64,000 nt of DNA from Myxococcota bacterium (GTDB lineage Bacteria > Myxococcota_A > UBA796 > JAFGLY01): contig JAJRWT010000097.1 in the NCBI GenBank assembly GCA_024276675.1, forward strand, positions 5,660 to 69,659, in the 5' to 3' direction. Of this stretch, positions 1 through 64,000 are shown piece by piece. Position numbers and translations under genes: made by a program. The notes under the pieces are model-generated. The model searched no databases. It was given only the letters and a program-made list of their open reading frames with translations, and was not told where the DNA came from. Every line of letters begins with the position of its first letter. Within the stretch, counting starts at the first letter, position 1.

Positions 1-2
1 TG

Positions 3-593
3 GTGTTCATGGGCACCATGTTGCTCTGCTTGGTGCTTGGCATCTTTTTCGATGCCCCGCTGAAGGTCCTGGCCGATCCAGTACACCCCGAAAACCCGGC
101 CAAGGCCCCCTGGTACTTCCTGGGCCTGCAAGAGTTGGTGTCCTACTCGGCCTTCGTGGGTGGCTTGTTCATCCCGGCGGTCACCGTCGTGGGGCTGGGC
201 CTGGTGCCCTACCTGGACCGCGAGAAGGAACCCGCGGGAATCTACCTGGATGGCGCCCACAACAAGCGCATCGCCTTGCACAGCGCGCTCTTCGGCACAC
301 TCTGCGCCGTGCTGGCGGTGGCCATCCCCGTGAACTTCGGGTGGCTTCGGGACTGGTTCCCGGGCGTCCCGCAGCTCTTCATCATCCTGTTCAACCCGGG
401 GACGCTCCTCACCGCCGCGTACGTGGCCTGGTCCCTGCGCGTGGCGGGCAGGACCGGCTCCACCAGGTCCTCGGCCATAGCCCTCTTCACCTGCTTTCTC
501 ATGGGCTTCATCATCCTCACCTATGTGGGCACCGAACTCCGGGGCCCCAACTGGGACTTCTACTGGTCCCGTTCCGACTGGCCGGTTCACTGA
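3..593 (+). CDS. Cytochrome b C-terminal (PetD/subunit IV-like) part of a Rieske/cyt b quinol oxidoreductase; probably 5'-truncated by the window edge
   Basis: APLKVLADPVHPENPAKAPWYFLGLQEL resembles the PEWY Qo-site region of cyt b/subunit IV; several TM helices; RGPNW C-terminal motif. Confidence 0.8.
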   Translation: MFMGTMLLCLVLGIFFDAPLKVLADPVHPENPAKAPWYFLGLQELVSYSAFVGGLFIPAVTVVGLGLVPYLDREKEPAGIYLDGAHNKRIALHSALFGTLCAVLAVAIPVNFGWLRDWFPGVPQLFIILFNPGTLLTAAYVAWSLRVAGRTGSTRSSAIALFTCFLMGFIILTYVGTELRGPNWDFYWSRSDWPVH

Positions 594-605
594 AGGAGCA
601 GGACC

Positions 606-3440
606 ATGACCTTGCCAGAGAACCGCCGTGGCTCCAACGAGAACCTGGAAGAGGCCCTCGCTGCCCTGGTCGCCCGGGATCAGCTCCACAAGCTGGCGCT
701 CCTGGTGCTGAGCACCCTCGCCATCGTGGCCCTGGCCTGGGCCGCGCTTGCCGAGAACCTCCTGCCCGGTTGGCGCTCGTATCAGCAGCAGTACGGGGAA
801 ATCCTCCAGGACAAGGCCACCGACGACCTCGGCAGGCAGCTCGCCGACGACTTCCACGTGGAGGTGCGCCAGGTGGTGCTGCCCGAGTTGGCAACCATCG
901 ATCGCTGCGTGAGCTGTCACGTGGGTCTCGAGGACCCGCGCATGGCGGAGGCCCCACAGCCCTTCACGAGCCACCCCGGGGACTTCCTCGAACAGCACGA
1001 GGTGGACGAGTTCGGCTGTGTCGTGTGTCACGACGGTCAGGGGCGGGCCCTGCTCCAGGACGACGCCCACGGCCAGGGGGAGCACTGGCACCATCCCGTC
1101 GAAGCGAAAGAGACTGTGTACACCAACTGCTCCCGCTGTCACCAGGAGGCTGATCTCTTCGCCTCCGACTCCGACCTGTACGTGGTCTCCACCGAACCGC
1201 GCCCCATCTTCCAGGACGAGCTGGACGGTGCCGTACCGGGCTTCGAAGCTGCCGAGGCAAGAAAGCTCCTGCGCGGCAAGGACCTGGTGAAGAGCCTGGG
1301 ATGCCTGGGGTGCCACAGGTACCACGGTCGGGGCGGGCTGCTGGGGCCGGATCTCTCCTACACCGGCGACAAGCTCTCGCTGGACTTCGACTTCTCACAC
1401 GTGCAGGGGGAGCACACGGTGGCTCATTGGCTGCAGGAACACTTCCTGGACCCGCAGGCCGTTTCCCCGGGTACGCTCATGCCCGACATGGACCTGAGCG
1501 AGTCCCAGGCCCGGGCACTGACCCTCTACCTGCTCGCCCAGCACGAGAAGACCATGCCCGCCGCCCTCCGGCCCGCTCCGCCGGCCATCTCGGGAGTCGT
1601 GGTGGGCGGCGAGCGCATCTACTCCCTCTTCTGCGCTGCCTGTCACGGGAGCGACGGCCAGGGAAGCACGATGCGCCAGGCCCGGGGGGAAGCGCCGGAA
1701 GACACCCCCGTGGAGTTGATGGTCCCGTCGCTGAGCAGCTCCGACACCCTCTCCGTGGCCAGCGACACCTACCTCGCCCGCGTCATCCAGCAGGGACGAC
1801 CCGGCACGGCGATGGTGGGCTGGGCGGCGATGGAGGGGGAAGGGCTCCGGCAGGACGAGATCGCCCGGCTGGTGGACTACCTGCGTGGCTGGCAGCCTTC
1901 GGGCGCGGACCCGTTCCTGGTGGACTCGGGCCGCGGGGATCCGGAACTGGGGGGGCGGGTCTTCGCCGAGCACTGTGCTGCCTGCCACGGCGACGAAGGG
2001 CGCGGCGGGCTCGCGGTTTCCCTCCGGGCCACGAGCTTTCTATCCATCTCCACCGACAGGTTCCTGGCCCAGACCATAGTGGAAGGTCGCCCCGACACGG
2101 CCATGCCAGCCTGGCGCGATCTCGACCGCGGGCTCGTGCAGGACGTAATCGCCGCCATTCGCACCTGGCAACCCACCGGCGGCGGGGAAGCGCTGGTCCT
2201 GCGTCTGGCTTCCGGGCCCGACGGGCCCCGGGCATCCGCCGACTTCGGGCGTACCATCTACAAGGGTGACTGCGCCGTGTGCCACGGTTCCCGGGGCGAA
2301 GGCGACCTGGGACCCTCCCTCGTAACACCGGAGTTCCTGGCAGTCGTGGACGACAGATATCTCCTGGACGCCATAGTCAAGGGCAGACCCGACACGGCCA
2401 TGCCCGCCTGGCGCCACCTGGGCGCCCCCCAGCAGGCCTCGTTGATCAAGTATCTACGCGCTGAACAGCCCGCTCCGTCCCGTACTCTCCCAGGACCCGG
2501 CGGCGAGGGAGACATCGCCCGGGGCAGCCAACTCTACGCCGGCACCTGCTCCGGCTGTCATGGAGAACGGGCCGAGGGGGGCGTCGGGCCACAGCTCGGC
2601 AACCCGGTCTTCCTGGCCAGCGCCACCGACGCACTGATCCGCAACTGGGTCCTCCACGGGCGAGGGGGTCCGCCCATGCTGGGCTTCGACAAGAGCGCGG
2701 GCGGGATGGTGGAGCTTTCCACCCGGCAGGTGGACGACATCGTGGCCTATGTCCGCTCCCTCCAGGACCGGCCCATGGAAGTCCTGTGCAAGAACCCCTC
2801 CGGCTCGGCTACCCTTGGGACCACCTGGTACGAGGGGGCCTGCTCATCCTGCCACGGCGCAGACGGCAGGGGAGACACCGGCCCGGCCCTTGCCAACCAC
2901 GGCTTCCTGGAGGTGGTCTCCGACGGCTTCATCCAGGCCACCATGTCCCTGGGGCGGGACGGTACGGAGATGAGGCCGGTCAAGAAGGGCGCCCAGTCCA
3001 TCGTCGCGCTGACCACCGACCAGATGGACGACATCGTCGCGCTCCTGAGGAGCTGGGAGCGTTCGCCCCCGTCGCTGGCCCAGAGGTACGTCATCCCCTG
3101 GGACCTGTCCCTGGGCGAGGAGCTGTGGATCGGCAACTGCTCCGGCTGCCACGGTCTGCGAGGCAAAGCCGAAACTCATCCCGCCGGTCAGGAGGCGGCC
3201 TGGGCGCCCAACCTCAACAACCAGGGTTTCCTGGATGCGGCCACGGACGGCTTTCTGCAAGCGACCATCATCAAGGGCCGGAGCGGCACCGCGATGCGCT
3301 CCTTCAGCCAGAACTCACAGAGCCTCTCCAACCTGGACAGCCAGCAGATCGACGCCATCGTCGCCCACATCCGCTCCTGGTCCAACCAAGACGACGTACC
3401 CAGCACGGGGCTGGCCTACACAGCAGAGCCAGGCACCTGA
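606..3440 (+). CDS. Membrane-anchored decaheme cytochrome c
   Basis: N-terminal TM helix; 10 CxxCH (CVSCH, CVVCH, CSRCH, CLGCH, CAACH, CAACH, CAVCH, CSGCH, CSSCH, CSGCH); last six in class I domains each followed by a GRxxxxM distal-Met motif; AAGGAG RBS upstream. Confidence 0.9.
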   Translation: MTLPENRRGSNENLEEALAALVARDQLHKLALLVLSTLAIVALAWAALAENLLPGWRSYQQQYGEILQDKATDDLGRQLADDFHVEVRQVVLPELATIDRCVSCHVGLEDPRMAEAPQPFTSHPGDFLEQHEVDEFGCVVCHDGQGRALLQDDAHGQGEHWHHPVEAKETVYTNCSRCHQEADLFASDSDLYVVSTEPRPIFQDELDGAVPGFEAAEARKLLRGKDLVKSLGCLGCHRYHGRGGLLGPDLSYTGDKLSLDFDFSHVQGEHTVAHWLQEHFLDPQAVSPGTLMPDMDLSESQARALTLYLLAQHEKTMPAALRPAPPAISGVVVGGERIYSLFCAACHGSDGQGSTMRQARGEAPEDTPVELMVPSLSSSDTLSVASDTYLARVIQQGRPGTAMVGWAAMEGEGLRQDEIARLVDYLRGWQPSGADPFLVDSGRGDPELGGRVFAEHCAACHGDEGRGGLAVSLRATSFLSISTDRFLAQTIVEGRPDTAMPAWRDLDRGLVQDVIAAIRTWQPTGGGEALVLRLASGPDGPRASADFGRTIYKGDCAVCHGSRGEGDLGPSLVTPEFLAVVDDRYLLDAIVKGRPDTAMPAWRHLGAPQQASLIKYLRAEQPAPSRTLPGPGGEGDIARGSQLYAGTCSGCHGERAEGGVGPQLGNPVFLASATDALIRNWVLHGRGGPPMLGFDKSAGGMVELSTRQVDDIVAYVRSLQDRPMEVLCKNPSGSATLGTTWYEGACSSCHGADGRGDTGPALANHGFLEVVSDGFIQATMSLGRDGTEMRPVKKGAQSIVALTTDQMDDIVALLRSWERSPPSLAQRYVIPWDLSLGEELWIGNCSGCHGLRGKAETHPAGQEAAWAPNLNNQGFLDAATDGFLQATIIKGRSGTAMRSFSQNSQSLSNLDSQQIDAIVAHIRSWSNQDDVPSTGLAYTAEPGT

Positions 3441-3480
3441 CGAACCCCGACCAGAACCCGAAAGAGGGAGTCCGAATCCA

Positions 3481-6216
3481 ATGAAGCGGCAAAGAGGCCC
3501 GATATCATTCCATCGCCGAAAGTTCATGCAGATGGCCGCGGGCACGGGAGTGTCCTGCGTCTTCGCCAACTTTCTCACCAGCGACTTCGTCCGGGCGGCC
3601 AAGGCCTCGACGGATCACCTGGCCTCCGGCGTCAAGCTCCTCCAGTCCGCGTGCCCCTACTGCGGCGTCGGGTGCGGCACCTTGATCAAGGTCCAGGACG
3701 GCAGGGTGGCGGGGATGGTGCCCGACAAGAAGCACCCCACCAACCGCGGAATCCAGTGTATAAAGGGCCTCAACGCCCACGAGCCCATCTACCGGGATCG
3801 TCTTTCGCAGGTGCTGGTGCGCAAGGACCTGAGCGATCCGCTGAGGGGTCACGTATCCGCCACAAAGGGGCGCTTCGACGACGATGTCTTCGAGGCCGTT
3901 CCCCTCCACGAGGCCGAGGAGCTGGTGACGGAGAAGATCGCCGGGATCATCGCCGCCAGGGGGCCCAACACGGTGGGTCTCAATGGCTCGGGTCAGCTCA
4001 CCATGGAGGCCCAGTGGATCGAAAACATCCTCATGAAGGGGGTGATCGGCTCCAACTCCATCGAGGCAAACGCCCGGATGTGCATGACCTCGGCCGTCAC
4101 CGGCTACTTCCACTCCTACGGCTCGGACGCGCCCCCCACCTGCTACGACGACATCGAGCAGGCCGACTTCATCACCTTCTGGGGCCACAACGCCCGAGAG
4201 GCCCATCCCGTGCTGTTCTGGCGCGTGGCGGACCACAAGAAGCGCGCGGGCATCCCCACGCTGGTCTCCGACCCGCGGCGCACCGGGACCGTGGTGGGCC
4301 TGGAGTCCATCGATCCCCGCAACAGCCTGCACCTGCAGACGCTCAACGGTGACATCAGCTATCACAACGCCATCGCCCACGTGCTCCTCACCCGCTACCC
4401 CGAGGCCTGCATGCCTGAAAGCTGGCTGGAGCAGCACACCACGGGCTGGAAGGACTACGTTGCCGGGGTAAAGGCCCGCTACTCGCCCGCCCAGGTGGTG
4501 GAGCGCCTGAAGATGCTGGACCGCGGCAGGGTGACGGTACGGCAGATCGAGCACATCGCAAAAACCTGGGCCGAGGCCTCCATCAAAGGCCGAAAGCGTG
4601 GTCGAGGCGGTGTGCTCACCTTCTGGGGCATCGGCTACAACCAGATGCTCCACGGGCAACACAACACCATCGGCCTGGTGAACCTGCACCTGCTCACCGG
4701 CAACGTGGGGCGTCCCGGCTGCGGGAGCCACTCCCAGACGGGCCAGCCCAACGCCATGAGCGAGCGCCTCATGGGTGGGCTCACCGGCCGGCTCCCCTTC
4801 AACAAGCCGCTCTCGGATCCTGACTGGCGTGAGCACATGGAAAAGGCCTGGGGGCTGCCGGCCAAGCGGCTGGAGGCCGTGAGCGCGCTGCCAAATCCCG
4901 GGATGGTGGTGGGCATGATGGAGCGAGCCCTCAAGGACGAACTCCTGGCCATGTTCTGGATCTACACCACCCACATCCACATGCCCGACGTGGAGACCCT
5001 GGTGCGGCCCGCCTTGAGCAAGATGTTCGTGGTGGTGCAGGACATCTACCGGCACGCTCCCAACAACCTCTACGCCGACGTAATCTTCCCCGCGGCCACC
5101 TGGGGCGAGTGGGTGGGGGGCACCTACATCCAATCGGAGCGCCGCCTGTACGTGTGTGACGGCACGGCCAACCCCCCTCCCAACTGCCTGCCCGACATGG
5201 ACCTGGCCATCGACAAGGCCAAGGCCCTGGCCAGGAAGCTGGGCCTGGACGCGGACCGCATCCTCCCCTTCGAGAAGAAGATCAAGCTCGGGAACGGGCT
5301 GATGGCATACGATCCCGAGGATGTCTTCCGCGAGATACTCCGAGCCAGCGCCGGTTCCGACGCGGACCTCACCGGGATGCTCCAGGTGGAAGAGCAGGAC
5401 GGAGTCAGCCCCTACACCCAGATGCGCCAGCTTCGCGGCATCCAGTGGCCAGCGCCAACGGCCGATATCGCCCGGGCGGGCGGCACCAGGCGTCGCTACC
5501 TGGGTCAGGAAGGTTGGACCGACAAGCCGTATGGAGCCTTTCCCAAGAAGGGCGGCAAGGCGAAGTTCAAGCTCTGCGAACAGGACTACTCTCAGATCCA
5601 CGAGATCTGCGACGATCTCATGGAGTTCGGCTCCAGCGCCCAGCCTGGGGCCGGCCCCTACCTCATCGACGAACTTGCGGACGCCAAGAGCACGGGGAGG
5701 GACAACTTGTTGGTGCGGGCCCGCAACGCCGCGCTTCCACCCGAACTACCCGACCTGGCCGTCTACGAGAACCGCGCCAAGGGGCTGAGCGACCACGTCG
5801 CGCTAGACAGCTTCCCTTTCTGGCTCTCCCTGGGCATCGTCTACGAGCACTTCCACGCCTCCAAGACCATCCGCGGCCCCACCACCTTGAAGCTGGTCCC
5901 CGAGCAGTACGTGGAGATCAACGATCAGGACGCCGCTCGTTTCGGGCTGCGCGATGGCGAGTGGGTTCGCGTGGTGACCAGGCGGGGCAGCTACGAAGCA
6001 CGGGTCTCCATCGGCACGGGCAGCCTCATTCGTCCGGCTCGCTCGGTGGTTCCCCCCGGGCTCATTTTCAGCCCCTGGAACCTCTCGGTAGCGGACAGCG
6101 CCGATCCCCAAGAGAACAGGTGGCTTGCCAACGCCACCAGCCACCGGGGCTGGGACCCCGTCAGCGGCCAGGTGGACTACAAGAAGCTGGCGGCACGCAT
6201 AGAAAAGATCTCTTGA
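3481..6216 (+). CDS. napA: Tat-exported molybdopterin oxidoreductase, nitrate reductase (NapA/NasA) family catalytic subunit
   Basis: ATG at 3481 after GAGGGAG; twin-Arg HRRKFMQ; [4Fe-4S] CPYCGVGC...CIKG; Mo ligand ARMCMTSAV; GQPNAM; C-terminal dinucleotide-binding domain ending DPVSGQVDYK; napGH-like neighbours. Confidence 0.8.
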   Translation: MKRQRGPISFHRRKFMQMAAGTGVSCVFANFLTSDFVRAAKASTDHLASGVKLLQSACPYCGVGCGTLIKVQDGRVAGMVPDKKHPTNRGIQCIKGLNAHEPIYRDRLSQVLVRKDLSDPLRGHVSATKGRFDDDVFEAVPLHEAEELVTEKIAGIIAARGPNTVGLNGSGQLTMEAQWIENILMKGVIGSNSIEANARMCMTSAVTGYFHSYGSDAPPTCYDDIEQADFITFWGHNAREAHPVLFWRVADHKKRAGIPTLVSDPRRTGTVVGLESIDPRNSLHLQTLNGDISYHNAIAHVLLTRYPEACMPESWLEQHTTGWKDYVAGVKARYSPAQVVERLKMLDRGRVTVRQIEHIAKTWAEASIKGRKRGRGGVLTFWGIGYNQMLHGQHNTIGLVNLHLLTGNVGRPGCGSHSQTGQPNAMSERLMGGLTGRLPFNKPLSDPDWREHMEKAWGLPAKRLEAVSALPNPGMVVGMMERALKDELLAMFWIYTTHIHMPDVETLVRPALSKMFVVVQDIYRHAPNNLYADVIFPAATWGEWVGGTYIQSERRLYVCDGTANPPPNCLPDMDLAIDKAKALARKLGLDADRILPFEKKIKLGNGLMAYDPEDVFREILRASAGSDADLTGMLQVEEQDGVSPYTQMRQLRGIQWPAPTADIARAGGTRRRYLGQEGWTDKPYGAFPKKGGKAKFKLCEQDYSQIHEICDDLMEFGSSAQPGAGPYLIDELADAKSTGRDNLLVRARNAALPPELPDLAVYENRAKGLSDHVALDSFPFWLSLGIVYEHFHASKTIRGPTTLKLVPEQYVEINDQDAARFGLRDGEWVRVVTRRGSYEARVSIGTGSLIRPARSVVPPGLIFSPWNLSVADSADPQENRWLANATSHRGWDPVSGQVDYKKLAARIEKIS

Positions 6217-6229
6217 GTCTCCCGTGGTG

Positions 6230-6835
6230 ATGAACCGTAGAGATCTCTTGAAGAACGTGTTGGCCCTGAGCGCGGTCTCGCTGCCCCTGGCGTTGCTGGG
6301 CACCAGCCATGCCGCGGGGGACAACCTGCTGCGTCCCCCGGGAGCCCTGGACGAGCGGAGCTTTCTGTCCCGTTGTATCCGCTGCGCTCGCTGTGTGGAT
6401 GCCTGTCCCAACAAGGCCATCGTGCCGCTGGACGCCAGCTTCGGACATGCCAGGATCTCCACGCCGGCCATCCAGGCCCGCCGGCAGGCCTGCATGCTCT
6501 GCAACCGGGTGGAGGGGGACTACCTGCTGTGTACCACCGCTTGTCCCACCGGTGCCCTTCAGCCGGTGCGCAAGGACCCCGCCGAGATAATGGCCAGAGT
6601 ATCCATGGGAACGGCTGTGATAGACCAGCAGCTATGCTACTCCTACAACAACTGGAGCTGCGGGGCCTGCTACCGGGCCTGCCCCCTGTCGGGGCTGGCC
6701 ATGACGCTCGGTCTGTGGGAGCGCCCCACCGTGGACCCCGCCCACTGCATCGGCTGCGGCCTCTGCGAGCGCTCCTGCATCCGCTATCCCCACGCCATCA
6801 GGGTCCAGAGCCATCGCGGCAGGGCGGCTTCATGA
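6230..6835 (+). CDS. napG: NapG/MauM-family periplasmic ferredoxin (copy 1)
   Basis: Tat signal MNRRDLLK; LRPPGA..E..F...CIRCARCVDACP; four Cys clusters. Confidence 0.8.
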   Translation: MNRRDLLKNVLALSAVSLPLALLGTSHAAGDNLLRPPGALDERSFLSRCIRCARCVDACPNKAIVPLDASFGHARISTPAIQARRQACMLCNRVEGDYLLCTTACPTGALQPVRKDPAEIMARVSMGTAVIDQQLCYSYNNWSCGACYRACPLSGLAMTLGLWERPTVDPAHCIGCGLCERSCIRYPHAIRVQSHRGRAAS

Positions 6836-7590
6836 GCCTCACGCGTCGTCGGATTCTGCGAGATGCCGTCGGTGCAGGCGCGTCGCTCTTCGCCTTCCTC
6901 GGCGTCTCCGGCCTGCTGCGCCTCGTGCTGGGGGCTGGCGCTTCCAGCTACCCGGTGGACGGTGGAACATCCGGCTCGCTGGATGGGTGCGGAACCACGG
7001 CTGGAGACGCGCTCCTCCCAAGGCTGATCCGCCCCCCCGGAGCCCTGGAAGAGCCAGCCTTCCTGGCCGGGTGCATCCGCTGCTACCGCTGCCAGGACGC
7101 CTGTGACATCGGTGCTGTGCGCTTCCTGGGCGAGGGCGCCGGCGAGAGCTTCCTCTCCCCCTATATCGATCCGGCGGCGAAGGCCTGCAACTTGTGCATG
7201 AAGTGCACCCGGTCCTGTCCCACCGGGGTACTGGTGCCCATGGAGCCCGAGGAGCGCCGGGAGGTCTCCATGGCAACGGTTACCCTGGAGGCCGCGCTCT
7301 GCCTCTCCCACAAGGCAGCGTCCATTCGGGACCGACAGGCCCTCCTGGTGGAGGCGGGCAGGGAGGCCACCGAGGTGGAGGCCACACTGGAGCGGCGGGG
7401 GCCCTGCGGCGAGTGCTACATGTTCTGTCCCGAACGTGGTCGGGCCATCGATATCCAACCGGGGGGATTCCTTGCACCTCGGGTGTTCCCCGACAAGTGC
7501 GTCGGCTGCGGCCTGTGCGAGGAGATCTGCCGGGTGATCCTTCGGGGCAGGCCCGCCATCCAGGTCGTACCCACGCGGAGCTGGACATGA
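6832..7590 (+). CDS. NapG/MauM-family ferredoxin (copy 2)
   Basis: ATGA overlap; MSLTRRRIL plus hydrophobic helix; IRPPGA..E..F...CIRCYRCQDAC, CNLCMKCTRSCP, CGECYMFCP, CVGCGLCEEIC. Confidence 0.8.
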   Translation: MSLTRRRILRDAVGAGASLFAFLGVSGLLRLVLGAGASSYPVDGGTSGSLDGCGTTAGDALLPRLIRPPGALEEPAFLAGCIRCYRCQDACDIGAVRFLGEGAGESFLSPYIDPAAKACNLCMKCTRSCPTGVLVPMEPEERREVSMATVTLEAALCLSHKAASIRDRQALLVEAGREATEVEATLERRGPCGECYMFCPERGRAIDIQPGGFLAPRVFPDKCVGCGLCEEICRVILRGRPAIQVVPTRSWT

Positions 7591-9161
7591 AACCAGCCCG
7601 CCGAGCTGCTCCAGTACGGAGCCAGGGCGTCGTCCAGCTCCTGCGCCGTGCGGCCCAGGCCAGCGTCGCGTGTATCATGGTGTCCGTCGTGTTCCTGGGC
7701 CTCTATGCCCACTACCGGGCGGCCGACGCCATTGACGACCTGGATGCGGAGGCCGGTTGGAGGGCACCTGTACTGGCCGCTATACACGAGATCGTAGACC
7801 CCATGGACGACCCCTGGAGCTTTCTCCAGGGATTCGGAGGCAACGTCTGGTCCATGAGGCTCTTCGGCTACGACATCACGGACCCCCTGGCGGCGCTGGA
7901 CGCCAGCGCGGCGTCGCTCTCGATACACGCGCCGCTGCTCATGTCCATCCTGCTGCCCGTGCTGCTCACGCTCCTGCTGGGCAAGGTGTATTGTAGCTGG
8001 CTTTGCCCTGCCAACGTCATCTTCGAACTCGCCTCCGGGCTTCGCCGGCTCTTGCGTTTCCTGGAGCTGAGGCCCGCCAACCTGCGCTTCTCTCGACGGA
8101 ACAAGTACCTGCTGCTCCTGGCGGGGCTCGTCATGGGCGCTCTGGGCAGCCTGCCCCTCTTCGCCTTGTTCTACCCACCCGCGGTCTTGAGCCGCACCGT
8201 CCACGCGCTCATATTCGGAACGGCAGCCACGGGCACCCTCGTCTTTTTCTCGGTCCTGCTGGCCTTCGAGCTGCTGGTATCTCCTCGCTGGTGGTGCCGC
8301 TACATGTGCCCGGGCGGCGCCCTCTACGGTCTCATGGGCTGGCCGCGGCTGCTCCGCGTCCGGCACGCCCCGGACCTGTGCACCAACTGCGGGGCCTGCC
8401 ACGCCCACTGCAAGGCCGGGCTCGACCCGCCGCGGCAGAGCTTCGGTATCGAGTGCGACAACTGCGGCCAGTGCGTCAGGCACTGCGGAAGCAGGGCCAT
8501 GAGCTGGGGGCTGGGCCTTCCTGCCTGGCTTTCCCGGACAACCATCGTGCTGCTGCTCCTGGCACCGCTCGCTCCCCGGGCCGGGGCCCACCACATCCTG
8601 GGCCTTCCCCACTACTCCTACAAGGAGAACTACCCCCAGGTGCCCGTGCTGGAGTACCCCGCCGAGAGCGGTCCCTACGACATCCTGCTCACCGCCTACC
8701 CCGGAGTCCCCAACCCCGGCGAGGCGGCCAACCTGAGCGTCTACGTGAAGGACAAGCTCACGGGCCAGGTCTACGACGATCCCGTCCAGGTGCGGGTCCT
8801 GCGAACCTTCACCTTTGGCAGCAACCAGGTGATCCTGGAGCCGGTGAGCCTCCTCCCCCTGGATCGTGTCTACACCGTGGCGGTGATGTTTCCCGCCGAC
8901 GGCGAGTATATCGTGGAGGTCTCCCTGGAGGTGGAGGGAAAGCTGGAGGTCATACCCTTCCTGGTGGTGGCGGGGGATCCCTCCTCGGCCACGGCTCCCC
9001 TGCTGATCTTGATGGGAGCGATGGGGATCTTCATAGTCGTGGTGAGGGCCGTGGGGATCAAGCGGGGACGTGGGAAGAATCCGAAAGAAGGAGACCTCCG
9101 AAGCGGGCTCCCCAAAGGTGACACAAGCCGGGACATCCCCTCGCCACGCGAGGCGAAATGA
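7587..9161 (+). CDS. napH: NapH/MauN-family quinol dehydrogenase membrane subunit with fused C-terminal extracytoplasmic domain
   Basis: ATGA overlap; TDPLA, GKVYCSWLCP, WWCRYMCPGGALY, CTNCGACHAHC, CDNCGQCVRHC; ~190 extra residues ending in a TM helix and tail. Confidence 0.8.
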   Translation: MKPARRAAPVRSQGVVQLLRRAAQASVACIMVSVVFLGLYAHYRAADAIDDLDAEAGWRAPVLAAIHEIVDPMDDPWSFLQGFGGNVWSMRLFGYDITDPLAALDASAASLSIHAPLLMSILLPVLLTLLLGKVYCSWLCPANVIFELASGLRRLLRFLELRPANLRFSRRNKYLLLLAGLVMGALGSLPLFALFYPPAVLSRTVHALIFGTAATGTLVFFSVLLAFELLVSPRWWCRYMCPGGALYGLMGWPRLLRVRHAPDLCTNCGACHAHCKAGLDPPRQSFGIECDNCGQCVRHCGSRAMSWGLGLPAWLSRTTIVLLLLAPLAPRAGAHHILGLPHYSYKENYPQVPVLEYPAESGPYDILLTAYPGVPNPGEAANLSVYVKDKLTGQVYDDPVQVRVLRTFTFGSNQVILEPVSLLPLDRVYTVAVMFPADGEYIVEVSLEVEGKLEVIPFLVVAGDPSSATAPLLILMGAMGIFIVVVRAVGIKRGRGKNPKEGDLRSGLPKGDTSRDIPSPREAK

Positions 9162-11107
9162 GCAGCCCAACAGGGCGTTGGCTGGGTCGGGCGAAGCTCG
9201 CGTTCCCCTACCTGCTGCTGCTGGCGGCGCTGCTGGGCGTGTTCTGCTCCAACCTGGGCTCTGACCCGGGCCGGGACCAGGCGACGAGGGCTGAGCCCGC
9301 CCTGCCGACGCTGGTGGATCCCGTCTGCGGGATGGAGGTCAACCCGGCCTGGGGGCACAGCCAGGATCACGCGGGTCGGAGCTACTACTTCTGCAGCGAG
9401 TCCTGCAAGCTGAAATTCGCCTCCAACCCCGACCAATACCTGCAGGAGAGCTGCCCGGTCTGCGGCGAGCCAGTGTCGCCATCCCGCGCCTTTCCCGCCA
9501 CCTACCTGGGGAAGACATACGAGCTGTGCTCCCAGGAGCACCGGCGACTCTTCAAGGCCGATCCCGCCGGGTACTTCATGCACACCATGTGGGGGATCCC
9601 CGACTGGCTGTACTACCTGTCCATCGGCATCGTGCTGCTGATCTCGTTCCTGGTGCTGGAGATTCCCGGCGAGAGGGCCGGTGCAGGAGCACGGCCACGC
9701 CTGGACCTCATGGCGTCGAGACCCATGCGTATCCTTGCGGGATCGCGTGTCTTTCGCTTCCTCCTGCAGCTCTCCGTCGTGCTGCTCTTCCTGCTGGTGA
9801 TAGCCGCCGGTCTCTACGGCGTGCAGAACCCCGCCATGAACATCGCCCCCTTGCTCACCTGGACGGTGTGGTGGGGAGGGCTGGTGGTGGTGATCATGTT
9901 CCTGGGCAAGGCCTGGTGCTACGTGTGCCCCTGGGACGCCATCGCCGGGTGGGTCGAGGGCATGAGCCTGTGGAGGAAGCCCAGGAGGGGCATTGGCCTG
10001 GCCCTGCCATGGCCGCGCTCCTGGCGCAACATCCGTCTCGCCACCATCCTCTTCGTGGGCTTGACCTGGGTGGAGTTGGGCTTCGGTGTGACCATGTCAC
10101 CGGCAGCCACCGCCTGGCTTGCGCTGGCCATGCTCCTCCTGGCCCTGGGCTCGGTCCTGCTCTTCGACAGGAGGAGCTTCTGCCGGTACGGCTGCCTGGT
10201 GGGACGGGTGAGCGGGCTCTACGCGATGTTCTCGGCCATCGAGGTGAGGAGCCGCGACAAGGCCGCCTGCCGTGCCTGCCGGAGCAAGGAGTGCGTGAAA
10301 GGCAGCGCCACCGCCCACGGCTGCCCCACCTTCCAGTACCCCGGGGGCATGCAGACCAACACCTACTGCATACAGTGCATGGAGTGCGTCCAGGCCTGTC
10401 CCCACGACAACATCGCGGTCAACCTGCGCCCCTGGGGCTCCGACCTGGCGGTGGGCGGCAAGCCAGCCAGCGACGAGGCCTTCCTTGCGCTGCTCATGCT
10501 GTCCATCACGGCATTCCACGGCCTCACCATGACCCCCGCGTGGCGTGACCTGCTGGCGGTCCTGGAAGCTCCGGCATGGTCGGGCCAGGTGCTCTCCTTC
10601 AGCCTGGGCATGGTGGCCATCATGCTGGCCCCCATCGCCCTGTTCACGCTGCTGGTGCGTATGTCCCACATGCTGGCCCTCCGCTCCGGCGGGGCACGAG
10701 GCCCAGGGTTCGGCGGCTACTTCGTCAGATACGCCTACTGCGTCCTCCCCATCGCCCTCTTCTACCACCTGGCCCACAACCTGGAGCACTTGTTGATGGA
10801 AGGCCCAAAGGTGGTGGCACTCATCAGCGACCCCCTTGGGCGGGGATGGAACCTCATGGGAACGGCCGGGCTGTCCATCCCGCCCATGGTCTCGCTGGAC
10901 ACCCTCTGGATCCTCCAGGTGGTGCTGGTGGCCGTGGGCCACGTGTACAGCCTGTGGGCGGCCCGCGAGATCAGCCGGCGCAGCTTCGGCGACCACGCCC
11001 TGGCCCGCCGCAGCCAGTGGCCCATCCTCCTGGGCATGATAGCCTTCTCCATCTTCAGCCTGTGGCTCCTCAAGCAGCCCATGGAGATGCGCAGCTCGGC
11101 GATGTAG
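9158..11107 (+). CDS. YHS-YHS domain + polytopic 4Fe-4S membrane protein (NapH/CcoG/NosR-related polyferredoxin)
   Basis: DPVCGMEV...YYFCSESCKLKFASNPDQY and CPVCGEPV...YELCSQEHRRLFKADPAGY; GKAWCYVCPW, FCRYGC, CIQCMECVQACP; many TM helices; ATGA overlap. Confidence 0.8.
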   Translation: MSSPTGRWLGRAKLAFPYLLLLAALLGVFCSNLGSDPGRDQATRAEPALPTLVDPVCGMEVNPAWGHSQDHAGRSYYFCSESCKLKFASNPDQYLQESCPVCGEPVSPSRAFPATYLGKTYELCSQEHRRLFKADPAGYFMHTMWGIPDWLYYLSIGIVLLISFLVLEIPGERAGAGARPRLDLMASRPMRILAGSRVFRFLLQLSVVLLFLLVIAAGLYGVQNPAMNIAPLLTWTVWWGGLVVVIMFLGKAWCYVCPWDAIAGWVEGMSLWRKPRRGIGLALPWPRSWRNIRLATILFVGLTWVELGFGVTMSPAATAWLALAMLLLALGSVLLFDRRSFCRYGCLVGRVSGLYAMFSAIEVRSRDKAACRACRSKECVKGSATAHGCPTFQYPGGMQTNTYCIQCMECVQACPHDNIAVNLRPWGSDLAVGGKPASDEAFLALLMLSITAFHGLTMTPAWRDLLAVLEAPAWSGQVLSFSLGMVAIMLAPIALFTLLVRMSHMLALRSGGARGPGFGGYFVRYAYCVLPIALFYHLAHNLEHLLMEGPKVVALISDPLGRGWNLMGTAGLSIPPMVSLDTLWILQVVLVAVGHVYSLWAAREISRRSFGDHALARRSQWPILLGMIAFSIFSLWLLKQPMEMRSSAM

Positions 11108-11662
11108 GGACTACCCCGCCTGAGCATGGCGACCCCGGTTCATGAACGGCCGGGCATGGCAACGAACCCACGAACTTCAAGTCATCCCGTGTCCACGTTG
11201 CCACGAAATCACCGCAGAGCAGCCCATCGCGCCGAACGTCGTGGAGATCCCGCCAGGAAAGGGCGGTGCTCGCACACTTGGACCAGGGGTGAACGCCTTC
11301 TCGACCGCTTGACGGTATTCGTTCTTGGCGTTCTTCCAGAAGCCTTCTCGAAGGTCGGAGCCGTCGCTCCAGCGCTCCAACCCCTCCATGACCGAGCTGT
11401 CTGGGTCGCGTCGCACCAGATCATTGATAAAGGGCTCATCCCGCCGGAATAGTCGCCTCAGACCTTGGCGTCACTTTGAGCTGCCGGCCGGGACCCGCTA
11501 CCTCTGGGCGCCGACCGGGCTTTTCCGTGCGGGCCGTGAGACCTCGTCTGCGCTATGCCATGATGGGAACTGGCGGCTTCCGGAGTCCGCCGCAAGCGAA
11601 GGACTCACAGCGGATGTGGGAGAACGCTCGGGGAGCGCCTCCCCACGACCCCTACGACGAGA

Positions 11663-11688
11663 GAGGCCCAGGATTCCCCTGGGCTCCT
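11663..11688 (-). terminator. Possible hairpin terminator downstream of tmRNA
   Basis: GCCCAGG-attcc-CCTGGGC inverted repeat just 3' of tmRNA; no good U-tract. Confidence 0.35.
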
Positions 11689-11700
11689 ACAAGAAGAAAA

Positions 11701-12072
11701 TGGAGGCGGCGGGAGTCGAACCCGCGTCCGAAATCGCTCGGCTTTGGCTTCTACATGCTTAGCCTCCGGTCTACCACTCCGTGAGCTCGGAGGCCCCCGC
11801 TTTCACGGAATGAGCGACGATTTGTCGGGGTTGTTTGTCGTCCCCTGGGCGCCACGCCACGAAGCGCCTTCAGGACTAGCCAGGTCTTGACGCGCCCGAA
11901 ACTGGAACCCTGGCATTGCCAGCTCGGACGGCTCGGCCGCTACGCGGCGGCGAGAGCGAAGCTGTCGTTGTTGTTGGCAGCTATTTTGGTTTTCCCGGTG
12001 TTTTGCGAGGTACCGAGCACCTCGACATGCAGCCTCGGCCTACCACGACCCCGTCGAACCCGTTTCGCCCCC
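11701..12072 (-). ncRNA. ssrA: tmRNA (transfer-messenger RNA)
   Basis: 5' GGGGGCGAAACGGGTTCGAC pairs with 3' ...GGGTTCGACTCCCGCCGCCTCCA (G3.U alanine stem, T-loop); internal tag frame ANNNDSFALAAA* at 11978-11940; 372 nt; terminal CCA not encoded. Confidence 0.95.
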
Positions 12073-12659
12073 TCGATGGTGGATGGGCCGGATGGAATGG
12101 GGATGAAGGGGACTGGCCCCACGACCATCCGGTTCACTGTGTTCCTTCTTTCAATGTGACCACTGGCGAATACACTGTCAAGCCCCACCTTCAACTCTTT
12201 CTGGCTGTCGTTGGTGCTCGCCTGCTGCTTTCCTTCCCCGGACCCCTTCTCGTATCGGGAATGTGGCACAGGCGGGTTGAAGCCTGGTAGGAAGCATGGG
12301 GCTGGGGGGGGGCACACCCTTGGGAAGGAGCATCGTGAAGGCCGGTACAACACTCGCAAGGAGCACGAACCGGGCCTGTGCTCCGTCGGATCGGCGAGAA
12401 ATGGCTTGACGTCGGATGCGAAGCACCATAAATCACGCGCCTTCCATACCTCGTCCCGTCTGCGCCGACATAAACCCGCCAACTGCACGGTTATGCGCTT
12501 TCGTCCTGGTTCACCGGAAATATCCACGCATCTCACCCGGGCCAATTGGGCGCCAACTTCCGTGGCGGGTTCCGCAGCCATCCTCGCAGCGACGCCGCGC
12601 AGCGTCATTTCAACTCTCACACATTCCATTTTCCAACCATGCTCGTAAGGAGCCAGGCA

Positions 12660-13550
12660 ATGCCAGACGCAGAAGGAATCCTCGAAGCACGCTCCCCAGC
12701 AGAAATGGGAGCCCAGACCACCCCCACGGGCAGCCTCAACATCAAGGGCGCCGACAACCTGGATTGGGGCGTCAAGAACCGCCTCTCCAAGCTCATCCAG
12801 CCCGACGGCCGTTGCATGTTCCTGCCCATCGACCACGGCTATTTCCAGGGTCCCACCCGCAAGTTGGAACGTCCGGCCGAAACCATCGCGCCACTCATCC
12901 ACATGGCGGACGGCCTGTTCGTCACCCAGGGCGTGCTGCGGGCGGCGATCCCAGCCGACCTGAAAACCCCCGTAATCCTGCGGGTTTCCGGCGGCACCAG
13001 CGTGGTGGGAAATGACCTGGCCAACGAAACACTGGTCACATCCATCGAAGACGTCATCCGAGCCAACGCGGTTGCGGTGGGCATCTCGGTCTTCATCGGC
13101 ACCGACTACGAAAAGCAGACCTTGCAAAACCTTGCCGACATGGTGGACCTCTGCGGCAACTACAACATCCCGGTCATGGCCGTGACAGCCGTGGGCAAGG
13201 AAATGGAAAAACGCACGGCCCGTTACCTGGCCCTCTGCTGTCGCATCTGCGCCGAAATCGGCGCCCGCGTCGTCAAGACCTACTACGCCGCCGATGACTT
13301 CGAAAAGGTAACCAACGGCTGCCCCGTCCCCGTCGTCATGGCCGGAGGCCCCAAGGTAGACACCGAACGCCAGGTCTTCGACTTTGTCTACGATGGCATC
13401 CAGAAGGGCGCCATCGGCGTAAACCTGGGCCGCAACATCTGGCAGAGCCCCAACCCCGTGGCGGTGATGAGCTCGCTGCACGCCATCATCCACGACAACG
13501 CCACCCCCGCCCAGGCCGAAGAGATCTTCCTGGACATCAAGAACGACTAG
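12660..13550 (+). CDS. lsrF: LsrF-type class I aldolase/thiolase
   Basis: LDWGVKNRLSK..., IDHGYFQGPT, AEIGARVVKTYY, PVVMAGGPK, GVNLGRNIWQ; AAGGAG RBS. Confidence 0.85.
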   Translation: MPDAEGILEARSPAEMGAQTTPTGSLNIKGADNLDWGVKNRLSKLIQPDGRCMFLPIDHGYFQGPTRKLERPAETIAPLIHMADGLFVTQGVLRAAIPADLKTPVILRVSGGTSVVGNDLANETLVTSIEDVIRANAVAVGISVFIGTDYEKQTLQNLADMVDLCGNYNIPVMAVTAVGKEMEKRTARYLALCCRICAEIGARVVKTYYAADDFEKVTNGCPVPVVMAGGPKVDTERQVFDFVYDGIQKGAIGVNLGRNIWQSPNPVAVMSSLHAIIHDNATPAQAEEIFLDIKND

Positions 13551-13577
13551 CTCCCGGGGCAACACCACCGTCAAAAA

Positions 13578-13619
13578 GGAAGGGGCAGGCCGGTATCATT
13601 CGGCTCCTGCCCCTTTTCC
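13578..13619 (+). terminator. Intrinsic terminator-like hairpin after lsrF
   Basis: AAGGGGCAGG...CCTGCCCCTT stem, TTTT after and an A-run before. Confidence 0.55.
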
Positions 13620-13660
13620 ATACACTTTCCAGATACTTTCCATATTTCCATAAATTCCGA
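13615..13660 (+). repeat. TTTCCA direct repeats (x4 plus a degenerate copy)
   Basis: TTTCCA at 13615, 13626, 13637, 13645; TTCCGA at 13655. Confidence 0.6.
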
Positions 13661-13672
13661 GAGAGGTGAGAC

Positions 13673-14749
13673 ATGGGCGAAGGCAAGAAGATGAACGTGG
13701 CCATGTGGTACAGAAACAACGACGTACGCCTGGAAGAAATGGACATCCCCGTCATCAACGCCCACGAGATGCTGGTCCGCGTGGAGGCCAGCGGCATCTG
13801 CGGCTCGGATGGCATGGAGTGGTACAGGCTCCACAAGGCGCCGCTGGTGCTGGGCCACGAGGTGGCGGGCACCATCGTGGAGTTGGGCTCCGCCGTCAAC
13901 AAGACCTTCGAAGCCCGCAAGAGCGACAAGCGATTCTGCGTGGGCGACCGCGTCTCGGTGGCCCACCACGTGCCCTGCAACACCTGTCATTACTGCCTGC
14001 AAGGCCACCAGGCCGTCTGCAAGACCTTGCAGTCGACAAACTTCGACCCGGGCGGCTTCACCCAGTACCTGCGAGTACCAGCCATAAACGTGGACCGGGG
14101 CGTATTCAAGATCCCCGATGGCGTCTCCCTGGAAGACGCCACCTTCATTGAACCTCTGGGCTGCGTCATCAGGGGGCTCAGGCAGGCCAACCTCGAACCC
14201 GGCAACAGCGTCATGGTGGTTGGCTGCGGCATATCCGGCCAACTCATGATCATGGCGGCCAGAGCCATGGGCGCCGGCAGGATCTATGCCCTGGACACCA
14301 TCCCCTTCAGGCTGGAAATGGCAAAAAAACACGGCGCCAACGAAGTCATCGACTCCGACGAAGGAGTCGGCGACAAGCTCCGCCACTTGAACGGGGGCAT
14401 GCTGGCGGATCGCGTGGTCATCTGCCGCGCCAAGTGGATTCCCCAGGCCCTGGATGCGGTCGAAAAAGGCGGAACGGTGCTGTTTTTTGCCGGTGCGCGT
14501 GCGGACCAGAAGATCGACGTTCCCGTCAACGACCTCTTCTGGAAGACCGAGATCACCCTTACCAGCTCCTACGCGGCCCCACCAGCCGACTCCATGCAGG
14601 CCATGGCGCTCATCCACTCGGGCGCGGTGCCCGTCAACTCTATGATCACGCACCGCCAGCCGCTTGGCGCCCTGGGCGAAGGGATCCGGATGTTGGTCAA
14701 CCCAACAAAGTTCAACTCCATGAAAACCGTCGTCTACTGCCAGGAATAG
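13673..14749 (+). CDS. Zn-dependent (MDR) sugar-alcohol dehydrogenase, sorbitol/iditol-DH-like
   Basis: GICGSD, GHE, CNTCHYC...C structural Zn, GCGISG Rossmann motif. Confidence 0.85.
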   Translation: MGEGKKMNVAMWYRNNDVRLEEMDIPVINAHEMLVRVEASGICGSDGMEWYRLHKAPLVLGHEVAGTIVELGSAVNKTFEARKSDKRFCVGDRVSVAHHVPCNTCHYCLQGHQAVCKTLQSTNFDPGGFTQYLRVPAINVDRGVFKIPDGVSLEDATFIEPLGCVIRGLRQANLEPGNSVMVVGCGISGQLMIMAARAMGAGRIYALDTIPFRLEMAKKHGANEVIDSDEGVGDKLRHLNGGMLADRVVICRAKWIPQALDAVEKGGTVLFFAGARADQKIDVPVNDLFWKTEITLTSSYAAPPADSMQAMALIHSGAVPVNSMITHRQPLGALGEGIRMLVNPTKFNSMKTVVYCQE

Positions 14750-14785
14750 GCCCGCACACCTTCCTCGACCCGGCAGGACAGTCAA

Positions 14786-15808
14786 TTGCGCGTTGCCGTC
14801 TACCTGGGCAGGGGGCGCTTCGAAACCCAGGAGCGCCCCGTTCCCCACCTGCAACCTGGTGACATGCTCATACGCATGGTAAGCTGCGGGCTCTGCGGCA
14901 CCGATGTGCACAAGGTGGTCCACGACACCGTCTCACCTCCCCTGGTGCTGGGCCACGAAGTGGCAGGTACGGTCCTGGAGACGGGCCCCGCTGTTGGGGA
15001 CTTCAAGCCCGGAGACCGGGTGGCGGTGGCTCACCACGTGCCCTGCATGGAGTGCTGGGAATGCCGCCACGGCCACGAGCCCCTGTGCGCCCAGTACAAC
15101 GCCACGAACCTGGACCCGGGGGGCTTCTCGGAGTTCGTGCGGATCCCGGAACCCAACGTGAACCTCGCAACTCGCCTGGTGCCCGCCGGCCTGCCGCTGG
15201 AGCAGGCAGCTTTCATGGAACCCATGGCCTGCTGCATCCGCGCCATGGACGGGTTGTTCCTGCCCGGCGATCGACTGCTCATCCAGGGAGCAGGTCCCGT
15301 GGGCCTGTTGTTCCTGCTGCTGGCCCAGGCCATGGGAGCCGGCTCGGTCATTGTCACGGACCTGGTGGACTTCCGCTTGAAAACCGCGGCCCGACTGGGT
15401 GCCAGCCAGGTCCTGGACGCCCGCTCTCCCCTGCTGGCCCAGCAGGTGGCGGAGCTGACCGGGGGCAAGGGCGTCGCCGCCGTCGTGGACACCACCGGCA
15501 ATCCAGGAGCCATGGACAGGGCCCCTGGCATGATCCGGGGAGGCGGGAAGCTGCTGCTCTTCGCCATCTCGCCGCCCTCCACGAAGCTGTCCCTGGATAC
15601 CAACGCCCTCCTGAAATCGGAAATCCAGGTCCTGACAAGCTACTCGTCCTCGCCCAGCGATTATGGGCACTGCCTGGACCTGATGGCCACTGGCGCCGTA
15701 CCGGTGGGCGAGTTGATCTCCCATCGATTTGCCCTGGACCAACTCTCGACAGCAGTGACCATGGGCCACCAGGCAGGTGCTTCGCTCAAGATAATGATTC
15801 AACCTTGA
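14786..15808 (+). CDS. Second Zn-dependent (MDR) dehydrogenase
   Basis: GLCGTD, GHE, CMECWEC...C, GAGPVG; TTG start. Confidence 0.85.
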   Translation: MRVAVYLGRGRFETQERPVPHLQPGDMLIRMVSCGLCGTDVHKVVHDTVSPPLVLGHEVAGTVLETGPAVGDFKPGDRVAVAHHVPCMECWECRHGHEPLCAQYNATNLDPGGFSEFVRIPEPNVNLATRLVPAGLPLEQAAFMEPMACCIRAMDGLFLPGDRLLIQGAGPVGLLFLLLAQAMGAGSVIVTDLVDFRLKTAARLGASQVLDARSPLLAQQVAELTGGKGVAAVVDTTGNPGAMDRAPGMIRGGGKLLLFAISPPSTKLSLDTNALLKSEIQVLTSYSSSPSDYGHCLDLMATGAVPVGELISHRFALDQLSTAVTMGHQAGASLKIMIQP

Positions 15809-16064
15809 GCAGTCCCGGCGGGAATTCGAGAAGGGAAACGGGCCGGCCTCGCAGGCATGGGCCTCGAAACATGCTCATCGGCCTTCCAAAAAAATCCGCT
15901 CCTCCTTTGAAGTATTCCGGCACATCCACGTCAATGGAGACATGTCGGCGCTCTCGGTACTCTGCCAGCCCATCGCCCCGAGTCGCGCCGGTAGCCTCGA
16001 TGGCTGTCTCTCACGCGTACATCCACCAACTGCTTGAACCCTCCCAACCTCCGCCTGGTGCCCC

Positions 16065-17696
16065 ATGCCGTCCAGAAGAGAATTCTTGAAGCAGGCAGGA
16101 AGCGGCCTCGCTGCACTGACCATGGCCATGGCCTTTCCCCAACCGGCCTGGTCCGCCGAAACCTACGACATCCTGTATTTCGACTGGGTGCCGGATCTCG
16201 ACGACGCACTGGACCACCTGGGGCAGTTGGAAGAGGGCATTCTTTCGGAAGAAGAATCACGCCGCCTGGAAGTGGTGGCCAGGGACGGCGGAGGCTTTGG
16301 TGTCATCACCCGCTACGAAAAAGCTCCCCGGCAGGCCGCGGTACTGGCCACCGTCCATTCGACCCTGCTTCAGAAGGCATCTGGCAGCGATGAGATCCTG
16401 GCTCGGGCCATCCCCGCAAAGGGTTACTCTCGCGTATACAACGTATCCTACGGGTTGGGCCCCAACTTCAAGGTTCTGAAACGCAACTGGGACACGGTGG
16501 CCAGGACCCTGGGCCCCGGCGTGACCAGGAGCCTGATCATCGAGCGTACCGCCTCTGGCAACTATGCCCTGGTGTACAAGCGCTACGGAGACATCAACAG
16601 CACCGCCACGGTGGCTCGGCGCCACGCAAGACTTCTCAAGAACAAGGGCATCGGCGCATCCTTCATCCAGGAGCGCAACAACCAGACCGTCTGGAACGGC
16701 TCATCCAATCCCAGCATCCGTCCGGACGCACCCTCAACGCTCGTGCAGGCCGAGCCCTCTCCGGAACCAACCCCACGAACCGAAGTCCAGCAGCCATCCC
16801 AGCAGGCCTCACCAGGCCAATCGGCCCAGGCGTCTTCCCAGAAGACCTCCACCGCGCTGCGCTCGGATGCCAAGCCACGGCGCGGTTCCGGACAATGGGA
16901 GTTGAAACCGGGCAAGTCGAGTCTGCAACCCAAGATAGACGCCTACATCAAGAGCCTGCGAGCCAAGGGCCGGGTACCATCCAACGAGGCTACATCCTGG
17001 CTGGTCTACGACCTCTCCCGGGACAAGACCGTGGCGGCAATCAACGCAGACACCCCCCGTCAATGCGCCAGCATGGTGAAGCCGCTGGTCATGCTGGCCT
17101 TCTTCTCCGAAGTACAGCGTGGTCGGTTTATCTATGGTTCCAAGAGCAGATCATACCTGGAAGCCATGATTCAGAAAAGCTCCAACTCTTCCACGAACTG
17201 GGTCATGGACCAGATAGGCGGTCCATCCAGGGTGCAGGCCATCCTCCAGGAGCGCTTCCCCGGTCTCCTGCCCCAGGCCTCCGTGGTAGAGAAGATCGCC
17301 GCCGGCGGAAAGACCTACAAGAACAAGGCATCTGCCGCTGACTACGGGCGTCTGCTCCGCGCCCTGTGGAACGACCGGCTGCCATATTCGGCCGAGATGA
17401 AGAGAATAATGAACCTGCCGGGTCGTGACCGCATCTGCTCCAGCACCACAAACGTCCCGGCAGGCACCCAGGTCTACAACAAGACCGGCAGCACTGCCCG
17501 ACTTTGCGGGGACATGGGCATCCTGGTGCCACCGGCCACCTCGGGTAAAAAGCGCCCGTACATCATGGTGGGTATTTTCGAAAAACAGGTGAGAACCTCC
17601 AGCTACAGCGCATGGATAAGGGATCGTTCCTCCATCGTCCGTGCCGTCTCCGACATGGCCTACCTCCACATGAAGAGCATCCGCGACGTTGGATAG
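16065..17696 (+). CDS. Tat-exported serine hydrolase (class A beta-lactamase/PBP-like) with N-terminal extension
   Basis: SRREFLK Tat signal; ASMVK (SxxK), SSN (SxN), KTG; Pro/Gln/Ser linker. Confidence 0.8.
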   Translation: MPSRREFLKQAGSGLAALTMAMAFPQPAWSAETYDILYFDWVPDLDDALDHLGQLEEGILSEEESRRLEVVARDGGGFGVITRYEKAPRQAAVLATVHSTLLQKASGSDEILARAIPAKGYSRVYNVSYGLGPNFKVLKRNWDTVARTLGPGVTRSLIIERTASGNYALVYKRYGDINSTATVARRHARLLKNKGIGASFIQERNNQTVWNGSSNPSIRPDAPSTLVQAEPSPEPTPRTEVQQPSQQASPGQSAQASSQKTSTALRSDAKPRRGSGQWELKPGKSSLQPKIDAYIKSLRAKGRVPSNEATSWLVYDLSRDKTVAAINADTPRQCASMVKPLVMLAFFSEVQRGRFIYGSKSRSYLEAMIQKSSNSSTNWVMDQIGGPSRVQAILQERFPGLLPQASVVEKIAAGGKTYKNKASAADYGRLLRALWNDRLPYSAEMKRIMNLPGRDRICSSTTNVPAGTQVYNKTGSTARLCGDMGILVPPATSGKKRPYIMVGIFEKQVRTSSYSAWIRDRSSIVRAVSDMAYLHMKSIRDVG

Positions 17697-17794
17697 CCCC
17701 GCTGGCACAATGGCGCCTTCCGTTTGCAGTGGACTTCAATTTCCCGCAAACAAAGGCTATACTGCATGTGGACCATCAGGATGAGGAGACCGCC

Positions 17795-18742
<948 letters not shown>

Positions 18743-18784
18743 TATCGGCGTAGCTGAGGTTCACCTTTCGGGGCCACCGGGTTA

Positions 18785-20494
18785 ATGCCCGAGGTTGGTT
18801 GTTGGTCTGCCACTGGCATGCATGGCAACAGCTCCGCTTCAACCAGGGGATCACAATTGACGGATTACCAAGGTTCCCATCCGGCAAGTGTTCCCGTCTC
18901 GGGGCCAACCCATTCCTCCACCTGGCACGCCTTTTCCACCTGGAAACCGAGCAGGCCGGCTCTGCTCCGCCTTGGTCTGCCGTGCAATCTCCTCCCACTC
19001 TTTCTAACGCTTCTTCTGCAGTTGTCGGGTTGTTCCACCACGGACAGCGGCAGCCTCCGCCAACCTGCCATCGTGGCCGTGGTGGGCATCGACGGCGGCG
19101 ACTGGGATGTACTCAATCCCCTCATCCAGGCGGGAAAACTCCCGGCGCTGGCCTGGATGAAAGAACACGGCGCCACGGCTCGTCTCCAGATCGAGAGCGC
19201 CCGATCCCCCGAAAGCTGGACTTCCATAGCAACCGGGCAACCCCCGGCGGTTCATGGCATTGTCCAGGATCACTTGAATCCACTGGGGAGTTTCTCGGCC
19301 AGGCCTGATCAGATCGAGGTGAAGCGCATCTGGGACATTGCGGGTGAGCGTGGCAAGCGATCATTGGTGGTGGACTACTGGATCACCTACCCGGCCTACC
19401 CCATGAACGGCGTGCTGGTGTCCCGCGAGTCCCGGGGGGCATGGCCCAGCGGCGCCGAGGACTACGCTGTGGAGCCGATCATGCCCCAGAGCCACTCCCA
19501 AGACCTGGAGCGTCTTGGCCTTCTGTCACGGCGAACGGGGATCATGAAGGCATACATGGGAAAGGGCGGCTTCGATCTCATGCTGCTACCGTTCTACTCG
19601 CTGGATCATGCCCTCCACCAGCTCTGGTCGGAGTTCCAGGTAGGCCTGCAACCGGAGCTGCTGTCCAGCCTGGATGGCCAGACCGCGGACAGAGTGCGGG
19701 CAGGGTACGATATCGTGGTTCAAACCGCCATGTTGGCCGATACGCTGCTGGGGCACGCCTACCATTCAGTGGGCGACGATGGCTACGTGTTGGTGGTGAG
19801 CGACCACGGATTCAACCGAGCCCGCCCGCCCATGCGCAGATTGGCCATCTCGCGCAAGCTCCTGGACGGAGCCATGGGAACGGCCGAGCACGGCATCATA
19901 CAGGTCCCCAACGCCCGAATCACCCTGACGGCCCACGAGGAACAACACCGGGGGCAGGTGGAAGAACTGGATTTTGTCCTGTCATATCCCGAGATACAGG
20001 TGGAAGGGAGCGGCGCCGCTGCTGTCACGGACAGGTTGCGCCAGGCCACCATGTCCGACGGCACCCCTGTTTTCGTACCTTCAGGCACCGGAACATTGCT
20101 CCCTTCCCCCACCGTGCTCGAGCAGGTGGCAACCAGCCTGGGGGGCAACGAATACGAACAGTACTCCATATTCGTCAACACGGGCGCCCACGCCACCGAA
20201 GACCTGGGGATATTCGGCATCTACGGACCCGGTGTGCAAGCTGGCGAACTGGAGGAACCTGCCAGGAGTGTAGATATCACCCCTACCTGCCTCTGGCTCA
20301 TGGGCCTGCCCGCGGCCGAAGACATGGCGGGCAGGCCAGTCACGCGAGCGTTCACTCCCCGGGCCCTGAAAGAGAACCCGGTGAAGTACCTGCCCACCTA
20401 CGAAGATGGCACCCGCCCCTGGGCCGTACCTTCCAGGTATACGCTTTCCGACTCCGAAAAGGAACGTCTGAAGGCCCTGGGTTACGTCAAGTAG
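18785..20494 (+). CDS. Alkaline-phosphatase-superfamily phosphodiesterase/nucleotide pyrophosphatase-like lipoprotein (true start probably further 3')
   Basis: VVGIDGGDW, WTSIATG..P..HGI, VSDHGF, DITPT.L, ERLKALGYV; lipobox-like LSGC near 19030. Confidence 0.8.
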   Translation: MPEVGCWSATGMHGNSSASTRGSQLTDYQGSHPASVPVSGPTHSSTWHAFSTWKPSRPALLRLGLPCNLLPLFLTLLLQLSGCSTTDSGSLRQPAIVAVVGIDGGDWDVLNPLIQAGKLPALAWMKEHGATARLQIESARSPESWTSIATGQPPAVHGIVQDHLNPLGSFSARPDQIEVKRIWDIAGERGKRSLVVDYWITYPAYPMNGVLVSRESRGAWPSGAEDYAVEPIMPQSHSQDLERLGLLSRRTGIMKAYMGKGGFDLMLLPFYSLDHALHQLWSEFQVGLQPELLSSLDGQTADRVRAGYDIVVQTAMLADTLLGHAYHSVGDDGYVLVVSDHGFNRARPPMRRLAISRKLLDGAMGTAEHGIIQVPNARITLTAHEEQHRGQVEELDFVLSYPEIQVEGSGAAAVTDRLRQATMSDGTPVFVPSGTGTLLPSPTVLEQVATSLGGNEYEQYSIFVNTGAHATEDLGIFGIYGPGVQAGELEEPARSVDITPTCLWLMGLPAAEDMAGRPVTRAFTPRALKENPVKYLPTYEDGTRPWAVPSRYTLSDSEKERLKALGYVK

Positions 20495-20512
20495 CGTGAC
20501 CGACACCCCAGA

Positions 20513-20968
20513 CTATTCTTGTGGTGCTCCCTCCTGCGGCCAATGGGAAAGCCGAGAGTCGATTGCGGTCAGACGTTGCTCGATCTTGTTGAGGCGCGAA
20601 TCGACGCCGTCCTCGAAGCTGCTCTGGTGATCTCGATCCAGGTCGATGTTCTGGATGATGTTGGAGGTACTCTGGCGGGTCAGCCAGATGTTGGCCAGGA
20701 GAAGAGCTACGACTGCCACCATGAGCGCCAGGCGCGCATAGCGGGCATTACGCTCTATCTGTTGGCGAAAATACACGAAATCCTCTCGCCGGAGAGGCTC
20801 GGGCGTGCTCACGACAGGGGCCTTGGACGGGTCCAACTCCTGTGATGGGTCGTAGGGCGGAGCAAAACTCATGCCCGCCTGGCCTTCATATTTTCGGTAG
20901 TTGCCGGAGAGGTTCTGTTCTTCGGAAGCAGGAGGCGGCTTCTGGCCCTTGTCGCTGTTTGAATCCAC
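20513..20968 (-). CDS. Hypothetical single-TM protein with C-terminal coiled coil
   Basis: TM LALMVAVVALLLANIWL; heptad-like RLNKIEQRLTAIDSRL. Confidence 0.55.
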   Translation of the reverse strand: MDSNSDKGQKPPPASEEQNLSGNYRKYEGQAGMSFAPPYDPSQELDPSKAPVVSTPEPLRREDFVYFRQQIERNARYARLALMVAVVALLLANIWLTRQSTSNIIQNIDLDRDHQSSFEDGVDSRLNKIEQRLTAIDSRLSHWPQEGAPQE

Positions 20969-21209
20969 TTGGTATTCCGCTGGGCAAAAGGTGAAACGGC
21001 GATGCCTTCCAAATACTGCCAGCCATTGGAGCGAAGGTCAATGGTCTCCCCGGCTTCCCACACCCAGTAGAAATACGCCATCGTAGGACGGAGCCATGAA
21101 AGCCCACTTTGAACTCACAGGAGAACTTGGGCTGCCGGCAACGGCGAGTCATGCTATTTGGCCCGTTGCCAATACTATCGGGCCAACAAGGCCAGAACCG
21201 AGGTGAACG

Positions 21210-22544
21210 ATGTCCCAGGTGAACATTGCACGGGGCATGCGCGACTTTCTCCCCGAGACCATGCGTCGCCGGCGCTGGGTCATTGGGCGTGTCCGTTCGG
21301 TCTTTGAACGTTACGGTTTCGCCCCCCTGGAAACCCCTGCGCTGGAGCGCCTGGAGACCCTCACAGGGAAATACGGCGAAGAAGGCGACCGCTTGCTCTT
21401 CCGGGTGCTGAAACGCGGCAGGGCGGCATCTTCTGGCCAGGCCGACATGGGCCTGCGCTACGACCTGACCGTCCCCCTGGCCCGGGTGGTCGCCATGAAC
21501 CGCTCCCTGCCCATGCCGTTTCGCCGTTACCAGGTCCAGCCGGTCTGGAGGGCCGATCGCCCGCAACGCGGCCGTTACCGTGAATTCATGCAGTGTGACG
21601 TAGACACCGTTGGCAGCACATCGCCACTTTCGGATGCAGAGTGTCTGGCCGTGGTCAACGACTCCCTGGGCGCCCTTGGCTTCGAGTCATTCACAATCAG
21701 GCTCAACCACCGCGAAGTACTCTCCGCCATGGTGGAGCGGGCCTTTGGGACCGCCTCGCTTTCCCAGGCGACGGAAGCCTCCATTCTCGTGACCCTGGAC
21801 AAGCTGGACAAGATCGGTAGGAGCGGAGTAGCACGCGAGCTTTCCGCTCGTGGAGCAACGGAGGGCTCCATCGCACGTCTGTGGCAGATGCTTGATCAGC
21901 TCGAAGCGCCATCCTCCACGGAGCACCGTCTTGAAGCCGCGGCCCTTGCGCTCCCGGAACGAGCATGGCCAGCCCTGGAAAACCTGGGCCACATCTTGTC
22001 GTTGACCTGTTCTCTGGGCGTATCCGAAGATCGGCTCAGCTTCGATCCCACCCTGGCCAGGGGGCTGGACTACTACACGGGAGCCGTGTTCGAAACCGTG
22101 ATCACCAAGCCCGCCATGGGCTCTCTCTCTGGAGGTGGGCGCTACGATCACCTTGTGGGCATGTTTCTCGGCAAGGACATCCCCGCCGTGGGAGTGAGCC
22201 TGGGCCTGGAGCGAATACTGGCTGTCATGGACGAACTGCACATGTTCCCCCCTGTTTCCAGCGAAGCGAGCGTGTTTGTGGCAGCCCTGGATGCCGGGCT
22301 CCTGGACTCCGCGTCGCGCCTGGCAGCCAAGCTCCGGGCCGCCGGAATACCCTGCGTGATGGCTCCCGAGGCCCTCCGCGCCAAGAAGCTGTTCAAACGA
22401 GCAAACCAGATGAATGTCCCCTTCGTGGCCTTCATCGGTCCCGACGAATCCACGCTGGGCAGGGCCAGTCTCAAGCGCCTGTCCGATGGGCGCCAGTGGA
22501 CCGCCACGGCCCAGGAGCTGCTGTCCATAATCCTCCAGACATGA
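21210..22544 (+). CDS. hisS: Histidine--tRNA ligase
   Basis: RGMRDFLP, LRYDLTVP, RADRPQRGRYREFMQCD, RGLDYYTG, GGGRYD, GLER. Confidence 0.97.
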   Translation: MSQVNIARGMRDFLPETMRRRRWVIGRVRSVFERYGFAPLETPALERLETLTGKYGEEGDRLLFRVLKRGRAASSGQADMGLRYDLTVPLARVVAMNRSLPMPFRRYQVQPVWRADRPQRGRYREFMQCDVDTVGSTSPLSDAECLAVVNDSLGALGFESFTIRLNHREVLSAMVERAFGTASLSQATEASILVTLDKLDKIGRSGVARELSARGATEGSIARLWQMLDQLEAPSSTEHRLEAAALALPERAWPALENLGHILSLTCSLGVSEDRLSFDPTLARGLDYYTGAVFETVITKPAMGSLSGGGRYDHLVGMFLGKDIPAVGVSLGLERILAVMDELHMFPPVSSEASVFVAALDAGLLDSASRLAAKLRAAGIPCVMAPEALRAKKLFKRANQMNVPFVAFIGPDESTLGRASLKRLSDGRQWTATAQELLSIILQT

Positions 22545-22731
22545 GCCCTCCCGGTGCTCCAACCGTAAGGGCACCGGCTTTCATCGGCAGAACCCCAAAA
22601 AATAGATAAGTAGAAAGAGTTGGACGGGCAACCCGCCGAAATCTCTCCTGGGAGCCTCTCCAGACTCGGTAGGCCCTGCCCTGCCACAAAACCGGCTCCG
22701 ATTTCCTTCCAACCAACACGAGGTACTGAAC

Positions 22732-24363
22732 ATGCCTTCCTTCTACACGCGGGAACCCGGGCTGGAAGGTTACATCGTCACAGGCAGCGGATCCGCTCCG
22801 GGAATCGATATGGCTTCCCTTCTTCGCAATGGTCGCCCCCCGCTGCGCGCTGCCCTGGAGATGGGCGCCGCCCTGGCCGATATCGTCTCTATCGCCCAGG
22901 AGGATTCCCTGGTCCACGGCGACATCAAACCGGGACTGATCAAGCTGGAATCGACGGGAGCCATGAGCCTTGAAGGCTATGGCCTCAACCGCAGGACGTG
23001 CAGGGCTCCCGAGCGTAGCCCCACCGGCATCGCGACAGACGTCTATGGCATGGGAATCACGCTCCACGCCATGCTCTCCGACTCCCCAATTGGAGCGCTG
23101 CCCCGAGACGCCGATTCCCACGACCAGGCCGTCGTGGACCGGGTGCTGCTAATGGATTTCGGCGCCATCGCCAAGCGTAGGTGGGTGGCTGATATCCGCA
23201 AATTCCTGGCCTACTGCCTCGCCTTTGAACCCTCCCAACGTCCAAGCCCCCTGGACGTGGCAAACATTCTCGCCCACGTGGCGGAGCAGTGCCCTGGCAT
23301 GAACCTGTCCGCATGGGCAAAAGCCCGCATCTCACCGGCATTGGCCAGCCCAGCAGAGCGCCGTCCTCCCCCGAAAGAAGAAAACCTGAGCGCACCCACC
23401 AGCGCGGACGGCCCCCTCGAGACGGGAATGTACCCGGCATCAAACCGGCAAGCCCCGGCGGCAAAAGGGGAATGCACAGCATTCTGGACTCGTGAGAAGA
23501 TCCACGAAATGCTAAAGGACGACGAACCCGTCGAAGATCACCCTTCTTCACCGCCTCCGGTTCCCAAAACCGTCCAAAGGAGCGCCACTCCACCATCCCC
23601 TCCTCCGCCTCCCTCGCCACCCGTAAAGAACAGGCCCGTCATCAAAGGGCCCGTGGCTCCCGGTCAACCAGATTCCACGGCTGGATCTGGCAAGGCGCCC
23701 GGGAAGACCAGCAATTCTTTTTTCCTGCTCGTGCTCCTGGGCATGCTCTTCCTGGCGCTGGCCTTCCTGGCGGTGGTCGGTATTGCCGCCTATTTTTTCC
23801 TGGTCAAACCACGCTTGCAGACCATCTCTCAACAAGGAGAGGAACCTTCGGCAGTCATGGAACAAGGTATCTTCGACACCTCGGCAGCTCTGATTGGCAG
23901 GAGTCATCCCAGCGGGCTCGCCGCCGGTTCGCACGCTACCACGGCAGGGCACGGGGATCCCGCACCATTTCCTTCGGCTGCCGAAACAACCGCCCCCGGC
24001 TCCAACGGCACCAACGGATCCGGGCTCGCAACGCCAAGAACGCGAAGTCCAGCAAGCTCCCCATCGCCGCGTTCCCAGGCCGGCAACGAGCCACGAATTC
24101 CCACCCAGGTATCGACGCGCTCCATGGTGGGGCAGACAGGAATGTTCCAGGTCACGTTCCTGGCCCAACGAGAAAACGCCACGGTCTCGTGCGGCGATGG
24201 ACAGACGCGCACATTCGTAGGCTCCACCAGCCTGACATTCGACGACCTGGTGACCTGCAAGGTACAGATGGGGGACCTGGGAACCGCCCTGCAACTGGAT
24301 TCCACCACCACCGTTCAATGCCAGGGCGCCACCGACGCCCTGGTCTGCACCAGGTCGCCATGA
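22732..24363 (+). CDS. Degenerate Ser/Thr kinase-like membrane protein with Cys-rich C-terminal domain
   Basis: HGDIKP, APE, TDVYGMG, P.QRPS kinase C-lobe motifs; Pro-rich linker; TM helix; N-lobe motifs not seen. Confidence 0.7.
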
Positions 24364-24800
24364 GAGCCGTGATACAACGAGTGGCCTACGCCAGGGTGTC
24401 GGTGCGTGACGAAGTGCTTGGCGCCATAAAACGAGGTCTGCTGGTGTTGTTGGCAGTAGCCCCCCACGACGGTGAAGCCGAAGCGCGCTGGTTGGCCCGC
24501 AAGGTCTGCAACCTACGTATCTTCCCCGACGAAGACGGCAAGATGAACCTCTCTCTGCTGGATGTCGCCGGCCAGGTCCTGGTGGTCAGCCAGTTCACTC
24601 TCTACGGAAACACCCGAAAAGGCAACCGTCCCAGCTTCGTCGCTTCTGCTCCCCCCCATGTAGCCGAGCCGCTGTACGAACGCTTCTGCACGAATCTGCA
24701 AACCGCCGGGGTTAAGGTCCAGAAGGGCCGTTTTGGCGCAACAATGCACGTTGAGCTGCTGAATGATGGTCCTGTAACCCTGATAATGGACACACCATGA
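24360..24800 (+). CDS. dtd: D-aminoacyl-tRNA deacylase
   Basis: [26 protein letters not shown]. Confidence 0.97.
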
Positions 24801-25633
24801 TCCGAATCGCCCAGGAGGCCGCCAGGAGAGCCGCCGCCATCATCCATTCCGCCACGCGCCAGAGCAGGGAACGAGTTATGTTCAAGGGCGCCATCGACCT
24901 GGTGACCGAGGTGGATCTGGCCAGCGAAGCCGCCATCCGCGAACACCTGGCACGAGAGACGCCCGAAATACCCGTTCTGGCCGAAGAACACGGGGGAACA
25001 GAAGCCCTGCCAACGTGCTGGATCGTGGATCCTCTCGATGGAACAACCAACTTCGTCCACGGATACCCATTCTACGCGGTGAGCATCGCCCTCAAGATGG
25101 ACAGCCGGCTTGAGTTGGGCTGTATACTGGACCTGGTGCGCGGCGACGAGTACACTGCAACCAGGGGCCATGGAGCCTTCCACGACGGCGATCCCATCCA
25201 CGTATCCAGGACAGGCACCCTGGACAGAGCCTTGCTGCTCACGGGTTTCCCCTATGATCGGCGGGAACGCTCCGACTTCTACCTGGCTTTCTTCAAAGCA
25301 TTCCTGGAGTGCAGCCAGGGGATTCGCAGGGGCGGAGCAGCAGCCCTGGACATGGTGCGCATCGCCCGTGGCGAAGCCGACGCCTTCTGGGAATTCGGCC
25401 TGAAGGCCTGGGACGTTGCAGCGGGAACTCTGCTGATCCAGGAAGCGGGCGGAACCGTTACGGGAATGGATGGTGAGCCGCTGGACATACATGCACAGCG
25501 CTTCGTGGCATCCAACTCTGTGCTACATGGTGCTATTCTGAAAGTGATCCAGGAAGTATTCACCCACATCGGCCAGGAGCGGGCCAGGTCGGCCAAATCA
25601 GAAAAACCTCCACAGCCGATACAGGGAGTTTGA
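24797..25633 (+). CDS. suhB: Inositol monophosphatase family (SuhB)
   Basis: [25 protein letters not shown]. Confidence 0.92.
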
Positions 25634-25634
25634 G

Positions 25635-27155
25635 ATGGAACAGGCCATAGGCATCGACCTGGGCACATCCAACTCGGCAGCATGCCTGCTTCTGGATGGA
25701 GTTCCACGGATGCTTGCCGACCATGAAGGCCAGGTCATCCAGCCTTCGGTCATCGCATTCGGCTACGACGGCGTACCGGTGGTGGGAGCACGTGCGGTTC
25801 GGCAGCTCATATATGCCCCGGAAAGCACCGTCACCTCGGCCAAGCGCCTCATCGGCAGGCGCTATAGCTCGCCGGAAGTCCAGCGCATCAAGCAAAACGT
25901 CGGTTACTCGGTGGTAGAATCATCGAGCGGCGAGCCGCGGATCGTGATCCGGGGGCGTGAGTACAGCGTCCCCCAGATCAGCGGTATCGTGCTTCGACAC
26001 ATGAGGGACATAGCCGAAGAAGCAACGGGCCAGACAGTGGAGCAGGCGGTGATCACCGTGCCGGCCTACTTCAACGACGCCCAACGTCAAGCTACCCGAG
26101 ACGCCGCATCGGAAGCTGGTATTTCCTGCCTCAGGATCATCAACGAACCCACCGCCGCGGCCCTGGCCTACGGCAGCGGTCTGGGCCTTCACGCCAACCT
26201 TGCAGTCTACGACCTGGGAGGCGGCACCTTCGATATCTCGATCCTTCGACTGGACGATGACGTGTACGAAGTGATGGGAACAGCCGGCGACACCTTCCTG
26301 GGGGGGGATGACTTCGACGCCATCATCGCTCATCACTTCATGGATGAATTCAAGAGGAATCCCCAGTTGGTCATCAGGGACAACCGCGTCACCCGCATGA
26401 GACTGATGGAAGCCGCCGAGAAAGTCAAAATCCAGCTCTCGGAACAGACAGAGGCTCAGACCACGGTTCATGGCATCGCCCACGGCATAGACGGGAACGA
26501 GACCCCGCTACTGGCTCGGATCGACCGCTTCACCTATGCCCGGGTGGTGATGCCGTTGCTTCAACGCACCTTCCAGGTCTGTGACGAGGCCCTCAACCTG
26601 GCGCAAAAGAACGTAGCCCAGATCGATCACGTGTTGTTGGTGGGCGGCATGTCTCAACTTCCCCTGATACGCGAAGCCGTGGCCCACTACTTCGGAAGGG
26701 AACCCAACGCCGAAATCAACCCCCACGAAGTCGTGGCCATCGGGGCCGCCATCCAGGCAAGCAACCTCTCCGGTTCCATCGCCACTCCCGCCGGTCCTCT
26801 ACTCCTGGATGTGACGCCCAGGTCGCTGGGCATCGCCACCCGTGGAGGCCTGGTGGAGACCATCATTCCCCGGAACAATCCCATACCCACCTCGGCCACC
26901 AAGTACTTCCACACCACCCACGACAACCAGACCCAGGTCAGAATCGCGGTCTACCAGGGGGAATCAAAAAAAGTCCGCAACAACGAACATCTCGGCGAGT
27001 TCATACTGGACGGCCTGCGCCCGGCTCCATGGGGCCAGGTGCGGATCAAGGTTACGTTCGAAATCGATGCCGATGGTATAGTACATGTGATCGCCCAGGA
27101 CACCGAACAGAGTTCTCAGGCGGATCTGCGTATCGAGCTGAAGCGCAACAAATGA
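25635..27155 (+). CDS. Hsp70/DnaK paralog lacking the C-terminal helical lid
   Basis: [42 protein letters not shown]; ends shortly after FEIDADG (506 aa). Confidence 0.92.
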
Positions 27156-27221
27156 CATCTCTACCATCCGGGTTGGAACAACACCTGCTTTTCCAAGCGC
27201 TGGACCCGCAGAGGACAGACC

Positions 27222-27794
27222 ATGGACCAATTTCTAAAGACCCGTGTCGAAATAGAAACTCTCCACGAGCTACTGCCAGAGCTGGACTACTATGGCATTT
27301 TGCTCATAGAGCACGACACCCCTCAGAACGAGATCGACGCGGCTTTTCGCAAACAAAGCCGCATGCTGCACCCCGACCGCTTTGCCCGCATCGGCGATCA
27401 CCGCTTGAAGAGCCAGGTCAACGCCATCTATCGTTTTTTGAACGAGGCCTTCCGGACTCTTCGCGATCCCGAGACCAGGGCCCTCTACGACACCGAGCGC
27501 TCCACTGGCGCCACCAGGTTGACCGACAAAGGCCGGCGGCAGGCGGCCACAGACGCGGCCAACAGCGCCAACCCCGAGCACGCCGCAAAGACCCCAAAAG
27601 GCGAAAAATACTGGAAGATGGCTTTGAAGTGCTGGGAAGACAAGGACTTCAAGGGTTGCGCCCTGCAGATCCAGTTCGCGTTGACCTTCGAGCCCGACAA
27701 CCAGACCTTCAAGGAATGGCAGAAAAAGGCCCAGAAGGCCGACGCCGAATCGGATCAGTCCAAGCTGCACCCCTACAAGCTGCGCATCATGTAG
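27222..27794 (+). CDS. J-domain co-chaperone with TPR-like C-terminus
   Basis: DYYGIL...AFRKQSRMLHPDRF...EAFRTLRDPETRALYD. Confidence 0.88.
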   Translation: MDQFLKTRVEIETLHELLPELDYYGILLIEHDTPQNEIDAAFRKQSRMLHPDRFARIGDHRLKSQVNAIYRFLNEAFRTLRDPETRALYDTERSTGATRLTDKGRRQAATDAANSANPEHAAKTPKGEKYWKMALKCWEDKDFKGCALQIQFALTFEPDNQTFKEWQKKAQKADAESDQSKLHPYKLRIM

Positions 27795-27869
27795 CTTCGT
27801 TTTTTCCGCCCACATGTCAGCGATGCCCGCTGCTTCCATAAAAAACCGGTACACAGGAGGGGAAAAAAC

Positions 27870-28526
27870 ATGAACGAACAACAAAGGGCAGAGGCCCTGG
27901 TGGGGCGTATGCGTTGGTTCGGCCACGACGGCTTCCGCATCGAGGGTCACCCCACCATCTACCTGGACCCGTGGAAACTGGAAGGGGATCATCCTCCGGC
28001 CGACTTGCTGCTCATCACCCACGACCATTTCGACCACTGCTCCCTGGAAGACATTGCCAGGGTCAAGGGGCCCGACACCGTCGTCATGGGACCGGCCGCT
28101 GTCGCGGAGCAGGTTCCGGGCGCAAGAACCGTGGAACGGGAACACAGCCTGAAGGTGGCGGGAGTGGGGATCCATGTGGTGCCCGCCTACAACATCGACA
28201 AGTTCAAGGCTCCGGGCGAGCCCTTCCACCCAGAAGGAGCCGGTCACGTGGGTTACGTGCTCACCATCGACGGAGTACGTGTCTACTTCGCTGGCGACAC
28301 TGACCTGATCCCCGAAATGTCCACAATCTCATGCGACGTGGCGATGCTCCCCGTGAGCGGAACCTACGTGATGACCGTGGAAGAAGCCGTTCAAGCGGCG
28401 GAGCAGCTCAAGCCTCGCGTGGTGGTGCCCATGCACTACGGACTCGACATAGGCAGCCCCGACGATGGCAAGCGCTTCGCCGGGCTGTACTCTGGCCGTT
28501 CAATCGTCCTGGAACGTCAGACCTGA
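27870..28526 (+). CDS. MBL-fold metallo-hydrolase
   Basis: THDHFDH, AGDT, PMHYG. Confidence 0.9.
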   Translation: MNEQQRAEALVGRMRWFGHDGFRIEGHPTIYLDPWKLEGDHPPADLLLITHDHFDHCSLEDIARVKGPDTVVMGPAAVAEQVPGARTVEREHSLKVAGVGIHVVPAYNIDKFKAPGEPFHPEGAGHVGYVLTIDGVRVYFAGDTDLIPEMSTISCDVAMLPVSGTYVMTVEEAVQAAEQLKPRVVVPMHYGLDIGSPDDGKRFAGLYSGRSIVLERQT

Positions 28527-28551
28527 TTCCCAATAGCAGCCGCCAGAGCCC

Positions 28552-29562
28552 CTACCAGGTTCCGGCGGCTGCCGCGGCCTGTTCCCCGGCGGGCAGGCTG
28601 CGATACCACTTCACGGTTTTTTCCACGGCCTGTTCCAGGGGCACCCTGGGGCTGTACCCGATGAGGCGGCAAGCCTTGTTGGACACGAAATGGCAGTGGT
28701 TGGCCACCAGTAGCACCCTGTACCTGGTGAGCATGGGAGCACGATCCACGCGCAGCGCCTTGTAGAGCATCTCCCAGGACGCGGCGGCGGTGTAGGCCAG
28801 GGAAAAGGGAACGGAAAACCGTGGAGGCTCGATATCCAGCTCGGCGGCAAAGAGGGTCAGGAGCTGCCGCCATGTCACGGCCTGATCGTCGGAGATGACG
28901 AAGACCTCCCGTGCGGCCCGGGGATGCTCCAGGGCCAGCCTGATGCCCAGGACCAGGTTCTGGACGTAGGCGGTGGACAACAGGCTGTGCCCACCGTTGA
29001 CGAAACCGGCCCTGCCGGTTTCCATGGCCCGGGCCAGAGGCAGAAAGCTGCCCAGATCCCGGGGACCGAAGGGAAAGACACCGGGCCGGATTATCACCCA
29101 CTCCATGTCGCCGGCCCTACGACGAAGCAGATCCTCGGCAGCTATCTTGGAGCGGCAATACGCGTTGATCCTGCCGTCTCGGGCTTCGGTCTCGTTGCCG
29201 TTCTTGAAACCCCGGTAGTGATGGACCGCCACGGAGCTGAGCAGAAGAAAACGCCTGATTCGGGAACGGAGAGCTTCTTCCAGCATGGTCCTGGTACCTC
29301 CGACGTTGACCTGGAAGTAGCTGGATGACGGCCCCCAGTCCCCCACCTTTGCCGCCAGGTGGCAGACAGCCTCGCAGCCGGCCAGAGCACGGGCGCAGTC
29401 TTCTCTCGCGGTGACGTCGCCCAGCAGGTGTTCAACGCCTTCGGGCCCCGGAGTCATGGGGGGAGCCAGGTCCATGGCCCGAACCTGGTGCCCGTGGGCC
29501 TGAAGTTCCTCCACCAAGTGGGATCCCATGAAACCCGATGCCCCTGTCACCAGTACCTTCAT
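28552..29562 (-). CDS. NAD-dependent epimerase/3-beta-hydroxysteroid-dehydrogenase-like SDR
   Basis: TGASGFMG, YCRSK. Confidence 0.88.
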   Translation of the reverse strand: MKVLVTGASGFMGSHLVEELQAHGHQVRAMDLAPPMTPGPEGVEHLLGDVTAREDCARALAGCEAVCHLAAKVGDWGPSSSYFQVNVGGTRTMLEEALRSRIRRFLLLSSVAVHHYRGFKNGNETEARDGRINAYCRSKIAAEDLLRRRAGDMEWVIIRPGVFPFGPRDLGSFLPLARAMETGRAGFVNGGHSLLSTAYVQNLVLGIRLALEHPRAAREVFVISDDQAVTWRQLLTLFAAELDIEPPRFSVPFSLAYTAAASWEMLYKALRVDRAPMLTRYRVLLVANHCHFVSNKACRLIGYSPRVPLEQAVEKTVKWYRSLPAGEQAAAAAGTW

Positions 29563-29579
29563 GGATGGTTCTCCGGAGT

Positions 29580-30290
29580 TCAGGGTGAACGCAAGATGCA
29601 AAACAGGTCGGTGGCCATGCCCAGGTACCAGTGTAGCAGTATTACGTAGACAATAGAGCGCGTTCGTAGCACCAACAACCCGAAGATCACGCCCCCTGCG
29701 ATGGCAGAGAAGATTTCAGGCTCGGGCTTGCCCATGTGGATGATGGTGCTGGTCGCGGTTTGAAGGGCCATGGCACCCATGGCTCCCAGGACCCTTCTGA
29801 GCCCGAGTTGCCAGAAGCCCCTGAAAAAGAACTCCCATGCCACGTAGTAGACAAGGTAGCACAGCTCCCACACGACGAAGAGCATGACCGAGTCCCCAGC
29901 CATCCTGGCAAGAGGATACTCTGCCTGGAAGGCGGGGGAACCAGCATTCACGTACAAAGGGAGAGGCAGGAGAACGAACCCCAGCGCCACGGCTTTCAGG
30001 CCGAAGCGCCAATCCCCGATTGCCAACCCGCAATCCGAGAGGCGCCCACCCTTTCCCAGGACGAACCAGAGCGCGGGGATCACAGCCATGAGCAGAAATG
30101 CGCTGCCGAACTGGTAGCATTGTGCATACCACCGGGAAGTGGGCGAGTCACCAAGAGCGGGCGCCAGGTGGCTGGAGAAGAAACTGTGATGCCCCTGGTA
30201 GACGTAGAGCACCAGTAGGGCCGTTCCGCCCAGGATGCTCAGGTGATCCCGCCAGTCCAGTTGGCCAAGGGGTTCCAGGAGTCGCTTCAT
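29580..30290 (-). CDS. CPBP/CAAX (Abi) intramembrane metalloprotease
   Basis: WEFFFRG, HMGKP..E, LHW; polytopic. Confidence 0.85.
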   Translation of the reverse strand: MKRLLEPLGQLDWRDHLSILGGTALLVLYVYQGHHSFFSSHLAPALGDSPTSRWYAQCYQFGSAFLLMAVIPALWFVLGKGGRLSDCGLAIGDWRFGLKAVALGFVLLPLPLYVNAGSPAFQAEYPLARMAGDSVMLFVVWELCYLVYYVAWEFFFRGFWQLGLRRVLGAMGAMALQTATSTIIHMGKPEPEIFSAIAGGVIFGLLVLRTRSIVYVILLHWYLGMATDLFCILRSP

Positions 30291-30330
30291 ACCGGTCTAT
30301 ACCAACCTGGAACGATCCTGGCGAGCCCCG

Positions 30331-31368
30331 TCAGCCCCGAGCCATGCCCCCGGAGGAGGCCCGAGGCATCCAGCCGCGATCCCGGTACCATTGGAGTGTT
30401 TGTGCCATGCCTTCGGGAAGGTCCCAGCGTGGCGAGTATCCCAGCCCCGAACGGGCACGGGAGATGTCCAGACGCCATGAACCCACGAGTTCGGGTATCT
30501 TCTGGCGAGTGAGCATGGCCGGCCGACCCGAGATCCTGGCGAGGATCTCGGAGAATGCCGCCGCCGTCCACAGGATGGAACGGTGGAGCACCAGTAGCCG
30601 GACGCGACGCCTGAACAGAACCGCCATGACCTCGGCCAGTTGGGCGATGCTGTAATCCCGTCCCGACCCCAGCAGGAAGACCTCTCCCGAAGCCAGCCTG
30701 GCATCGCCTGCCAGGACTATGCCCCTGGCCACGTCCTGGACATGAACCAGGTCCAGGACCTGCTTCCCTCCGCCCATGGCCGGCAGGATTCCCAGTCGTC
30801 CAGCCAGCTTGAAGAGGGGGAGCATTTCCCCGTCTCGCGGGCCGTAGATGGCGGACGGGCGAAGCACAACGACATGCAGGCGACGAGAGAAGGCCAAGAC
30901 AAGGCGTTCCGCTTCCAGTTTGGAGCGGCCATAGTCGGTGAGATTGCCTGGATACTGGTCTTCGGTGAGCCGTGAGCCAAGGGGCGGGGGTCCCGCAACA
31001 CCGACGCTGGAGACGTGGACGAAGCGACGGGGAGGTGGCGAGGCCCCAAGGCAGGCCTTGAGGATGTTTTCTGTTCCGTCACGGTTGACCCTTAGAAAGG
31101 ACTTGTAGTCCATGGCCCGCACCGCGCCCGCCACGTGGAATACCACGGCGTGGCCAGAGACCAGCTCAGCCAGCCTGGCCCGGTCGTCCAACAAATCCCC
31201 CTGTTCCAGTCGAAGGGGCTTGCCGGAGAGCCACCGAAGATCGGAGCAGGGACGTACCAGGCAAGTGACACGGTGGCCACGTTCAAGCAAGGCATCCACC
31301 AGGTGGCTGCCGACGAAACCGCTGGCGCCGGTCACAAACACCGGACTCCGTGAGTCTGCTGAAGCCAT
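30331..31368 (-). CDS. NAD-dependent epimerase/dehydratase (SDR)
   Basis: TGASGFVG, YGRSK, RPSAIYGP. Confidence 0.88.
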   Translation of the reverse strand: MASADSRSPVFVTGASGFVGSHLVDALLERGHRVTCLVRPCSDLRWLSGKPLRLEQGDLLDDRARLAELVSGHAVVFHVAGAVRAMDYKSFLRVNRDGTENILKACLGASPPPRRFVHVSSVGVAGPPPLGSRLTEDQYPGNLTDYGRSKLEAERLVLAFSRRLHVVVLRPSAIYGPRDGEMLPLFKLAGRLGILPAMGGGKQVLDLVHVQDVARGIVLAGDARLASGEVFLLGSGRDYSIAQLAEVMAVLFRRRVRLLVLHRSILWTAAAFSEILARISGRPAMLTRQKIPELVGSWRLDISRARSGLGYSPRWDLPEGMAQTLQWYRDRGWMPRASSGGMARG

Positions 31369-31372
31369 GGGA

Positions 31373-32542
31373 TCAAACCTTCATCTGACGTGTTTCTTCT
31401 TCTGCCTGCGCCCATTCCCTGAAGCCTTGTGGATTGACGACTATGGCTTGCAACAGATCACCCGGCACCACTCCGGCCCTGAGCAGCACCTCGGTGGGGT
31501 CCAGATCCAGGACTGATGCCAGCTTGTGCAGGGTAGCTTCCGAGAGGTTGTTCCTGCCTGATTCCACCCGGCTCAGGTATGAGCGGGACAAGCCCAGCAG
31601 ATCCCCCAGGATCTGTTGGCTCATGCCCCGAGCCTGCCGGTGCGTCCTGAACCAATCCCCGAAATCCTGCCATTCGGGTCCGGCCGCTGCCCTCGGACTT
31701 GCACACCCGGCGCCAACCTCCACGGGAAGATGATCGCTCGTCCAGTCGATCTCGGCGTATGCAGAGTGGTTGTGGATGGATTCCTGGTTTTCGGCGAAGA
31801 CTCTCATCCAGCAGACCCCCGGCAGCTCTGCCAAGGCCAGGACCACGTCTCGCACGAGATCTTCCACAAATTTCGGGTTGTCGTAGGCGGCCTCGGTCAG
31901 GTGCTTTTCATCTACCCTTTTCAGCAGGGCGTAGACGGGTGCGGATGCCACCCCTTCCACGGCCTCCACCACGTCTTCGATCCAGACAAAAGCCAGGGAG
32001 CGCAGCTCCACGCCCACCGTGCTGCGCTGGTTGTGGGCGCCACGATCGCTGATATCGCGTGAACAGGGGCACAAGCTGGTCACGGGAACCTGCACCGACA
32101 GGACAAAGTCGGCTGCGTTGCCATGACGTGAGGCCTTGAACGCACACTGGTAGCCCATGAGAGACTCGGCCCCGCTCACCGGGGCTCTTTTCGGGATGAA
32201 GTAGGGGAAGGAGAGTTCCAGGTGTACGTCGATGGCACCGAGTCGTTGCTGGACATCCTGCAGGATGGTGGGCAGACTCCTGATGGTCATTTCCCCCCTG
32301 TACTCGTTGAGGATTTCCAGGAAGCGGCTCATGTGGGTACCCTTGAAGTTCTTGGGCAAGCCCACGTACAGGCTCACGTTGGCGATGGTGGACTGAAAGC
32401 CCTCGCTGCGGTCCAGCACCTTGATGGGGTAGGAAAGGTCCTTTATTCCCACCTTGTCGATGGCCAGATCCCGGTGGTCGGGCTCCATGGCGTGATCGGG
32501 TAGATCATCGAACAGCGGACGTTGCTTGGAAGCGGAGGTCAT
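31373..32542 (-). CDS. folE2: GTP cyclohydrolase IB (FolE2) fused to C-terminal XRE helix-turn-helix
   Basis: IDKVGIK, KGTHMSRF, TSLCPCSR, AHNQRS, NPKFVED, ESIHNHSAYA; then FGDWFRTHRQARGMSQQILGDLLGLSRSYLSRVESG. Confidence 0.9.
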   Translation of the reverse strand: MTSASKQRPLFDDLPDHAMEPDHRDLAIDKVGIKDLSYPIKVLDRSEGFQSTIANVSLYVGLPKNFKGTHMSRFLEILNEYRGEMTIRSLPTILQDVQQRLGAIDVHLELSFPYFIPKRAPVSGAESLMGYQCAFKASRHGNAADFVLSVQVPVTSLCPCSRDISDRGAHNQRSTVGVELRSLAFVWIEDVVEAVEGVASAPVYALLKRVDEKHLTEAAYDNPKFVEDLVRDVVLALAELPGVCWMRVFAENQESIHNHSAYAEIDWTSDHLPVEVGAGCASPRAAAGPEWQDFGDWFRTHRQARGMSQQILGDLLGLSRSYLSRVESGRNNLSEATLHKLASVLDLDPTEVLLRAGVVPGDLLQAIVVNPQGFREWAQAEEETRQMKV

Positions 32543-32543
32543 C

Positions 32544-33215
32544 TCATGGAATCCCCAGGATCTTGTGAATCTGCACGGACAGGCGCCACCGTGGATGAGC
32601 CAGGCAGTATTCCATCGCCTGCCAAATATGTTCCTCGTGGCCGGGAACATCAAGTGGCTGCAGGAAGAAATACTGAAAATCCAGATGCAGGAAATCGGGA
32701 GGATTGAGGGTGGGAAGCGGGAACAAGAGCTTGAGTTCGTTTCCGTGACGTTGGCGCAGGGGGTTACCGGGTTTCGGGCTTACGCAAACCCAGTCGAGAC
32801 CATCGGGCACCAAGAGTGTCCCGTTGGTTTCCACCCCCGTCTGCATTCCAAGGGCCCTGCATGCCGACAGCAGAGGGCCGTCCAACTGCAAGAGCGGCTC
32901 GCCTCCGGTGAAGATCACGCAGGGGATCCCCGCGGAAGTGGAAGGCTGGCGGGAGACCGGTGCGTCGGAAGTCTCCCGGTCCCAGATAGCGCGAAGGTGC
33001 ATGGCCAGTCTTCGGGGGGACTCGAAGCGGCCGCCGCCCGGGCCGTTCGTCCCTGAAAAATCGGTATCACAAAACCAGCAGGCCGCCGAAGCGCGATCAT
33101 CAACCTTGCCAGACCAAAGGTTGCAGCCCGCAAACCGACACAACACCACCACCCTTCCAGCCTGGGCGCCCTCGCCCTGCAAGGTGAACCGTGCTTCTTT
33201 TACCGCGTAAGCCAT
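32544..33215 (-). CDS. queE: 7-carboxy-7-deazaguanine synthase (radical SAM, CX14CX2C type)
   Basis: TLQGEG, RFAGCNLWSG...CWFCDTDF, TGGEPLLQ, ETNGT, VSPK, WRLSVQIHK. Confidence 0.93.
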   Translation of the reverse strand: MAYAVKEARFTLQGEGAQAGRVVVLCRFAGCNLWSGKVDDRASAACWFCDTDFSGTNGPGGGRFESPRRLAMHLRAIWDRETSDAPVSRQPSTSAGIPCVIFTGGEPLLQLDGPLLSACRALGMQTGVETNGTLLVPDGLDWVCVSPKPGNPLRQRHGNELKLLFPLPTLNPPDFLHLDFQYFFLQPLDVPGHEEHIWQAMEYCLAHPRWRLSVQIHKILGIP

Positions 33216-33446
33216 TCCCGATTCCCCCGGTTCGTGCCCGTTTGGGCTGAACCACACAAAGCTGGCCTTTCTTGGTGGCTCGCAGCCCCAGCCCCTGTCC
33301 GCGTGGGCGAAACCTTTGCAACAGAAGCCACCAGAACCCCGATTCGCAGTTGGCGGGACGAGTCACCGGGTTCCCGCCTATCCGGAGCCACGCTCCTGAA
33401 TTACAGGGTATAAGGTTGAGGTCACTCCTTCCAGCGTGGAGACCAG

Positions 33447-34859
33447 GTGGCCAGACGACGTTACATACCTCCCTTCCAGGTGAAAATTCAATCTCTGGAG
33501 CCAGGTGCTCTGGGTGCTGGAGTCCACGATGGCCGAACGGTCCTCGTCAGGCACGCTCCCCCCGGAGCACTTTTGCGCGTTGCCCCTTTCCGTCGAAAAC
33601 GCGGGACCATCCACGCCCGCAGGATTGCCATGGTCCAACCGCCGCCTTCTGCCATGGAGCCCCGCTGCGGAGACTTCGGCCTTTGTGGCGGCTGCGCCTT
33701 GCAGGAGCTGACCCTGCAAGCTCAGCGAAGGGCAAAGCACGACATGCTGCTTCGCCACGTGGGCCCCACCGATGGCATCAGGGTGCATCCCATCATCGGC
33801 CCCGAAGCTCCCTGGGCATACCGCAACAAGGTGGAGCTTGCATTCGGAACCCGCAGGTACCTCAGCGAAGAAGACCACCTCGCGGGCAAGCCCATTGACG
33901 GTCGCTTCCTGGGTTTTCACGCTCCGGGGCGTTTCGATCGGGTAGTGGATGTCCAACGCTGCGAACTGGTCCCTGAAAACACAAACTCCATTATAAAAGC
34001 AGTACACCATCACCTGGCGCATTCCGCGTTGGAGCCCTGGGATGTCCGCACGCACACGGGTTTTTGGCGCCACCTGGTGCTTCGGGAGAGCCGCACCGGT
34101 GAATGCCTTGTGGCCATCTACACCGCTCCGCCCCGGGATCCGGAGTTGGCTGCCGCCGAGCTTGGCGCCCTGGCAGAGGCAATCCACGGCGCCAGGGGAG
34201 TCGTCTGGTTCGTGAACGAACGGGTGGCCGACGCGGCCACCGGCCAGGCCAGGGCAGTCCTGCGGGGAGAGCCCTTCATCCACGAACGCCTGGGCGACCT
34301 GGTGTTCAGGCTCTCGCCCACGGCCTTCTTCCAGACCAACACGGCTGCCGCCGAACAGCTCTACGGAGTGGTGCAGACCGCTGCCGGCACCGGCGACGGC
34401 CTGCTGGAACTGTACTCCGGCATAGGTTCCCTGAGTACCTGGTTGTCTCCCGGCTTCAACAAGGTAGTTGGGGTTGAATCCAATCCCGAGGCGGTTCGAG
34501 ACGCCACGTTCAACGCCCGCCTGAACAAGCGGGAGAACGTCCGTTTCGTCGCCGGAGAAGTGGAAGAATTGCTTCGCCTGGACGAACCCTGCGGTGGCTT
34601 GCAGGAACTCTGCCAGGGCCTTGACGTGGTGGTGGCCGATCCCCCCAGGGCAGGACCACACCCACGGGTGGCCAGGTGGCTGGCTGGATTTCCTGCTCAC
34701 AGGCTGGTCTACCTGGCCTGTCATCCCCCATCGCTGGGCCGGGACAGACCAACACTCGAAGCCGGCGGCTGGCACATGACAGACCTCTGGACCGTCGACA
34801 TGTTCCCCCACACCGGCCACATTGAAGCCGTGGCCCTGTTCGCGAGGTTTGGCCAGTAG
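33447..34859 (+). CDS. rlmD: 23S rRNA m5U methyltransferase (RlmD/TrmA family)
   Basis: C..FGLCGGC, YRNKVE, FFQTN, DPPRAG, DMFPHTGHIE. Confidence 0.9.
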   Translation: MARRRYIPPFQVKIQSLEPGALGAGVHDGRTVLVRHAPPGALLRVAPFRRKRGTIHARRIAMVQPPPSAMEPRCGDFGLCGGCALQELTLQAQRRAKHDMLLRHVGPTDGIRVHPIIGPEAPWAYRNKVELAFGTRRYLSEEDHLAGKPIDGRFLGFHAPGRFDRVVDVQRCELVPENTNSIIKAVHHHLAHSALEPWDVRTHTGFWRHLVLRESRTGECLVAIYTAPPRDPELAAAELGALAEAIHGARGVVWFVNERVADAATGQARAVLRGEPFIHERLGDLVFRLSPTAFFQTNTAAAEQLYGVVQTAAGTGDGLLELYSGIGSLSTWLSPGFNKVVGVESNPEAVRDATFNARLNKRENVRFVAGEVEELLRLDEPCGGLQELCQGLDVVVADPPRAGPHPRVARWLAGFPAHRLVYLACHPPSLGRDRPTLEAGGWHMTDLWTVDMFPHTGHIEAVALFARFGQ

Positions 34860-34914
34860 CAACTTTTCCATTACCCCTGGCCCGGCGAGGGGAGGTGGAG
34901 CCAGCTACCTCGTT

Positions 34915-35370
34915 CTACCTGACCTGGATCTCTTGCCAACCCGAATCAGGGTCGTTCCCAAAGGCGTCCAGGCCGGCCTGAATCTGCCAGATGTGCTTTA
35001 TCATCTGGCCATGGAGAGTGGGGTTGGCGTCGGCCGGGATGGTGAATTCCCCTTCCCATGTCTGTTCCTGCCCTGGGGGTAGTTCCTGGGGACCCGCCAG
35101 ATCCACGCGAGTCTTGAAGGTCTGTTTCGTGGCGTTGATGGTTTCGGTCCTGGTGCGGCCCTGCTCGTAGTCGGTGTCCCTGACCCTCGCGTGTTCTCGC
35201 GCACGAACCAGAAGGTAGACCCCATCGATCTTGAGACCGGATTCCGCAGTGGCACGCACCCACACCCTCGCGGGCATTCCGGGGGTCACCTGCTCGCACT
35301 CCAGGCCGACCGTGGCGGATCCTCCTGTGATGGCATTGGCCGCTGACTTCAGTTTGTCAAAGAAACCCAT
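34915..35370 (-). CDS. Spo0M/arrestin-N-like protein
   Basis: MGFFDKLK...GGSATV start and FTIPADANPT motif recall the Spo0M family. Confidence 0.55.
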   Translation of the reverse strand: MGFFDKLKSAANAITGGSATVGLECEQVTPGMPARVWVRATAESGLKIDGVYLLVRAREHARVRDTDYEQGRTRTETINATKQTFKTRVDLAGPQELPPGQEQTWEGEFTIPADANPTLHGQMIKHIWQIQAGLDAFGNDPDSGWQEIQVR

Positions 35371-35615
35371 TTTGAAAAGTCCTTTCCTGCTCGGTGTGCC
35401 AGGCGATGTGATCAGCCGGGCAGCGTTGGATTTACGGGATGAAGGTGAAGCGATGTTCTCCAGTAGCGTAGCGACATCCAGCCGTCCAGCCTGGCCGTGC
35501 GTCGTCCAGGGATGCCAGCGAAAAGCGTAGCCGGACCGCTGGCCAATACCCCGAAGCCGGCCCCCTCCCTGGGAAGTGGGTTACGTTTCATCGCGTCTTT
35601 CCCGCCGGAGGTCCG

Positions 35616-38111
35616 TTGGCCCTGGACATGCGACCATTGGAGGACATTCCCCCGGAGCCCTCTTGCACCGAGGCGCCACCTGCCGGACAGGTCTGCTTTG
35701 GTTCCAAGATCCGAAACCTGGCAGCCATGGTTCGGGTTGGGGCTCGGGTTCCACCCTCCTTCGCGGTTCAGAGTACCGGAATCCCGCCAGGCCGATGGCC
35801 AGCCGACGAAATCGCTCTTTTCAAACAGCTCTGCCAGGGCCTTCGAGGCTCCGGAAAGCTGGTACTCAGGCCATCGGTACCGGGAACCCTCCACAGCCCC
35901 GCCCACTTGCTTCCCCCCTTCAAAGGGCTGCGCGATAGCTCAGATGCCATGGAAGCCGCTGATCTTCTCTTTCGGCGTTTCTCCACCGTGAACAAAGGCT
36001 CCCACCCCCCTCCGGCACTTCTGGTACAAAGGGAAATCCGGGTTGGCCTCCGGGGAAGCTGCTATACCAGGGATCCCCATGGCGAAGACCCCGGAATGCT
36101 CATCGTGGCAGCAAGAACCCGGACAGACGGAACGCCCGGTGCCCAGGAAACCTGGCGAGTCTACCGATCAGGGCAAAAGCGATGGGAATACCGGCTGCTT
36201 GGCCAGGACGAGGGGCCCAGGCTCCTGTCATGGCAACAGCTCCTGAACCTGTCGGAGTTGACCGCCTTTTTCCACTCCCGCCTGGCCTCCGATACCCACC
36301 TCCAGATGGAATGGGTCATGGACCCCCAAGGCTGGATCCACTGGCTCCAATGCCTGGAGTTGGACATACACCCACCCCAGGAAGAATTCAAGGTAGAGCA
36401 CGCTTTCCAGCAGGTGGTCGACGGCCCGGTAACCCTCTGGACAAACCTGGGACTCGGGCAGACCCTCCCATCTCCGTTGGCTCCCCTGACCTGGAGCGTT
36501 TGGCGAAATGCCATAGCCCCCGTTGTGTTGGCACCACTGGTCGCCCCGGCCAGAGACTCCGTTCTGGCGCCCCACACCAACTTTCTGGACAGAGTACAGG
36601 GTCGGGTCTACTGGAACGTCAACGGAATCTTGTTGCTTCCATTCGCCCGCAGGGCACTCCTGAACTTCCTGAACCGTACAAGTCCTGAAGCGGCCAGAGC
36701 GGTGGCCGCCCTGATCAAAAACGCCGTAATCCAACCCAGGCATCTCCCCGGCGGTCGCTGGCGCATCCTCGTCCCCGTCCTCCGCGCATATGCAGGAAAC
36801 CTATCGGGTCTGGCCACTGCACTCAGGCCGGCACTTCTGCTGAGTCGGATGGAACGTTTCAAGCGCGCCATGGCCAAGCGCTCCACCAGGAGTCTGGCCT
36901 TCATGTCCGGCCAGGATCTGCTGCTGGAGATCGGCCAAACCCCCGATGCCGAACAGGCATCCCTCAAGGGCCTTGCCCACGCAAACCTCCTGGGGGAGTT
37001 CTTCCACCGCAGGGCCATGAAGGCCTTCCGCTTTGCGCCACTGGCTCAGAGCCTGCTGGGGGCGGGCTCCCCTGGCAGCCCCGTCACACAGATGACCCTG
37101 GACCTGGAAGACCTGGCCGTCGCGGCCAGGCCGCTGGCTCCTGTTTTCCTGAATGAGGCCGACAACCAGAAGATACTGGAACGTCTCGCCAGGAAACCGG
37201 CGGGAATGGCTTGGTTGGCAGCCTGGAGGCGCTTCATCAGGGACCACGGGCACAGGCGACTCGGGGAAACGGATCTGGGGCAACCACGATGGGCAGAAAA
37301 CCCTTCCCAGGTATTCGCCCTGCTTCGTAATCTATTGAAAACTCAACATCGTACAAGGCTTTCCCTGAGGCTCAAGCGCCTGGCGGCCCGCAGGGCAGAG
37401 GCCCTGGAAGAAGCCATCGCCAGCAAGCCGGCTCCCTGGCGTCCATGGCTACGCTTCCTGGAGAAAGCAGTCCAGAAGTACCAGCCGTTCTGGGAAATGG
37501 CCCAGAACTACTTCATGTTGGCCTTCCACAGGGTCCGCCTGGCCGCACTGGAGTTGGGGAAGCGACTTCAGGACCAGGGCTGCATCGACGAACCCTCCGA
37601 CGTGTTCCTTCTGGAGTACGACGAGCTTACGGCCATCGTACAGGATCAGGATCCCTCCCCCGACAAGCGATCACTGGTGCGCCAACGAAAGGCGTTGATG
37701 GCAAGGTTCGCCTCTCGTTCGGCCCCCATGTTGATCAGATCCGACGGAATACCCGTGACATTCCAGGAACGTTCTTCCAGGGGATCTACTGTCCTGGAAG
37801 GAATCGGCGTCTCTTCGGGCAGGGTGCAGGGAGTATTGAGGTTCCTCCGGGAGCCTGCTCCAATACTTCTGGGACCACAGGACATCCTTGTAATAAACAC
37901 AGCCGATGCGTCTTTGGCACCCCTCTTTTCGCAGGCCATCGGTCTTGTGGCCCGAGTGGGCGGCTTCTTGAACCCCGCGGCGGTAGTGGCCCGCGAGATG
38001 GGACTACCCGCAGTATTCGGTGTGGAAGCCATCTTCGAACAACTGGAAGAAGGCCGCCAAGTCACGATTGATGGTGACGCGGGCACGGTGCAGGCACCAG
38101 GTGCAGAGTAG
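35616..38111 (+). CDS. PEP-synthase/rifampin-phosphotransferase-like three-domain protein, catalytic His missing
   Basis: GSK..NL..VPPSF, MEW..LQ, HGHR..GETDL..PRW.ENP, GIGVSSG, GGFLNPAAVVAREMGLPAV, IDGDAGTV. Confidence 0.8.
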   Translation: MALDMRPLEDIPPEPSCTEAPPAGQVCFGSKIRNLAAMVRVGARVPPSFAVQSTGIPPGRWPADEIALFKQLCQGLRGSGKLVLRPSVPGTLHSPAHLLPPFKGLRDSSDAMEAADLLFRRFSTVNKGSHPPPALLVQREIRVGLRGSCYTRDPHGEDPGMLIVAARTRTDGTPGAQETWRVYRSGQKRWEYRLLGQDEGPRLLSWQQLLNLSELTAFFHSRLASDTHLQMEWVMDPQGWIHWLQCLELDIHPPQEEFKVEHAFQQVVDGPVTLWTNLGLGQTLPSPLAPLTWSVWRNAIAPVVLAPLVAPARDSVLAPHTNFLDRVQGRVYWNVNGILLLPFARRALLNFLNRTSPEAARAVAALIKNAVIQPRHLPGGRWRILVPVLRAYAGNLSGLATALRPALLLSRMERFKRAMAKRSTRSLAFMSGQDLLLEIGQTPDAEQASLKGLAHANLLGEFFHRRAMKAFRFAPLAQSLLGAGSPGSPVTQMTLDLEDLAVAARPLAPVFLNEADNQKILERLARKPAGMAWLAAWRRFIRDHGHRRLGETDLGQPRWAENPSQVFALLRNLLKTQHRTRLSLRLKRLAARRAEALEEAIASKPAPWRPWLRFLEKAVQKYQPFWEMAQNYFMLAFHRVRLAALELGKRLQDQGCIDEPSDVFLLEYDELTAIVQDQDPSPDKRSLVRQRKALMARFASRSAPMLIRSDGIPVTFQERSSRGSTVLEGIGVSSGRVQGVLRFLREPAPILLGPQDILVINTADASLAPLFSQAIGLVARVGGFLNPAAVVAREMGLPAVFGVEAIFEQLEEGRQVTIDGDAGTVQAPGAE

Positions 38112-38121
38112 CAACTACGGC

Positions 38122-38700
38122 TCAGGGGACGGCCCACCACCTGCCGCAGGAGTCCCAGCCGGCTCGCTGCTCGCCCCCTTGCCGCTCCTGCAGAGTCTTC
38201 CACGTACCGCTCGGGGCTTCAGTCACCAGCGCCGCACGCAGGGCCTCCGCCATGGAGAACGCGCCACCTTGCTGGTGCCGAACCACGATGATCACGTTGT
38301 GGTCCCTAAGCAGCAACAAGCCGATACCGTCGCCCCTGGCTTCGACGCCATCTCGTTCCCAAACCTGGAAGGGGGGCGCGGCCATGGCGGTGGCAGCGTC
38401 GGCCTGGAAGGAAAACTCTCGCTCTGCGCTGCCGGGGTCGGGGAGTATAGACAGCCGGACGAACCCACCACCGGTGATGGGAGCCTGCCAGGTGGATTCT
38501 CCGCGAAACAGAGTGGGGGTGCCCAGTCCCAGAGACGATAGAGAGGTAAGCGGCAGACCCGCCCATGGTGTGCTCCGTGGAGTTGGGGCAGACTCCGGGG
38601 CCTGCTGCTCGGCTGCCTGGGCATGGGCAGGCCGTGGCAATGGAAGCAGGAAAAAGCCCAGGTACATACACAGTTCTACGATGAAGAGAAAGCGGCTCAC
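38122..38700 (-). CDS. Hypothetical exported protein
   Basis: Hydrophobic N-terminus with AHA/AQA cleavage-like site; 4-bp overlap with upstream gene. Confidence 0.5.
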   Translation of the reverse strand: MSRFLFIVELCMYLGFFLLPLPRPAHAQAAEQQAPESAPTPRSTPWAGLPLTSLSSLGLGTPTLFRGESTWQAPITGGGFVRLSILPDPGSAEREFSFQADAATAMAAPPFQVWERDGVEARGDGIGLLLLRDHNVIIVVRHQQGGAFSMAEALRAALVTEAPSGTWKTLQERQGGEQRAGWDSCGRWWAVP

Positions 38701-40262
38701 TGGAGCGTCCCCTGTGCTTCGTACTGGAAGTACGGGTTTCCATTCATGGCGAGCCGATCCAGGTATTCTTCTCCAGGGATCTTGCGGACCAGCAACGTTT
38801 CGCAGGGTTCGGTGCCGGGATCTTCATCGCCGTCGAGGGCCAGGGTGGAGTCGAAGATGTTTTCTCCGGAATCGTACGTGTTGACGGCATGGTAGGAAAA
38901 ACTGCATCCCCACGGCCCGAAGGGACAATGCGTGAACTCCTCGATGCCGATGGCCAGTATGTAGTTGAGCGCAAAGTTGCGAAAGACCATGGTGTAGTCG
39001 AGCCTGGCGCCCAGCATGTTCGCGTAGGTCAACAGTATGCCGGCGCAATCGGAGCAGTTGACCACGTCGCCGTAGCGCCTCTCGACGAAGTCGGAGCCCA
39101 GGAAGGTGGCGTTGCCCCAACCACCTCGGTAGCTGGAATAGGCGCTGGCCCCGTAGGTGGTATCGTAGACGAGATCCGACTCGTAGAAAACCCACTCCAC
39201 CAGCGCCGAGAGCACGGAATCCGTATCGGGTTCCAGGCCCTCCAGGGCCTGCAAGGCCGGTTCCACAAAGGCTGGCCAGGCGTTGTACTGGTCACCTGTG
39301 TTGTCGAAAGTGGTTGCCCCAAGGGTGGAATACCATCGAACAGGCAGGACCTGGGTGCCGATCTCGTAGACGGTGCCACCATTGGATTCCAGGAAGAAGC
39401 CTATGAGCAGATCCTCGTCGATGACTCCGAGAGCGTCGGAAACAGGTTCATCGGCCTGAATGACGATGGGAACACCTGGATCCAGGTCGGTTCCCCCCGA
39501 GAGCACTGTCCAACCTGGCACCTGGACCTGGATGCCCAGGCCAGGAAGCCCCGAAGAACCAAAGATGCCATCGTCTCCCAGCCAGAGAGTGAGGATTGGC
39601 CTGCTGTCCCAGGTGAAGGCCAGGGGTTGGTTGGCACCTGGAGGAAGTGAAGCAAGATCCTCGTTGGGCGAAGGGAAAAGAGCCAGGCTGCCGTCGGGAG
39701 CTTCCATGAACTCCAAGGACACGAACGGCTGGGCTTCATCCTGAAGGTACTCGTTTTCGTACCAGTACAGCGGGACCCGGAACGCGGTCTTCCCGCCATC
39801 GCCTTCAGCTAGGGCGCTTGTTACGCCGCATCTCACCAGGTCTACCCATTCCTGGTCCCATTCATCACGCGACATGTAGTCGGCACCGTCTGCCCGGACC
39901 AGGTAGCGTCCGGTGGGGGCTGGTTCTCCGGAAGCGGTCCTGCCGTCCCAGGAATCGGTGACACTGGCTACAAACCCACCCTTTTCGTCCCAGACGGTAA
40001 CATCTGCCGAGCCTTGCAGGACAGTGATCTCCAGGGGACCGCCCAACAGGGGATCGAATACCGGCGCCACCACGAGATCCAGGGGAAGATCCTCTTGCCC
40101 CTGGCCGCTGTCGACGTTTTGCTGCGTGTCCGCGGCGGATGACGTGTCTTCGCTGTCGGGAGATGATGGGAGGTGGGAGGAGGGGCTGCCAGGCGAGGCA
40201 GTGTATCCGCAACTGGCCAGAGCCAGGACGACAACGAGAAGCATTGATGTGGATGTCCGCAC
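38697..40262 (-). CDS. Lipoprotein with FlgD-Ig-like segment and putative transglutaminase/papain-like C-terminal domain
   Basis: Lipobox LASC; WDGRTASGEPAPTGRY; VNCSDCA...FSYHAV...IFDST Cys-His-Asp order. Confidence 0.6.
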   Translation of the reverse strand: MRTSTSMLLVVVLALASCGYTASPGSPSSHLPSSPDSEDTSSAADTQQNVDSGQGQEDLPLDLVVAPVFDPLLGGPLEITVLQGSADVTVWDEKGGFVASVTDSWDGRTASGEPAPTGRYLVRADGADYMSRDEWDQEWVDLVRCGVTSALAEGDGGKTAFRVPLYWYENEYLQDEAQPFVSLEFMEAPDGSLALFPSPNEDLASLPPGANQPLAFTWDSRPILTLWLGDDGIFGSSGLPGLGIQVQVPGWTVLSGGTDLDPGVPIVIQADEPVSDALGVIDEDLLIGFFLESNGGTVYEIGTQVLPVRWYSTLGATTFDNTGDQYNAWPAFVEPALQALEGLEPDTDSVLSALVEWVFYESDLVYDTTYGASAYSSYRGGWGNATFLGSDFVERRYGDVVNCSDCAGILLTYANMLGARLDYTMVFRNFALNYILAIGIEEFTHCPFGPWGCSFSYHAVNTYDSGENIFDSTLALDGDEDPGTEPCETLLVRKIPGEEYLDRLAMNGNPYFQYEAQGTLQ

Positions 40263-40503
40263 TGCCGGTCTCCGCCAGGAAGCACTGGGTGATGGTTTTT
40301 CCAGTGGGTTCCTTCAGGGCGCCTGGCCAGGCATCGGGCCGGCGCCCATCCTGCACAGGATATTGTCCGCAATGAGCACCTTCCCGCAAGCAGAGTTGAA
40401 TGATGCGTGACCTGCGCCATGCTGGACGCTGGCTGACGGGAGAGCATTTCAAGAGGAAAATGTAAACGCAAGTACCCATATGGATGACCTTGCCAAGATG
40501 CAG

Positions 40504-40532
40504 ATTGACGTGTCAATGGGATGCAGTATAAT
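40504..40532 (+). promoter_or_regulatory. Sigma70-like promoter with inverted repeat over the -35
   Basis: TTGACG (40505-40510), 16 nt, TATAAT (40527-40532); ATTGAC-GT-GTCAAT dyad at 40504-40517. Confidence 0.7.
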
Positions 40533-40592
40533 GAGGAAAGACATCTGCCCGGCCTCCCTCGCGGAAGCGGGAACGAAGAACAGGGAGAAAAG

Positions 40593-40856
40593 ATGGCTTT
40601 GGCGTTCACCAGAAGTCGAGAGCGGGTGGCCCGCAATTTCATCAAGACATATGGGCATTCTGGCTTTTTGCATCTGATCAACGACTTGTCGGCAGGCAGG
40701 AGTGGCCAGCAGATCGCCAATCACTTCGGGGTGTCCAGAGAACGAGTGCGGCAGTGGAAGAATACATTCGGACAAGTGATAGTACTCTATCAACTGCATC
40801 CTGAAGTGGAGAGACTCTACAAACAGTGCTCAGAACACCTCTCTATCGGCAAATGA
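40593..40856 (+). CDS. Small HTH DNA-binding protein (sigma70 region-4-like)
   Basis: SGQQIANHFGVSRERVRQW; GGGAG RBS; strong promoter upstream. Confidence 0.7.
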   Translation: MALAFTRSRERVARNFIKTYGHSGFLHLINDLSAGRSGQQIANHFGVSRERVRQWKNTFGQVIVLYQLHPEVERLYKQCSEHLSIGK

Positions 40857-41111
40857 TATTCTCACCGGCAGATTCCACCCCATACCAAAGCCCGGTTGCC
40901 TATAGGAGCCGTCGGGAAAGCTCGGGCCCGCTGCGGAGCGCCAGGGCCCGAGCCGGCTGTTTCGTGCAGCCTCTTTCCCGACGGCTCCCAGTACGTCCCA
41001 CATCGTTTCACCAGGTTCACCTATCACCGCATTCTCACCACACGGCAGGCGCAGGGACCAGGCCAGCTTCGCTCGGAGTTCTCCTGGACTGGCTGCTCCA
41101 CTGGAGGCAAC

Positions 41112-41738
41112 GTGGATCGCAGGCTGTTGATCATCTTCGCCATAGCCGGACTGGGCGCAGCCATATTGTTCTTTCCAAGCGGCGACGTCAACTCCTCGCA
41201 TGAACAGCTCGGCGAAGACCGGTCCCAGGCCAATATTGCCAGAATCACAACCCCCATCCGTGCTGCATCGCCGGGCACTCCCCAACCCGCGGGCACTCCC
41301 AGGTATTCGGCGCCAGAATCCACGGTCGGCAAATCCCCATCCCGGGCGAGTTCTTCCATCTCCAAGGAAGACCTCGCGGAACGGCTGGCAAAGCGCAAAC
41401 AGACCCCTTTCTACGAGCACAGCCAGGACGTTGCCAAGCGCTGGCTTCACCTGGGAAACCTGCTGGCATCCGCTGGAGACACCGAGTCAGCCCAACGGGC
41501 AAGAGCGGTCAGTCGCGACCTGCGCTACGGCATCAGGCCCGACGGTACAATCGAAAAACAATCCGCAGCCCTGGACAATGAACTGAACACACTGGAGTCG
41601 TTACGCCTTCGATACTCCGAAAACAGCGAAATCACCGAGATCCTGAACTACATCCAGAAGGCCAGCCAGCAGTTTTCAGCATCAGGAGGCTGGTATGCCG
41701 AACCTGAAGAAACGCCCCGCGAAGGGCCGACACGTTAA
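41112..41738 (+). CDS. Hypothetical N-terminally anchored protein
   Basis: GGAGG RBS, GTG start, TM LLIIFAIAGLGAAILFF, helical C-terminus. Confidence 0.6.
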   Translation: MDRRLLIIFAIAGLGAAILFFPSGDVNSSHEQLGEDRSQANIARITTPIRAASPGTPQPAGTPRYSAPESTVGKSPSRASSSISKEDLAERLAKRKQTPFYEHSQDVAKRWLHLGNLLASAGDTESAQRARAVSRDLRYGIRPDGTIEKQSAALDNELNTLESLRLRYSENSEITEILNYIQKASQQFSASGGWYAEPEETPREGPTR

Positions 41739-41778
41739 TCCATGGGATTCGTTCTCCTGGTGGGAACGTTTCTTTCCA

Positions 41779-42837
41779 ATGGCCTGGCTGTCTGCTGTGG
41801 CTGTCATCGTTGCCATGCCCCAGGCCATGGGAGCAGAGCCCCTCGCCGACACCAGGCACCGCTTTGCCGTCGTGGTGGGAATAGAATCCTACGACCTGCT
41901 GCCCGACCACCTGCGAGTGGAAAACGCACGCCAGGATGCAACGCTCATCGGCGAAGCCCTGGATGGCGCCGCCTACGACCAGGTGCGCATACTCACGGAC
42001 TCCAGCGCGACCCGTGAGAACCTCGAAGCACTCCTGTCCGACGATCTATCCTCGAAGGTCGGTCCAGGCGATCTGCTGATGCTGTATTTCGTGGGCCTGG
42101 GAGTAGGAGGCGACTTCGGGCAGCCCAGGTTGCTCATGTACGAGACCGATCCCGATGCCCTGGAGCAGACTTCCTGGGCCGTGGCGGATCTGGGCGAGAT
42201 CCTTCGTCGGGACATCCAGGCCGGGTACCTGGTGTTGATCACAGATGCCTCCCACGAGGGAGAACTCAATGGCCTGGCACTCATGGGGCCCACGGCCGAC
42301 AGTTGGCCCGAAATGCCCTGCCCCTCCATGGAGATCGCTTCCACCGGCCCCAGGGAAGCATCGGTGCCGGGCGTATTCGCACAGGCATTTGCCCAGGCCA
42401 TCGGGGGAGCGGCAGATCAATCGGCGGATGGGCAGGTCTCCAGCGGCGAGTTGTTTCGTTTCATCCTGAACACGGTTCCCGCAGCCACCGACGACCGCCA
42501 ACACCCAACCGTAAACGCCCGTTACGATCCCTCCTTCACCCTGGGCCTGGTGGACGACTCCACCCACGCCACCCAGTCGGCGCTTTCCCAAGGCCCGCGA
42601 ATCGACAAGGTGAAGTTCCTCATCCGCGATGGCATCTCCGGCACCGTACAGTGCAGGGATGGCGAGGTCGTCCTTTGCGACCCCTCCTGCTACCTGTGGG
42701 ATGTACCAGTGGGTGAATGCGAGGTCAGCGCCGTATCAGGCCAGAACAGACAACAGGCCACCGTGGAGGTGAGCCGCAGGGGGCGAGTACTCTGCTCCAT
42801 GGGCCCTGAAGGTCTATCATGCGGCGAGGGACCATGA
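41779..42837 (+). CDS. Exported caspase-family (C14) protein, catalytic dyad substituted
   Basis: RFAVVVGIESY, ATRENL, LYFVGLG (for YFSGHG), ITDASHEG (for DACxSG), GVFAQA, DGQVSSGEL, QHP; start uncertain. Confidence 0.8.
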   Translation: MAWLSAVAVIVAMPQAMGAEPLADTRHRFAVVVGIESYDLLPDHLRVENARQDATLIGEALDGAAYDQVRILTDSSATRENLEALLSDDLSSKVGPGDLLMLYFVGLGVGGDFGQPRLLMYETDPDALEQTSWAVADLGEILRRDIQAGYLVLITDASHEGELNGLALMGPTADSWPEMPCPSMEIASTGPREASVPGVFAQAFAQAIGGAADQSADGQVSSGELFRFILNTVPAATDDRQHPTVNARYDPSFTLGLVDDSTHATQSALSQGPRIDKVKFLIRDGISGTVQCRDGEVVLCDPSCYLWDVPVGECEVSAVSGQNRQQATVEVSRRGRVLCSMGPEGLSCGEGP

Positions 42838-42947
42838 GCCTTCCCAGCCGGGAAGCCCTGCCCACCGCCAGGTTGTCCACGGGGCTGCGGTTCAACCATC
42901 CGTTGCGGCTCACGTGTAGAACGGTACACTGGAACAGGGTAGATTTC

Positions 42948-44369
42948 ATGTCAACACGAGCAACTGGAGTCCAAGTGTCAAGCCTGTTTATCTTCCTGCG
43001 GCTCGTGGCCTGTTCCGGCGGAGACTACGAGGTACACGAAAACCTGCCGGATCTGGATCTACCCACGGCAACCATCGACTTCGACGAAGTTGTGGTGGGG
43101 CTCCAATCCGAGGTGGGAATCGCAATCGACAACCTGGGCATGGGAGTGCTCAAGGTCGAAGATCTTCAACTGGACGACTCCACCAGCCCCGATTTCACCA
43201 TACTGGGAATGGACGACGACCAAATCGCGGGTGGTGAATCCGGAGTCCTCTCCGTAAGGTATGTTCCCGATGCGGTGGGTCAAGACTACGGAACGATCAT
43301 CATGGCAACCAATGATCCCCAGGAGCCAGAGGTGGAGATCGAGCTGTTGGGATTCGGAGTCGAACCCGTCATCGACGTGGATCCCGAGATCCTGTGGTTC
43401 GGCCAGATAGATGTGGGAGCCAGCGACACGATGCAGGTCCAAGTGGCTGCCGCCGGTACCGGCACCACCCGCATCACCGACATGGTCATCGAGGACTTCC
43501 CGGGCATCTTCAGCTACCAGCTCCCCGACGACGTGATTCTTCCCTACGCCCTGAGCGCCGGCTTCTCCTTTACCTTCGACGTGACCTTCACGCCTGCCTC
43601 CGCCGACTCCTACGATACGGATCTCGTCATCAGCTCCAACGACCCGGTCAACCCCACCGTGGCGGTACGCCTGCTGGGCAACAGTGAAGACGACCCCACC
43701 GAAAACGCCCCCCCCACGGTCGAAATCACCCAACCCGACTGGGGCAATTACCTGATCCTGGGAGAAGCCACCGAGCTTCGAGGAGTCACGGTCGATGTAG
43801 AGGACGGCCCCGAATCACTGGCGGCCATGTGGTACGTGGGCTCCCAGCTCCTGGGAACATCCACGCCTGATTCCAGCGGAACGGTCTCGCTGACCACCAC
43901 GGTGCTTCCCGAAGGCGACATAACCATCACCCTTAGAGCCATGGATTCCGAAGGTCTCATGGGTGAAGACACCGTGGACGTCACCGTCTGGAACGAAGAA
44001 GAACCCATGCTGTACGTCATCAGCGGCGGCACCACCATCTACGACTACTGGACCGTGGACGACGACGTGGAGATCATGCTGAACGGCGAAACCATCTTCC
44101 AGGATGCCAACCACACCCAGGACAACCATCCCCCGGTCGAGTTCGAAGCCGAGAAGGGCAGCACCATCCGAATCGTGGCCACCGACTACAACTACTGTCA
44201 GAAAATGCTGGACGCCCTGTTCCTCCACTTCGGTTCGGGTGCTAGCCAGCCCTTGAACGACTCCATCTGCAACTCCGCATGTGAATCCGACGCCTGCTAT
44301 GACGGCACCTACAGTGGCCCCTGGCCCAGTGTCTTTCTGGACGACAGCTACACCATCGAGATACCATGA
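42948..44369 (+). CDS. Surface (lipo)protein with tandem ASH/choice-of-anchor-D-like and Ig-like domains
   Basis: LVAC lipobox-like; two repeats ending TNDP/SNDP..V.L.G; NAPPTVEI...ITLRAMDSEG. Confidence 0.7.
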   Translation: MSTRATGVQVSSLFIFLRLVACSGGDYEVHENLPDLDLPTATIDFDEVVVGLQSEVGIAIDNLGMGVLKVEDLQLDDSTSPDFTILGMDDDQIAGGESGVLSVRYVPDAVGQDYGTIIMATNDPQEPEVEIELLGFGVEPVIDVDPEILWFGQIDVGASDTMQVQVAAAGTGTTRITDMVIEDFPGIFSYQLPDDVILPYALSAGFSFTFDVTFTPASADSYDTDLVISSNDPVNPTVAVRLLGNSEDDPTENAPPTVEITQPDWGNYLILGEATELRGVTVDVEDGPESLAAMWYVGSQLLGTSTPDSSGTVSLTTTVLPEGDITITLRAMDSEGLMGEDTVDVTVWNEEEPMLYVISGGTTIYDYWTVDDDVEIMLNGETIFQDANHTQDNHPPVEFEAEKGSTIRIVATDYNYCQKMLDALFLHFGSGASQPLNDSICNSACESDACYDGTYSGPWPSVFLDDSYTIEIP

Positions 44370-44441
44370 GCGCCAATTGAAACGGTCGTCGGGCGCCCCC
44401 ACGACATGGCAGCACCTGGAACAACGTGGAGGCCATTGGCC

Positions 44442-45314
44442 ATGAACTCAATGACCGCCTTCGGGAGCGGAGAGGCCAGCAGTCAAGATCTTGCGGTGGT
44501 GGTGGAGCTACGCTCCGTGAACCACCGTTTTCGCGACATCAACGTGCGCGTTCCCAGGGAGTACACCCCCCTGGAGCCACGAATCGTCACGGTGATTCGC
44601 GACAGCATCACGAGGGGGCGAATCGATTGTACCGTCAGGCGGGTAGCATCAAAGGGGTCTTTCGAGGTGAGACCCAACCTGGCCCTGGCCGAGTCCTACC
44701 TGAAGTCCATGGAACTCATCGCCAGGCACCTGCAGAGAGAACCCTCACAGGTTGACCTCGGGGTCATCTTCGCACAACCAGGTGTGCTGGAGCTTGCGGA
44801 GCTTCAAACCGACATCACGCATGAATGGGACGTATTGGAGCCTGCACTCATGGGCGCCATCGCACACATGAAAGACATGCGCGGTACAGAGGGTCGTGCT
44901 CTGCTTGCCGATATCAAGGAGCATTCCAAACACCTGGGCACCGTCTTTGCCGAACTCCAGCTCCTGAGCCAGGGCGTCGTCCAGAAACTCCACGCCAGGT
45001 TGAAGGCAAGGCTCGTCGTCCTGCTGCGCGAAATCGACGATCCATCACGATTGGCCCAGGAAGCTGCATACCTGGCCGACAAGGCGGATGTCTCCGAGGA
45101 AATGAAACGCCTCCAAAGCCACCTGGACCAATTCGCGGAGCTGCTGGAGTCAAACGCTGCCGTTGGCCGCAAGATGGAGTTCTTGCTGCAAGAAATGGGC
45201 AGAGAGATCAACACGCTGGGTTCCAAGTCTCACAGCGGCCGGCAGGGCCGGCTGGTGGTGGAATTCAAATCGGTATTGGAAAGGCTCCGGGAGCAGGCAG
45301 CCAACGTGGAATAG
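44442..45314 (+). CDS. yicC: YicC/YloC family endoribonuclease
   Basis: SMTAFG, ELRSVNHRF, GRKMEFLLQEMGREINTLGSK, REQAANVE. Confidence 0.93.
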   Translation: MNSMTAFGSGEASSQDLAVVVELRSVNHRFRDINVRVPREYTPLEPRIVTVIRDSITRGRIDCTVRRVASKGSFEVRPNLALAESYLKSMELIARHLQREPSQVDLGVIFAQPGVLELAELQTDITHEWDVLEPALMGAIAHMKDMRGTEGRALLADIKEHSKHLGTVFAELQLLSQGVVQKLHARLKARLVVLLREIDDPSRLAQEAAYLADKADVSEEMKRLQSHLDQFAELLESNAAVGRKMEFLLQEMGREINTLGSKSHSGRQGRLVVEFKSVLERLREQAANVE

Positions 45315-45386
45315 GGCATCTCCCCACGCTGCTACCCGTCGGGACAATATCCAAGGACTGACATTCCTCCTGGTTGCATACGGAGC

Positions 45387-46040
45387 ATGGTCATGGGAGA
45401 AGGTATCTGGCAGGACTGGCAAAGGCCCGACAAAGGTGCGCTATTCGTGCTGACAGGGCCTTCGGGAGTGGGAAAGACCACCTTGATAAGGTCTCTCCTC
45501 AAGGCAGTGCCCCACCTGCACTTCAGTGTCTCCTGCACTACGAGGCTGGCACGCCCGGGCGAACGCGACGGAATACACTACTACTTCGTCTCCCAGAAAA
45601 GATACGACGAAATGGTCCGAAGCAACGAACTGTTGGAGTGGGCCCAGGTCTATGGCAACAACTACGGCACACCCCGGAAACCGGTTCAACTGGCAACAGC
45701 CCGAGGCGACAGCGTCTTGCTGGACATCGACGTCCAGGGCTCCCGCCAGGTACGGTCCAGGTGGCCCGGAGCGGTCTTCATTTTTTTGCTTCCCCCTTCG
45801 GTGGACGTACTGGAAAGGCGACTTCGCGCAAGATCCACCGACACGGCAGATGTGATTGAGCGCAGGCTCGCGGAGTCTCGTCAACAGATGGAAGCCTGCG
45901 GTGAATTCGACTACCTGGTGGTGAATGACCGCCTGGATATAGCAGATTCACAGCTCCAGGCGATTCTTGCATCCGAACTTCTTCGCCGTGAGCGCCGAGT
46001 AAAATGGGTTGACGACATCAAAGCCGCGGTGGTTGGATAG
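45387..46040 (+). CDS. gmk: Guanylate kinase
   Basis: GPSGVGKTT, SCTTR..RPGE.DG.HYYF, NNYGT, DIDVQG. Confidence 0.96.
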   Translation: MVMGEGIWQDWQRPDKGALFVLTGPSGVGKTTLIRSLLKAVPHLHFSVSCTTRLARPGERDGIHYYFVSQKRYDEMVRSNELLEWAQVYGNNYGTPRKPVQLATARGDSVLLDIDVQGSRQVRSRWPGAVFIFLLPPSVDVLERRLRARSTDTADVIERRLAESRQQMEACGEFDYLVVNDRLDIADSQLQAILASELLRRERRVKWVDDIKAAVVG

Positions 46041-46331
46041 TTGTCGGTCGGTTTGGCTTTTCAGCAGCAACCTCTCAATGGCCGCAGCCATGGGTCGTTC
46101 CTCGTCTCGATCTCCACATCCACGAGGGATGGACCAGTCGGGAGCGGGCCGCCCCGGCTGCTGGCTGTGTGAGGGCTTGCCCGCCAGAAGAGCAGCGCCG
46201 TTCCAAGCAGTCCCAGGGGCGCGCCTGCCCCTCTTGAACCATGGCGGGCAACCCCATTTCTGGAGCACCTTCCGCATGGGAACTCTCACAGGGGTATGCT
46301 ATCCTGTCTCGTCGTTGGTCGAGGTGTACCG

Positions 46332-48491
46332 GTGAGCATCGTCAGGCTCCATGACATCATGGACAGCGTGAGAGCCTACGCGCCCGACGCCCATCTGGAT
46401 GTCGTCATGCGTGCGTATGTGTTCTCAGCGAGAGCACATGCTGGTCAGACCAGGAAGAGCGGCGAGCCCTACCTGGTCCATCCGTTGGCGGTGGCTGCCT
46501 ACCTGGCCGAAATGAAGATGGACGTGGAGACCATCGCCACGGCCCTGCTCCACGACACCGTGGAGGACACGTTGGTCACCCGGGAAGAGCTGGCCCGCCT
46601 CTTTGGCGAAGAAATCGCCGACCTGGTTGATGGGGTCACCAAGATCGGCAAGCTCCGTTTCAAGAGCAAGGCCGAAGCACAGGCCGAAAACTTCCGCAAG
46701 ATGGTTCTGGCCATGAGCCGCGACATCCGCGTGGTCCTGGTAAAGCTGGCGGACCGCCTGCACAACATGCACACGCTCCAGCACATGCGCCCCGATAAGC
46801 AACGGCGAATTGCCCAGGAAACCATCGAAATCTACGCTCCCATCGCCAAGCGCCTGGGCCTGGGCAAGCTCACCGAAGAACTGCAGGATCTCTGTTTTCG
46901 CTACATCCATCCCGAAACCTACCGGGAACTGTCCGAAGCAGTGACCAGGGACAAGCTCGAACGTGACAACTACATCGCGCGGAACACCACCTACCTGGAG
47001 AAACAACTGGCCCTGAAGGGAGTGAAGTGCGATGTCCGTGGGCGGGCCAAGTCGCTCTACTCGATTCATCGCAAGATGATGGAGCAATCACTGGAGTTCG
47101 ACCAGGTTCACGACATCCTGGCCTTCAGGATGTTCGTTGACACCATCTCCCAGTGCTACGAAACCCTGGGGCACGTGCATGGTCTGTTCTGTCCCGTTCC
47201 CGGGAAGATCAAAGACTACATCGCCATGCCCAAGACCAACGGCTACCAGTCCCTTCACACCACCATAATCGGTCCCGAAGGCCAACGAATAGAGGTGCAG
47301 ATCCGCACCTGGGACATGCACCGCATGGCAGAGCATGGCATCGCGTCTCACTGGCGCTACAAGGAGGGGCACCTCGCCCTGAAGCAGAAGGACATCAGCC
47401 TCATCACCCAGCTTCGCGAGATCTTTGAAACCGCCAGAGAAGTGGAAGACCCAAGCGAATTCATCGAGACCGTCAAAGTGGACCTCTTCACCCAGGAAGT
47501 CTACGTCTTCACCCCAGCCCGCGAGGTGAAGGTGCTTCCCTTCGGCGCCACCGCCCTGGACTTCGCCTACGCCATCCACACGGAAGTGGGGCATCACTGC
47601 ATCGGTGCCAAGGCCAACGGCAAGATGGTTCCCATTCGTTACGAACTGAAAAGCGGTGATACTATCGAAATCCTGACACGCTCCGACCAGAAGCCCAACC
47701 GTGACTGGCTGCGAATCGCACATACCGGGCGGGCTTTGACCAAGATCCGCAGGGCCCTGCGCAACGAAGAACTGGAACGAGGCAGGGCGTTGGGTCGTGA
47801 AATGCTGGAGGGTGAACTCCGTAAGCATGGAGTGAACCTCAACCGGCTCATCAAGGATGGCAAGCTGGACAATATCCTGGAAAAAAACAGCTTCAAGGAC
47901 CAGGATCAGCTCTTCCTGGCGCTGGCTCGAGGGCACAAGAGCCTGGCCAGAATCGCCAGGGAGGTCCATCCCGAGGGCAACTGGGGCGATGATTCCGAAA
48001 AGCCAACTTCCGGCCTGTCGAATCTGCTGGACAAGATCCGCAGGCGCTCGGCCAGTCCCGTGCTCATCAGCGGCGAAGAAGACATCCTGGTCAACCGAGC
48101 GAAATGCTGCAATCCATTGCCGGGCGAACCCGTGGCAGGTTTCATCACCCACGGTCACGGGATCAGCATCCACAGCTCCAACTGCTCCCAACTGCTCTCC
48201 ATGGACAAAGACCGCAGGATTCCGGTGGAGTGGGATGCCCGCATCAGGACACTTCACGCAGCGGTGCTAAACGTGGTCTGCGCCGACAGGCCCGGCCTGC
48301 TGGCCAGCATCTCCAAGGTCTGCGAAGAAGCAAAGCTCAACATCTCCCGCGTGGATGCCCATCCCGTGGGCAACGAAAAATCACTCGTTTCCCTGGTGGT
48401 TGAGGTTCACGACGTCCGCGAACTCACACAACTGGGAAGGAAACTGGAACGGGTCAAGGGGATCGTCTCGGTTGCTCGCGTGCGTCAATAG
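46332..48491 (+). CDS. spoT: Bifunctional (p)ppGpp synthetase/hydrolase (long RSH)
   Basis: RKSGEPYLVHP, LLHDTVED, KLADRLHNM, GYQSLHT, EVQIRT, TGS and ACT domains. Confidence 0.95.
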   Translation: MSIVRLHDIMDSVRAYAPDAHLDVVMRAYVFSARAHAGQTRKSGEPYLVHPLAVAAYLAEMKMDVETIATALLHDTVEDTLVTREELARLFGEEIADLVDGVTKIGKLRFKSKAEAQAENFRKMVLAMSRDIRVVLVKLADRLHNMHTLQHMRPDKQRRIAQETIEIYAPIAKRLGLGKLTEELQDLCFRYIHPETYRELSEAVTRDKLERDNYIARNTTYLEKQLALKGVKCDVRGRAKSLYSIHRKMMEQSLEFDQVHDILAFRMFVDTISQCYETLGHVHGLFCPVPGKIKDYIAMPKTNGYQSLHTTIIGPEGQRIEVQIRTWDMHRMAEHGIASHWRYKEGHLALKQKDISLITQLREIFETAREVEDPSEFIETVKVDLFTQEVYVFTPAREVKVLPFGATALDFAYAIHTEVGHHCIGAKANGKMVPIRYELKSGDTIEILTRSDQKPNRDWLRIAHTGRALTKIRRALRNEELERGRALGREMLEGELRKHGVNLNRLIKDGKLDNILEKNSFKDQDQLFLALARGHKSLARIAREVHPEGNWGDDSEKPTSGLSNLLDKIRRRSASPVLISGEEDILVNRAKCCNPLPGEPVAGFITHGHGISIHSSNCSQLLSMDKDRRIPVEWDARIRTLHAAVLNVVCADRPGLLASISKVCEEAKLNISRVDAHPVGNEKSLVSLVVEVHDVRELTQLGRKLERVKGIVSVARVRQ

Positions 48492-48949
48492 TTCCCCTCC
48501 GGGAACAGCAGCCCTTTCGCCGCCTGCTCCTCGTTGAACACCGGTATTCCCCTGGCACGAAGGAGCACGGCCAGGAGGCCTGTGCCCGACTCCAGGCGAC
48601 CATCGATCCAGACCCGTTTGCTGGCACAAGAAGGTGATCGCTCCTTCAGGACAGCCAGGGTGATCCCGACAGATGCCTCGAAAGCAAGCCGTGCGCCAAT
48701 CTTGAAAGTTTCGGTGAGATCCCTTCCATCCTGGCGCAGAACCCTGGCCAGATCTTTCCAGACGGCTTCACCGTCGCCTCCAGAGAGCTGACAGGGAATC
48801 CTGGGGACGGGAAGACCCGCGAGAACCTCGGGGCAGACAGGCAGAAGCAGGCAGCCGGCCAGGGCATCCAGGACGGCGTCGTCCTTCTTGTGCGCTGCAT
48901 CGTATCGGCAGTTCCGTCCACACAGACAGGCCGACACCAGGACTTTCAT
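48485..48949 (-). CDS. DUF523 / 2-thiouracil desulfurase-family Fe-S protein
   Basis: VSACLCG.NCRYD, PVCPEV..GLPVPR, LKERSPSC. Confidence 0.85.
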   Translation of the reverse strand: MKVLVSACLCGRNCRYDAAHKKDDAVLDALAGCLLLPVCPEVLAGLPVPRIPCQLSGGDGEAVWKDLARVLRQDGRDLTETFKIGARLAFEASVGITLAVLKERSPSCASKRVWIDGRLESGTGLLAVLLRARGIPVFNEEQAAKGLLFPEGNY

Positions 48950-49124
48950 TCTGCCAGGCATTTCTTGTGCATTGGCCTCGTGGAGAATGCGTGGATTGTA
49001 GAGGTCGGTGAAAATCGGAGCCCTTCATCTCACGGGAACGAGTACAGGGTCAGGAGAGACCCGACAAGCCCTTGCATGTGAACTCGCGTAGTTGTAGCAT
49101 TCTTCCTTCTCGCCGGAGTCCTGC

Positions 49125-49892
49125 ATGGGGTACCTCTACAAACTGGCCAAGGGCAACCTGGGAAGCATTCGGGGCACCTATCTCCGGGGAAACCGCATAC
49201 CGCGCTACGGTGACTTCGCGGAGCACGACGAGGTGGTGCTCCTCATCCATGGTTTTTTCCAGACACGAAACGTGTGGAGGGTCATGGAAGATCGCCTTCG
49301 TGCCGATGGCTACGGAGTGGTGAGTTTCGACCTTGGAGGTCTCTTCGGTGCCTTGAGTACGCGCGGCGTCAATTTCCTGGCACAAAAAGTGGGCGACAAG
49401 CTGGAAAGGCTCTGTAGGCGCTACGACATCCGCAGGGTACATTTGCTGGGGCATTCCAACGGCGGGCTGGTGGCGCGTCAGTACATACAACGATTTGGTG
49501 GCCACCGAAGGGCCATGTCCCTGATCACGCTGGGAACTCCCCACCACGGCACCCCCGTTGCCGCCCTGGGGCTCTGGGTCGTGGGTGGTGGGTTGCTGTC
49601 CATCAGCCCATGGCAGATGTTGCCGGGTTCGAAACTGCTACGAGAGATGGGCAGAGATACCTTTCCACCGGATATCCCACTGATCAGCATCTACAGCAGG
49701 TCCGATCTCGTGGTTCCCTACCCCTTTTCGGTGCTTCATCCCAGACCTGGCGAAACATCCATGCGAAACTTCCCGGTCAAGGGGCCCGGGCACACCGCAC
49801 TGACCTGGGAACCCGAGGTATACTTGCTTGTCCGCGCCCAGTTGCGGGAAGCATCAAAGCTCTGGAGGCAGCGCTCCCAGGACTCCCTCTGA
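49125..49892 (+). CDS. Alpha/beta-fold lipase/esterase
   Basis: LIHGF, GHSNGG nucleophile elbow, LGTPHHGT, GH. Confidence 0.88.
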   Translation: MGYLYKLAKGNLGSIRGTYLRGNRIPRYGDFAEHDEVVLLIHGFFQTRNVWRVMEDRLRADGYGVVSFDLGGLFGALSTRGVNFLAQKVGDKLERLCRRYDIRRVHLLGHSNGGLVARQYIQRFGGHRRAMSLITLGTPHHGTPVAALGLWVVGGGLLSISPWQMLPGSKLLREMGRDTFPPDIPLISIYSRSDLVVPYPFSVLHPRPGETSMRNFPVKGPGHTALTWEPEVYLLVRAQLREASKLWRQRSQDSL

Positions 49893-49923
49893 ACCCACCC
49901 AGCACAGGCGATGTGGTGGTTCA

Positions 49924-51669
49924 CTACTCGGCTCGATGTTCCGAGGGTGGCGTGGTGGGCTCCTGGGAAAGGTCGGTTGGCTCGGTGGGTGCTCCCGGTG
50001 GAGTATCCTGTTGCGAAGCGGAGGGTTCTCCGGCATCCAGGCAGCACCTGAAACCAAGGGTGGGATCGGCAAAGACTGCGGATTCATCCACTGAGAAGGC
50101 ACAGCGCGTACCCCGCAGTGCGTTGGCTTTCAAACCCCCTTTGGTCAACCTGCGACCGGACTTGCCACGCAACGGGGTTTGAATCCACTCCCGCATACCA
50201 CCGGAGAGATCGTATACGCCGTACCCGGAGATGCACCTGGGCATGGAACCGGAAACGAAGGATTTGCTCATTCCGGCGCCGCATATTGTCTGGTCGAACT
50301 GGTCGCCGTAGGAGTAGATGAGGTTGCCCGGTCCCTTGCAGGCCTTTTCCCATTCCAGCTCGGAACAAAGACGCTTGCCCCGTTCTTCGCAGGACCTGGC
50401 GGCGTCTTTCCACGAGATTCTTGACAGGGCACGTTGGCCCCTGACATTGGGGTACTCGAAACGGTCCATGTAGAAGGCATCTACATTGGTCACCTGTGCC
50501 AGGGGCTCGGACATGGTTGCGCCGGAAACAGACATGTCCACGCTTTCGGTCTTCAGGCGCCCATGTATGAAAGTACCCTCTGGAATGTAGACCATGTCGG
50601 GATGCAGGTCCAGCATGGCCTTGACTTCTTCGTCGGAGGGAAGTGGGTTGTTGGCCTGGACCTGGGTCCGCAGCAGCTCGTCGAAGCGCCTGGCATCGAC
50701 CAGGGGGTCGGGCTTTTCCTTGGTTAGCACGTAGGCCCCTGCCGCGACCACGACCACCACGGCAACGGCGATCCCGATGAGGATGTTCCTTATGGAACCG
50801 CTCATGCCCCCCTGCTGCATTTCCAACGAGAATGAGCGCTGGATGTCGTTGATCATATCACGAGGGGCGGGGAAACGATCCTCGGGGTTGTGTGCCAGGG
50901 CGATCTCAACGATGTCGTCCATGTGTTCAGGCAGGTCGTCCCGGAGCTGCGTGGGGGCCAGGTAGGTACCCATTGGACGCTGGCCACAAAGCAACTCGTA
51001 GAGAATCACGCCGACGGAGTAGACATCGGCGGGCGGGCCGCCTTCCTGGTGGAACCCGGACAGCTCCGGCGCCAGGTAGGGGGCATCGGCACGGCTCACG
51101 AAGCTCTCGGCAAAGATTGTGGGGCTCACCAGGCCCGCCAATCCAAGCCCCGAGACCTTGATTGTATGAACGACCTTGGCGTTGCCGGCAGGCCCGGTTT
51201 TTTTGGTCTGCACAAGGATGTTTTCGGGCTTGAGGTTGCGGTGGATGAGGTTGTTCCTGTGGCCCACCTCGGCAGCTTCCAGGACCGAGATGACGATCTG
51301 GCAGGCTTCATGTAAGGTAAAGCTGCGTTTTTCGGAAATATAGCTGTTGATCAGTTGCCGTAGGGATTCACCCTCGAAGTATTCTTCGGTGATGAAGATG
51401 TGGTCGCCGTGCCTACCCAGTTCTCCGAAGCGAATGAGCAGCTCGTGCCTGATACCCCTGGCTCGTTCAAAGAGTTCCTTCAGGCGAGTTCGATCTCGCT
51501 TGGTGGCGATCAGGTTCGAACGGAAGAACTTGATGACAACCTTTTTCCCGGAAGTGATGTGTTGGGCGAGATAGGAATGCGCCAACATTCCATCACCCAG
51601 AAAACGATGGATTTCGTATTTTCTGGCGATGACATCACCGCGGGCGAAGCGCTTCTGCTGCTGGCTCAC
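49924..51669 (-). CDS. Ser/Thr pseudokinase - TM - FGE-sulfatase (SUMF1) domain protein
   Basis: VVIK, HRNLKPEN, YLAPE, DVYSVG; TM; FYMDRFEYPN, KRLCSELEWEKAC, YDLSGGMREW, GFRCC. Confidence 0.85.
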   Translation of the reverse strand: MSQQQKRFARGDVIARKYEIHRFLGDGMLAHSYLAQHITSGKKVVIKFFRSNLIATKRDRTRLKELFERARGIRHELLIRFGELGRHGDHIFITEEYFEGESLRQLINSYISEKRSFTLHEACQIVISVLEAAEVGHRNNLIHRNLKPENILVQTKKTGPAGNAKVVHTIKVSGLGLAGLVSPTIFAESFVSRADAPYLAPELSGFHQEGGPPADVYSVGVILYELLCGQRPMGTYLAPTQLRDDLPEHMDDIVEIALAHNPEDRFPAPRDMINDIQRSFSLEMQQGGMSGSIRNILIGIAVAVVVVVAAGAYVLTKEKPDPLVDARRFDELLRTQVQANNPLPSDEEVKAMLDLHPDMVYIPEGTFIHGRLKTESVDMSVSGATMSEPLAQVTNVDAFYMDRFEYPNVRGQRALSRISWKDAARSCEERGKRLCSELEWEKACKGPGNLIYSYGDQFDQTICGAGMSKSFVSGSMPRCISGYGVYDLSGGMREWIQTPLRGKSGRRLTKGGLKANALRGTRCAFSVDESAVFADPTLGFRCCLDAGEPSASQQDTPPGAPTEPTDLSQEPTTPPSEHRAE

Positions 51670-51891
51670 GGGCACTCCTTTTGGTTTTTGCAACGCAGGT
51701 CATCTGCAATCATGGGTGGAACGAACCGAACCGTATCATGTTGAGGCACATCAGAACAACGGGCAGTATCCACGTTCTACCGCAACCTTGTCGTCAGGCA
51801 TCACTGCTTTTCGGGGATCCACTGTTCAGAATTGCCGGACAACCACCGCTACCACGAATGTCTGCCTACGGGCATGACCTCGCGAGGTACC

Positions 51892-53655
51892 ATGGAGCCT
51901 GTGCTAATCGCGGAAATTCATGTTGATGAACTACCTCTGGATGCCGGTTGTTCCTGGCTCGGAACGGCGCGCCTCCTGTTGGAGATAGCATCGGCGGCAG
52001 AGTCGGTTGGGGCCAGGCTCACCTTTCGCTTCAGGAAACGCTTTGCCGCCGAGGCCGCACGCCAGGGGAGCGGCAACGTCTTGCGGCTGCTGGAAGAGCA
52101 GGGCCACGAAGTGGGCACCCACTGCCACGGACGCTCCCTTGGACGCAGCAGGAAGGCAGTCGACGCCTGCGGAGTGGACAATCGAGGAGTGTCACCCGGC
52201 ATGGTACAGGCTGGCAGGCGCTACGGTCGACTCTTCGACAGGGCAGCGGCCCTGGGCTTCGCCTGGATGACGGATTCACCTCCCCTAAGGGTATGGAGTG
52301 CTGCCGGATTGCTGCCGTGGGTACCAGGCAGGGGCTACTCCTCCTTTCGCAATCCCCTGGGCATGGTGAGCGTGGAGGTCAGCGTGAGTCCCTTCGACTG
52401 GGGAATACTCTTTCGAAAGAATGGCAAGGTGGAGCATGGCTTCCGCGTCGGGCACAAGGATTTCCGGGCTCTCGCATCACTGCTGGAAAGGCACAGACGG
52501 CGTGAGATGCCCTGGCCCTGGCGCAGCTATTTCTGCTTCACCATGCACGAGCACAACTTCTGTGCTCCCGGGAGCACACGCCCGTGCAGCTCGTCCCTGG
52601 ATGCCTTTGCCGACTTTTTGACCGGGGCCAGGGTGGTGACGGCGGGAAGGGTTGCCTCCTGGTGCTGGGAGCATGGCGTGGCGGAATGCCGGGAGCAATC
52701 CCGGTCCGGAACACATGGTCTCTCCAGCAAAGCCCCACGGCTTGTCGCTCTGAAGCCTTCAGCCGTGGCAACTCCCTGCCGTAGATTTGCCCACCGCGGA
52801 ATGGCCCTGGCTGCCGGCATCGCCGCCAGGACCATTAACGTGAAGGTGGGGAGCGATGCCTTGCACGCCAGGTGGCATGGGCCATCCCGACCCCTGGCCG
52901 TCCTGTTGATCTCTCACGCCGGCAAACGGGGAGGCACAACCCTCGCCGGTCAACCCTGGGGGCTGCGATTCCAGAGACTCGCCAGCCAGGGAGTGGCCGT
53001 GGTCACCTGGGACCGACGAGGCACGGGGAGAAGCCGAAAACCTGGCCAGGACGTCGACCTGGCTCCCGGAAACCCGCTCCATGTGGCAGACTTTCAAGCC
53101 GTGTTCGACGAAGTGGAAGAAAGGTTGAAGAGGCTTCTCGCCACGAATCCCCCGAGCCCCGGACAAAGTCTTCCGCCCATCGGTGTGCTTTCGTTTTCCA
53201 GCGGAGTTCTTCCACCCCTGCGAGCCCGGCGTCCCATGGCCTTCTTGATGGACACGGAAGCACCGGCGGACCGTTGGTCTCTCCTGCCACCCGAGACAGG
53301 CCCGGCGGCCCCAGGCAGCCTGGCACACCTGTCGCTGATGGAAGACAGCGCCTGGGAAGGCCGAGAACCCGTTGCCCTCGTGGGGCGGATTCGATGCCCC
53401 TACCACCGGCTTCAGGCCAGGGTGGACCATGTCCATGGCCGATTACACCTGCACGCCTTCTTGATGCTGGAAGCAGCCTTGATGGGCAAGGCACCCGAAA
53501 TCCGTCTGAACGGCGGCAGGTTCCCGTGGAACCGAAGCCTGTTGCCGGGCAGGATCCACCAGAACAGCCGCCTGGTTCACGGGTGGATATGGGACGAAAT
53601 CGAAAGGGCCAGGAACAGGGTAGACCACCTGTCCCACCACGTACGAAGAGCATGA
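51892..53655 (+). CDS. Putative deacetylase-like (NodB/CE4-type) domain fused to alpha/beta hydrolase
   Basis: EIHVDE, GHEVGTHCH, TMHEHNF; then VVTWDRRGTGRS, SFSSG, DHVH. Confidence 0.5.
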   Translation: MEPVLIAEIHVDELPLDAGCSWLGTARLLLEIASAAESVGARLTFRFRKRFAAEAARQGSGNVLRLLEEQGHEVGTHCHGRSLGRSRKAVDACGVDNRGVSPGMVQAGRRYGRLFDRAAALGFAWMTDSPPLRVWSAAGLLPWVPGRGYSSFRNPLGMVSVEVSVSPFDWGILFRKNGKVEHGFRVGHKDFRALASLLERHRRREMPWPWRSYFCFTMHEHNFCAPGSTRPCSSSLDAFADFLTGARVVTAGRVASWCWEHGVAECREQSRSGTHGLSSKAPRLVALKPSAVATPCRRFAHRGMALAAGIAARTINVKVGSDALHARWHGPSRPLAVLLISHAGKRGGTTLAGQPWGLRFQRLASQGVAVVTWDRRGTGRSRKPGQDVDLAPGNPLHVADFQAVFDEVEERLKRLLATNPPSPGQSLPPIGVLSFSSGVLPPLRARRPMAFLMDTEAPADRWSLLPPETGPAAPGSLAHLSLMEDSAWEGREPVALVGRIRCPYHRLQARVDHVHGRLHLHAFLMLEAALMGKAPEIRLNGGRFPWNRSLLPGRIHQNSRLVHGWIWDEIERARNRVDHLSHHVRRA

Positions 53656-53689
53656 CGGGCGCGAAGAGCCCCCCGGAACCCCGTGGACG

Positions 53690-55228
53690 CTATTCTCCTT
53701 CGCTGGGAGACAGGCTGATATTCACGTTTTCCAGGCTTTCCGTGGTTATGGTGAGCCGGCCATCCTCGCCGCCCGCCGCGGTGCCCGTGGGCTCGCCAGG
53801 CTCGTTGGCCACGTCGTTGGGCTCCATGTCGGCCACTGCCCACATGTATACCAGGGAATTGGCAGGCACGTAGACGGTGTAGTCCAGTTCATCCCGGCCC
53901 GCCCAGTCCTCTGGCTGGAATACCACGGTATCGTAGGAATCTTCGATTTCTTCAAGGGAGAGATTCCCGTTGGGGCGGTACTTCAGGGCGACCACGTATA
54001 TGATTGTTTCGCCGTCGTAGGTTTCGAAGCTCTCGAACAACTCGTCGAAGGTTCCGCCGTCGTCCGATGGCCGTATCACGCCCTGGATGGTGACGAAGGG
54101 GACGACGCTCAAGCCGCCTTCCGTCGTGGGAATCTGTATATTGCGATCCAGAAGATCCGTGGTTTCCACGAGGATGGGATTGGCCGAGGCACCGCCTTCG
54201 ACGTACTCGCCCCAGGTGTCTGATGGATCCAGCAGGTTGTTGCCGTTGGAATCCCAGGCAGCTTGCAGGTTCATCTCACCGTAGGCTTCCGAGGCGCAGA
54301 TCTGGTACTCCGCTGTGGCACCATCGCCCGTGGGCACCAGGTCCAGGGCTCCGGAGGTCTCGTAGGGGCCATTGTTGTCGGTGTCCAGGAGCATGGCCAT
54401 GACCAGGTCGCCTTCCTCGACGTAGATGTCCTGCACTCGTACCGTTCCCAGGATCCCGGTTCCGTAGCACCAGTCCGGGCCGCCACCACCCTCGGCGGTG
54501 TCTGTTCCGCCGATGCCCGAATCACCGCCGCCGCCGCCGCCGCCATTGTTGCCGGTATCGCCGCCACCGCCGCCACCGCCGCCGCCGCCGCCGTTGTTGC
54601 CGGTATCGTCGCCGCCGCCACCGCCGCCGCCGCCGGACCAGCTTATTTGGGCGAGAACTTCGATGTCTATGCCATCCACGCTTTCGCCGTCTTCCACGAC
54701 GACTGGTTCAGGATAGAGACCCAGGGGATCGAAGCTGCCGATGATATGGTCGTCGTCCTGGTCCAGGACTGCCGTGACCATCAGGCTTTCTTCGCCGGCG
54801 GCGAAGACATCCAACTGGTAGGCATCTCCGGACGTGGAGGGACTCGAGATGGTGTAGGAGGCGTAGTAGGTGGTTTCGCCGGTTTCGGAGTCCTGGGCAT
54901 AGGCGGTCACAAAGATGGAGCCAAAGGGAAAGGCTGCTCCGTAGACCGAGCTGTACTCGTCCCAGGAAACGTACTCGACATCGCCGTCGTCGTTCAGGTA
55001 GTAGAGCTGTACCTGCACCATGCCCGACAAGAACCCGTCCATGTTCGTGTCGGAGCCAGTTCCGGAATCCTGGCAGGTATCGAAGATGAAGGTGTCGCCC
55101 GTATCTGAAGAACTGCTGTCTCCGCTCAAGCCGGCGGTGTCCTTGGCGACGTCGTCGTTGCACCCATCACAACCGCTGAAAAGCAGCACAAAGGGAAGTA
55201 AGTTGACAATGGTGGATCGTGTTGCCAT
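53690..55228 (-). CDS. Acidic lipoprotein with three repeated beta domains and poly-Gly linker
   Basis: Lipobox FSGC; AVLDQDDDHIIG / AAWDSNGNNLLD / AVADMEPNDVAN repeats; GGAGG RBS. Confidence 0.7.
   Translation of the reverse strand: MATRSTIVNLLPFVLLFSGCDGCNDDVAKDTAGLSGDSSSSDTGDTFIFDTCQDSGTGSDTNMDGFLSGMVQVQLYYLNDDGDVEYVSWDEYSSVYGAAFPFGSIFVTAYAQDSETGETTYYASYTISSPSTSGDAYQLDVFAAGEESLMVTAVLDQDDDHIIGSFDPLGLYPEPVVVEDGESVDGIDIEVLAQISWSGGGGGGGGDDTGNNGGGGGGGGGGGDTGNNGGGGGGGDSGIGGTDTAEGGGGPDWCYGTGILGTVRVQDIYVEEGDLVMAMLLDTDNNGPYETSGALDLVPTGDGATAEYQICASEAYGEMNLQAAWDSNGNNLLDPSDTWGEYVEGGASANPILVETTDLLDRNIQIPTTEGGLSVVPFVTIQGVIRPSDDGGTFDELFESFETYDGETIIYVVALKYRPNGNLSLEEIEDSYDTVVFQPEDWAGRDELDYTVYVPANSLVYMWAVADMEPNDVANEPGEPTGTAAGGEDGRLTITTESLENVNISLSPSEGE
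54524..54634 (-). repeat. Coding GGC repeat: poly-Gly tracts separated by DTGNN
   Basis: Tandem ccg/cca runs separated by ttgttgccggtatcg twice. Confidence 0.9.
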
Positions 55229-55422
55229 GTTCCTGCCTCCTGCAACCGGGCCACTGGCCGTGGAGATGGGGATGAAGTACGGCTCATCCATGGGCGTTTT
55301 GACAGGTATTTTACGCCTGATTTCCCGCGAATACAAAGGAAACTTGCGCTTCTTTCGCGATTTGAAACGAATTTCCGCATGGGATCGCAGTTCTCGTACT
55401 GCTCCTTCATGGGGGCAACTAA

Positions 55423-56604
55423 ATGCGTATACTGCCCTGCAAGCTGGAACCCTACGCGATCTCCGTCTTCACGGAGATGAGCGCGATGGCGCAGCAACAC
55501 GGTGCCATCAATCTTTCCCAGGGCTTCCCGGATTTCGAAGGGCCGGACTTCATCGTGGATGCCGCCGTGGCCGCCATGCGTGCGGGGCTCAACCAATATG
55601 CGCCAAGTCATGGAATCCCCGAATTGCGCAAAGCCGTGGCGGCCAAAATGGAACGTTTGTACGGGCTCTCTCCCGATCCCCAGGAAGAAGTCACGGTGTT
55701 CAGCGGCGCCACCGAGGCCATCTTCTCCACCATACAGGGCCTCTGCCAAGCCGGAGATGAAGTACTCGCATTCGAACCCTTCTACGATTCCTGCGCTCCC
55801 GCCGCCGTCATGGCCGGAGCTGAATTCAAGGCCGTCTCCCTTGGTTCCGGCTTTGCGCTGGACATGGAAGCCCTGGAACGTTCCGTCACCGACCGCACCA
55901 GGCTTCTGCTCTTGAATACACCCATGAACCCCACAGGAAAGGTCTTCCACGAGGCAGAACTCTCGGCCATAGCCCAATTCTGCATCTCCCGCGGCATAAT
56001 CGTGATCACAGACGAGGTCTACGAACACCTGGTATTCAACGGCGCCAGGCATGTCCCAATGGCCACGCTGCCCGGCATGTGGGAGCAGACGGTCACCATC
56101 TCGTCCACCGCCAAGACTTTCAGCATGACTGGCTGGAAGATCGGCTACGCGGTGGCGCCGCCGGCCCTGGGCAGGGCCATCCGCATGGCACACCACTATG
56201 TGACCTTCTGCACTCCAGCGGCACTTCAGCACGCCATGGCCCTGGCCATCGACGTATCCGACGACTATTACCCCGTCCTGCGTGCCCAGTACCAGGCACG
56301 GCGCGACCTGCTCAGGTCGATCCTGGAAGCCGCGGGGCTCGACGTGGTCACTCCGGAAGGCTGCTATTTCATGCTGGCCGACTTTCGGCCGCTGGGCTTT
56401 GACGATGATCGGGAGTTCTGTCGCTTCCTCACCACCGAAATCGGCGTGGCAGCCATCCCCGCCAGCGCCTTCTTTCAAACACCCGGCGCGGGAAGCCATC
56501 TTGCCAGGTTTGCGTTCTGCAAGGATCTGGAGACCCTGAAGAAGGCGGGAGAGCGACTTTCGAGATTGAACAGAATTGGCCCTCCAAAAACAGAGCTGGA
56601 CTGA
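55423..56604 (+). CDS. PLP aminotransferase class I/II (YbdL/DapC-like)
   Basis: AINLSQGFPDF, NTPMNPTG, DEVYEH, STAKTFSMTGWKIG. Confidence 0.92.
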   Translation: MRILPCKLEPYAISVFTEMSAMAQQHGAINLSQGFPDFEGPDFIVDAAVAAMRAGLNQYAPSHGIPELRKAVAAKMERLYGLSPDPQEEVTVFSGATEAIFSTIQGLCQAGDEVLAFEPFYDSCAPAAVMAGAEFKAVSLGSGFALDMEALERSVTDRTRLLLLNTPMNPTGKVFHEAELSAIAQFCISRGIIVITDEVYEHLVFNGARHVPMATLPGMWEQTVTISSTAKTFSMTGWKIGYAVAPPALGRAIRMAHHYVTFCTPAALQHAMALAIDVSDDYYPVLRAQYQARRDLLRSILEAAGLDVVTPEGCYFMLADFRPLGFDDDREFCRFLTTEIGVAAIPASAFFQTPGAGSHLARFAFCKDLETLKKAGERLSRLNRIGPPKTELD

Positions 56605-57065
56605 TGTTCGAAACACGATTCAAGATACGCGCGACCCAGTTGGACACCTTTGGCCACCTCAACCACGCTGCTTTCCTGGAGATCTTCGAGTGGGCCCGCT
56701 GGGAGTGGGCCGTGGCCGGCGGACCCGACCCCATGCGCATGGTCCAGGAACAGGGCATCGGTCCCGCCATCGTCCACGTTGACATCCATTTCAGCAAAGA
56801 AGTCCGCTTTCACGAAACGGTGCTGGTCAAGACCTGGTTCAAGGAACTGGGAAAACGAAGGGGCGTCATCGGGCAGGAGATGCTCAAACCCGACGGGTCC
56901 CTGGCATCGCGGGCCACCATCACCTTCGTGATGCTCAACCTGAAGACCCGAAAGATGGACCGGATACCCGAAGAGATGCGTGCCATGTACCAGGCCGACG
57001 AGCCCTACCGTAGACTACGGGCCAGCGCCAGAAGAGGAATCTCCGTGGGCAACACCCATGGCTGA
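56604..57065 (+). CDS. Hotdog-fold acyl-CoA thioesterase (4HBT/YbgC)
   Basis: LDTFGHLNHAAFLEIFEWAR. Confidence 0.88.
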   Translation: MFETRFKIRATQLDTFGHLNHAAFLEIFEWARWEWAVAGGPDPMRMVQEQGIGPAIVHVDIHFSKEVRFHETVLVKTWFKELGKRRGVIGQEMLKPDGSLASRATITFVMLNLKTRKMDRIPEEMRAMYQADEPYRRLRASARRGISVGNTHG

Positions 57066-57143
57066 CGACGGCGAGCGGCACAAAGGTCTGCCGGGATAGA
57101 TGATACCAGGCTTCCAGGGTACTCCTCCATCCCGAGGTCAGTG

Positions 57144-57710
57144 ATGAGTGAAACAGTCCGTTTTCTGGTGGGCGAAAACGTCTACCTGCGCCCCATCGAG
57201 CCATCGGATCTGCAACGATGCCAGCTATGGATCAACGATCCCCAGGTTCGCCGCTACCTGCTGGCCGTCTTCCCCTTCGATCAGAAGGCTGAGCAGGCCT
57301 GGCACGACAGCCTCCACCGCTCCCCACCTCCGGCCTCCGTGGTGCTGGCGATAATACTCTCCAAGGGCGACCGCCACGTGGGCAACACCGGCTTCGTGTC
57401 CATCGACTGGGTAAACCGCGTGGCCGAGACGGGCACCATGATCGGTGAGCTGGACTGCTGGGGCAAAGGCGTTGCCTTCGAGGCCAAGCAGCTTCTGTTG
57501 GACTATGGCTTCAACACCCTTGGCCTGCACCGTATCCAGTCCCGCACCCTGGCCCCGAATCATCGCAGCAGGGCCCACCTGCTGCGCTCCGGCTATCGTG
57601 AAGAGGGCCGCAGGCTCAAGCGCCACTTCCGCGAGGGAGCCTGGCACGACGAAGTCCTGTTCGGCCTGCTCCGCGAGGATTGGAACCCCGAAACACGGGG
57701 TGCGGGATGA
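57144..57710 (+). CDS. GNAT N-acetyltransferase (RimJ/RimL type)
   Basis: VYLRPIE, WGKGVAFEA, GFNTLGLHRI, GYREEG. Confidence 0.88.
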   Translation: MSETVRFLVGENVYLRPIEPSDLQRCQLWINDPQVRRYLLAVFPFDQKAEQAWHDSLHRSPPPASVVLAIILSKGDRHVGNTGFVSIDWVNRVAETGTMIGELDCWGKGVAFEAKQLLLDYGFNTLGLHRIQSRTLAPNHRSRAHLLRSGYREEGRRLKRHFREGAWHDEVLFGLLREDWNPETRGAG

Positions 57711-57783
57711 GTGGGTTATACTCGTGACCTGACGAGCAACTGCTTTCCTCCCTGCCATAACGCATTACCAACGGAGCCCCTCC

Positions 57784-59304
57784 ATGCGACTCTTGCCCCG
57801 GACGACCACCGCGATCATCTCCACCCTGGCCGGGCTGGCGGCTTGCAACGGCAGCGAGCCCGACGACACCTTTCTCCCCGACACCGGCACCGGCGTCGAA
57901 CCGGGCACAGCCGACCTGCAGGTGGGCGAAATCGCCGACATGGTCTCCGAGGACTCCGGGGTATGGGCCCAGATCCTGAACCCCGGCACCTACATAGTGA
58001 TCCTGGCAAGCTCCGCGGAAGAACAGGGCACCCTCTACGGCTATGGCGAACAGGCCAAGTCGGCCGCTCGCGTGGATCCGGCAACTCCCAGGCCCGCTCG
58101 CCCGATGCCCTCCGCCACGCCCGCGCCCCCGCTTCAAGTGGGCGACACGCGTGAATTCACCGTCTACAACGGCACGCAGATGACCACCATCGAAGCCGAG
58201 GTCATGCAGCTCTCCGACAACGTGGTGGTATGGGTGGACCAGACCACCCCCAACGAAATCGGCGACATCGACATGGACACCATCGACGGCGTGCTGACCG
58301 ACTTCGAGTCCATCGTGATCCCCCGCGAGGAACGGATCTTCGGCGAGATCTCCGACGTTGACGACGATGGCCGACTGGCGGTGCTGCTCTCCTACACCGT
58401 CAACATGTACGGCGCCCAGGCCTATGTCACCTGGTGCGACATCGGCGTCACGGATGGCTGTTGGTCCAACAACGGGGGCGAGATCATCTACCTGTCCATC
58501 CCGGACCCCGACGACTCCTACTCCAGCGTCGACGCAATCGTGGAAACCGTCGCCCACGAGCTGAACCACCTGATCTACGCCTACCACAAGTACGTACTCC
58601 AGGGCAGCACCAGCGCATCCGAAAACGTCTACGTCACCGAAGGCTGGAGCGCCATGGCCCAGGATCTCACGGGTTACAACAACGGCAACCAGTACGTCTG
58701 GGCCGCGGCAATGGACATGTCCGACTTCTACGGAAGCGACGACTACTCCATCCAGGCGGTGAGCCTCAACGATATCCTCCGGGGAAGCTCCTACTACGAC
58801 TACGACCGCGACGGCTCCCTGCGCGGCGCCGCCTACCTCTTCCTGCGCTACCTCTTCGAGCAGGCGGGCAGCATGAGCGTCGAGGCCGATGGTACCCTGG
58901 TGGACCAGGGCGGCATGACCTGGATCCAGGACTGGTTCGACACCCCCGAAGAAGGCGTCGAGGCCGTCGAGGCCACCACCGGCATGGACCTGTGGGAGGC
59001 TGCCCTGGACTGGTACACCGCCCTGGTGGTGACCGGCAGGGGCATCAATGACGATCCCGTCTACAACTACGAAGACCGGGTGGAGGATCCCCTCACCGGC
59101 TACGAGTTCGGGATCGACCCCTACGACACCATCCACGGCTGGTTGGAACTCACGGGTCCAAAGGTCCAGCTCCTGGAAGAAGCCGATGGCGAGGTTCGCG
59201 CCGGCGGAGTCGATTACCTCCAGGTCACCCTGGACGAAGGCCTCTTCGAGTTGGCCGTGGATTCGGGAGCTGCGCCGATGGCGAGACTTCTACGTATCGA
59301 GTAG
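57784..59304 (+). CDS. Zn-metallopeptidase lipoprotein (M30/hyicolysin-like)
   Basis: Lipobox LAAC; FGEISDVDDDGR; TVAHELNHLI (HExxH) and downstream TEGWS. Confidence 0.78.
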   Translation: MRLLPRTTTAIISTLAGLAACNGSEPDDTFLPDTGTGVEPGTADLQVGEIADMVSEDSGVWAQILNPGTYIVILASSAEEQGTLYGYGEQAKSAARVDPATPRPARPMPSATPAPPLQVGDTREFTVYNGTQMTTIEAEVMQLSDNVVVWVDQTTPNEIGDIDMDTIDGVLTDFESIVIPREERIFGEISDVDDDGRLAVLLSYTVNMYGAQAYVTWCDIGVTDGCWSNNGGEIIYLSIPDPDDSYSSVDAIVETVAHELNHLIYAYHKYVLQGSTSASENVYVTEGWSAMAQDLTGYNNGNQYVWAAAMDMSDFYGSDDYSIQAVSLNDILRGSSYYDYDRDGSLRGAAYLFLRYLFEQAGSMSVEADGTLVDQGGMTWIQDWFDTPEEGVEAVEATTGMDLWEAALDWYTALVVTGRGINDDPVYNYEDRVEDPLTGYEFGIDPYDTIHGWLELTGPKVQLLEEADGEVRAGGVDYLQVTLDEGLFELAVDSGAAPMARLLRIE

Positions 59305-59321
59305 CCAGACCCGAGCCCGCA

Positions 59322-62114
59322 ATGCCTGACGACTCGCAAGACCCCTCCACTCTCATAGCCTGGATCGACGATTCCCCGCCCGAACCGGATGAGCCACCAC
59401 CTTCCAGGACAATCGCGGGCTATCGCTTGCTGCGCGAGCTGGGCGCGGGAGGCATGGGCACGGTCTACGAGGCCGAGCAGATCGCCCTGTCCCGGCGCGT
59501 GGCCCTGAAAATCCTGGCTCCCCACCTATCCCTGTCTCCCGGCGCCGTGGTTCGTTTCCGCCGCGAGGCAGAGGCGGCGGGCCGCCAGAAGCACCCGGGC
59601 CTGGTAACGGTCTACGACGTGGGCGAAGAAGGCGGTGTCCACTACATCGCCCAGGAGCTGGTGGAAGGGGGGCGTACCCTGGAAGACCGTCTCAACAGGG
59701 TCCGACGCCTTGCCCAGCTCCCCGCCAACTACTACCGCCAGACCGCACACCTGGTGCTGACCGTGGCCGATGCCCTTCAACACGCCCACGAGTCAGGGGT
59801 GATCCACCGCGACATCAAGCCCTCCAACATCCTCCTCACCACCAGTGGCACCCCCAAGGTGACCGACTTCGGCCTGGCGCGCATGGAAGATTCCCTGGCC
59901 CTCTCCCGCACGGGCGACTTCGCCGGCACACCCCATTACAGTTCGCCGGAGCAGGCATCGGCCAAGCCCGACGCCATCGACCACCGCAGCGACATCTTCT
60001 CCCTGGGAATCACCTTCTACGAAGCCCTTTGCTTCCAGCGACCATTCGAAGGTGACACGATCCAGCAGGTGCTGCACCGTGTCCAGACAGCCGACCCCAC
60101 CGATCCACGCCGCATTCGTGCCCACATCCCCCCCGAGCTTGCGGCCATCTGCCTGTGCGCCCTGGAAAAACGCCCCGAAAAGCGCTACGCCAGCATGGCC
60201 GAGCTGGCGGCAGACCTGCGCCGCTACCTGAACCACGAGCCCATCCTGGCACGACCGCCCGGCGCCGTCAGGCGTGCCCGAAAATGGTTGCTGCGCCACC
60301 CGGTGGTGACCGCTTCCGGAGCCGTGGCGCTGGTGGCCCTGCTGGTGGTGAGCGGGCTGCTCGTTCAAATCCAGGCCAAGAACCGGGCACTCCAGGTAGA
60401 AGTCGCCACTGCCCAGTCGGCCCTGGACTTCATGACGAACATGTTGGAATCGGTGGATCCCGACGAAGCCCGTGGCTCCGAGGTCACCATCAAGGAAGTC
60501 CTGGATCGGGGCGCCCAGGACATCGCCAGCAGGTTCGACCAGGAGCCGGAGGTCCGAGCCAGGCTGATGGACGTCATGGGCAGCGTGTACCTGGCCCTGG
60601 GGAACTACCAGGACGCCGAACCACTCCTGCAAAACGCCCTCTTCCTGCGTGAGACCAACCTGGGCCGGGAGCACGCGGACACCATGGCCTCCCGCGACAC
60701 CCTGGCGGAACTCCGTTGGCGCCAGGCCCGTTTCTCGGAGGCCGAGGAGCTGGTACGCACCAACCTGCAAGTACAGCGCCGAGTACTGGGCAACCAACAC
60801 CCCGACACTCTCTCATCCACCAACAACCTCGCCGCGCTCCACTGGCAGCAGGAACGCTACGAAGAAGCCGAACCCCTGTACGTGGAAGCCCTGGCGGGTC
60901 GCCGGAGAGTACTGGGCAACCAACACCCCGACACTCTCGAAACCATCAACAACCTTGCCGTCCTGTACAAGGTCATGGGCCGCTACGAAGAGGCCGAGCC
61001 CCTATACCTGGAAGACCTCCGGGGCTCCCGCCTGGTGCTGGGCGAGGACCACCCGGACCTGCTGGTGAGCCTTCACAACCTTGCGACCTTCTACACCTTG
61101 ATGCAACGCTACGAAGAGGCCGAGCCCCTGTACCTGGAAGCTCTGGAAGGACGGCGCCGCGTGCTGGGCGAAGACCACCCAGGCACCCTCAACACCATGT
61201 CAAAGCTGGGCGATATGTACGAAAGCCAGGGGCGATACCAAGAAGCCCTCACTCTGTTCCAGCAGGTGCTCGCCGGTCGCAACAAGGTGCTGGGCCAGGA
61301 TCACCCTGCCTCCATCGCTTCGACCAGGCGGCTGGCCGACTGCTACTTCAGGCTCGGGCAACTGGAACAGGCCCAGGACTACTACCTTGAATCCCTGGCA
61401 GATGCACGGCGGATTCTGGGCGACCAGAACTCCCTCACAGCCCGAATCCTCACGGGCCTGGGGGATCTCTACGAGTCGCGGGGCCAGTACGGCCAGGCAG
61501 CGCCCCTGTATGCCGAAGCCCTCGCCACCCGCGGCGCTCTCCTGGGCGAGGACCACCCGGACACCATCGAGGCCATGGCCAACGTGGCACTCATCCACTG
61601 GCGGCAGGGCCGAAGCCAACAGGCCGAGACCCTTTATCTCCAAGCCCTTGGAGGGGCGGGAGAAGCCCTGGGCGACGAACACAGCCTCTACCTCAACATA
61701 GCGAACAACCTGGCCGCCCTCTACCTGGAGCAGGAGCGTTTCGACAAGGCCCTCCCACTTTATGGCCATGTGCGCGACACGTCCGCCAAGGTCCTGGGCG
61801 CCAACCACCAGCTCACCATCGTGGCCACCAACAACCTGGCGTCCCTGCATCGACGCATGGGCAACTCCACGCTGGCTGAAACCCTGTACCGAGAGGCCGA
61901 AGCGTCATGCCGCGCACAGCTCGTTGAGCACGGCCCCCTGCTCTACAAGATCCTCAACGGCCTGGTGCTGACCCTCATGGCTGAGGGCAGGCCGGAGGAG
62001 GCCCTGCCGCTGGCCCAGGAGGCCCTCCTTGGCAACCAGGAGCTGCTGGGCCAGGATCATCCCGACACCAGGGTCTCGCTGGAAAACTTGAACAAGATAC
62101 AGGCCTACCGGTGA
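59322..62114 (+). CDS. Ser/Thr protein kinase with TM and 42-aa kinesin-light-chain-type TPR array
   Basis: LGAGGMGTVY, VALK, HRDIKPSN, DFG intact; repeats LG.(D/Q)HP.T....NNLA..Y...GRY.EAEPLY. Confidence 0.93.
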   Translation: MPDDSQDPSTLIAWIDDSPPEPDEPPPSRTIAGYRLLRELGAGGMGTVYEAEQIALSRRVALKILAPHLSLSPGAVVRFRREAEAAGRQKHPGLVTVYDVGEEGGVHYIAQELVEGGRTLEDRLNRVRRLAQLPANYYRQTAHLVLTVADALQHAHESGVIHRDIKPSNILLTTSGTPKVTDFGLARMEDSLALSRTGDFAGTPHYSSPEQASAKPDAIDHRSDIFSLGITFYEALCFQRPFEGDTIQQVLHRVQTADPTDPRRIRAHIPPELAAICLCALEKRPEKRYASMAELAADLRRYLNHEPILARPPGAVRRARKWLLRHPVVTASGAVALVALLVVSGLLVQIQAKNRALQVEVATAQSALDFMTNMLESVDPDEARGSEVTIKEVLDRGAQDIASRFDQEPEVRARLMDVMGSVYLALGNYQDAEPLLQNALFLRETNLGREHADTMASRDTLAELRWRQARFSEAEELVRTNLQVQRRVLGNQHPDTLSSTNNLAALHWQQERYEEAEPLYVEALAGRRRVLGNQHPDTLETINNLAVLYKVMGRYEEAEPLYLEDLRGSRLVLGEDHPDLLVSLHNLATFYTLMQRYEEAEPLYLEALEGRRRVLGEDHPGTLNTMSKLGDMYESQGRYQEALTLFQQVLAGRNKVLGQDHPASIASTRRLADCYFRLGQLEQAQDYYLESLADARRILGDQNSLTARILTGLGDLYESRGQYGQAAPLYAEALATRGALLGEDHPDTIEAMANVALIHWRQGRSQQAETLYLQALGGAGEALGDEHSLYLNIANNLAALYLEQERFDKALPLYGHVRDTSAKVLGANHQLTIVATNNLASLHRRMGNSTLAETLYREAEASCRAQLVEHGPLLYKILNGLVLTLMAEGRPEEALPLAQEALLGNQELLGQDHPDTRVSLENLNKIQAYR

Positions 62115-62160
62115 TTCGTACATGCTCGCCATGATACGCCCCCCCCCTGGGGCAGGCTGG

Positions 62161-62211
62161 AAGCCGGCCCCACGGGGAAACCGACCCCACGGGGAAGCCG
62201 GACCCACCAGG
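62161..62211. repeat. 17-bp tandem repeat x3 between convergent genes
   Basis: aagccggccccacgggg / aaaccgaccccacgggg / aagccggacccaccagg. Confidence 0.7.
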
Positions 62212-62250
62212 GTTCCTGGCGTTGGGAGCCAGTGATCCACCTGGCCGACA

Positions 62251-62886
62251 TCAGGGGCCTTCCGGCCACTGCTGGGTGACTATGAGCAACACCAGCAGCG
62301 CCAACAGGCCCCAGGCCAGCATCGTGCTGGTTGGGGATGCACCCACCAGTTTGAAGGGACTGCGGCCACGGCGAGGACGGCGGAGGAGCCGGTCTTCGAA
62401 GCTGCGGGCAGAGACGTGGTCCAGCAACAGGTGGGAACCGTAGCCGAGGGCGGCGCTCTGTGCGACGGCGACCCGCAGGCTGGGTTGGGTTTCGGGGAAG
62501 AGCAGGTAGAGGCCGGCCACGAAGATGCCGAGGCCGGGGAGGCTGTGGAAGATGCCCCGGTGTACGGTGCAGGCCTGGAAGAGCCACTGGAGGGGGAAGC
62601 GTATCAGCAGCACCGCCACGAGCCAGAGCAGGGCGGCCTGCGTAAGGCCGGGGAGGGGCAGCAGGTAGAGCAGGAGGGCGGGGATGGCTGCCGCGGCCAG
62701 GGTGAAGAGGAAGCGGCTGGGCAGGGAGCTGTCGTGATCGAGATCCGGCACGAGACCCCCGGCGGTGCCCGCCAGCACCACCAGGGCTAGCTGGAGGGCG
62801 CCGACGGAACCCCCGATGAAGCTGTTGATACCCAGCGCCAGCCCCGCGAGTGTTCCTCCGGCCAGGTGGGTCCTGTATGCTGCCAT
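62251..62886 (-). CDS. YdjM-like inner-membrane metal-dependent hydrolase
   Basis: YRTH, PDLD, HRGIFHS, GYGSHLLLD; polytopic. Confidence 0.82.
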   Translation of the reverse strand: MAAYRTHLAGGTLAGLALGINSFIGGSVGALQLALVVLAGTAGGLVPDLDHDSSLPSRFLFTLAAAAIPALLLYLLPLPGLTQAALLWLVAVLLIRFPLQWLFQACTVHRGIFHSLPGLGIFVAGLYLLFPETQPSLRVAVAQSAALGYGSHLLLDHVSARSFEDRLLRRPRRGRSPFKLVGASPTSTMLAWGLLALLVLLIVTQQWPEGP

Positions 62887-63223
62887 GGGAAGCATCCTCC
62901 CGCTGTTCTATAGTCCGCGTGCCAACCAGAATCTGTCCGGCAACTGGATTCTTCCTGTCACAGACGTACTCCAAGTCCACAATTCCACTTCGACGCCGCC
63001 CGAGGAGACTCCTGCATGGCTGTTGACCAACCCTGGGAGCGAGGGCGTCTGGTCCTGATTCGTACTGGAAGGGCTACTCGGTCCTTGGACTCTACCCTGC
63101 AGCGGCCCAACGCCCGCGCGTGGCCGTGCCTGGGCGCCCGCTGGATGATGCCGGTTGGAAAGATGCTTGAACAGTGGGTAGAATGTTCCAGTCACAGGAA
63201 CCGCGGACGGAGGAGCTGAGCAG

Positions 63224-64000
63224 GTGTCGTGGAAGGAACTGGGCTCAGCCCAGATTCAGCAGACCAACGCCGGCGAGGGGCTTGGACCCGGGGATTCCGA
63301 CCTGGCCGTGGCCCAGCAGGCTGATGGGCTGCAAACCCCACATGAAAGGAACAAAAACGACACCGCCCCGGCTCGCTGGCAGGGCTCGTATGGCAACCTG
63401 AGGCTGGCCAACGAGTTGGATGGGAGCTGGGACGGCAGCCTGGGCCCCGCCTTGAAGCTGGATCTTGCCCTGGAAGAAGCCGGCGTGCCGGCCCAGGCCA
63501 GAATACTGTCCGGCCCGGTGTCGGGTCTCTTGCGCTTCCGAGAAGAGCTGGAACTCCTCACCCGGGAAATGAACGAACAGGGTTCTGCACCTGGTAATGG
63601 CGTTTTCTCTGAACCCGCCATGGAGCACGCCGGGGATTCTACCATCCATGGCCAGGACAGCCCGGTCCTGGCCCCGGATGCCGGGAGCACGGATGACATG
63701 GCCACGGGCGACCTGGGGCCCGGGCTGCTTTTGGGTCTCTTCTACCGCCATGCCGACGGTGCTGTGCCGCCGGAGCTGGGCCTGAAGGTGGCACGGGCCC
63801 TCACCGGGGGGCGACCTCTGCCTCCACGCCAGTTGGCTCGGTTCTCCGCTGCGTTGAAGCACGATTTTTCGGGCGTGCGCATCCACACCGACGCCTCTTC
63901 CGCAAGCCTGGCCGACCAGATGCACGCCCATGCCTTCACCATGGGTCAGCACATCTTTTTTGGAAAGGGGGAGTACAACCCGGACACCGCTGCAACTGAT
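63224..64000 (+). CDS. DUF4157 (eCIS-core-domain) protein, 3'-truncated by the window edge; absent from the ORF track
   Basis: Hand translation: frame opens after TAG at 63179-63181; GGAGGAG then GTG at 63224; ...GGRPLPPRQLARFSAALKHDFSGVRIHTDASSASLADQMHAHAFTMGQHIFFGKGEYNP. Confidence 0.85.
   Translation, partial: MSWKELGSAQIQQTNAGEGLGPGDSDLAVAQQADGLQTPHERNKNDTAPARWQGSYGNLRLANELDGSWDGSLGPALKLDLALEEAGVPAQARILSGPVSGLLRFREELELLTREMNEQGSAPGNGVFSEPAMEHAGDSTIHGQDSPVLAPDAGSTDDMATGDLGPGLLLGLFYRHADGAVPPELGLKVARALTGGRPLPPRQLARFSAALKHDFSGVRIHTDASSASLADQMHAHAFTMGQHIFFGKGEYNPDTAATD

What the first reader, a model, noticed from the sequence alone, without database searches (positions are those of the whole stretch)
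3..11107. Candidate novel respiratory module: cytochrome bc-type complex wired through a decaheme cytochrome to a periplasmic nitrate-reductase-family enzyme, plus duplicated NapG/NapH-like quinol dehydrogenases
Seen: seven co-oriented genes with gaps of 40 bp or less or ATGA overlaps: cyt b C-terminus (APWYF), 10-heme cyt c, Tat-molybdoenzyme, NapG x2, NapH fusion, YHS-polyferredoxin. No napB, napC or napD is visible. Known: classical Nap draws electrons from quinol through NapC or NapGH/NapB and does not itself pump protons, whereas Rieske/cyt b complexes run a proton-motive Q-cycle. Inference: the decaheme replaces NapB and links a bc complex to the enzyme. That would make periplasmic oxyanion reduction energy-conserving, with NapGH as a second electron entry route.
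Basis: partly seen in the sequence, partly recalled or inferred. Interest (0 to 1): 0.88.

Follow-up and report, generated by a model that had tools for sequence, protein, structure and literature searches.

The report
Cytochrome bc-linked Nap-like reductase operon
A conserved nine-gene operon joins a cytochrome bc complex that carries an NAD(P)-linked flavoprotein to an unnamed relative of periplasmic nitrate reductase, a pairing that could help test how such complexes split electrons.

Summary
The seven genes are the 3' part of a nine-gene operon. The 5.6 kb before the window encode a GltD/NfnB-like NAD(P)/FAD iron-sulfur protein, a Rieske protein and the N-terminal part of a fused 517-aa cytochrome b.

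Gene order is conserved. Of 52 related loci with enough upstream flank, 40 have all four upstream genes. Of 44 with enough downstream flank, 40 have all four downstream genes.

The molybdoenzyme belongs to an unnamed, tightly conserved clade outside canonical NapA. It keeps the Nap-type Cys-Met and Arg. The same genome has a canonical NapA with NapD and a NapB-like gene elsewhere, also behind Rieske/cytochrome b genes.

The bc module most resembles the anammox NAD(P)-reductase Rieske/cytochrome b complexes.

bc-coupled Nap is not new as an idea: Caldithrix genomics and Campylobacter genetics already show it. This architecture turned up in none of nine literature searches. I rate it a new variant of a known kind. 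Nitrate is the likely but unproven substrate. NAD(P)+ reduction by electron bifurcation is the boldest reading the evidence allows.

The parts
3..593 (+). 3' part (SUIV-like C-terminal half) of a fused 517-aa cytochrome b gene that starts 960 nt before the window (L001 4699-6252). Directly upstream, outside the window, lie the Rieske gene (L001 4223-4702) and the GltD/NfnB-like NAD(P)/FAD iron-sulfur flavoprotein gene (L001 2331-4238).
   Evidence: Pfam Cytochrom_B_C for the window part. Cytochrome_B and Cytochrom_B_N_2 for the whole gene, Rieske PF00355, and Fer4_20 + Pyr_redox_2 + Fer4 for the flavoprotein. In 32 orthologues the residues H116, H130, H229, H244 and the A356-P357-W358-Y359 motif are invariant.
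606..3440 (+). Membrane-anchored decahaem c-type cytochrome (944 aa): an N-terminal TM helix, three c7/c3-like haems, then seven class I cytochrome c domains.
   Evidence: Pfam Cytochrom_C (7 stretches), Cytochrome_CBB3 and Cytochrome_C7. One TM segment at residues 30-48. 10 CXXCH in 51 of 53 complete orthologues.
3481..6216 (+). Tat-exported Mo/W-bisPGD enzyme (911 aa) of an unnamed clade in the Nap/Nas/Fdh radiation; a probable oxyanion (nitrate?) reductase.
   Evidence: NapA models score 305.1 against a cut-off of 904, and 284.5 against 930.55. Best solved relative is Desulfovibrio NapA 2jio/2nap at 245 bits. The Cys-Met, Arg and four FeS Cys are conserved in 120 of 120 clade members. It forms a separate clade in the tree.
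6224..6835 (+). NapG-like periplasmic four-cluster ferredoxin 1 (Tat motif NRRDLL).
   Evidence: NCBIfam NapG NF007012, 128.3 bits against a cut-off of 269; Pfam Fer4 families.
6832..7590 (+). NapG-like periplasmic ferredoxin 2 (Tat motif TRRRIL).
   Evidence: NCBIfam NapG, 67.3 bits against a cut-off of 269; Pfam Fer4_7 and Fer4_10.
7587..9161 (+). NapH-like membrane iron-sulfur protein fused to a periplasmic Ig-like beta-sandwich domain (residues ~325-470) and a final TM helix.
   Evidence: TIGR02163 napH, 141.7 bits against a cut-off of 213; ccoG 33 bits. TM segments. The domain is conserved in 64 loci. AlphaFold2 mean pLDDT 83.6, all-beta. YtkA-like lead at 0.90-0.91. Weak fold matches to PmoD and CrdA.
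9158..11107 (+). Membrane polyferredoxin: an N-terminal TM helix, two predicted periplasmic YHS domains, a NapH-like core with Cys motifs, and extra C-terminal TM helices.
   Evidence: Pfam YHS (2 stretches, 67.7 bits), Fer4_5 and Fer4. napH model 31.6 bits. About 10 hydrophobic segments. Found at the same offset in 40 of 44 loci with enough downstream flank, counted together with the other three downstream genes.

Best explanation
The locus is a nine-gene respiratory operon built from two modules.

Module 1 is a Rieske/cytochrome b complex of the anammox type. It has a Rieske protein, a fused b6+SUIV cytochrome b, a membrane-anchored decahaem cytochrome c on the periplasmic side, and a cytoplasmic GltD/NfnB-like NAD(P)/FAD iron-sulfur flavoprotein.

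Module 2 is a Tat-exported Nap-like molybdoenzyme of a distinct clade. It comes with two periplasmic NapG-type ferredoxins and two NapH-type membrane iron-sulfur proteins.

Proposed mechanism (inferred). Quinol is oxidised at the Qo site. One electron passes through the Rieske cluster and the decahaem wire to the periplasmic reductase, probably through a NapG, and reduces an oxyanion, most likely nitrate. The second electron crosses the membrane through the b haems. It then either re-reduces quinone (a Q cycle, so the reduction is electrogenic) or passes to the flavoprotein. The NapG/NapH proteins give the enzyme a second, bc-independent link to the membrane, and this link is sufficient in lineages that lack module 1.

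Shown here: gene content, domain content, conserved linkage, active-site conservation, clade separation.

Inferred: the substrate, the direction of electron flow, which protein donates to the enzyme, and the physical association of the modules.
For: Gene and domain content.

Tight spacing. The nine genes have overlaps or gaps of at most 40 nt (coordinates).

Conserved linkage, using bit thresholds that I set:
- 40 of 52 loci with at least 7.6 kb upstream have all four upstream genes; 10 have none and 2 are partial.
- 40 of 44 loci with at least 8 kb downstream have all four downstream genes.
- 25 of 36 loci with both flanks have all nine genes.
- On a tree of 81 enzyme sequences, presence or absence of the decahaem needs only 2 changes. 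Label shuffles gave a mean of 9.5, and 0 of 500 were as low.

Nap-like chemistry:
- The best solved relatives are periplasmic nitrate reductases, at E 9e-72.
- The Mo-ligand Cys, the following Met, Asp, Arg and four FeS Cys are conserved in 120 of 120 clade members.
- 108 of 120 have a Tat-like motif.
- The partners match the NapG and NapH models best.

Neighbouring genes at related loci: an Rrf2 regulator directly upstream in 30 loci; a third NapG-like ferredoxin and hemerythrin-like proteins directly downstream in about 15 loci; MoaA in 10 loci. In the 2 bc-less loci inspected: MoaA in both, MoeA in one, an Rrf2 regulator and an outer-membrane porin in both.

Anammox-type bc module:
- The Rieske protein's two best solved matches are 9rk4 (80 bits) and 9rk3 (60 bits). 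These are Kuste4569 and Kustd1480.
- It has the CPCHGSxF pattern of Kustd1480.
- The flavoprotein's best solved match is NfnABC 9bov/9bp5, the same entry the Kuenenia paper found by fold.
- The FAD and NAD(P) glycine motifs are invariant in 32 orthologues.
- Complex prediction of cytochrome b with flavoprotein residues 460-635 gave 'weak support': score 0.45, best of 3 controls 0.00. In the tool's calibration the mark was reached by 58 of 80 solved complexes and 2 of 110 mismatched pairs, but passes at 0.60 or under came from only 7 of those 80 and from both mismatches. Runs agree in at least 81% of contacts and partner pLDDT is at least 74. My own alignments were used.

Reuse in the same genome. 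A paralogous flavoprotein-Rieske-b6-SUIV-heptahaem module precedes a cbb3 oxidase with CcoG. The canonical NapA follows Rieske, cytochrome b and octahaem genes.
Against: Against nitrate as the substrate:
- No activity or expression data exist.
- The enzyme fails every curated NapA, Nas and Fdh cut-off and lies outside the canonical NapA group.
- Two positions differ systematically from canonical NapA: Glu to Ala in 116 of 120 and Met to Ile in 120 of 120. That these positions line the NapA active site is my recollection, not a tool result.
- The same genome already has a canonical NapA with NapD and a NapB-like gene, so the second enzyme may act on another substrate.
- In five other genomes holding the enzyme, NarG and NrfA were found in 0 of 5 and canonical NapA over cut-off in 0 of 5, with one near miss at 862 bits. 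In four of these genomes, NirK was found in 1 and NirS in 0 (the NirS control rang nowhere). There is thus no clear downstream nitrite pathway.
- Recalled, not seen in any call: the species description of Deferrisoma camini, the only named isolate among the 120 listed hits, reports no growth on nitrate.

Against coupling of the two modules:
- Ten loci keep module 2 without module 1.
- The bc module also sits beside a cbb3 oxidase. Adjacency may therefore reflect co-regulation rather than a complex.
- The complex prediction is only a weak pass, for one pair, without cofactors or the dimer.
Confidence: 0.6

Rival explanations
1. The two modules are independent and merely neighbours. The Mo enzyme is served only by its NapG/NapH proteins, as a non-electrogenic quinol dehydrogenase. 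The flavoprotein-bc-decahaem complex is a general complex III that feeds other periplasmic acceptors.
For: Ten of 52 loci with enough upstream flank keep the enzyme and its NapG/NapH/YHS genes with no bc genes, which shows the enzyme does not need the bc module. In the same genome a paralogous flavoprotein-bc-heptahaem module is linked to a cbb3 oxidase, so the module is not specific to this enzyme.
Against: Linkage is very stable: 40 of 52 loci, with 2 changes on the enzyme tree against 9.5 in shuffles. The 12-nt and 40-nt gaps suggest one transcript. Haem number is fixed at ten beside this enzyme (51 of 53) but is seven beside cbb3 and eight beside canonical NapA, which points to partner-specific cytochromes.
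Confidence: 0.2
2. Electron-bifurcating variant. The complex oxidises quinol and sends one electron to the high-potential oxyanion reductase. The other goes through the b haems and the iron-sulfur chain of the flavoprotein to reduce NAD(P)+. This is what has been proposed for the Kuenenia Kustd1480-85 and Kuste4569-74 complexes.
For: The flavoprotein gene is present at the same position in 40 of 52 loci, counted together with the other three upstream genes. Its FAD and NAD(P) motifs and the Cys of four clusters are invariant. The Rieske protein is closest to the two Kuenenia Rieske proteins, measured at +303 and +335 mV. An invariant N-side His47 and the R247/R249/K250 set recall the extra haem b site modelled in Kuenenia; that link is inference, since I made no alignment to Kustd1481. 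The complex prediction gave weak support: 0.45 against 0.00 for the best control. The energetics are as argued in PMC12954380 (passages read).
Against: The bifurcation mechanism is unproven even in anammox bacteria. The flavoprotein could equally feed NAD(P)H electrons into the complex. The same module sits beside a cbb3 oxidase. No sign of an autotrophic lifestyle that would need quinol-driven NAD(P)H was looked for or found here.
Confidence: 0.22
3. The enzyme runs oxidatively. It oxidises a periplasmic reductant, such as nitrite or another reduced oxyanion, and passes electrons to the high-potential class I haems. The bc complex then runs in reverse.
For: Seven class I (typically high-potential) cytochrome c domains. 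No dissimilatory nitrite reductase was found in most of the sampled holders.
Against: All known members of the Nap/Nas branch are reductases (recalled). The NapG/NapH partners are known only from reductive quinol-to-enzyme chains (PMC12780646 and PMC5317091, passages read). The Cys-Met pair is of the Nap type, not the (Se)Cys-His of formate dehydrogenases (the Fdh motif is recalled).
Confidence: 0.06
4. The YHS protein and the NapH-Ig fusion are CcoG-like metal-handling or assembly factors, not quinol dehydrogenases.
For: The architecture parallels CcoG (polyferredoxin plus Ig-like domain), which sits in the paralogous cbb3 cluster. The NapH-like protein hits the ccoG model at 33 bits. There are two YHS domains. 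The Ig-like domain carries a conserved N-terminal His motif (H11, H12, H18) and weakly matches the copper proteins PmoD and CrdA.
Against: The fold matches are generic Ig-like hits (E about 3e-3, TM about 0.5). The napH model scores far higher than ccoG (141.7 against 33 bits). A molybdoenzyme has no known need for copper. Both proteins are kept in the bc-less loci, where they are the only membrane link.
Confidence: 0.15

Closest known systems
Caldithrix abyssi nap cluster with embedded Rieske/cytochrome b genes (PMC5317091; passages read)
   Same: A periplasmic Nap-type enzyme, NapG and NapH, a multihaem cytochrome, and Rieske plus cytochrome b genes in one cluster. NapB and NapC are absent. 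The authors proposed the same two electron routes.
   Different: There the enzyme is described as NapA and the cytochrome is a tetrahaem NapM. No NAD(P) flavoprotein, second NapG or YHS polyferredoxin is mentioned in the passages I read, and an epsilon-Hao gene adjoins. Here the enzyme is of a separate clade and the cytochrome has ten haems.
Kuenenia stuttgartiensis Rieske/cytochrome b complexes Kustd1480-1485 and Kuste4569-4574 (PMC12954380; passages read)
   Same: A Rieske/cytochrome b core with a cytoplasmic NAD(P) oxidoreductase subunit rich in iron-sulfur clusters and a multihaem cytochrome c. The Rieske proteins are the closest solved relatives of the one here. The flavoprotein matches the same NfnABC entry.
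   Different: The anammox complexes carry hexa- or octahaem cytochromes, one carries an HAO-like enzyme, and they have a split b6/SUIV. Here cytochrome b is fused, the cytochrome has ten haems and the linked catalytic enzyme is a molybdoenzyme. By my reading of the translation there is no Cys at the expected haem cN position; this was not aligned formally.
Campylobacter jejuni QcrABC-dependent Nap and Tor respiration (PMC6195509; abstract read)
   Same: A menaquinol:cytochrome c reductase delivers electrons to a periplasmic Nap without NapC, which makes nitrate reduction electrogenic.
   Different: In the abstract read, the link is shown by a qcrABC deletion mutant rather than by gene linkage. 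No flavoprotein appears there.
Archaeal pNar systems: haloarchaeal Nar clustered with Rieske/cytochrome b, and the Methanoperedens nar cluster with an extended NapH-like protein (as described in PMC4683180; passages read)
   Same: An outward-facing nitrate reductase is genetically linked to a Rieske/cytochrome b complex. The NapH-like protein has extra C-terminal TM helices, like the YHS protein here.
   Different: The catalytic subunit there is NarG-type (Asp-ligated branch), not the Nap/Nas/Fdh branch. No NapG or flavoprotein is present.
Desulfovibrio desulfuricans monomeric NapA (PDB 2nap/2jio)
   Same: It is the best solved sequence match (245 bits). The Cys140-Met141 and Arg354 equivalents are conserved. 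It works without NapB, as cited in PMC5317091.
   Different: It has 723 aa against 911 aa here. One search (aligned against the genome's canonical C19 NapA, not 2nap) found window-specific insertions at residues 119-136, 687-721 and 759-775. Positions 156 and 308 differ.

Membership tests
Canonical periplasmic nitrate reductase NapA (NCBIfam TIGR01706 / NF010055) | Score over the curated equivalog cut-off | tested here: not met
   284.5 against 930.55, and 305.1 against 904. The genome's other enzyme on C19 passes with 974 and 1001 bits.
Canonical periplasmic nitrate reductase NapA (NCBIfam TIGR01706 / NF010055) | Placement inside the NapA clade | tested here: not met
   On a FastTree of 70 rows, the window clade plus 4 representatives forms a 13-row group (support 100) apart from the other 57 rows. 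Those 57 include the C19 NapA. The tree is midpoint-rooted with SH-like support only.
Canonical periplasmic nitrate reductase NapA (NCBIfam TIGR01706 / NF010055) | Tat signal, N-terminal [4Fe-4S] Cys motif, Mo-ligand Cys followed by Met, catalytic Arg | tested here: met
   The Cys, Met, Arg and four FeS Cys are conserved in 120 of 120; 108 of 120 have a Tat-like motif. Residue roles are taken from the alignment to 2jio/2nap and from recollection of the NapA literature.
Canonical periplasmic nitrate reductase NapA (NCBIfam TIGR01706 / NF010055) | Glu156 and Met308 equivalents of D. desulfuricans NapA | tested here: not met
   Ala in 116 of 120 (Thr in 4) and Ile in 120 of 120. Canonical sequences in the same alignment have Glu and Met.
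Canonical periplasmic nitrate reductase NapA (NCBIfam TIGR01706 / NF010055) | NapD chaperone and NapB or NapC partner encoded with it | tested here: not met
   NapD and NapB-like matches occur only at the C19 locus. NapC/NirT-family matches lie on C112, C42 and C99. None is on C80.
Canonical periplasmic nitrate reductase NapA (NCBIfam TIGR01706 / NF010055) | Nitrate reductase activity | not testable with these tools
   No assay is possible, and no sequencing run was listed.
NapGH quinol dehydrogenase | NapG: Tat-exported ferredoxin with four Cys clusters. NapH: four TM helices, two CX3CP motifs and two C-terminal [4Fe-4S] motifs | tested here: met
   Motifs read in the translations. Four TM segments in the NapH core. 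The best models are NapG and NapH.
NapGH quinol dehydrogenase | Score over the curated cut-offs | tested here: not met
   NapG1 scores 128.3 and NapG2 67.3 against 269. NapH scores 141.7 against 213.
Rieske/cytochrome b complexes | Rieske CTHLGC and CPCHGS boxes; four haem-ligand His in cytochrome b; a c-type cytochrome subunit | tested here: met
   The boxes are read. H116, H130, H229 and H244 are invariant in 32 orthologues. The decahaem has a TM anchor.
Rieske/cytochrome b complexes | Canonical PEWY motif at the Qo site | tested here: not met
   The motif is APWY, invariant in 32 of 32. That variants of PEWY occur in other lineages is recalled.
Anammox-type NAD(P)-oxidoreductase-bearing Rieske/cytochrome b complexes | NAD(P)/FAD iron-sulfur flavoprotein gene inside the Rieske/cytochrome b cluster | tested here: met
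   All four upstream genes are present in 40 of 52 loci.
Anammox-type NAD(P)-oxidoreductase-bearing Rieske/cytochrome b complexes | Rieske protein closest to Kuste4569 and Kustd1480 | tested here: met
   9rk4 at 80.4 bits and 9rk3 at 60.4 bits; the next hit is a b6f Rieske at 55.6 bits. The entries are identified in the paper.
Anammox-type NAD(P)-oxidoreductase-bearing Rieske/cytochrome b complexes | SUIV-like part with five TM helices | tested here: inconclusive
   Four segments pass my hydropathy threshold in the C-terminal part. A fifth, weaker stretch is visible by eye.
Anammox-type NAD(P)-oxidoreductase-bearing Rieske/cytochrome b complexes | Flavoprotein physically bound to cytochrome b | tested here: inconclusive
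   Complex prediction gave weak support: 0.45 against a best control of 0.00.
Anammox-type NAD(P)-oxidoreductase-bearing Rieske/cytochrome b complexes | Quinol-driven NAD(P)+ reduction | not testable with these tools
   This needs biochemistry. It is unproven in anammox bacteria too (PMC12954380).

The most novel reading that the evidence does not exclude
This is a natural, widespread, non-anammox version of the proposed electron-bifurcating Rieske/cytochrome b complex. Quinol oxidation is split between an exergonic branch (Rieske, decahaem, then a new clade of Nap-like reductase acting on nitrate or another high-potential oxyanion) and an endergonic branch (b haems, iron-sulfur chain, FAD, NAD(P)+). 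The operon thus encodes a quinol:oxyanion/NAD(P)+ oxidoreductase. It names, by gene linkage, the missing exergonic partner for which no proposal exists for the Kustd1480-85 complex.
Probability: 0.2. Interest if true: 0.88.

Novelty: new variant of a known kind. Interest (0 to 1): 0.66.

Why it matters
1. It defines a tightly conserved, unnamed clade of periplasmic molybdoenzymes. Members are 65-80% identical across loci labelled Planctomycetota, Elusimicrobiota, Myxococcota, Latescibacterota and others. Automatic pipelines would probably file it as a generic molybdopterin oxidoreductase or as napA, which would affect nitrogen-cycle inventories from metagenomes.

2. It shows that Rieske/cytochrome b complexes bearing an NAD(P) oxidoreductase subunit also occur outside anammox bacteria. 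The paper I read discusses them only for Kuenenia. Here they are gene-linked to identifiable terminal enzymes: this Mo enzyme, and a cbb3 oxidase in the same genome.

3. That linkage gives the long-standing bifurcation proposal concrete, testable partner reactions. It may also offer a cultivable test organism, since names a Deferrisoma camini protein at 75% identity.

The general idea that a bc complex can make periplasmic nitrate reduction electrogenic is already established.

Tried and rejected
- Expression. The look-up of sequencing runs on window:1-10000 listed no run: none was listed, and no RNA holder was listed.
- Decahaem-enzyme fusion. A 2055-aa open frame in G122 looked like a fusion. 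The translation shows a run of masked N (XXXX) and an internal Tat start, so it is an artefact.
- Promoter and terminator scan. It gave no informative + strand signal inside the operon.
- Co-occurrence with nitrite reductases. Five holders were checked for NarG and NrfA, and four of them plus G000 for NirK and NirS. This gave no clear support for a nitrate-to-ammonium or nitrate-to-N2 pathway. The NirS control rang nowhere, so that result is void.
- rpoB for taxonomy. It was not found in the 78% complete genome. The phylum of the window's genome stays unknown to me. I ran no further search on it.
- Atlas search of the YHS protein. It returned only 'Fer4_5' clusters at 0.83-0.86, which are leads only.
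- Fold search of the NapH C-terminal domain. It gave generic Ig-like matches. The PmoD and CrdA hits are weak.
- Formate dehydrogenase and arsenite oxidase. Rejected because the Cys-Met is of the Nap type and the Aio model scores 98 bits against a cut-off of 359.
- Literature. Nine searches found no description of this nine-gene architecture or of the enzyme clade.
- Papers I could not read. ten Brink et al. 2013 (BBA 1827:1392) is not held. Kartal et al. 2013 was not looked up. Either may describe related clusters.
- The Sporomusa nap paper (PMC12780646), the Lacipirellula paper (PMC6995999), the MopB phylogeny (PMC10100899) and the Nitrospina genome paper (PMC3578206). The passages I read describe other arrangements.

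Full report
WHAT IS THERE

The window is G000:C80:5660-69659.
- 3-593: the C-terminal part of cytochrome b.
- 606-3440: a 944-aa cytochrome c with 10 CXXCH and one N-terminal TM helix.
- 3481-6216: a Tat-signal molybdoenzyme of 911 aa.
- 6224-6835 and 6832-7590: two NapG-like ferredoxins.
- 7587-9161: a NapH-like protein with a C-terminal extension.
- 9158-11107: a protein with two YHS domains and a NapH-like polyferredoxin core.

The gaps are 12, 40 and 7 nt, followed by three 4-nt overlaps. Downstream genes are unrelated: a DeoC-family aldolase, two zinc alcohol dehydrogenases and others.

I fetched the 5.6 kb before the window (L001). It completes the picture.
- Cytochrome b is a fused b6+SUIV gene of 517 aa (L001 4699-6252).
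- It is preceded, with a 4-nt overlap, by a Rieske gene (4223-4702; CTHLGC and CPCHGS boxes).
- That gene is preceded, with a 16-nt overlap, by a 635-aa cytoplasmic flavoprotein (2331-4238). Its domains are a Fer4_20 domain, a Pyr_redox_2 FAD/NAD(P) domain and a C-terminal two-cluster ferredoxin domain.
- A gene on the other strand lies further upstream.

The unit is therefore nine genes long.

IS IT MORE THAN CHANCE?

The molybdoenzyme has thousands of relatives. The best 120 are 71-80% identical, 880-940 aa long, and carry only generic names.

A scan of one genome per species found 119 relatives, of which 80 loci were kept. By NCBI label these are Planctomycetota 53, Elusimicrobiota 10, Walliibacteriota 3, Myxococcota 3, Latescibacterota 2, Pseudomonadota 2 (two 'Enterobacterales' labels on metagenome bins, which I doubt), Eiseniibacteriota 1 and unlabelled 6.

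I ran tblastn with the nine proteins and set my own bit thresholds.
- Of 52 loci with at least 7.6 kb upstream, 40 have all four upstream genes at the same offsets, 10 have none and 2 are partial.
- Of 44 loci with at least 8 kb downstream, 40 have all four downstream genes.
- Of 36 loci with both flanks, 25 have all nine genes and 5 have only the enzyme plus the four downstream genes.
- Ten CXXCH are present in 51 of 53 complete orthologues of the cytochrome.

On a FastTree of 81 enzyme sequences, the decahaem-less state needs only two changes: one 15-row clade (mostly Elusimicrobiota labels) and one single locus. Label shuffles gave a mean of 9.5, and 0 of 500 were as low. Kin share labels, so this shows clustering rather than independent events.

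In an even sample of the window's own phylum, 8 of 200 other genomes hold an orthologue at 61-69% identity. The distribution is therefore patchy.

THE MOLYBDOENZYME

It scores best against the NapA models but far below their cut-offs: 305.1 against 904, and 284.5 against 930.55. Fdh-alpha follows closely at 286.7. Its best solved relatives are periplasmic nitrate reductases, led by the monomeric Desulfovibrio enzyme (2jio/2nap, 245 bits).

In a library of 50%-identity representatives the scores fall from 914, 716, 475 and 452 bits to about 300. Ten of the nearest representatives pass no curated cut-off either. In a 70-row tree, the window clade plus four of these representatives forms a 13-row group (support 100). 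It is separate from the other 57 rows, which include the genome's own canonical NapA.

Across 120 clade members:
- The Mo-ligand Cys, the following Met, an Asp, the Arg aligned to Arg354 of the Desulfovibrio enzyme and the four FeS Cys are invariant.
- Two positions that are Glu and Met in canonical NapA are Ala (116 of 120) and Ile (120 of 120).

The active site is therefore Nap-like with two fixed differences. That these two positions line the substrate funnel is my recollection.

CONTEXT THAT BEARS ON FUNCTION

At related loci an Rrf2-family regulator sits directly upstream of the flavoprotein gene in 30 loci. A third NapG-like ferredoxin and hemerythrin-like proteins sit directly downstream in about 15 loci; the hemerythrin-like proteins match the YtfE/RIC models weakly, at 31 bits. 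MoaA appears in 10 loci.

I inspected two decahaem-less loci. The upstream genes are MoaA, MoeA (in one of the two), an Rrf2 regulator and an Alginate_exp-family outer-membrane porin. This fits a regulated periplasmic oxyanion reductase and is compatible with nitrogen-oxide stress. None of it is specific.

Several points weigh against a simple reading as nitrate respiration.
- The same genome (78% complete) has a canonical NapA (974 and 1001 bits) on contig C19. Its operon is Rrf2, Rieske, cytochrome b, an octahaem cytochrome, NapD, NapA, then a NapB-like gene.
- Of five other holders, none has NarG, NrfA or a NapA over cut-off, although one has an 862-bit near miss.
- In four of those holders, one has NirK and none has NirS (the NirS control was void).

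THE bc MODULE

The Rieske protein's two best solved matches are 9rk4 (80 bits) and 9rk3 (60 bits), ahead of the b6f Rieske proteins. The paper that deposited them identifies them as Kuste4569 and Kustd1480. These are the Rieske subunits of the two Kuenenia Rieske/cytochrome b complexes that carry an NAD(P) oxidoreductase and hexa- or octahaem cytochromes, and their measured potentials are +303 and +335 mV (PMC12954380; passages read). The window protein has the CPCHGSxF pattern of Kustd1480.

The flavoprotein's best solved match is NfnABC 9bov/9bp5. This is the entry that paper found as the fold relative of Kuste4570.

In 32 orthologues of cytochrome b, the four haem-ligand His and the APWY motif (in place of PEWY) are invariant. 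So are an N-side His47 and R247, R249 and K250. The last set recalls the extra haem b site modelled in Kuenenia, but I made no alignment to that protein.

The flavoprotein's two glycine motifs and its cluster Cys are invariant.

A complex prediction of cytochrome b with flavoprotein residues 460-635 gave 'weak support'. The score was 0.45 and the best of 3 controls 0.00. Runs agreed in at least 81% of contacts and partner pLDDT was at least 74. In the tool's calibration the mark was reached by 58 of 80 solved complexes and 2 of 110 mismatched pairs, but passes at 0.60 or below were rare among true pairs (7 of 80) and included both false ones. I used my own alignments. Because conserved linkage and the anammox precedent already made binding likely, I take this as modest support.

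REUSE OF THE MODULE

On contig C42 the same genome has a paralogous flavoprotein (46% identity), Rieske, split b6 and SUIV, and a heptahaem cytochrome. They are followed by a CcoN-CcoO fusion, CcoG, a DsbD_2 protein and a copper ATPase.

The lineage therefore builds 'complex III plus terminal enzyme' operons repeatedly:
- seven haems with cbb3;
- eight haems with canonical NapA;
- ten haems with the new enzyme.

This supports partner-specific wiring. It also shows that the flavoprotein is a feature of the bc complex and not of nitrate reduction.

THE NapH-TYPE PROTEINS

The first has the four TM helices, two CX3CP motifs and two cluster motifs of NapH. These are followed by a TM helix, a periplasmic domain and a last TM helix.

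The periplasmic domain is conserved in 64 loci. It carries a near-invariant His motif and folds as an Ig-like sandwich (mean pLDDT 83.6). It scores 0.90-0.91 to 'YtkA-like' clusters, which is a lead only. It matches PmoD and CrdA only weakly.

The second protein has two YHS domains, which I predict to be periplasmic. It also has extra C-terminal helices, like the extended NapH-like protein of the Methanoperedens nar cluster (PMC4683180).

Why both membrane proteins carry metal-binding-like periplasmic domains is unexplained. A CcoG-like role is a minor rival.

COMPARISON WITH WHAT IS KNOWN
- A nap cluster with Rieske/cytochrome b genes, NapGH and a multihaem cytochrome, without NapB or NapC, was described for Caldithrix abyssi (PMC5317091).
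- Qcr-dependent, electrogenic Nap respiration was shown in Campylobacter jejuni (PMC6195509).
- Archaeal Nar enzymes are linked to Rieske/cytochrome b complexes (as described in PMC4683180).

The following turned up in none of nine literature searches:
- the separate enzyme clade;
- the anammox-type NAD(P) flavoprotein outside anammox bacteria;
- the fixed decahaem;
- the doubled NapG/NapH set with YHS and Ig-like domains;
- the wide distribution of the whole.

Two key reviews could not be read (and Kartal 2013 was not looked up), and supplements were closed.

VERDICT

The best explanation is a bc-coupled, Nap-like periplasmic reductase system with an accessory NapGH-type route (confidence 0.6). 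Nitrate is the likely substrate but is unproven. The most novel reading not excluded is quinol-driven bifurcation to the oxyanion and NAD(P)+ (probability about 0.2). Novelty: a new variant of a known kind. Interest: 0.66.

Noticed in passing
G000 contig C19, about 12,000-20,500 (L088 6176-14438, minus strand): A second bc-linked nitrate reductase locus in the same genome. The order is an Rrf2 regulator, Rieske, a 351-aa cytochrome b, an octahaem cytochrome (weak HAO/HDH-like match), NapD, a canonical NapA (1001 bits, over cut-off) and a NapB-like gene.
   Followed up: partly
G000 contig C42, about 2,500-15,200 (L089, minus strand): A paralogous GltD-like flavoprotein, Rieske, split b6 and SUIV, and a heptahaem cytochrome. 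They are followed by a CcoN-CcoO fusion, CcoG (FixG), a DsbD_2 protein and a copper P-type ATPase. This is an NAD(P)-flavoprotein bc complex gene-linked to a cbb3 oxidase.
   Followed up: partly
G000:C52:900-1551: A fragment 87-92% identical to the C-terminal part of the window's cytochrome b, with two in-frame TAG codons, near a contig end. It may be a pseudogene remnant, a strain variant or a binning artefact.
   Followed up: no
G000:C104:12900-14924: A formate-dehydrogenase-like molybdoenzyme frame of 1223 aa with one in-frame TGA, possibly selenocysteine.
   Followed up: no
window 8559-8996 and 9300-9580: Both NapH-type membrane proteins carry periplasmic domains of metal-binding type. One is an Ig-like sandwich with a conserved HH...H motif; the other has two YHS domains. 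Their role beside a molybdoenzyme is unexplained.
   Followed up: partly
L023 and L024 (loci labelled Planctomyces sp.): About 3 kb of extra DNA lies between the Rieske and cytochrome b genes (offsets -7904 and -8395 against -4759 and -5167). It is an insertion inside the otherwise conserved operon.
   Followed up: no
window 11126-11452: A 108-aa ORF lies 19 nt after the YHS gene and has no Pfam match. It is unclear whether it is a real tenth gene.
   Followed up: no
L006 and L017: The two loci whose enzyme is closest to the window's on the tree (support 100) are labelled 'uncultured Enterobacterales'. For a 66% G+C locus of this content, that label looks like a mislabelled metagenome bin.
   Followed up: no
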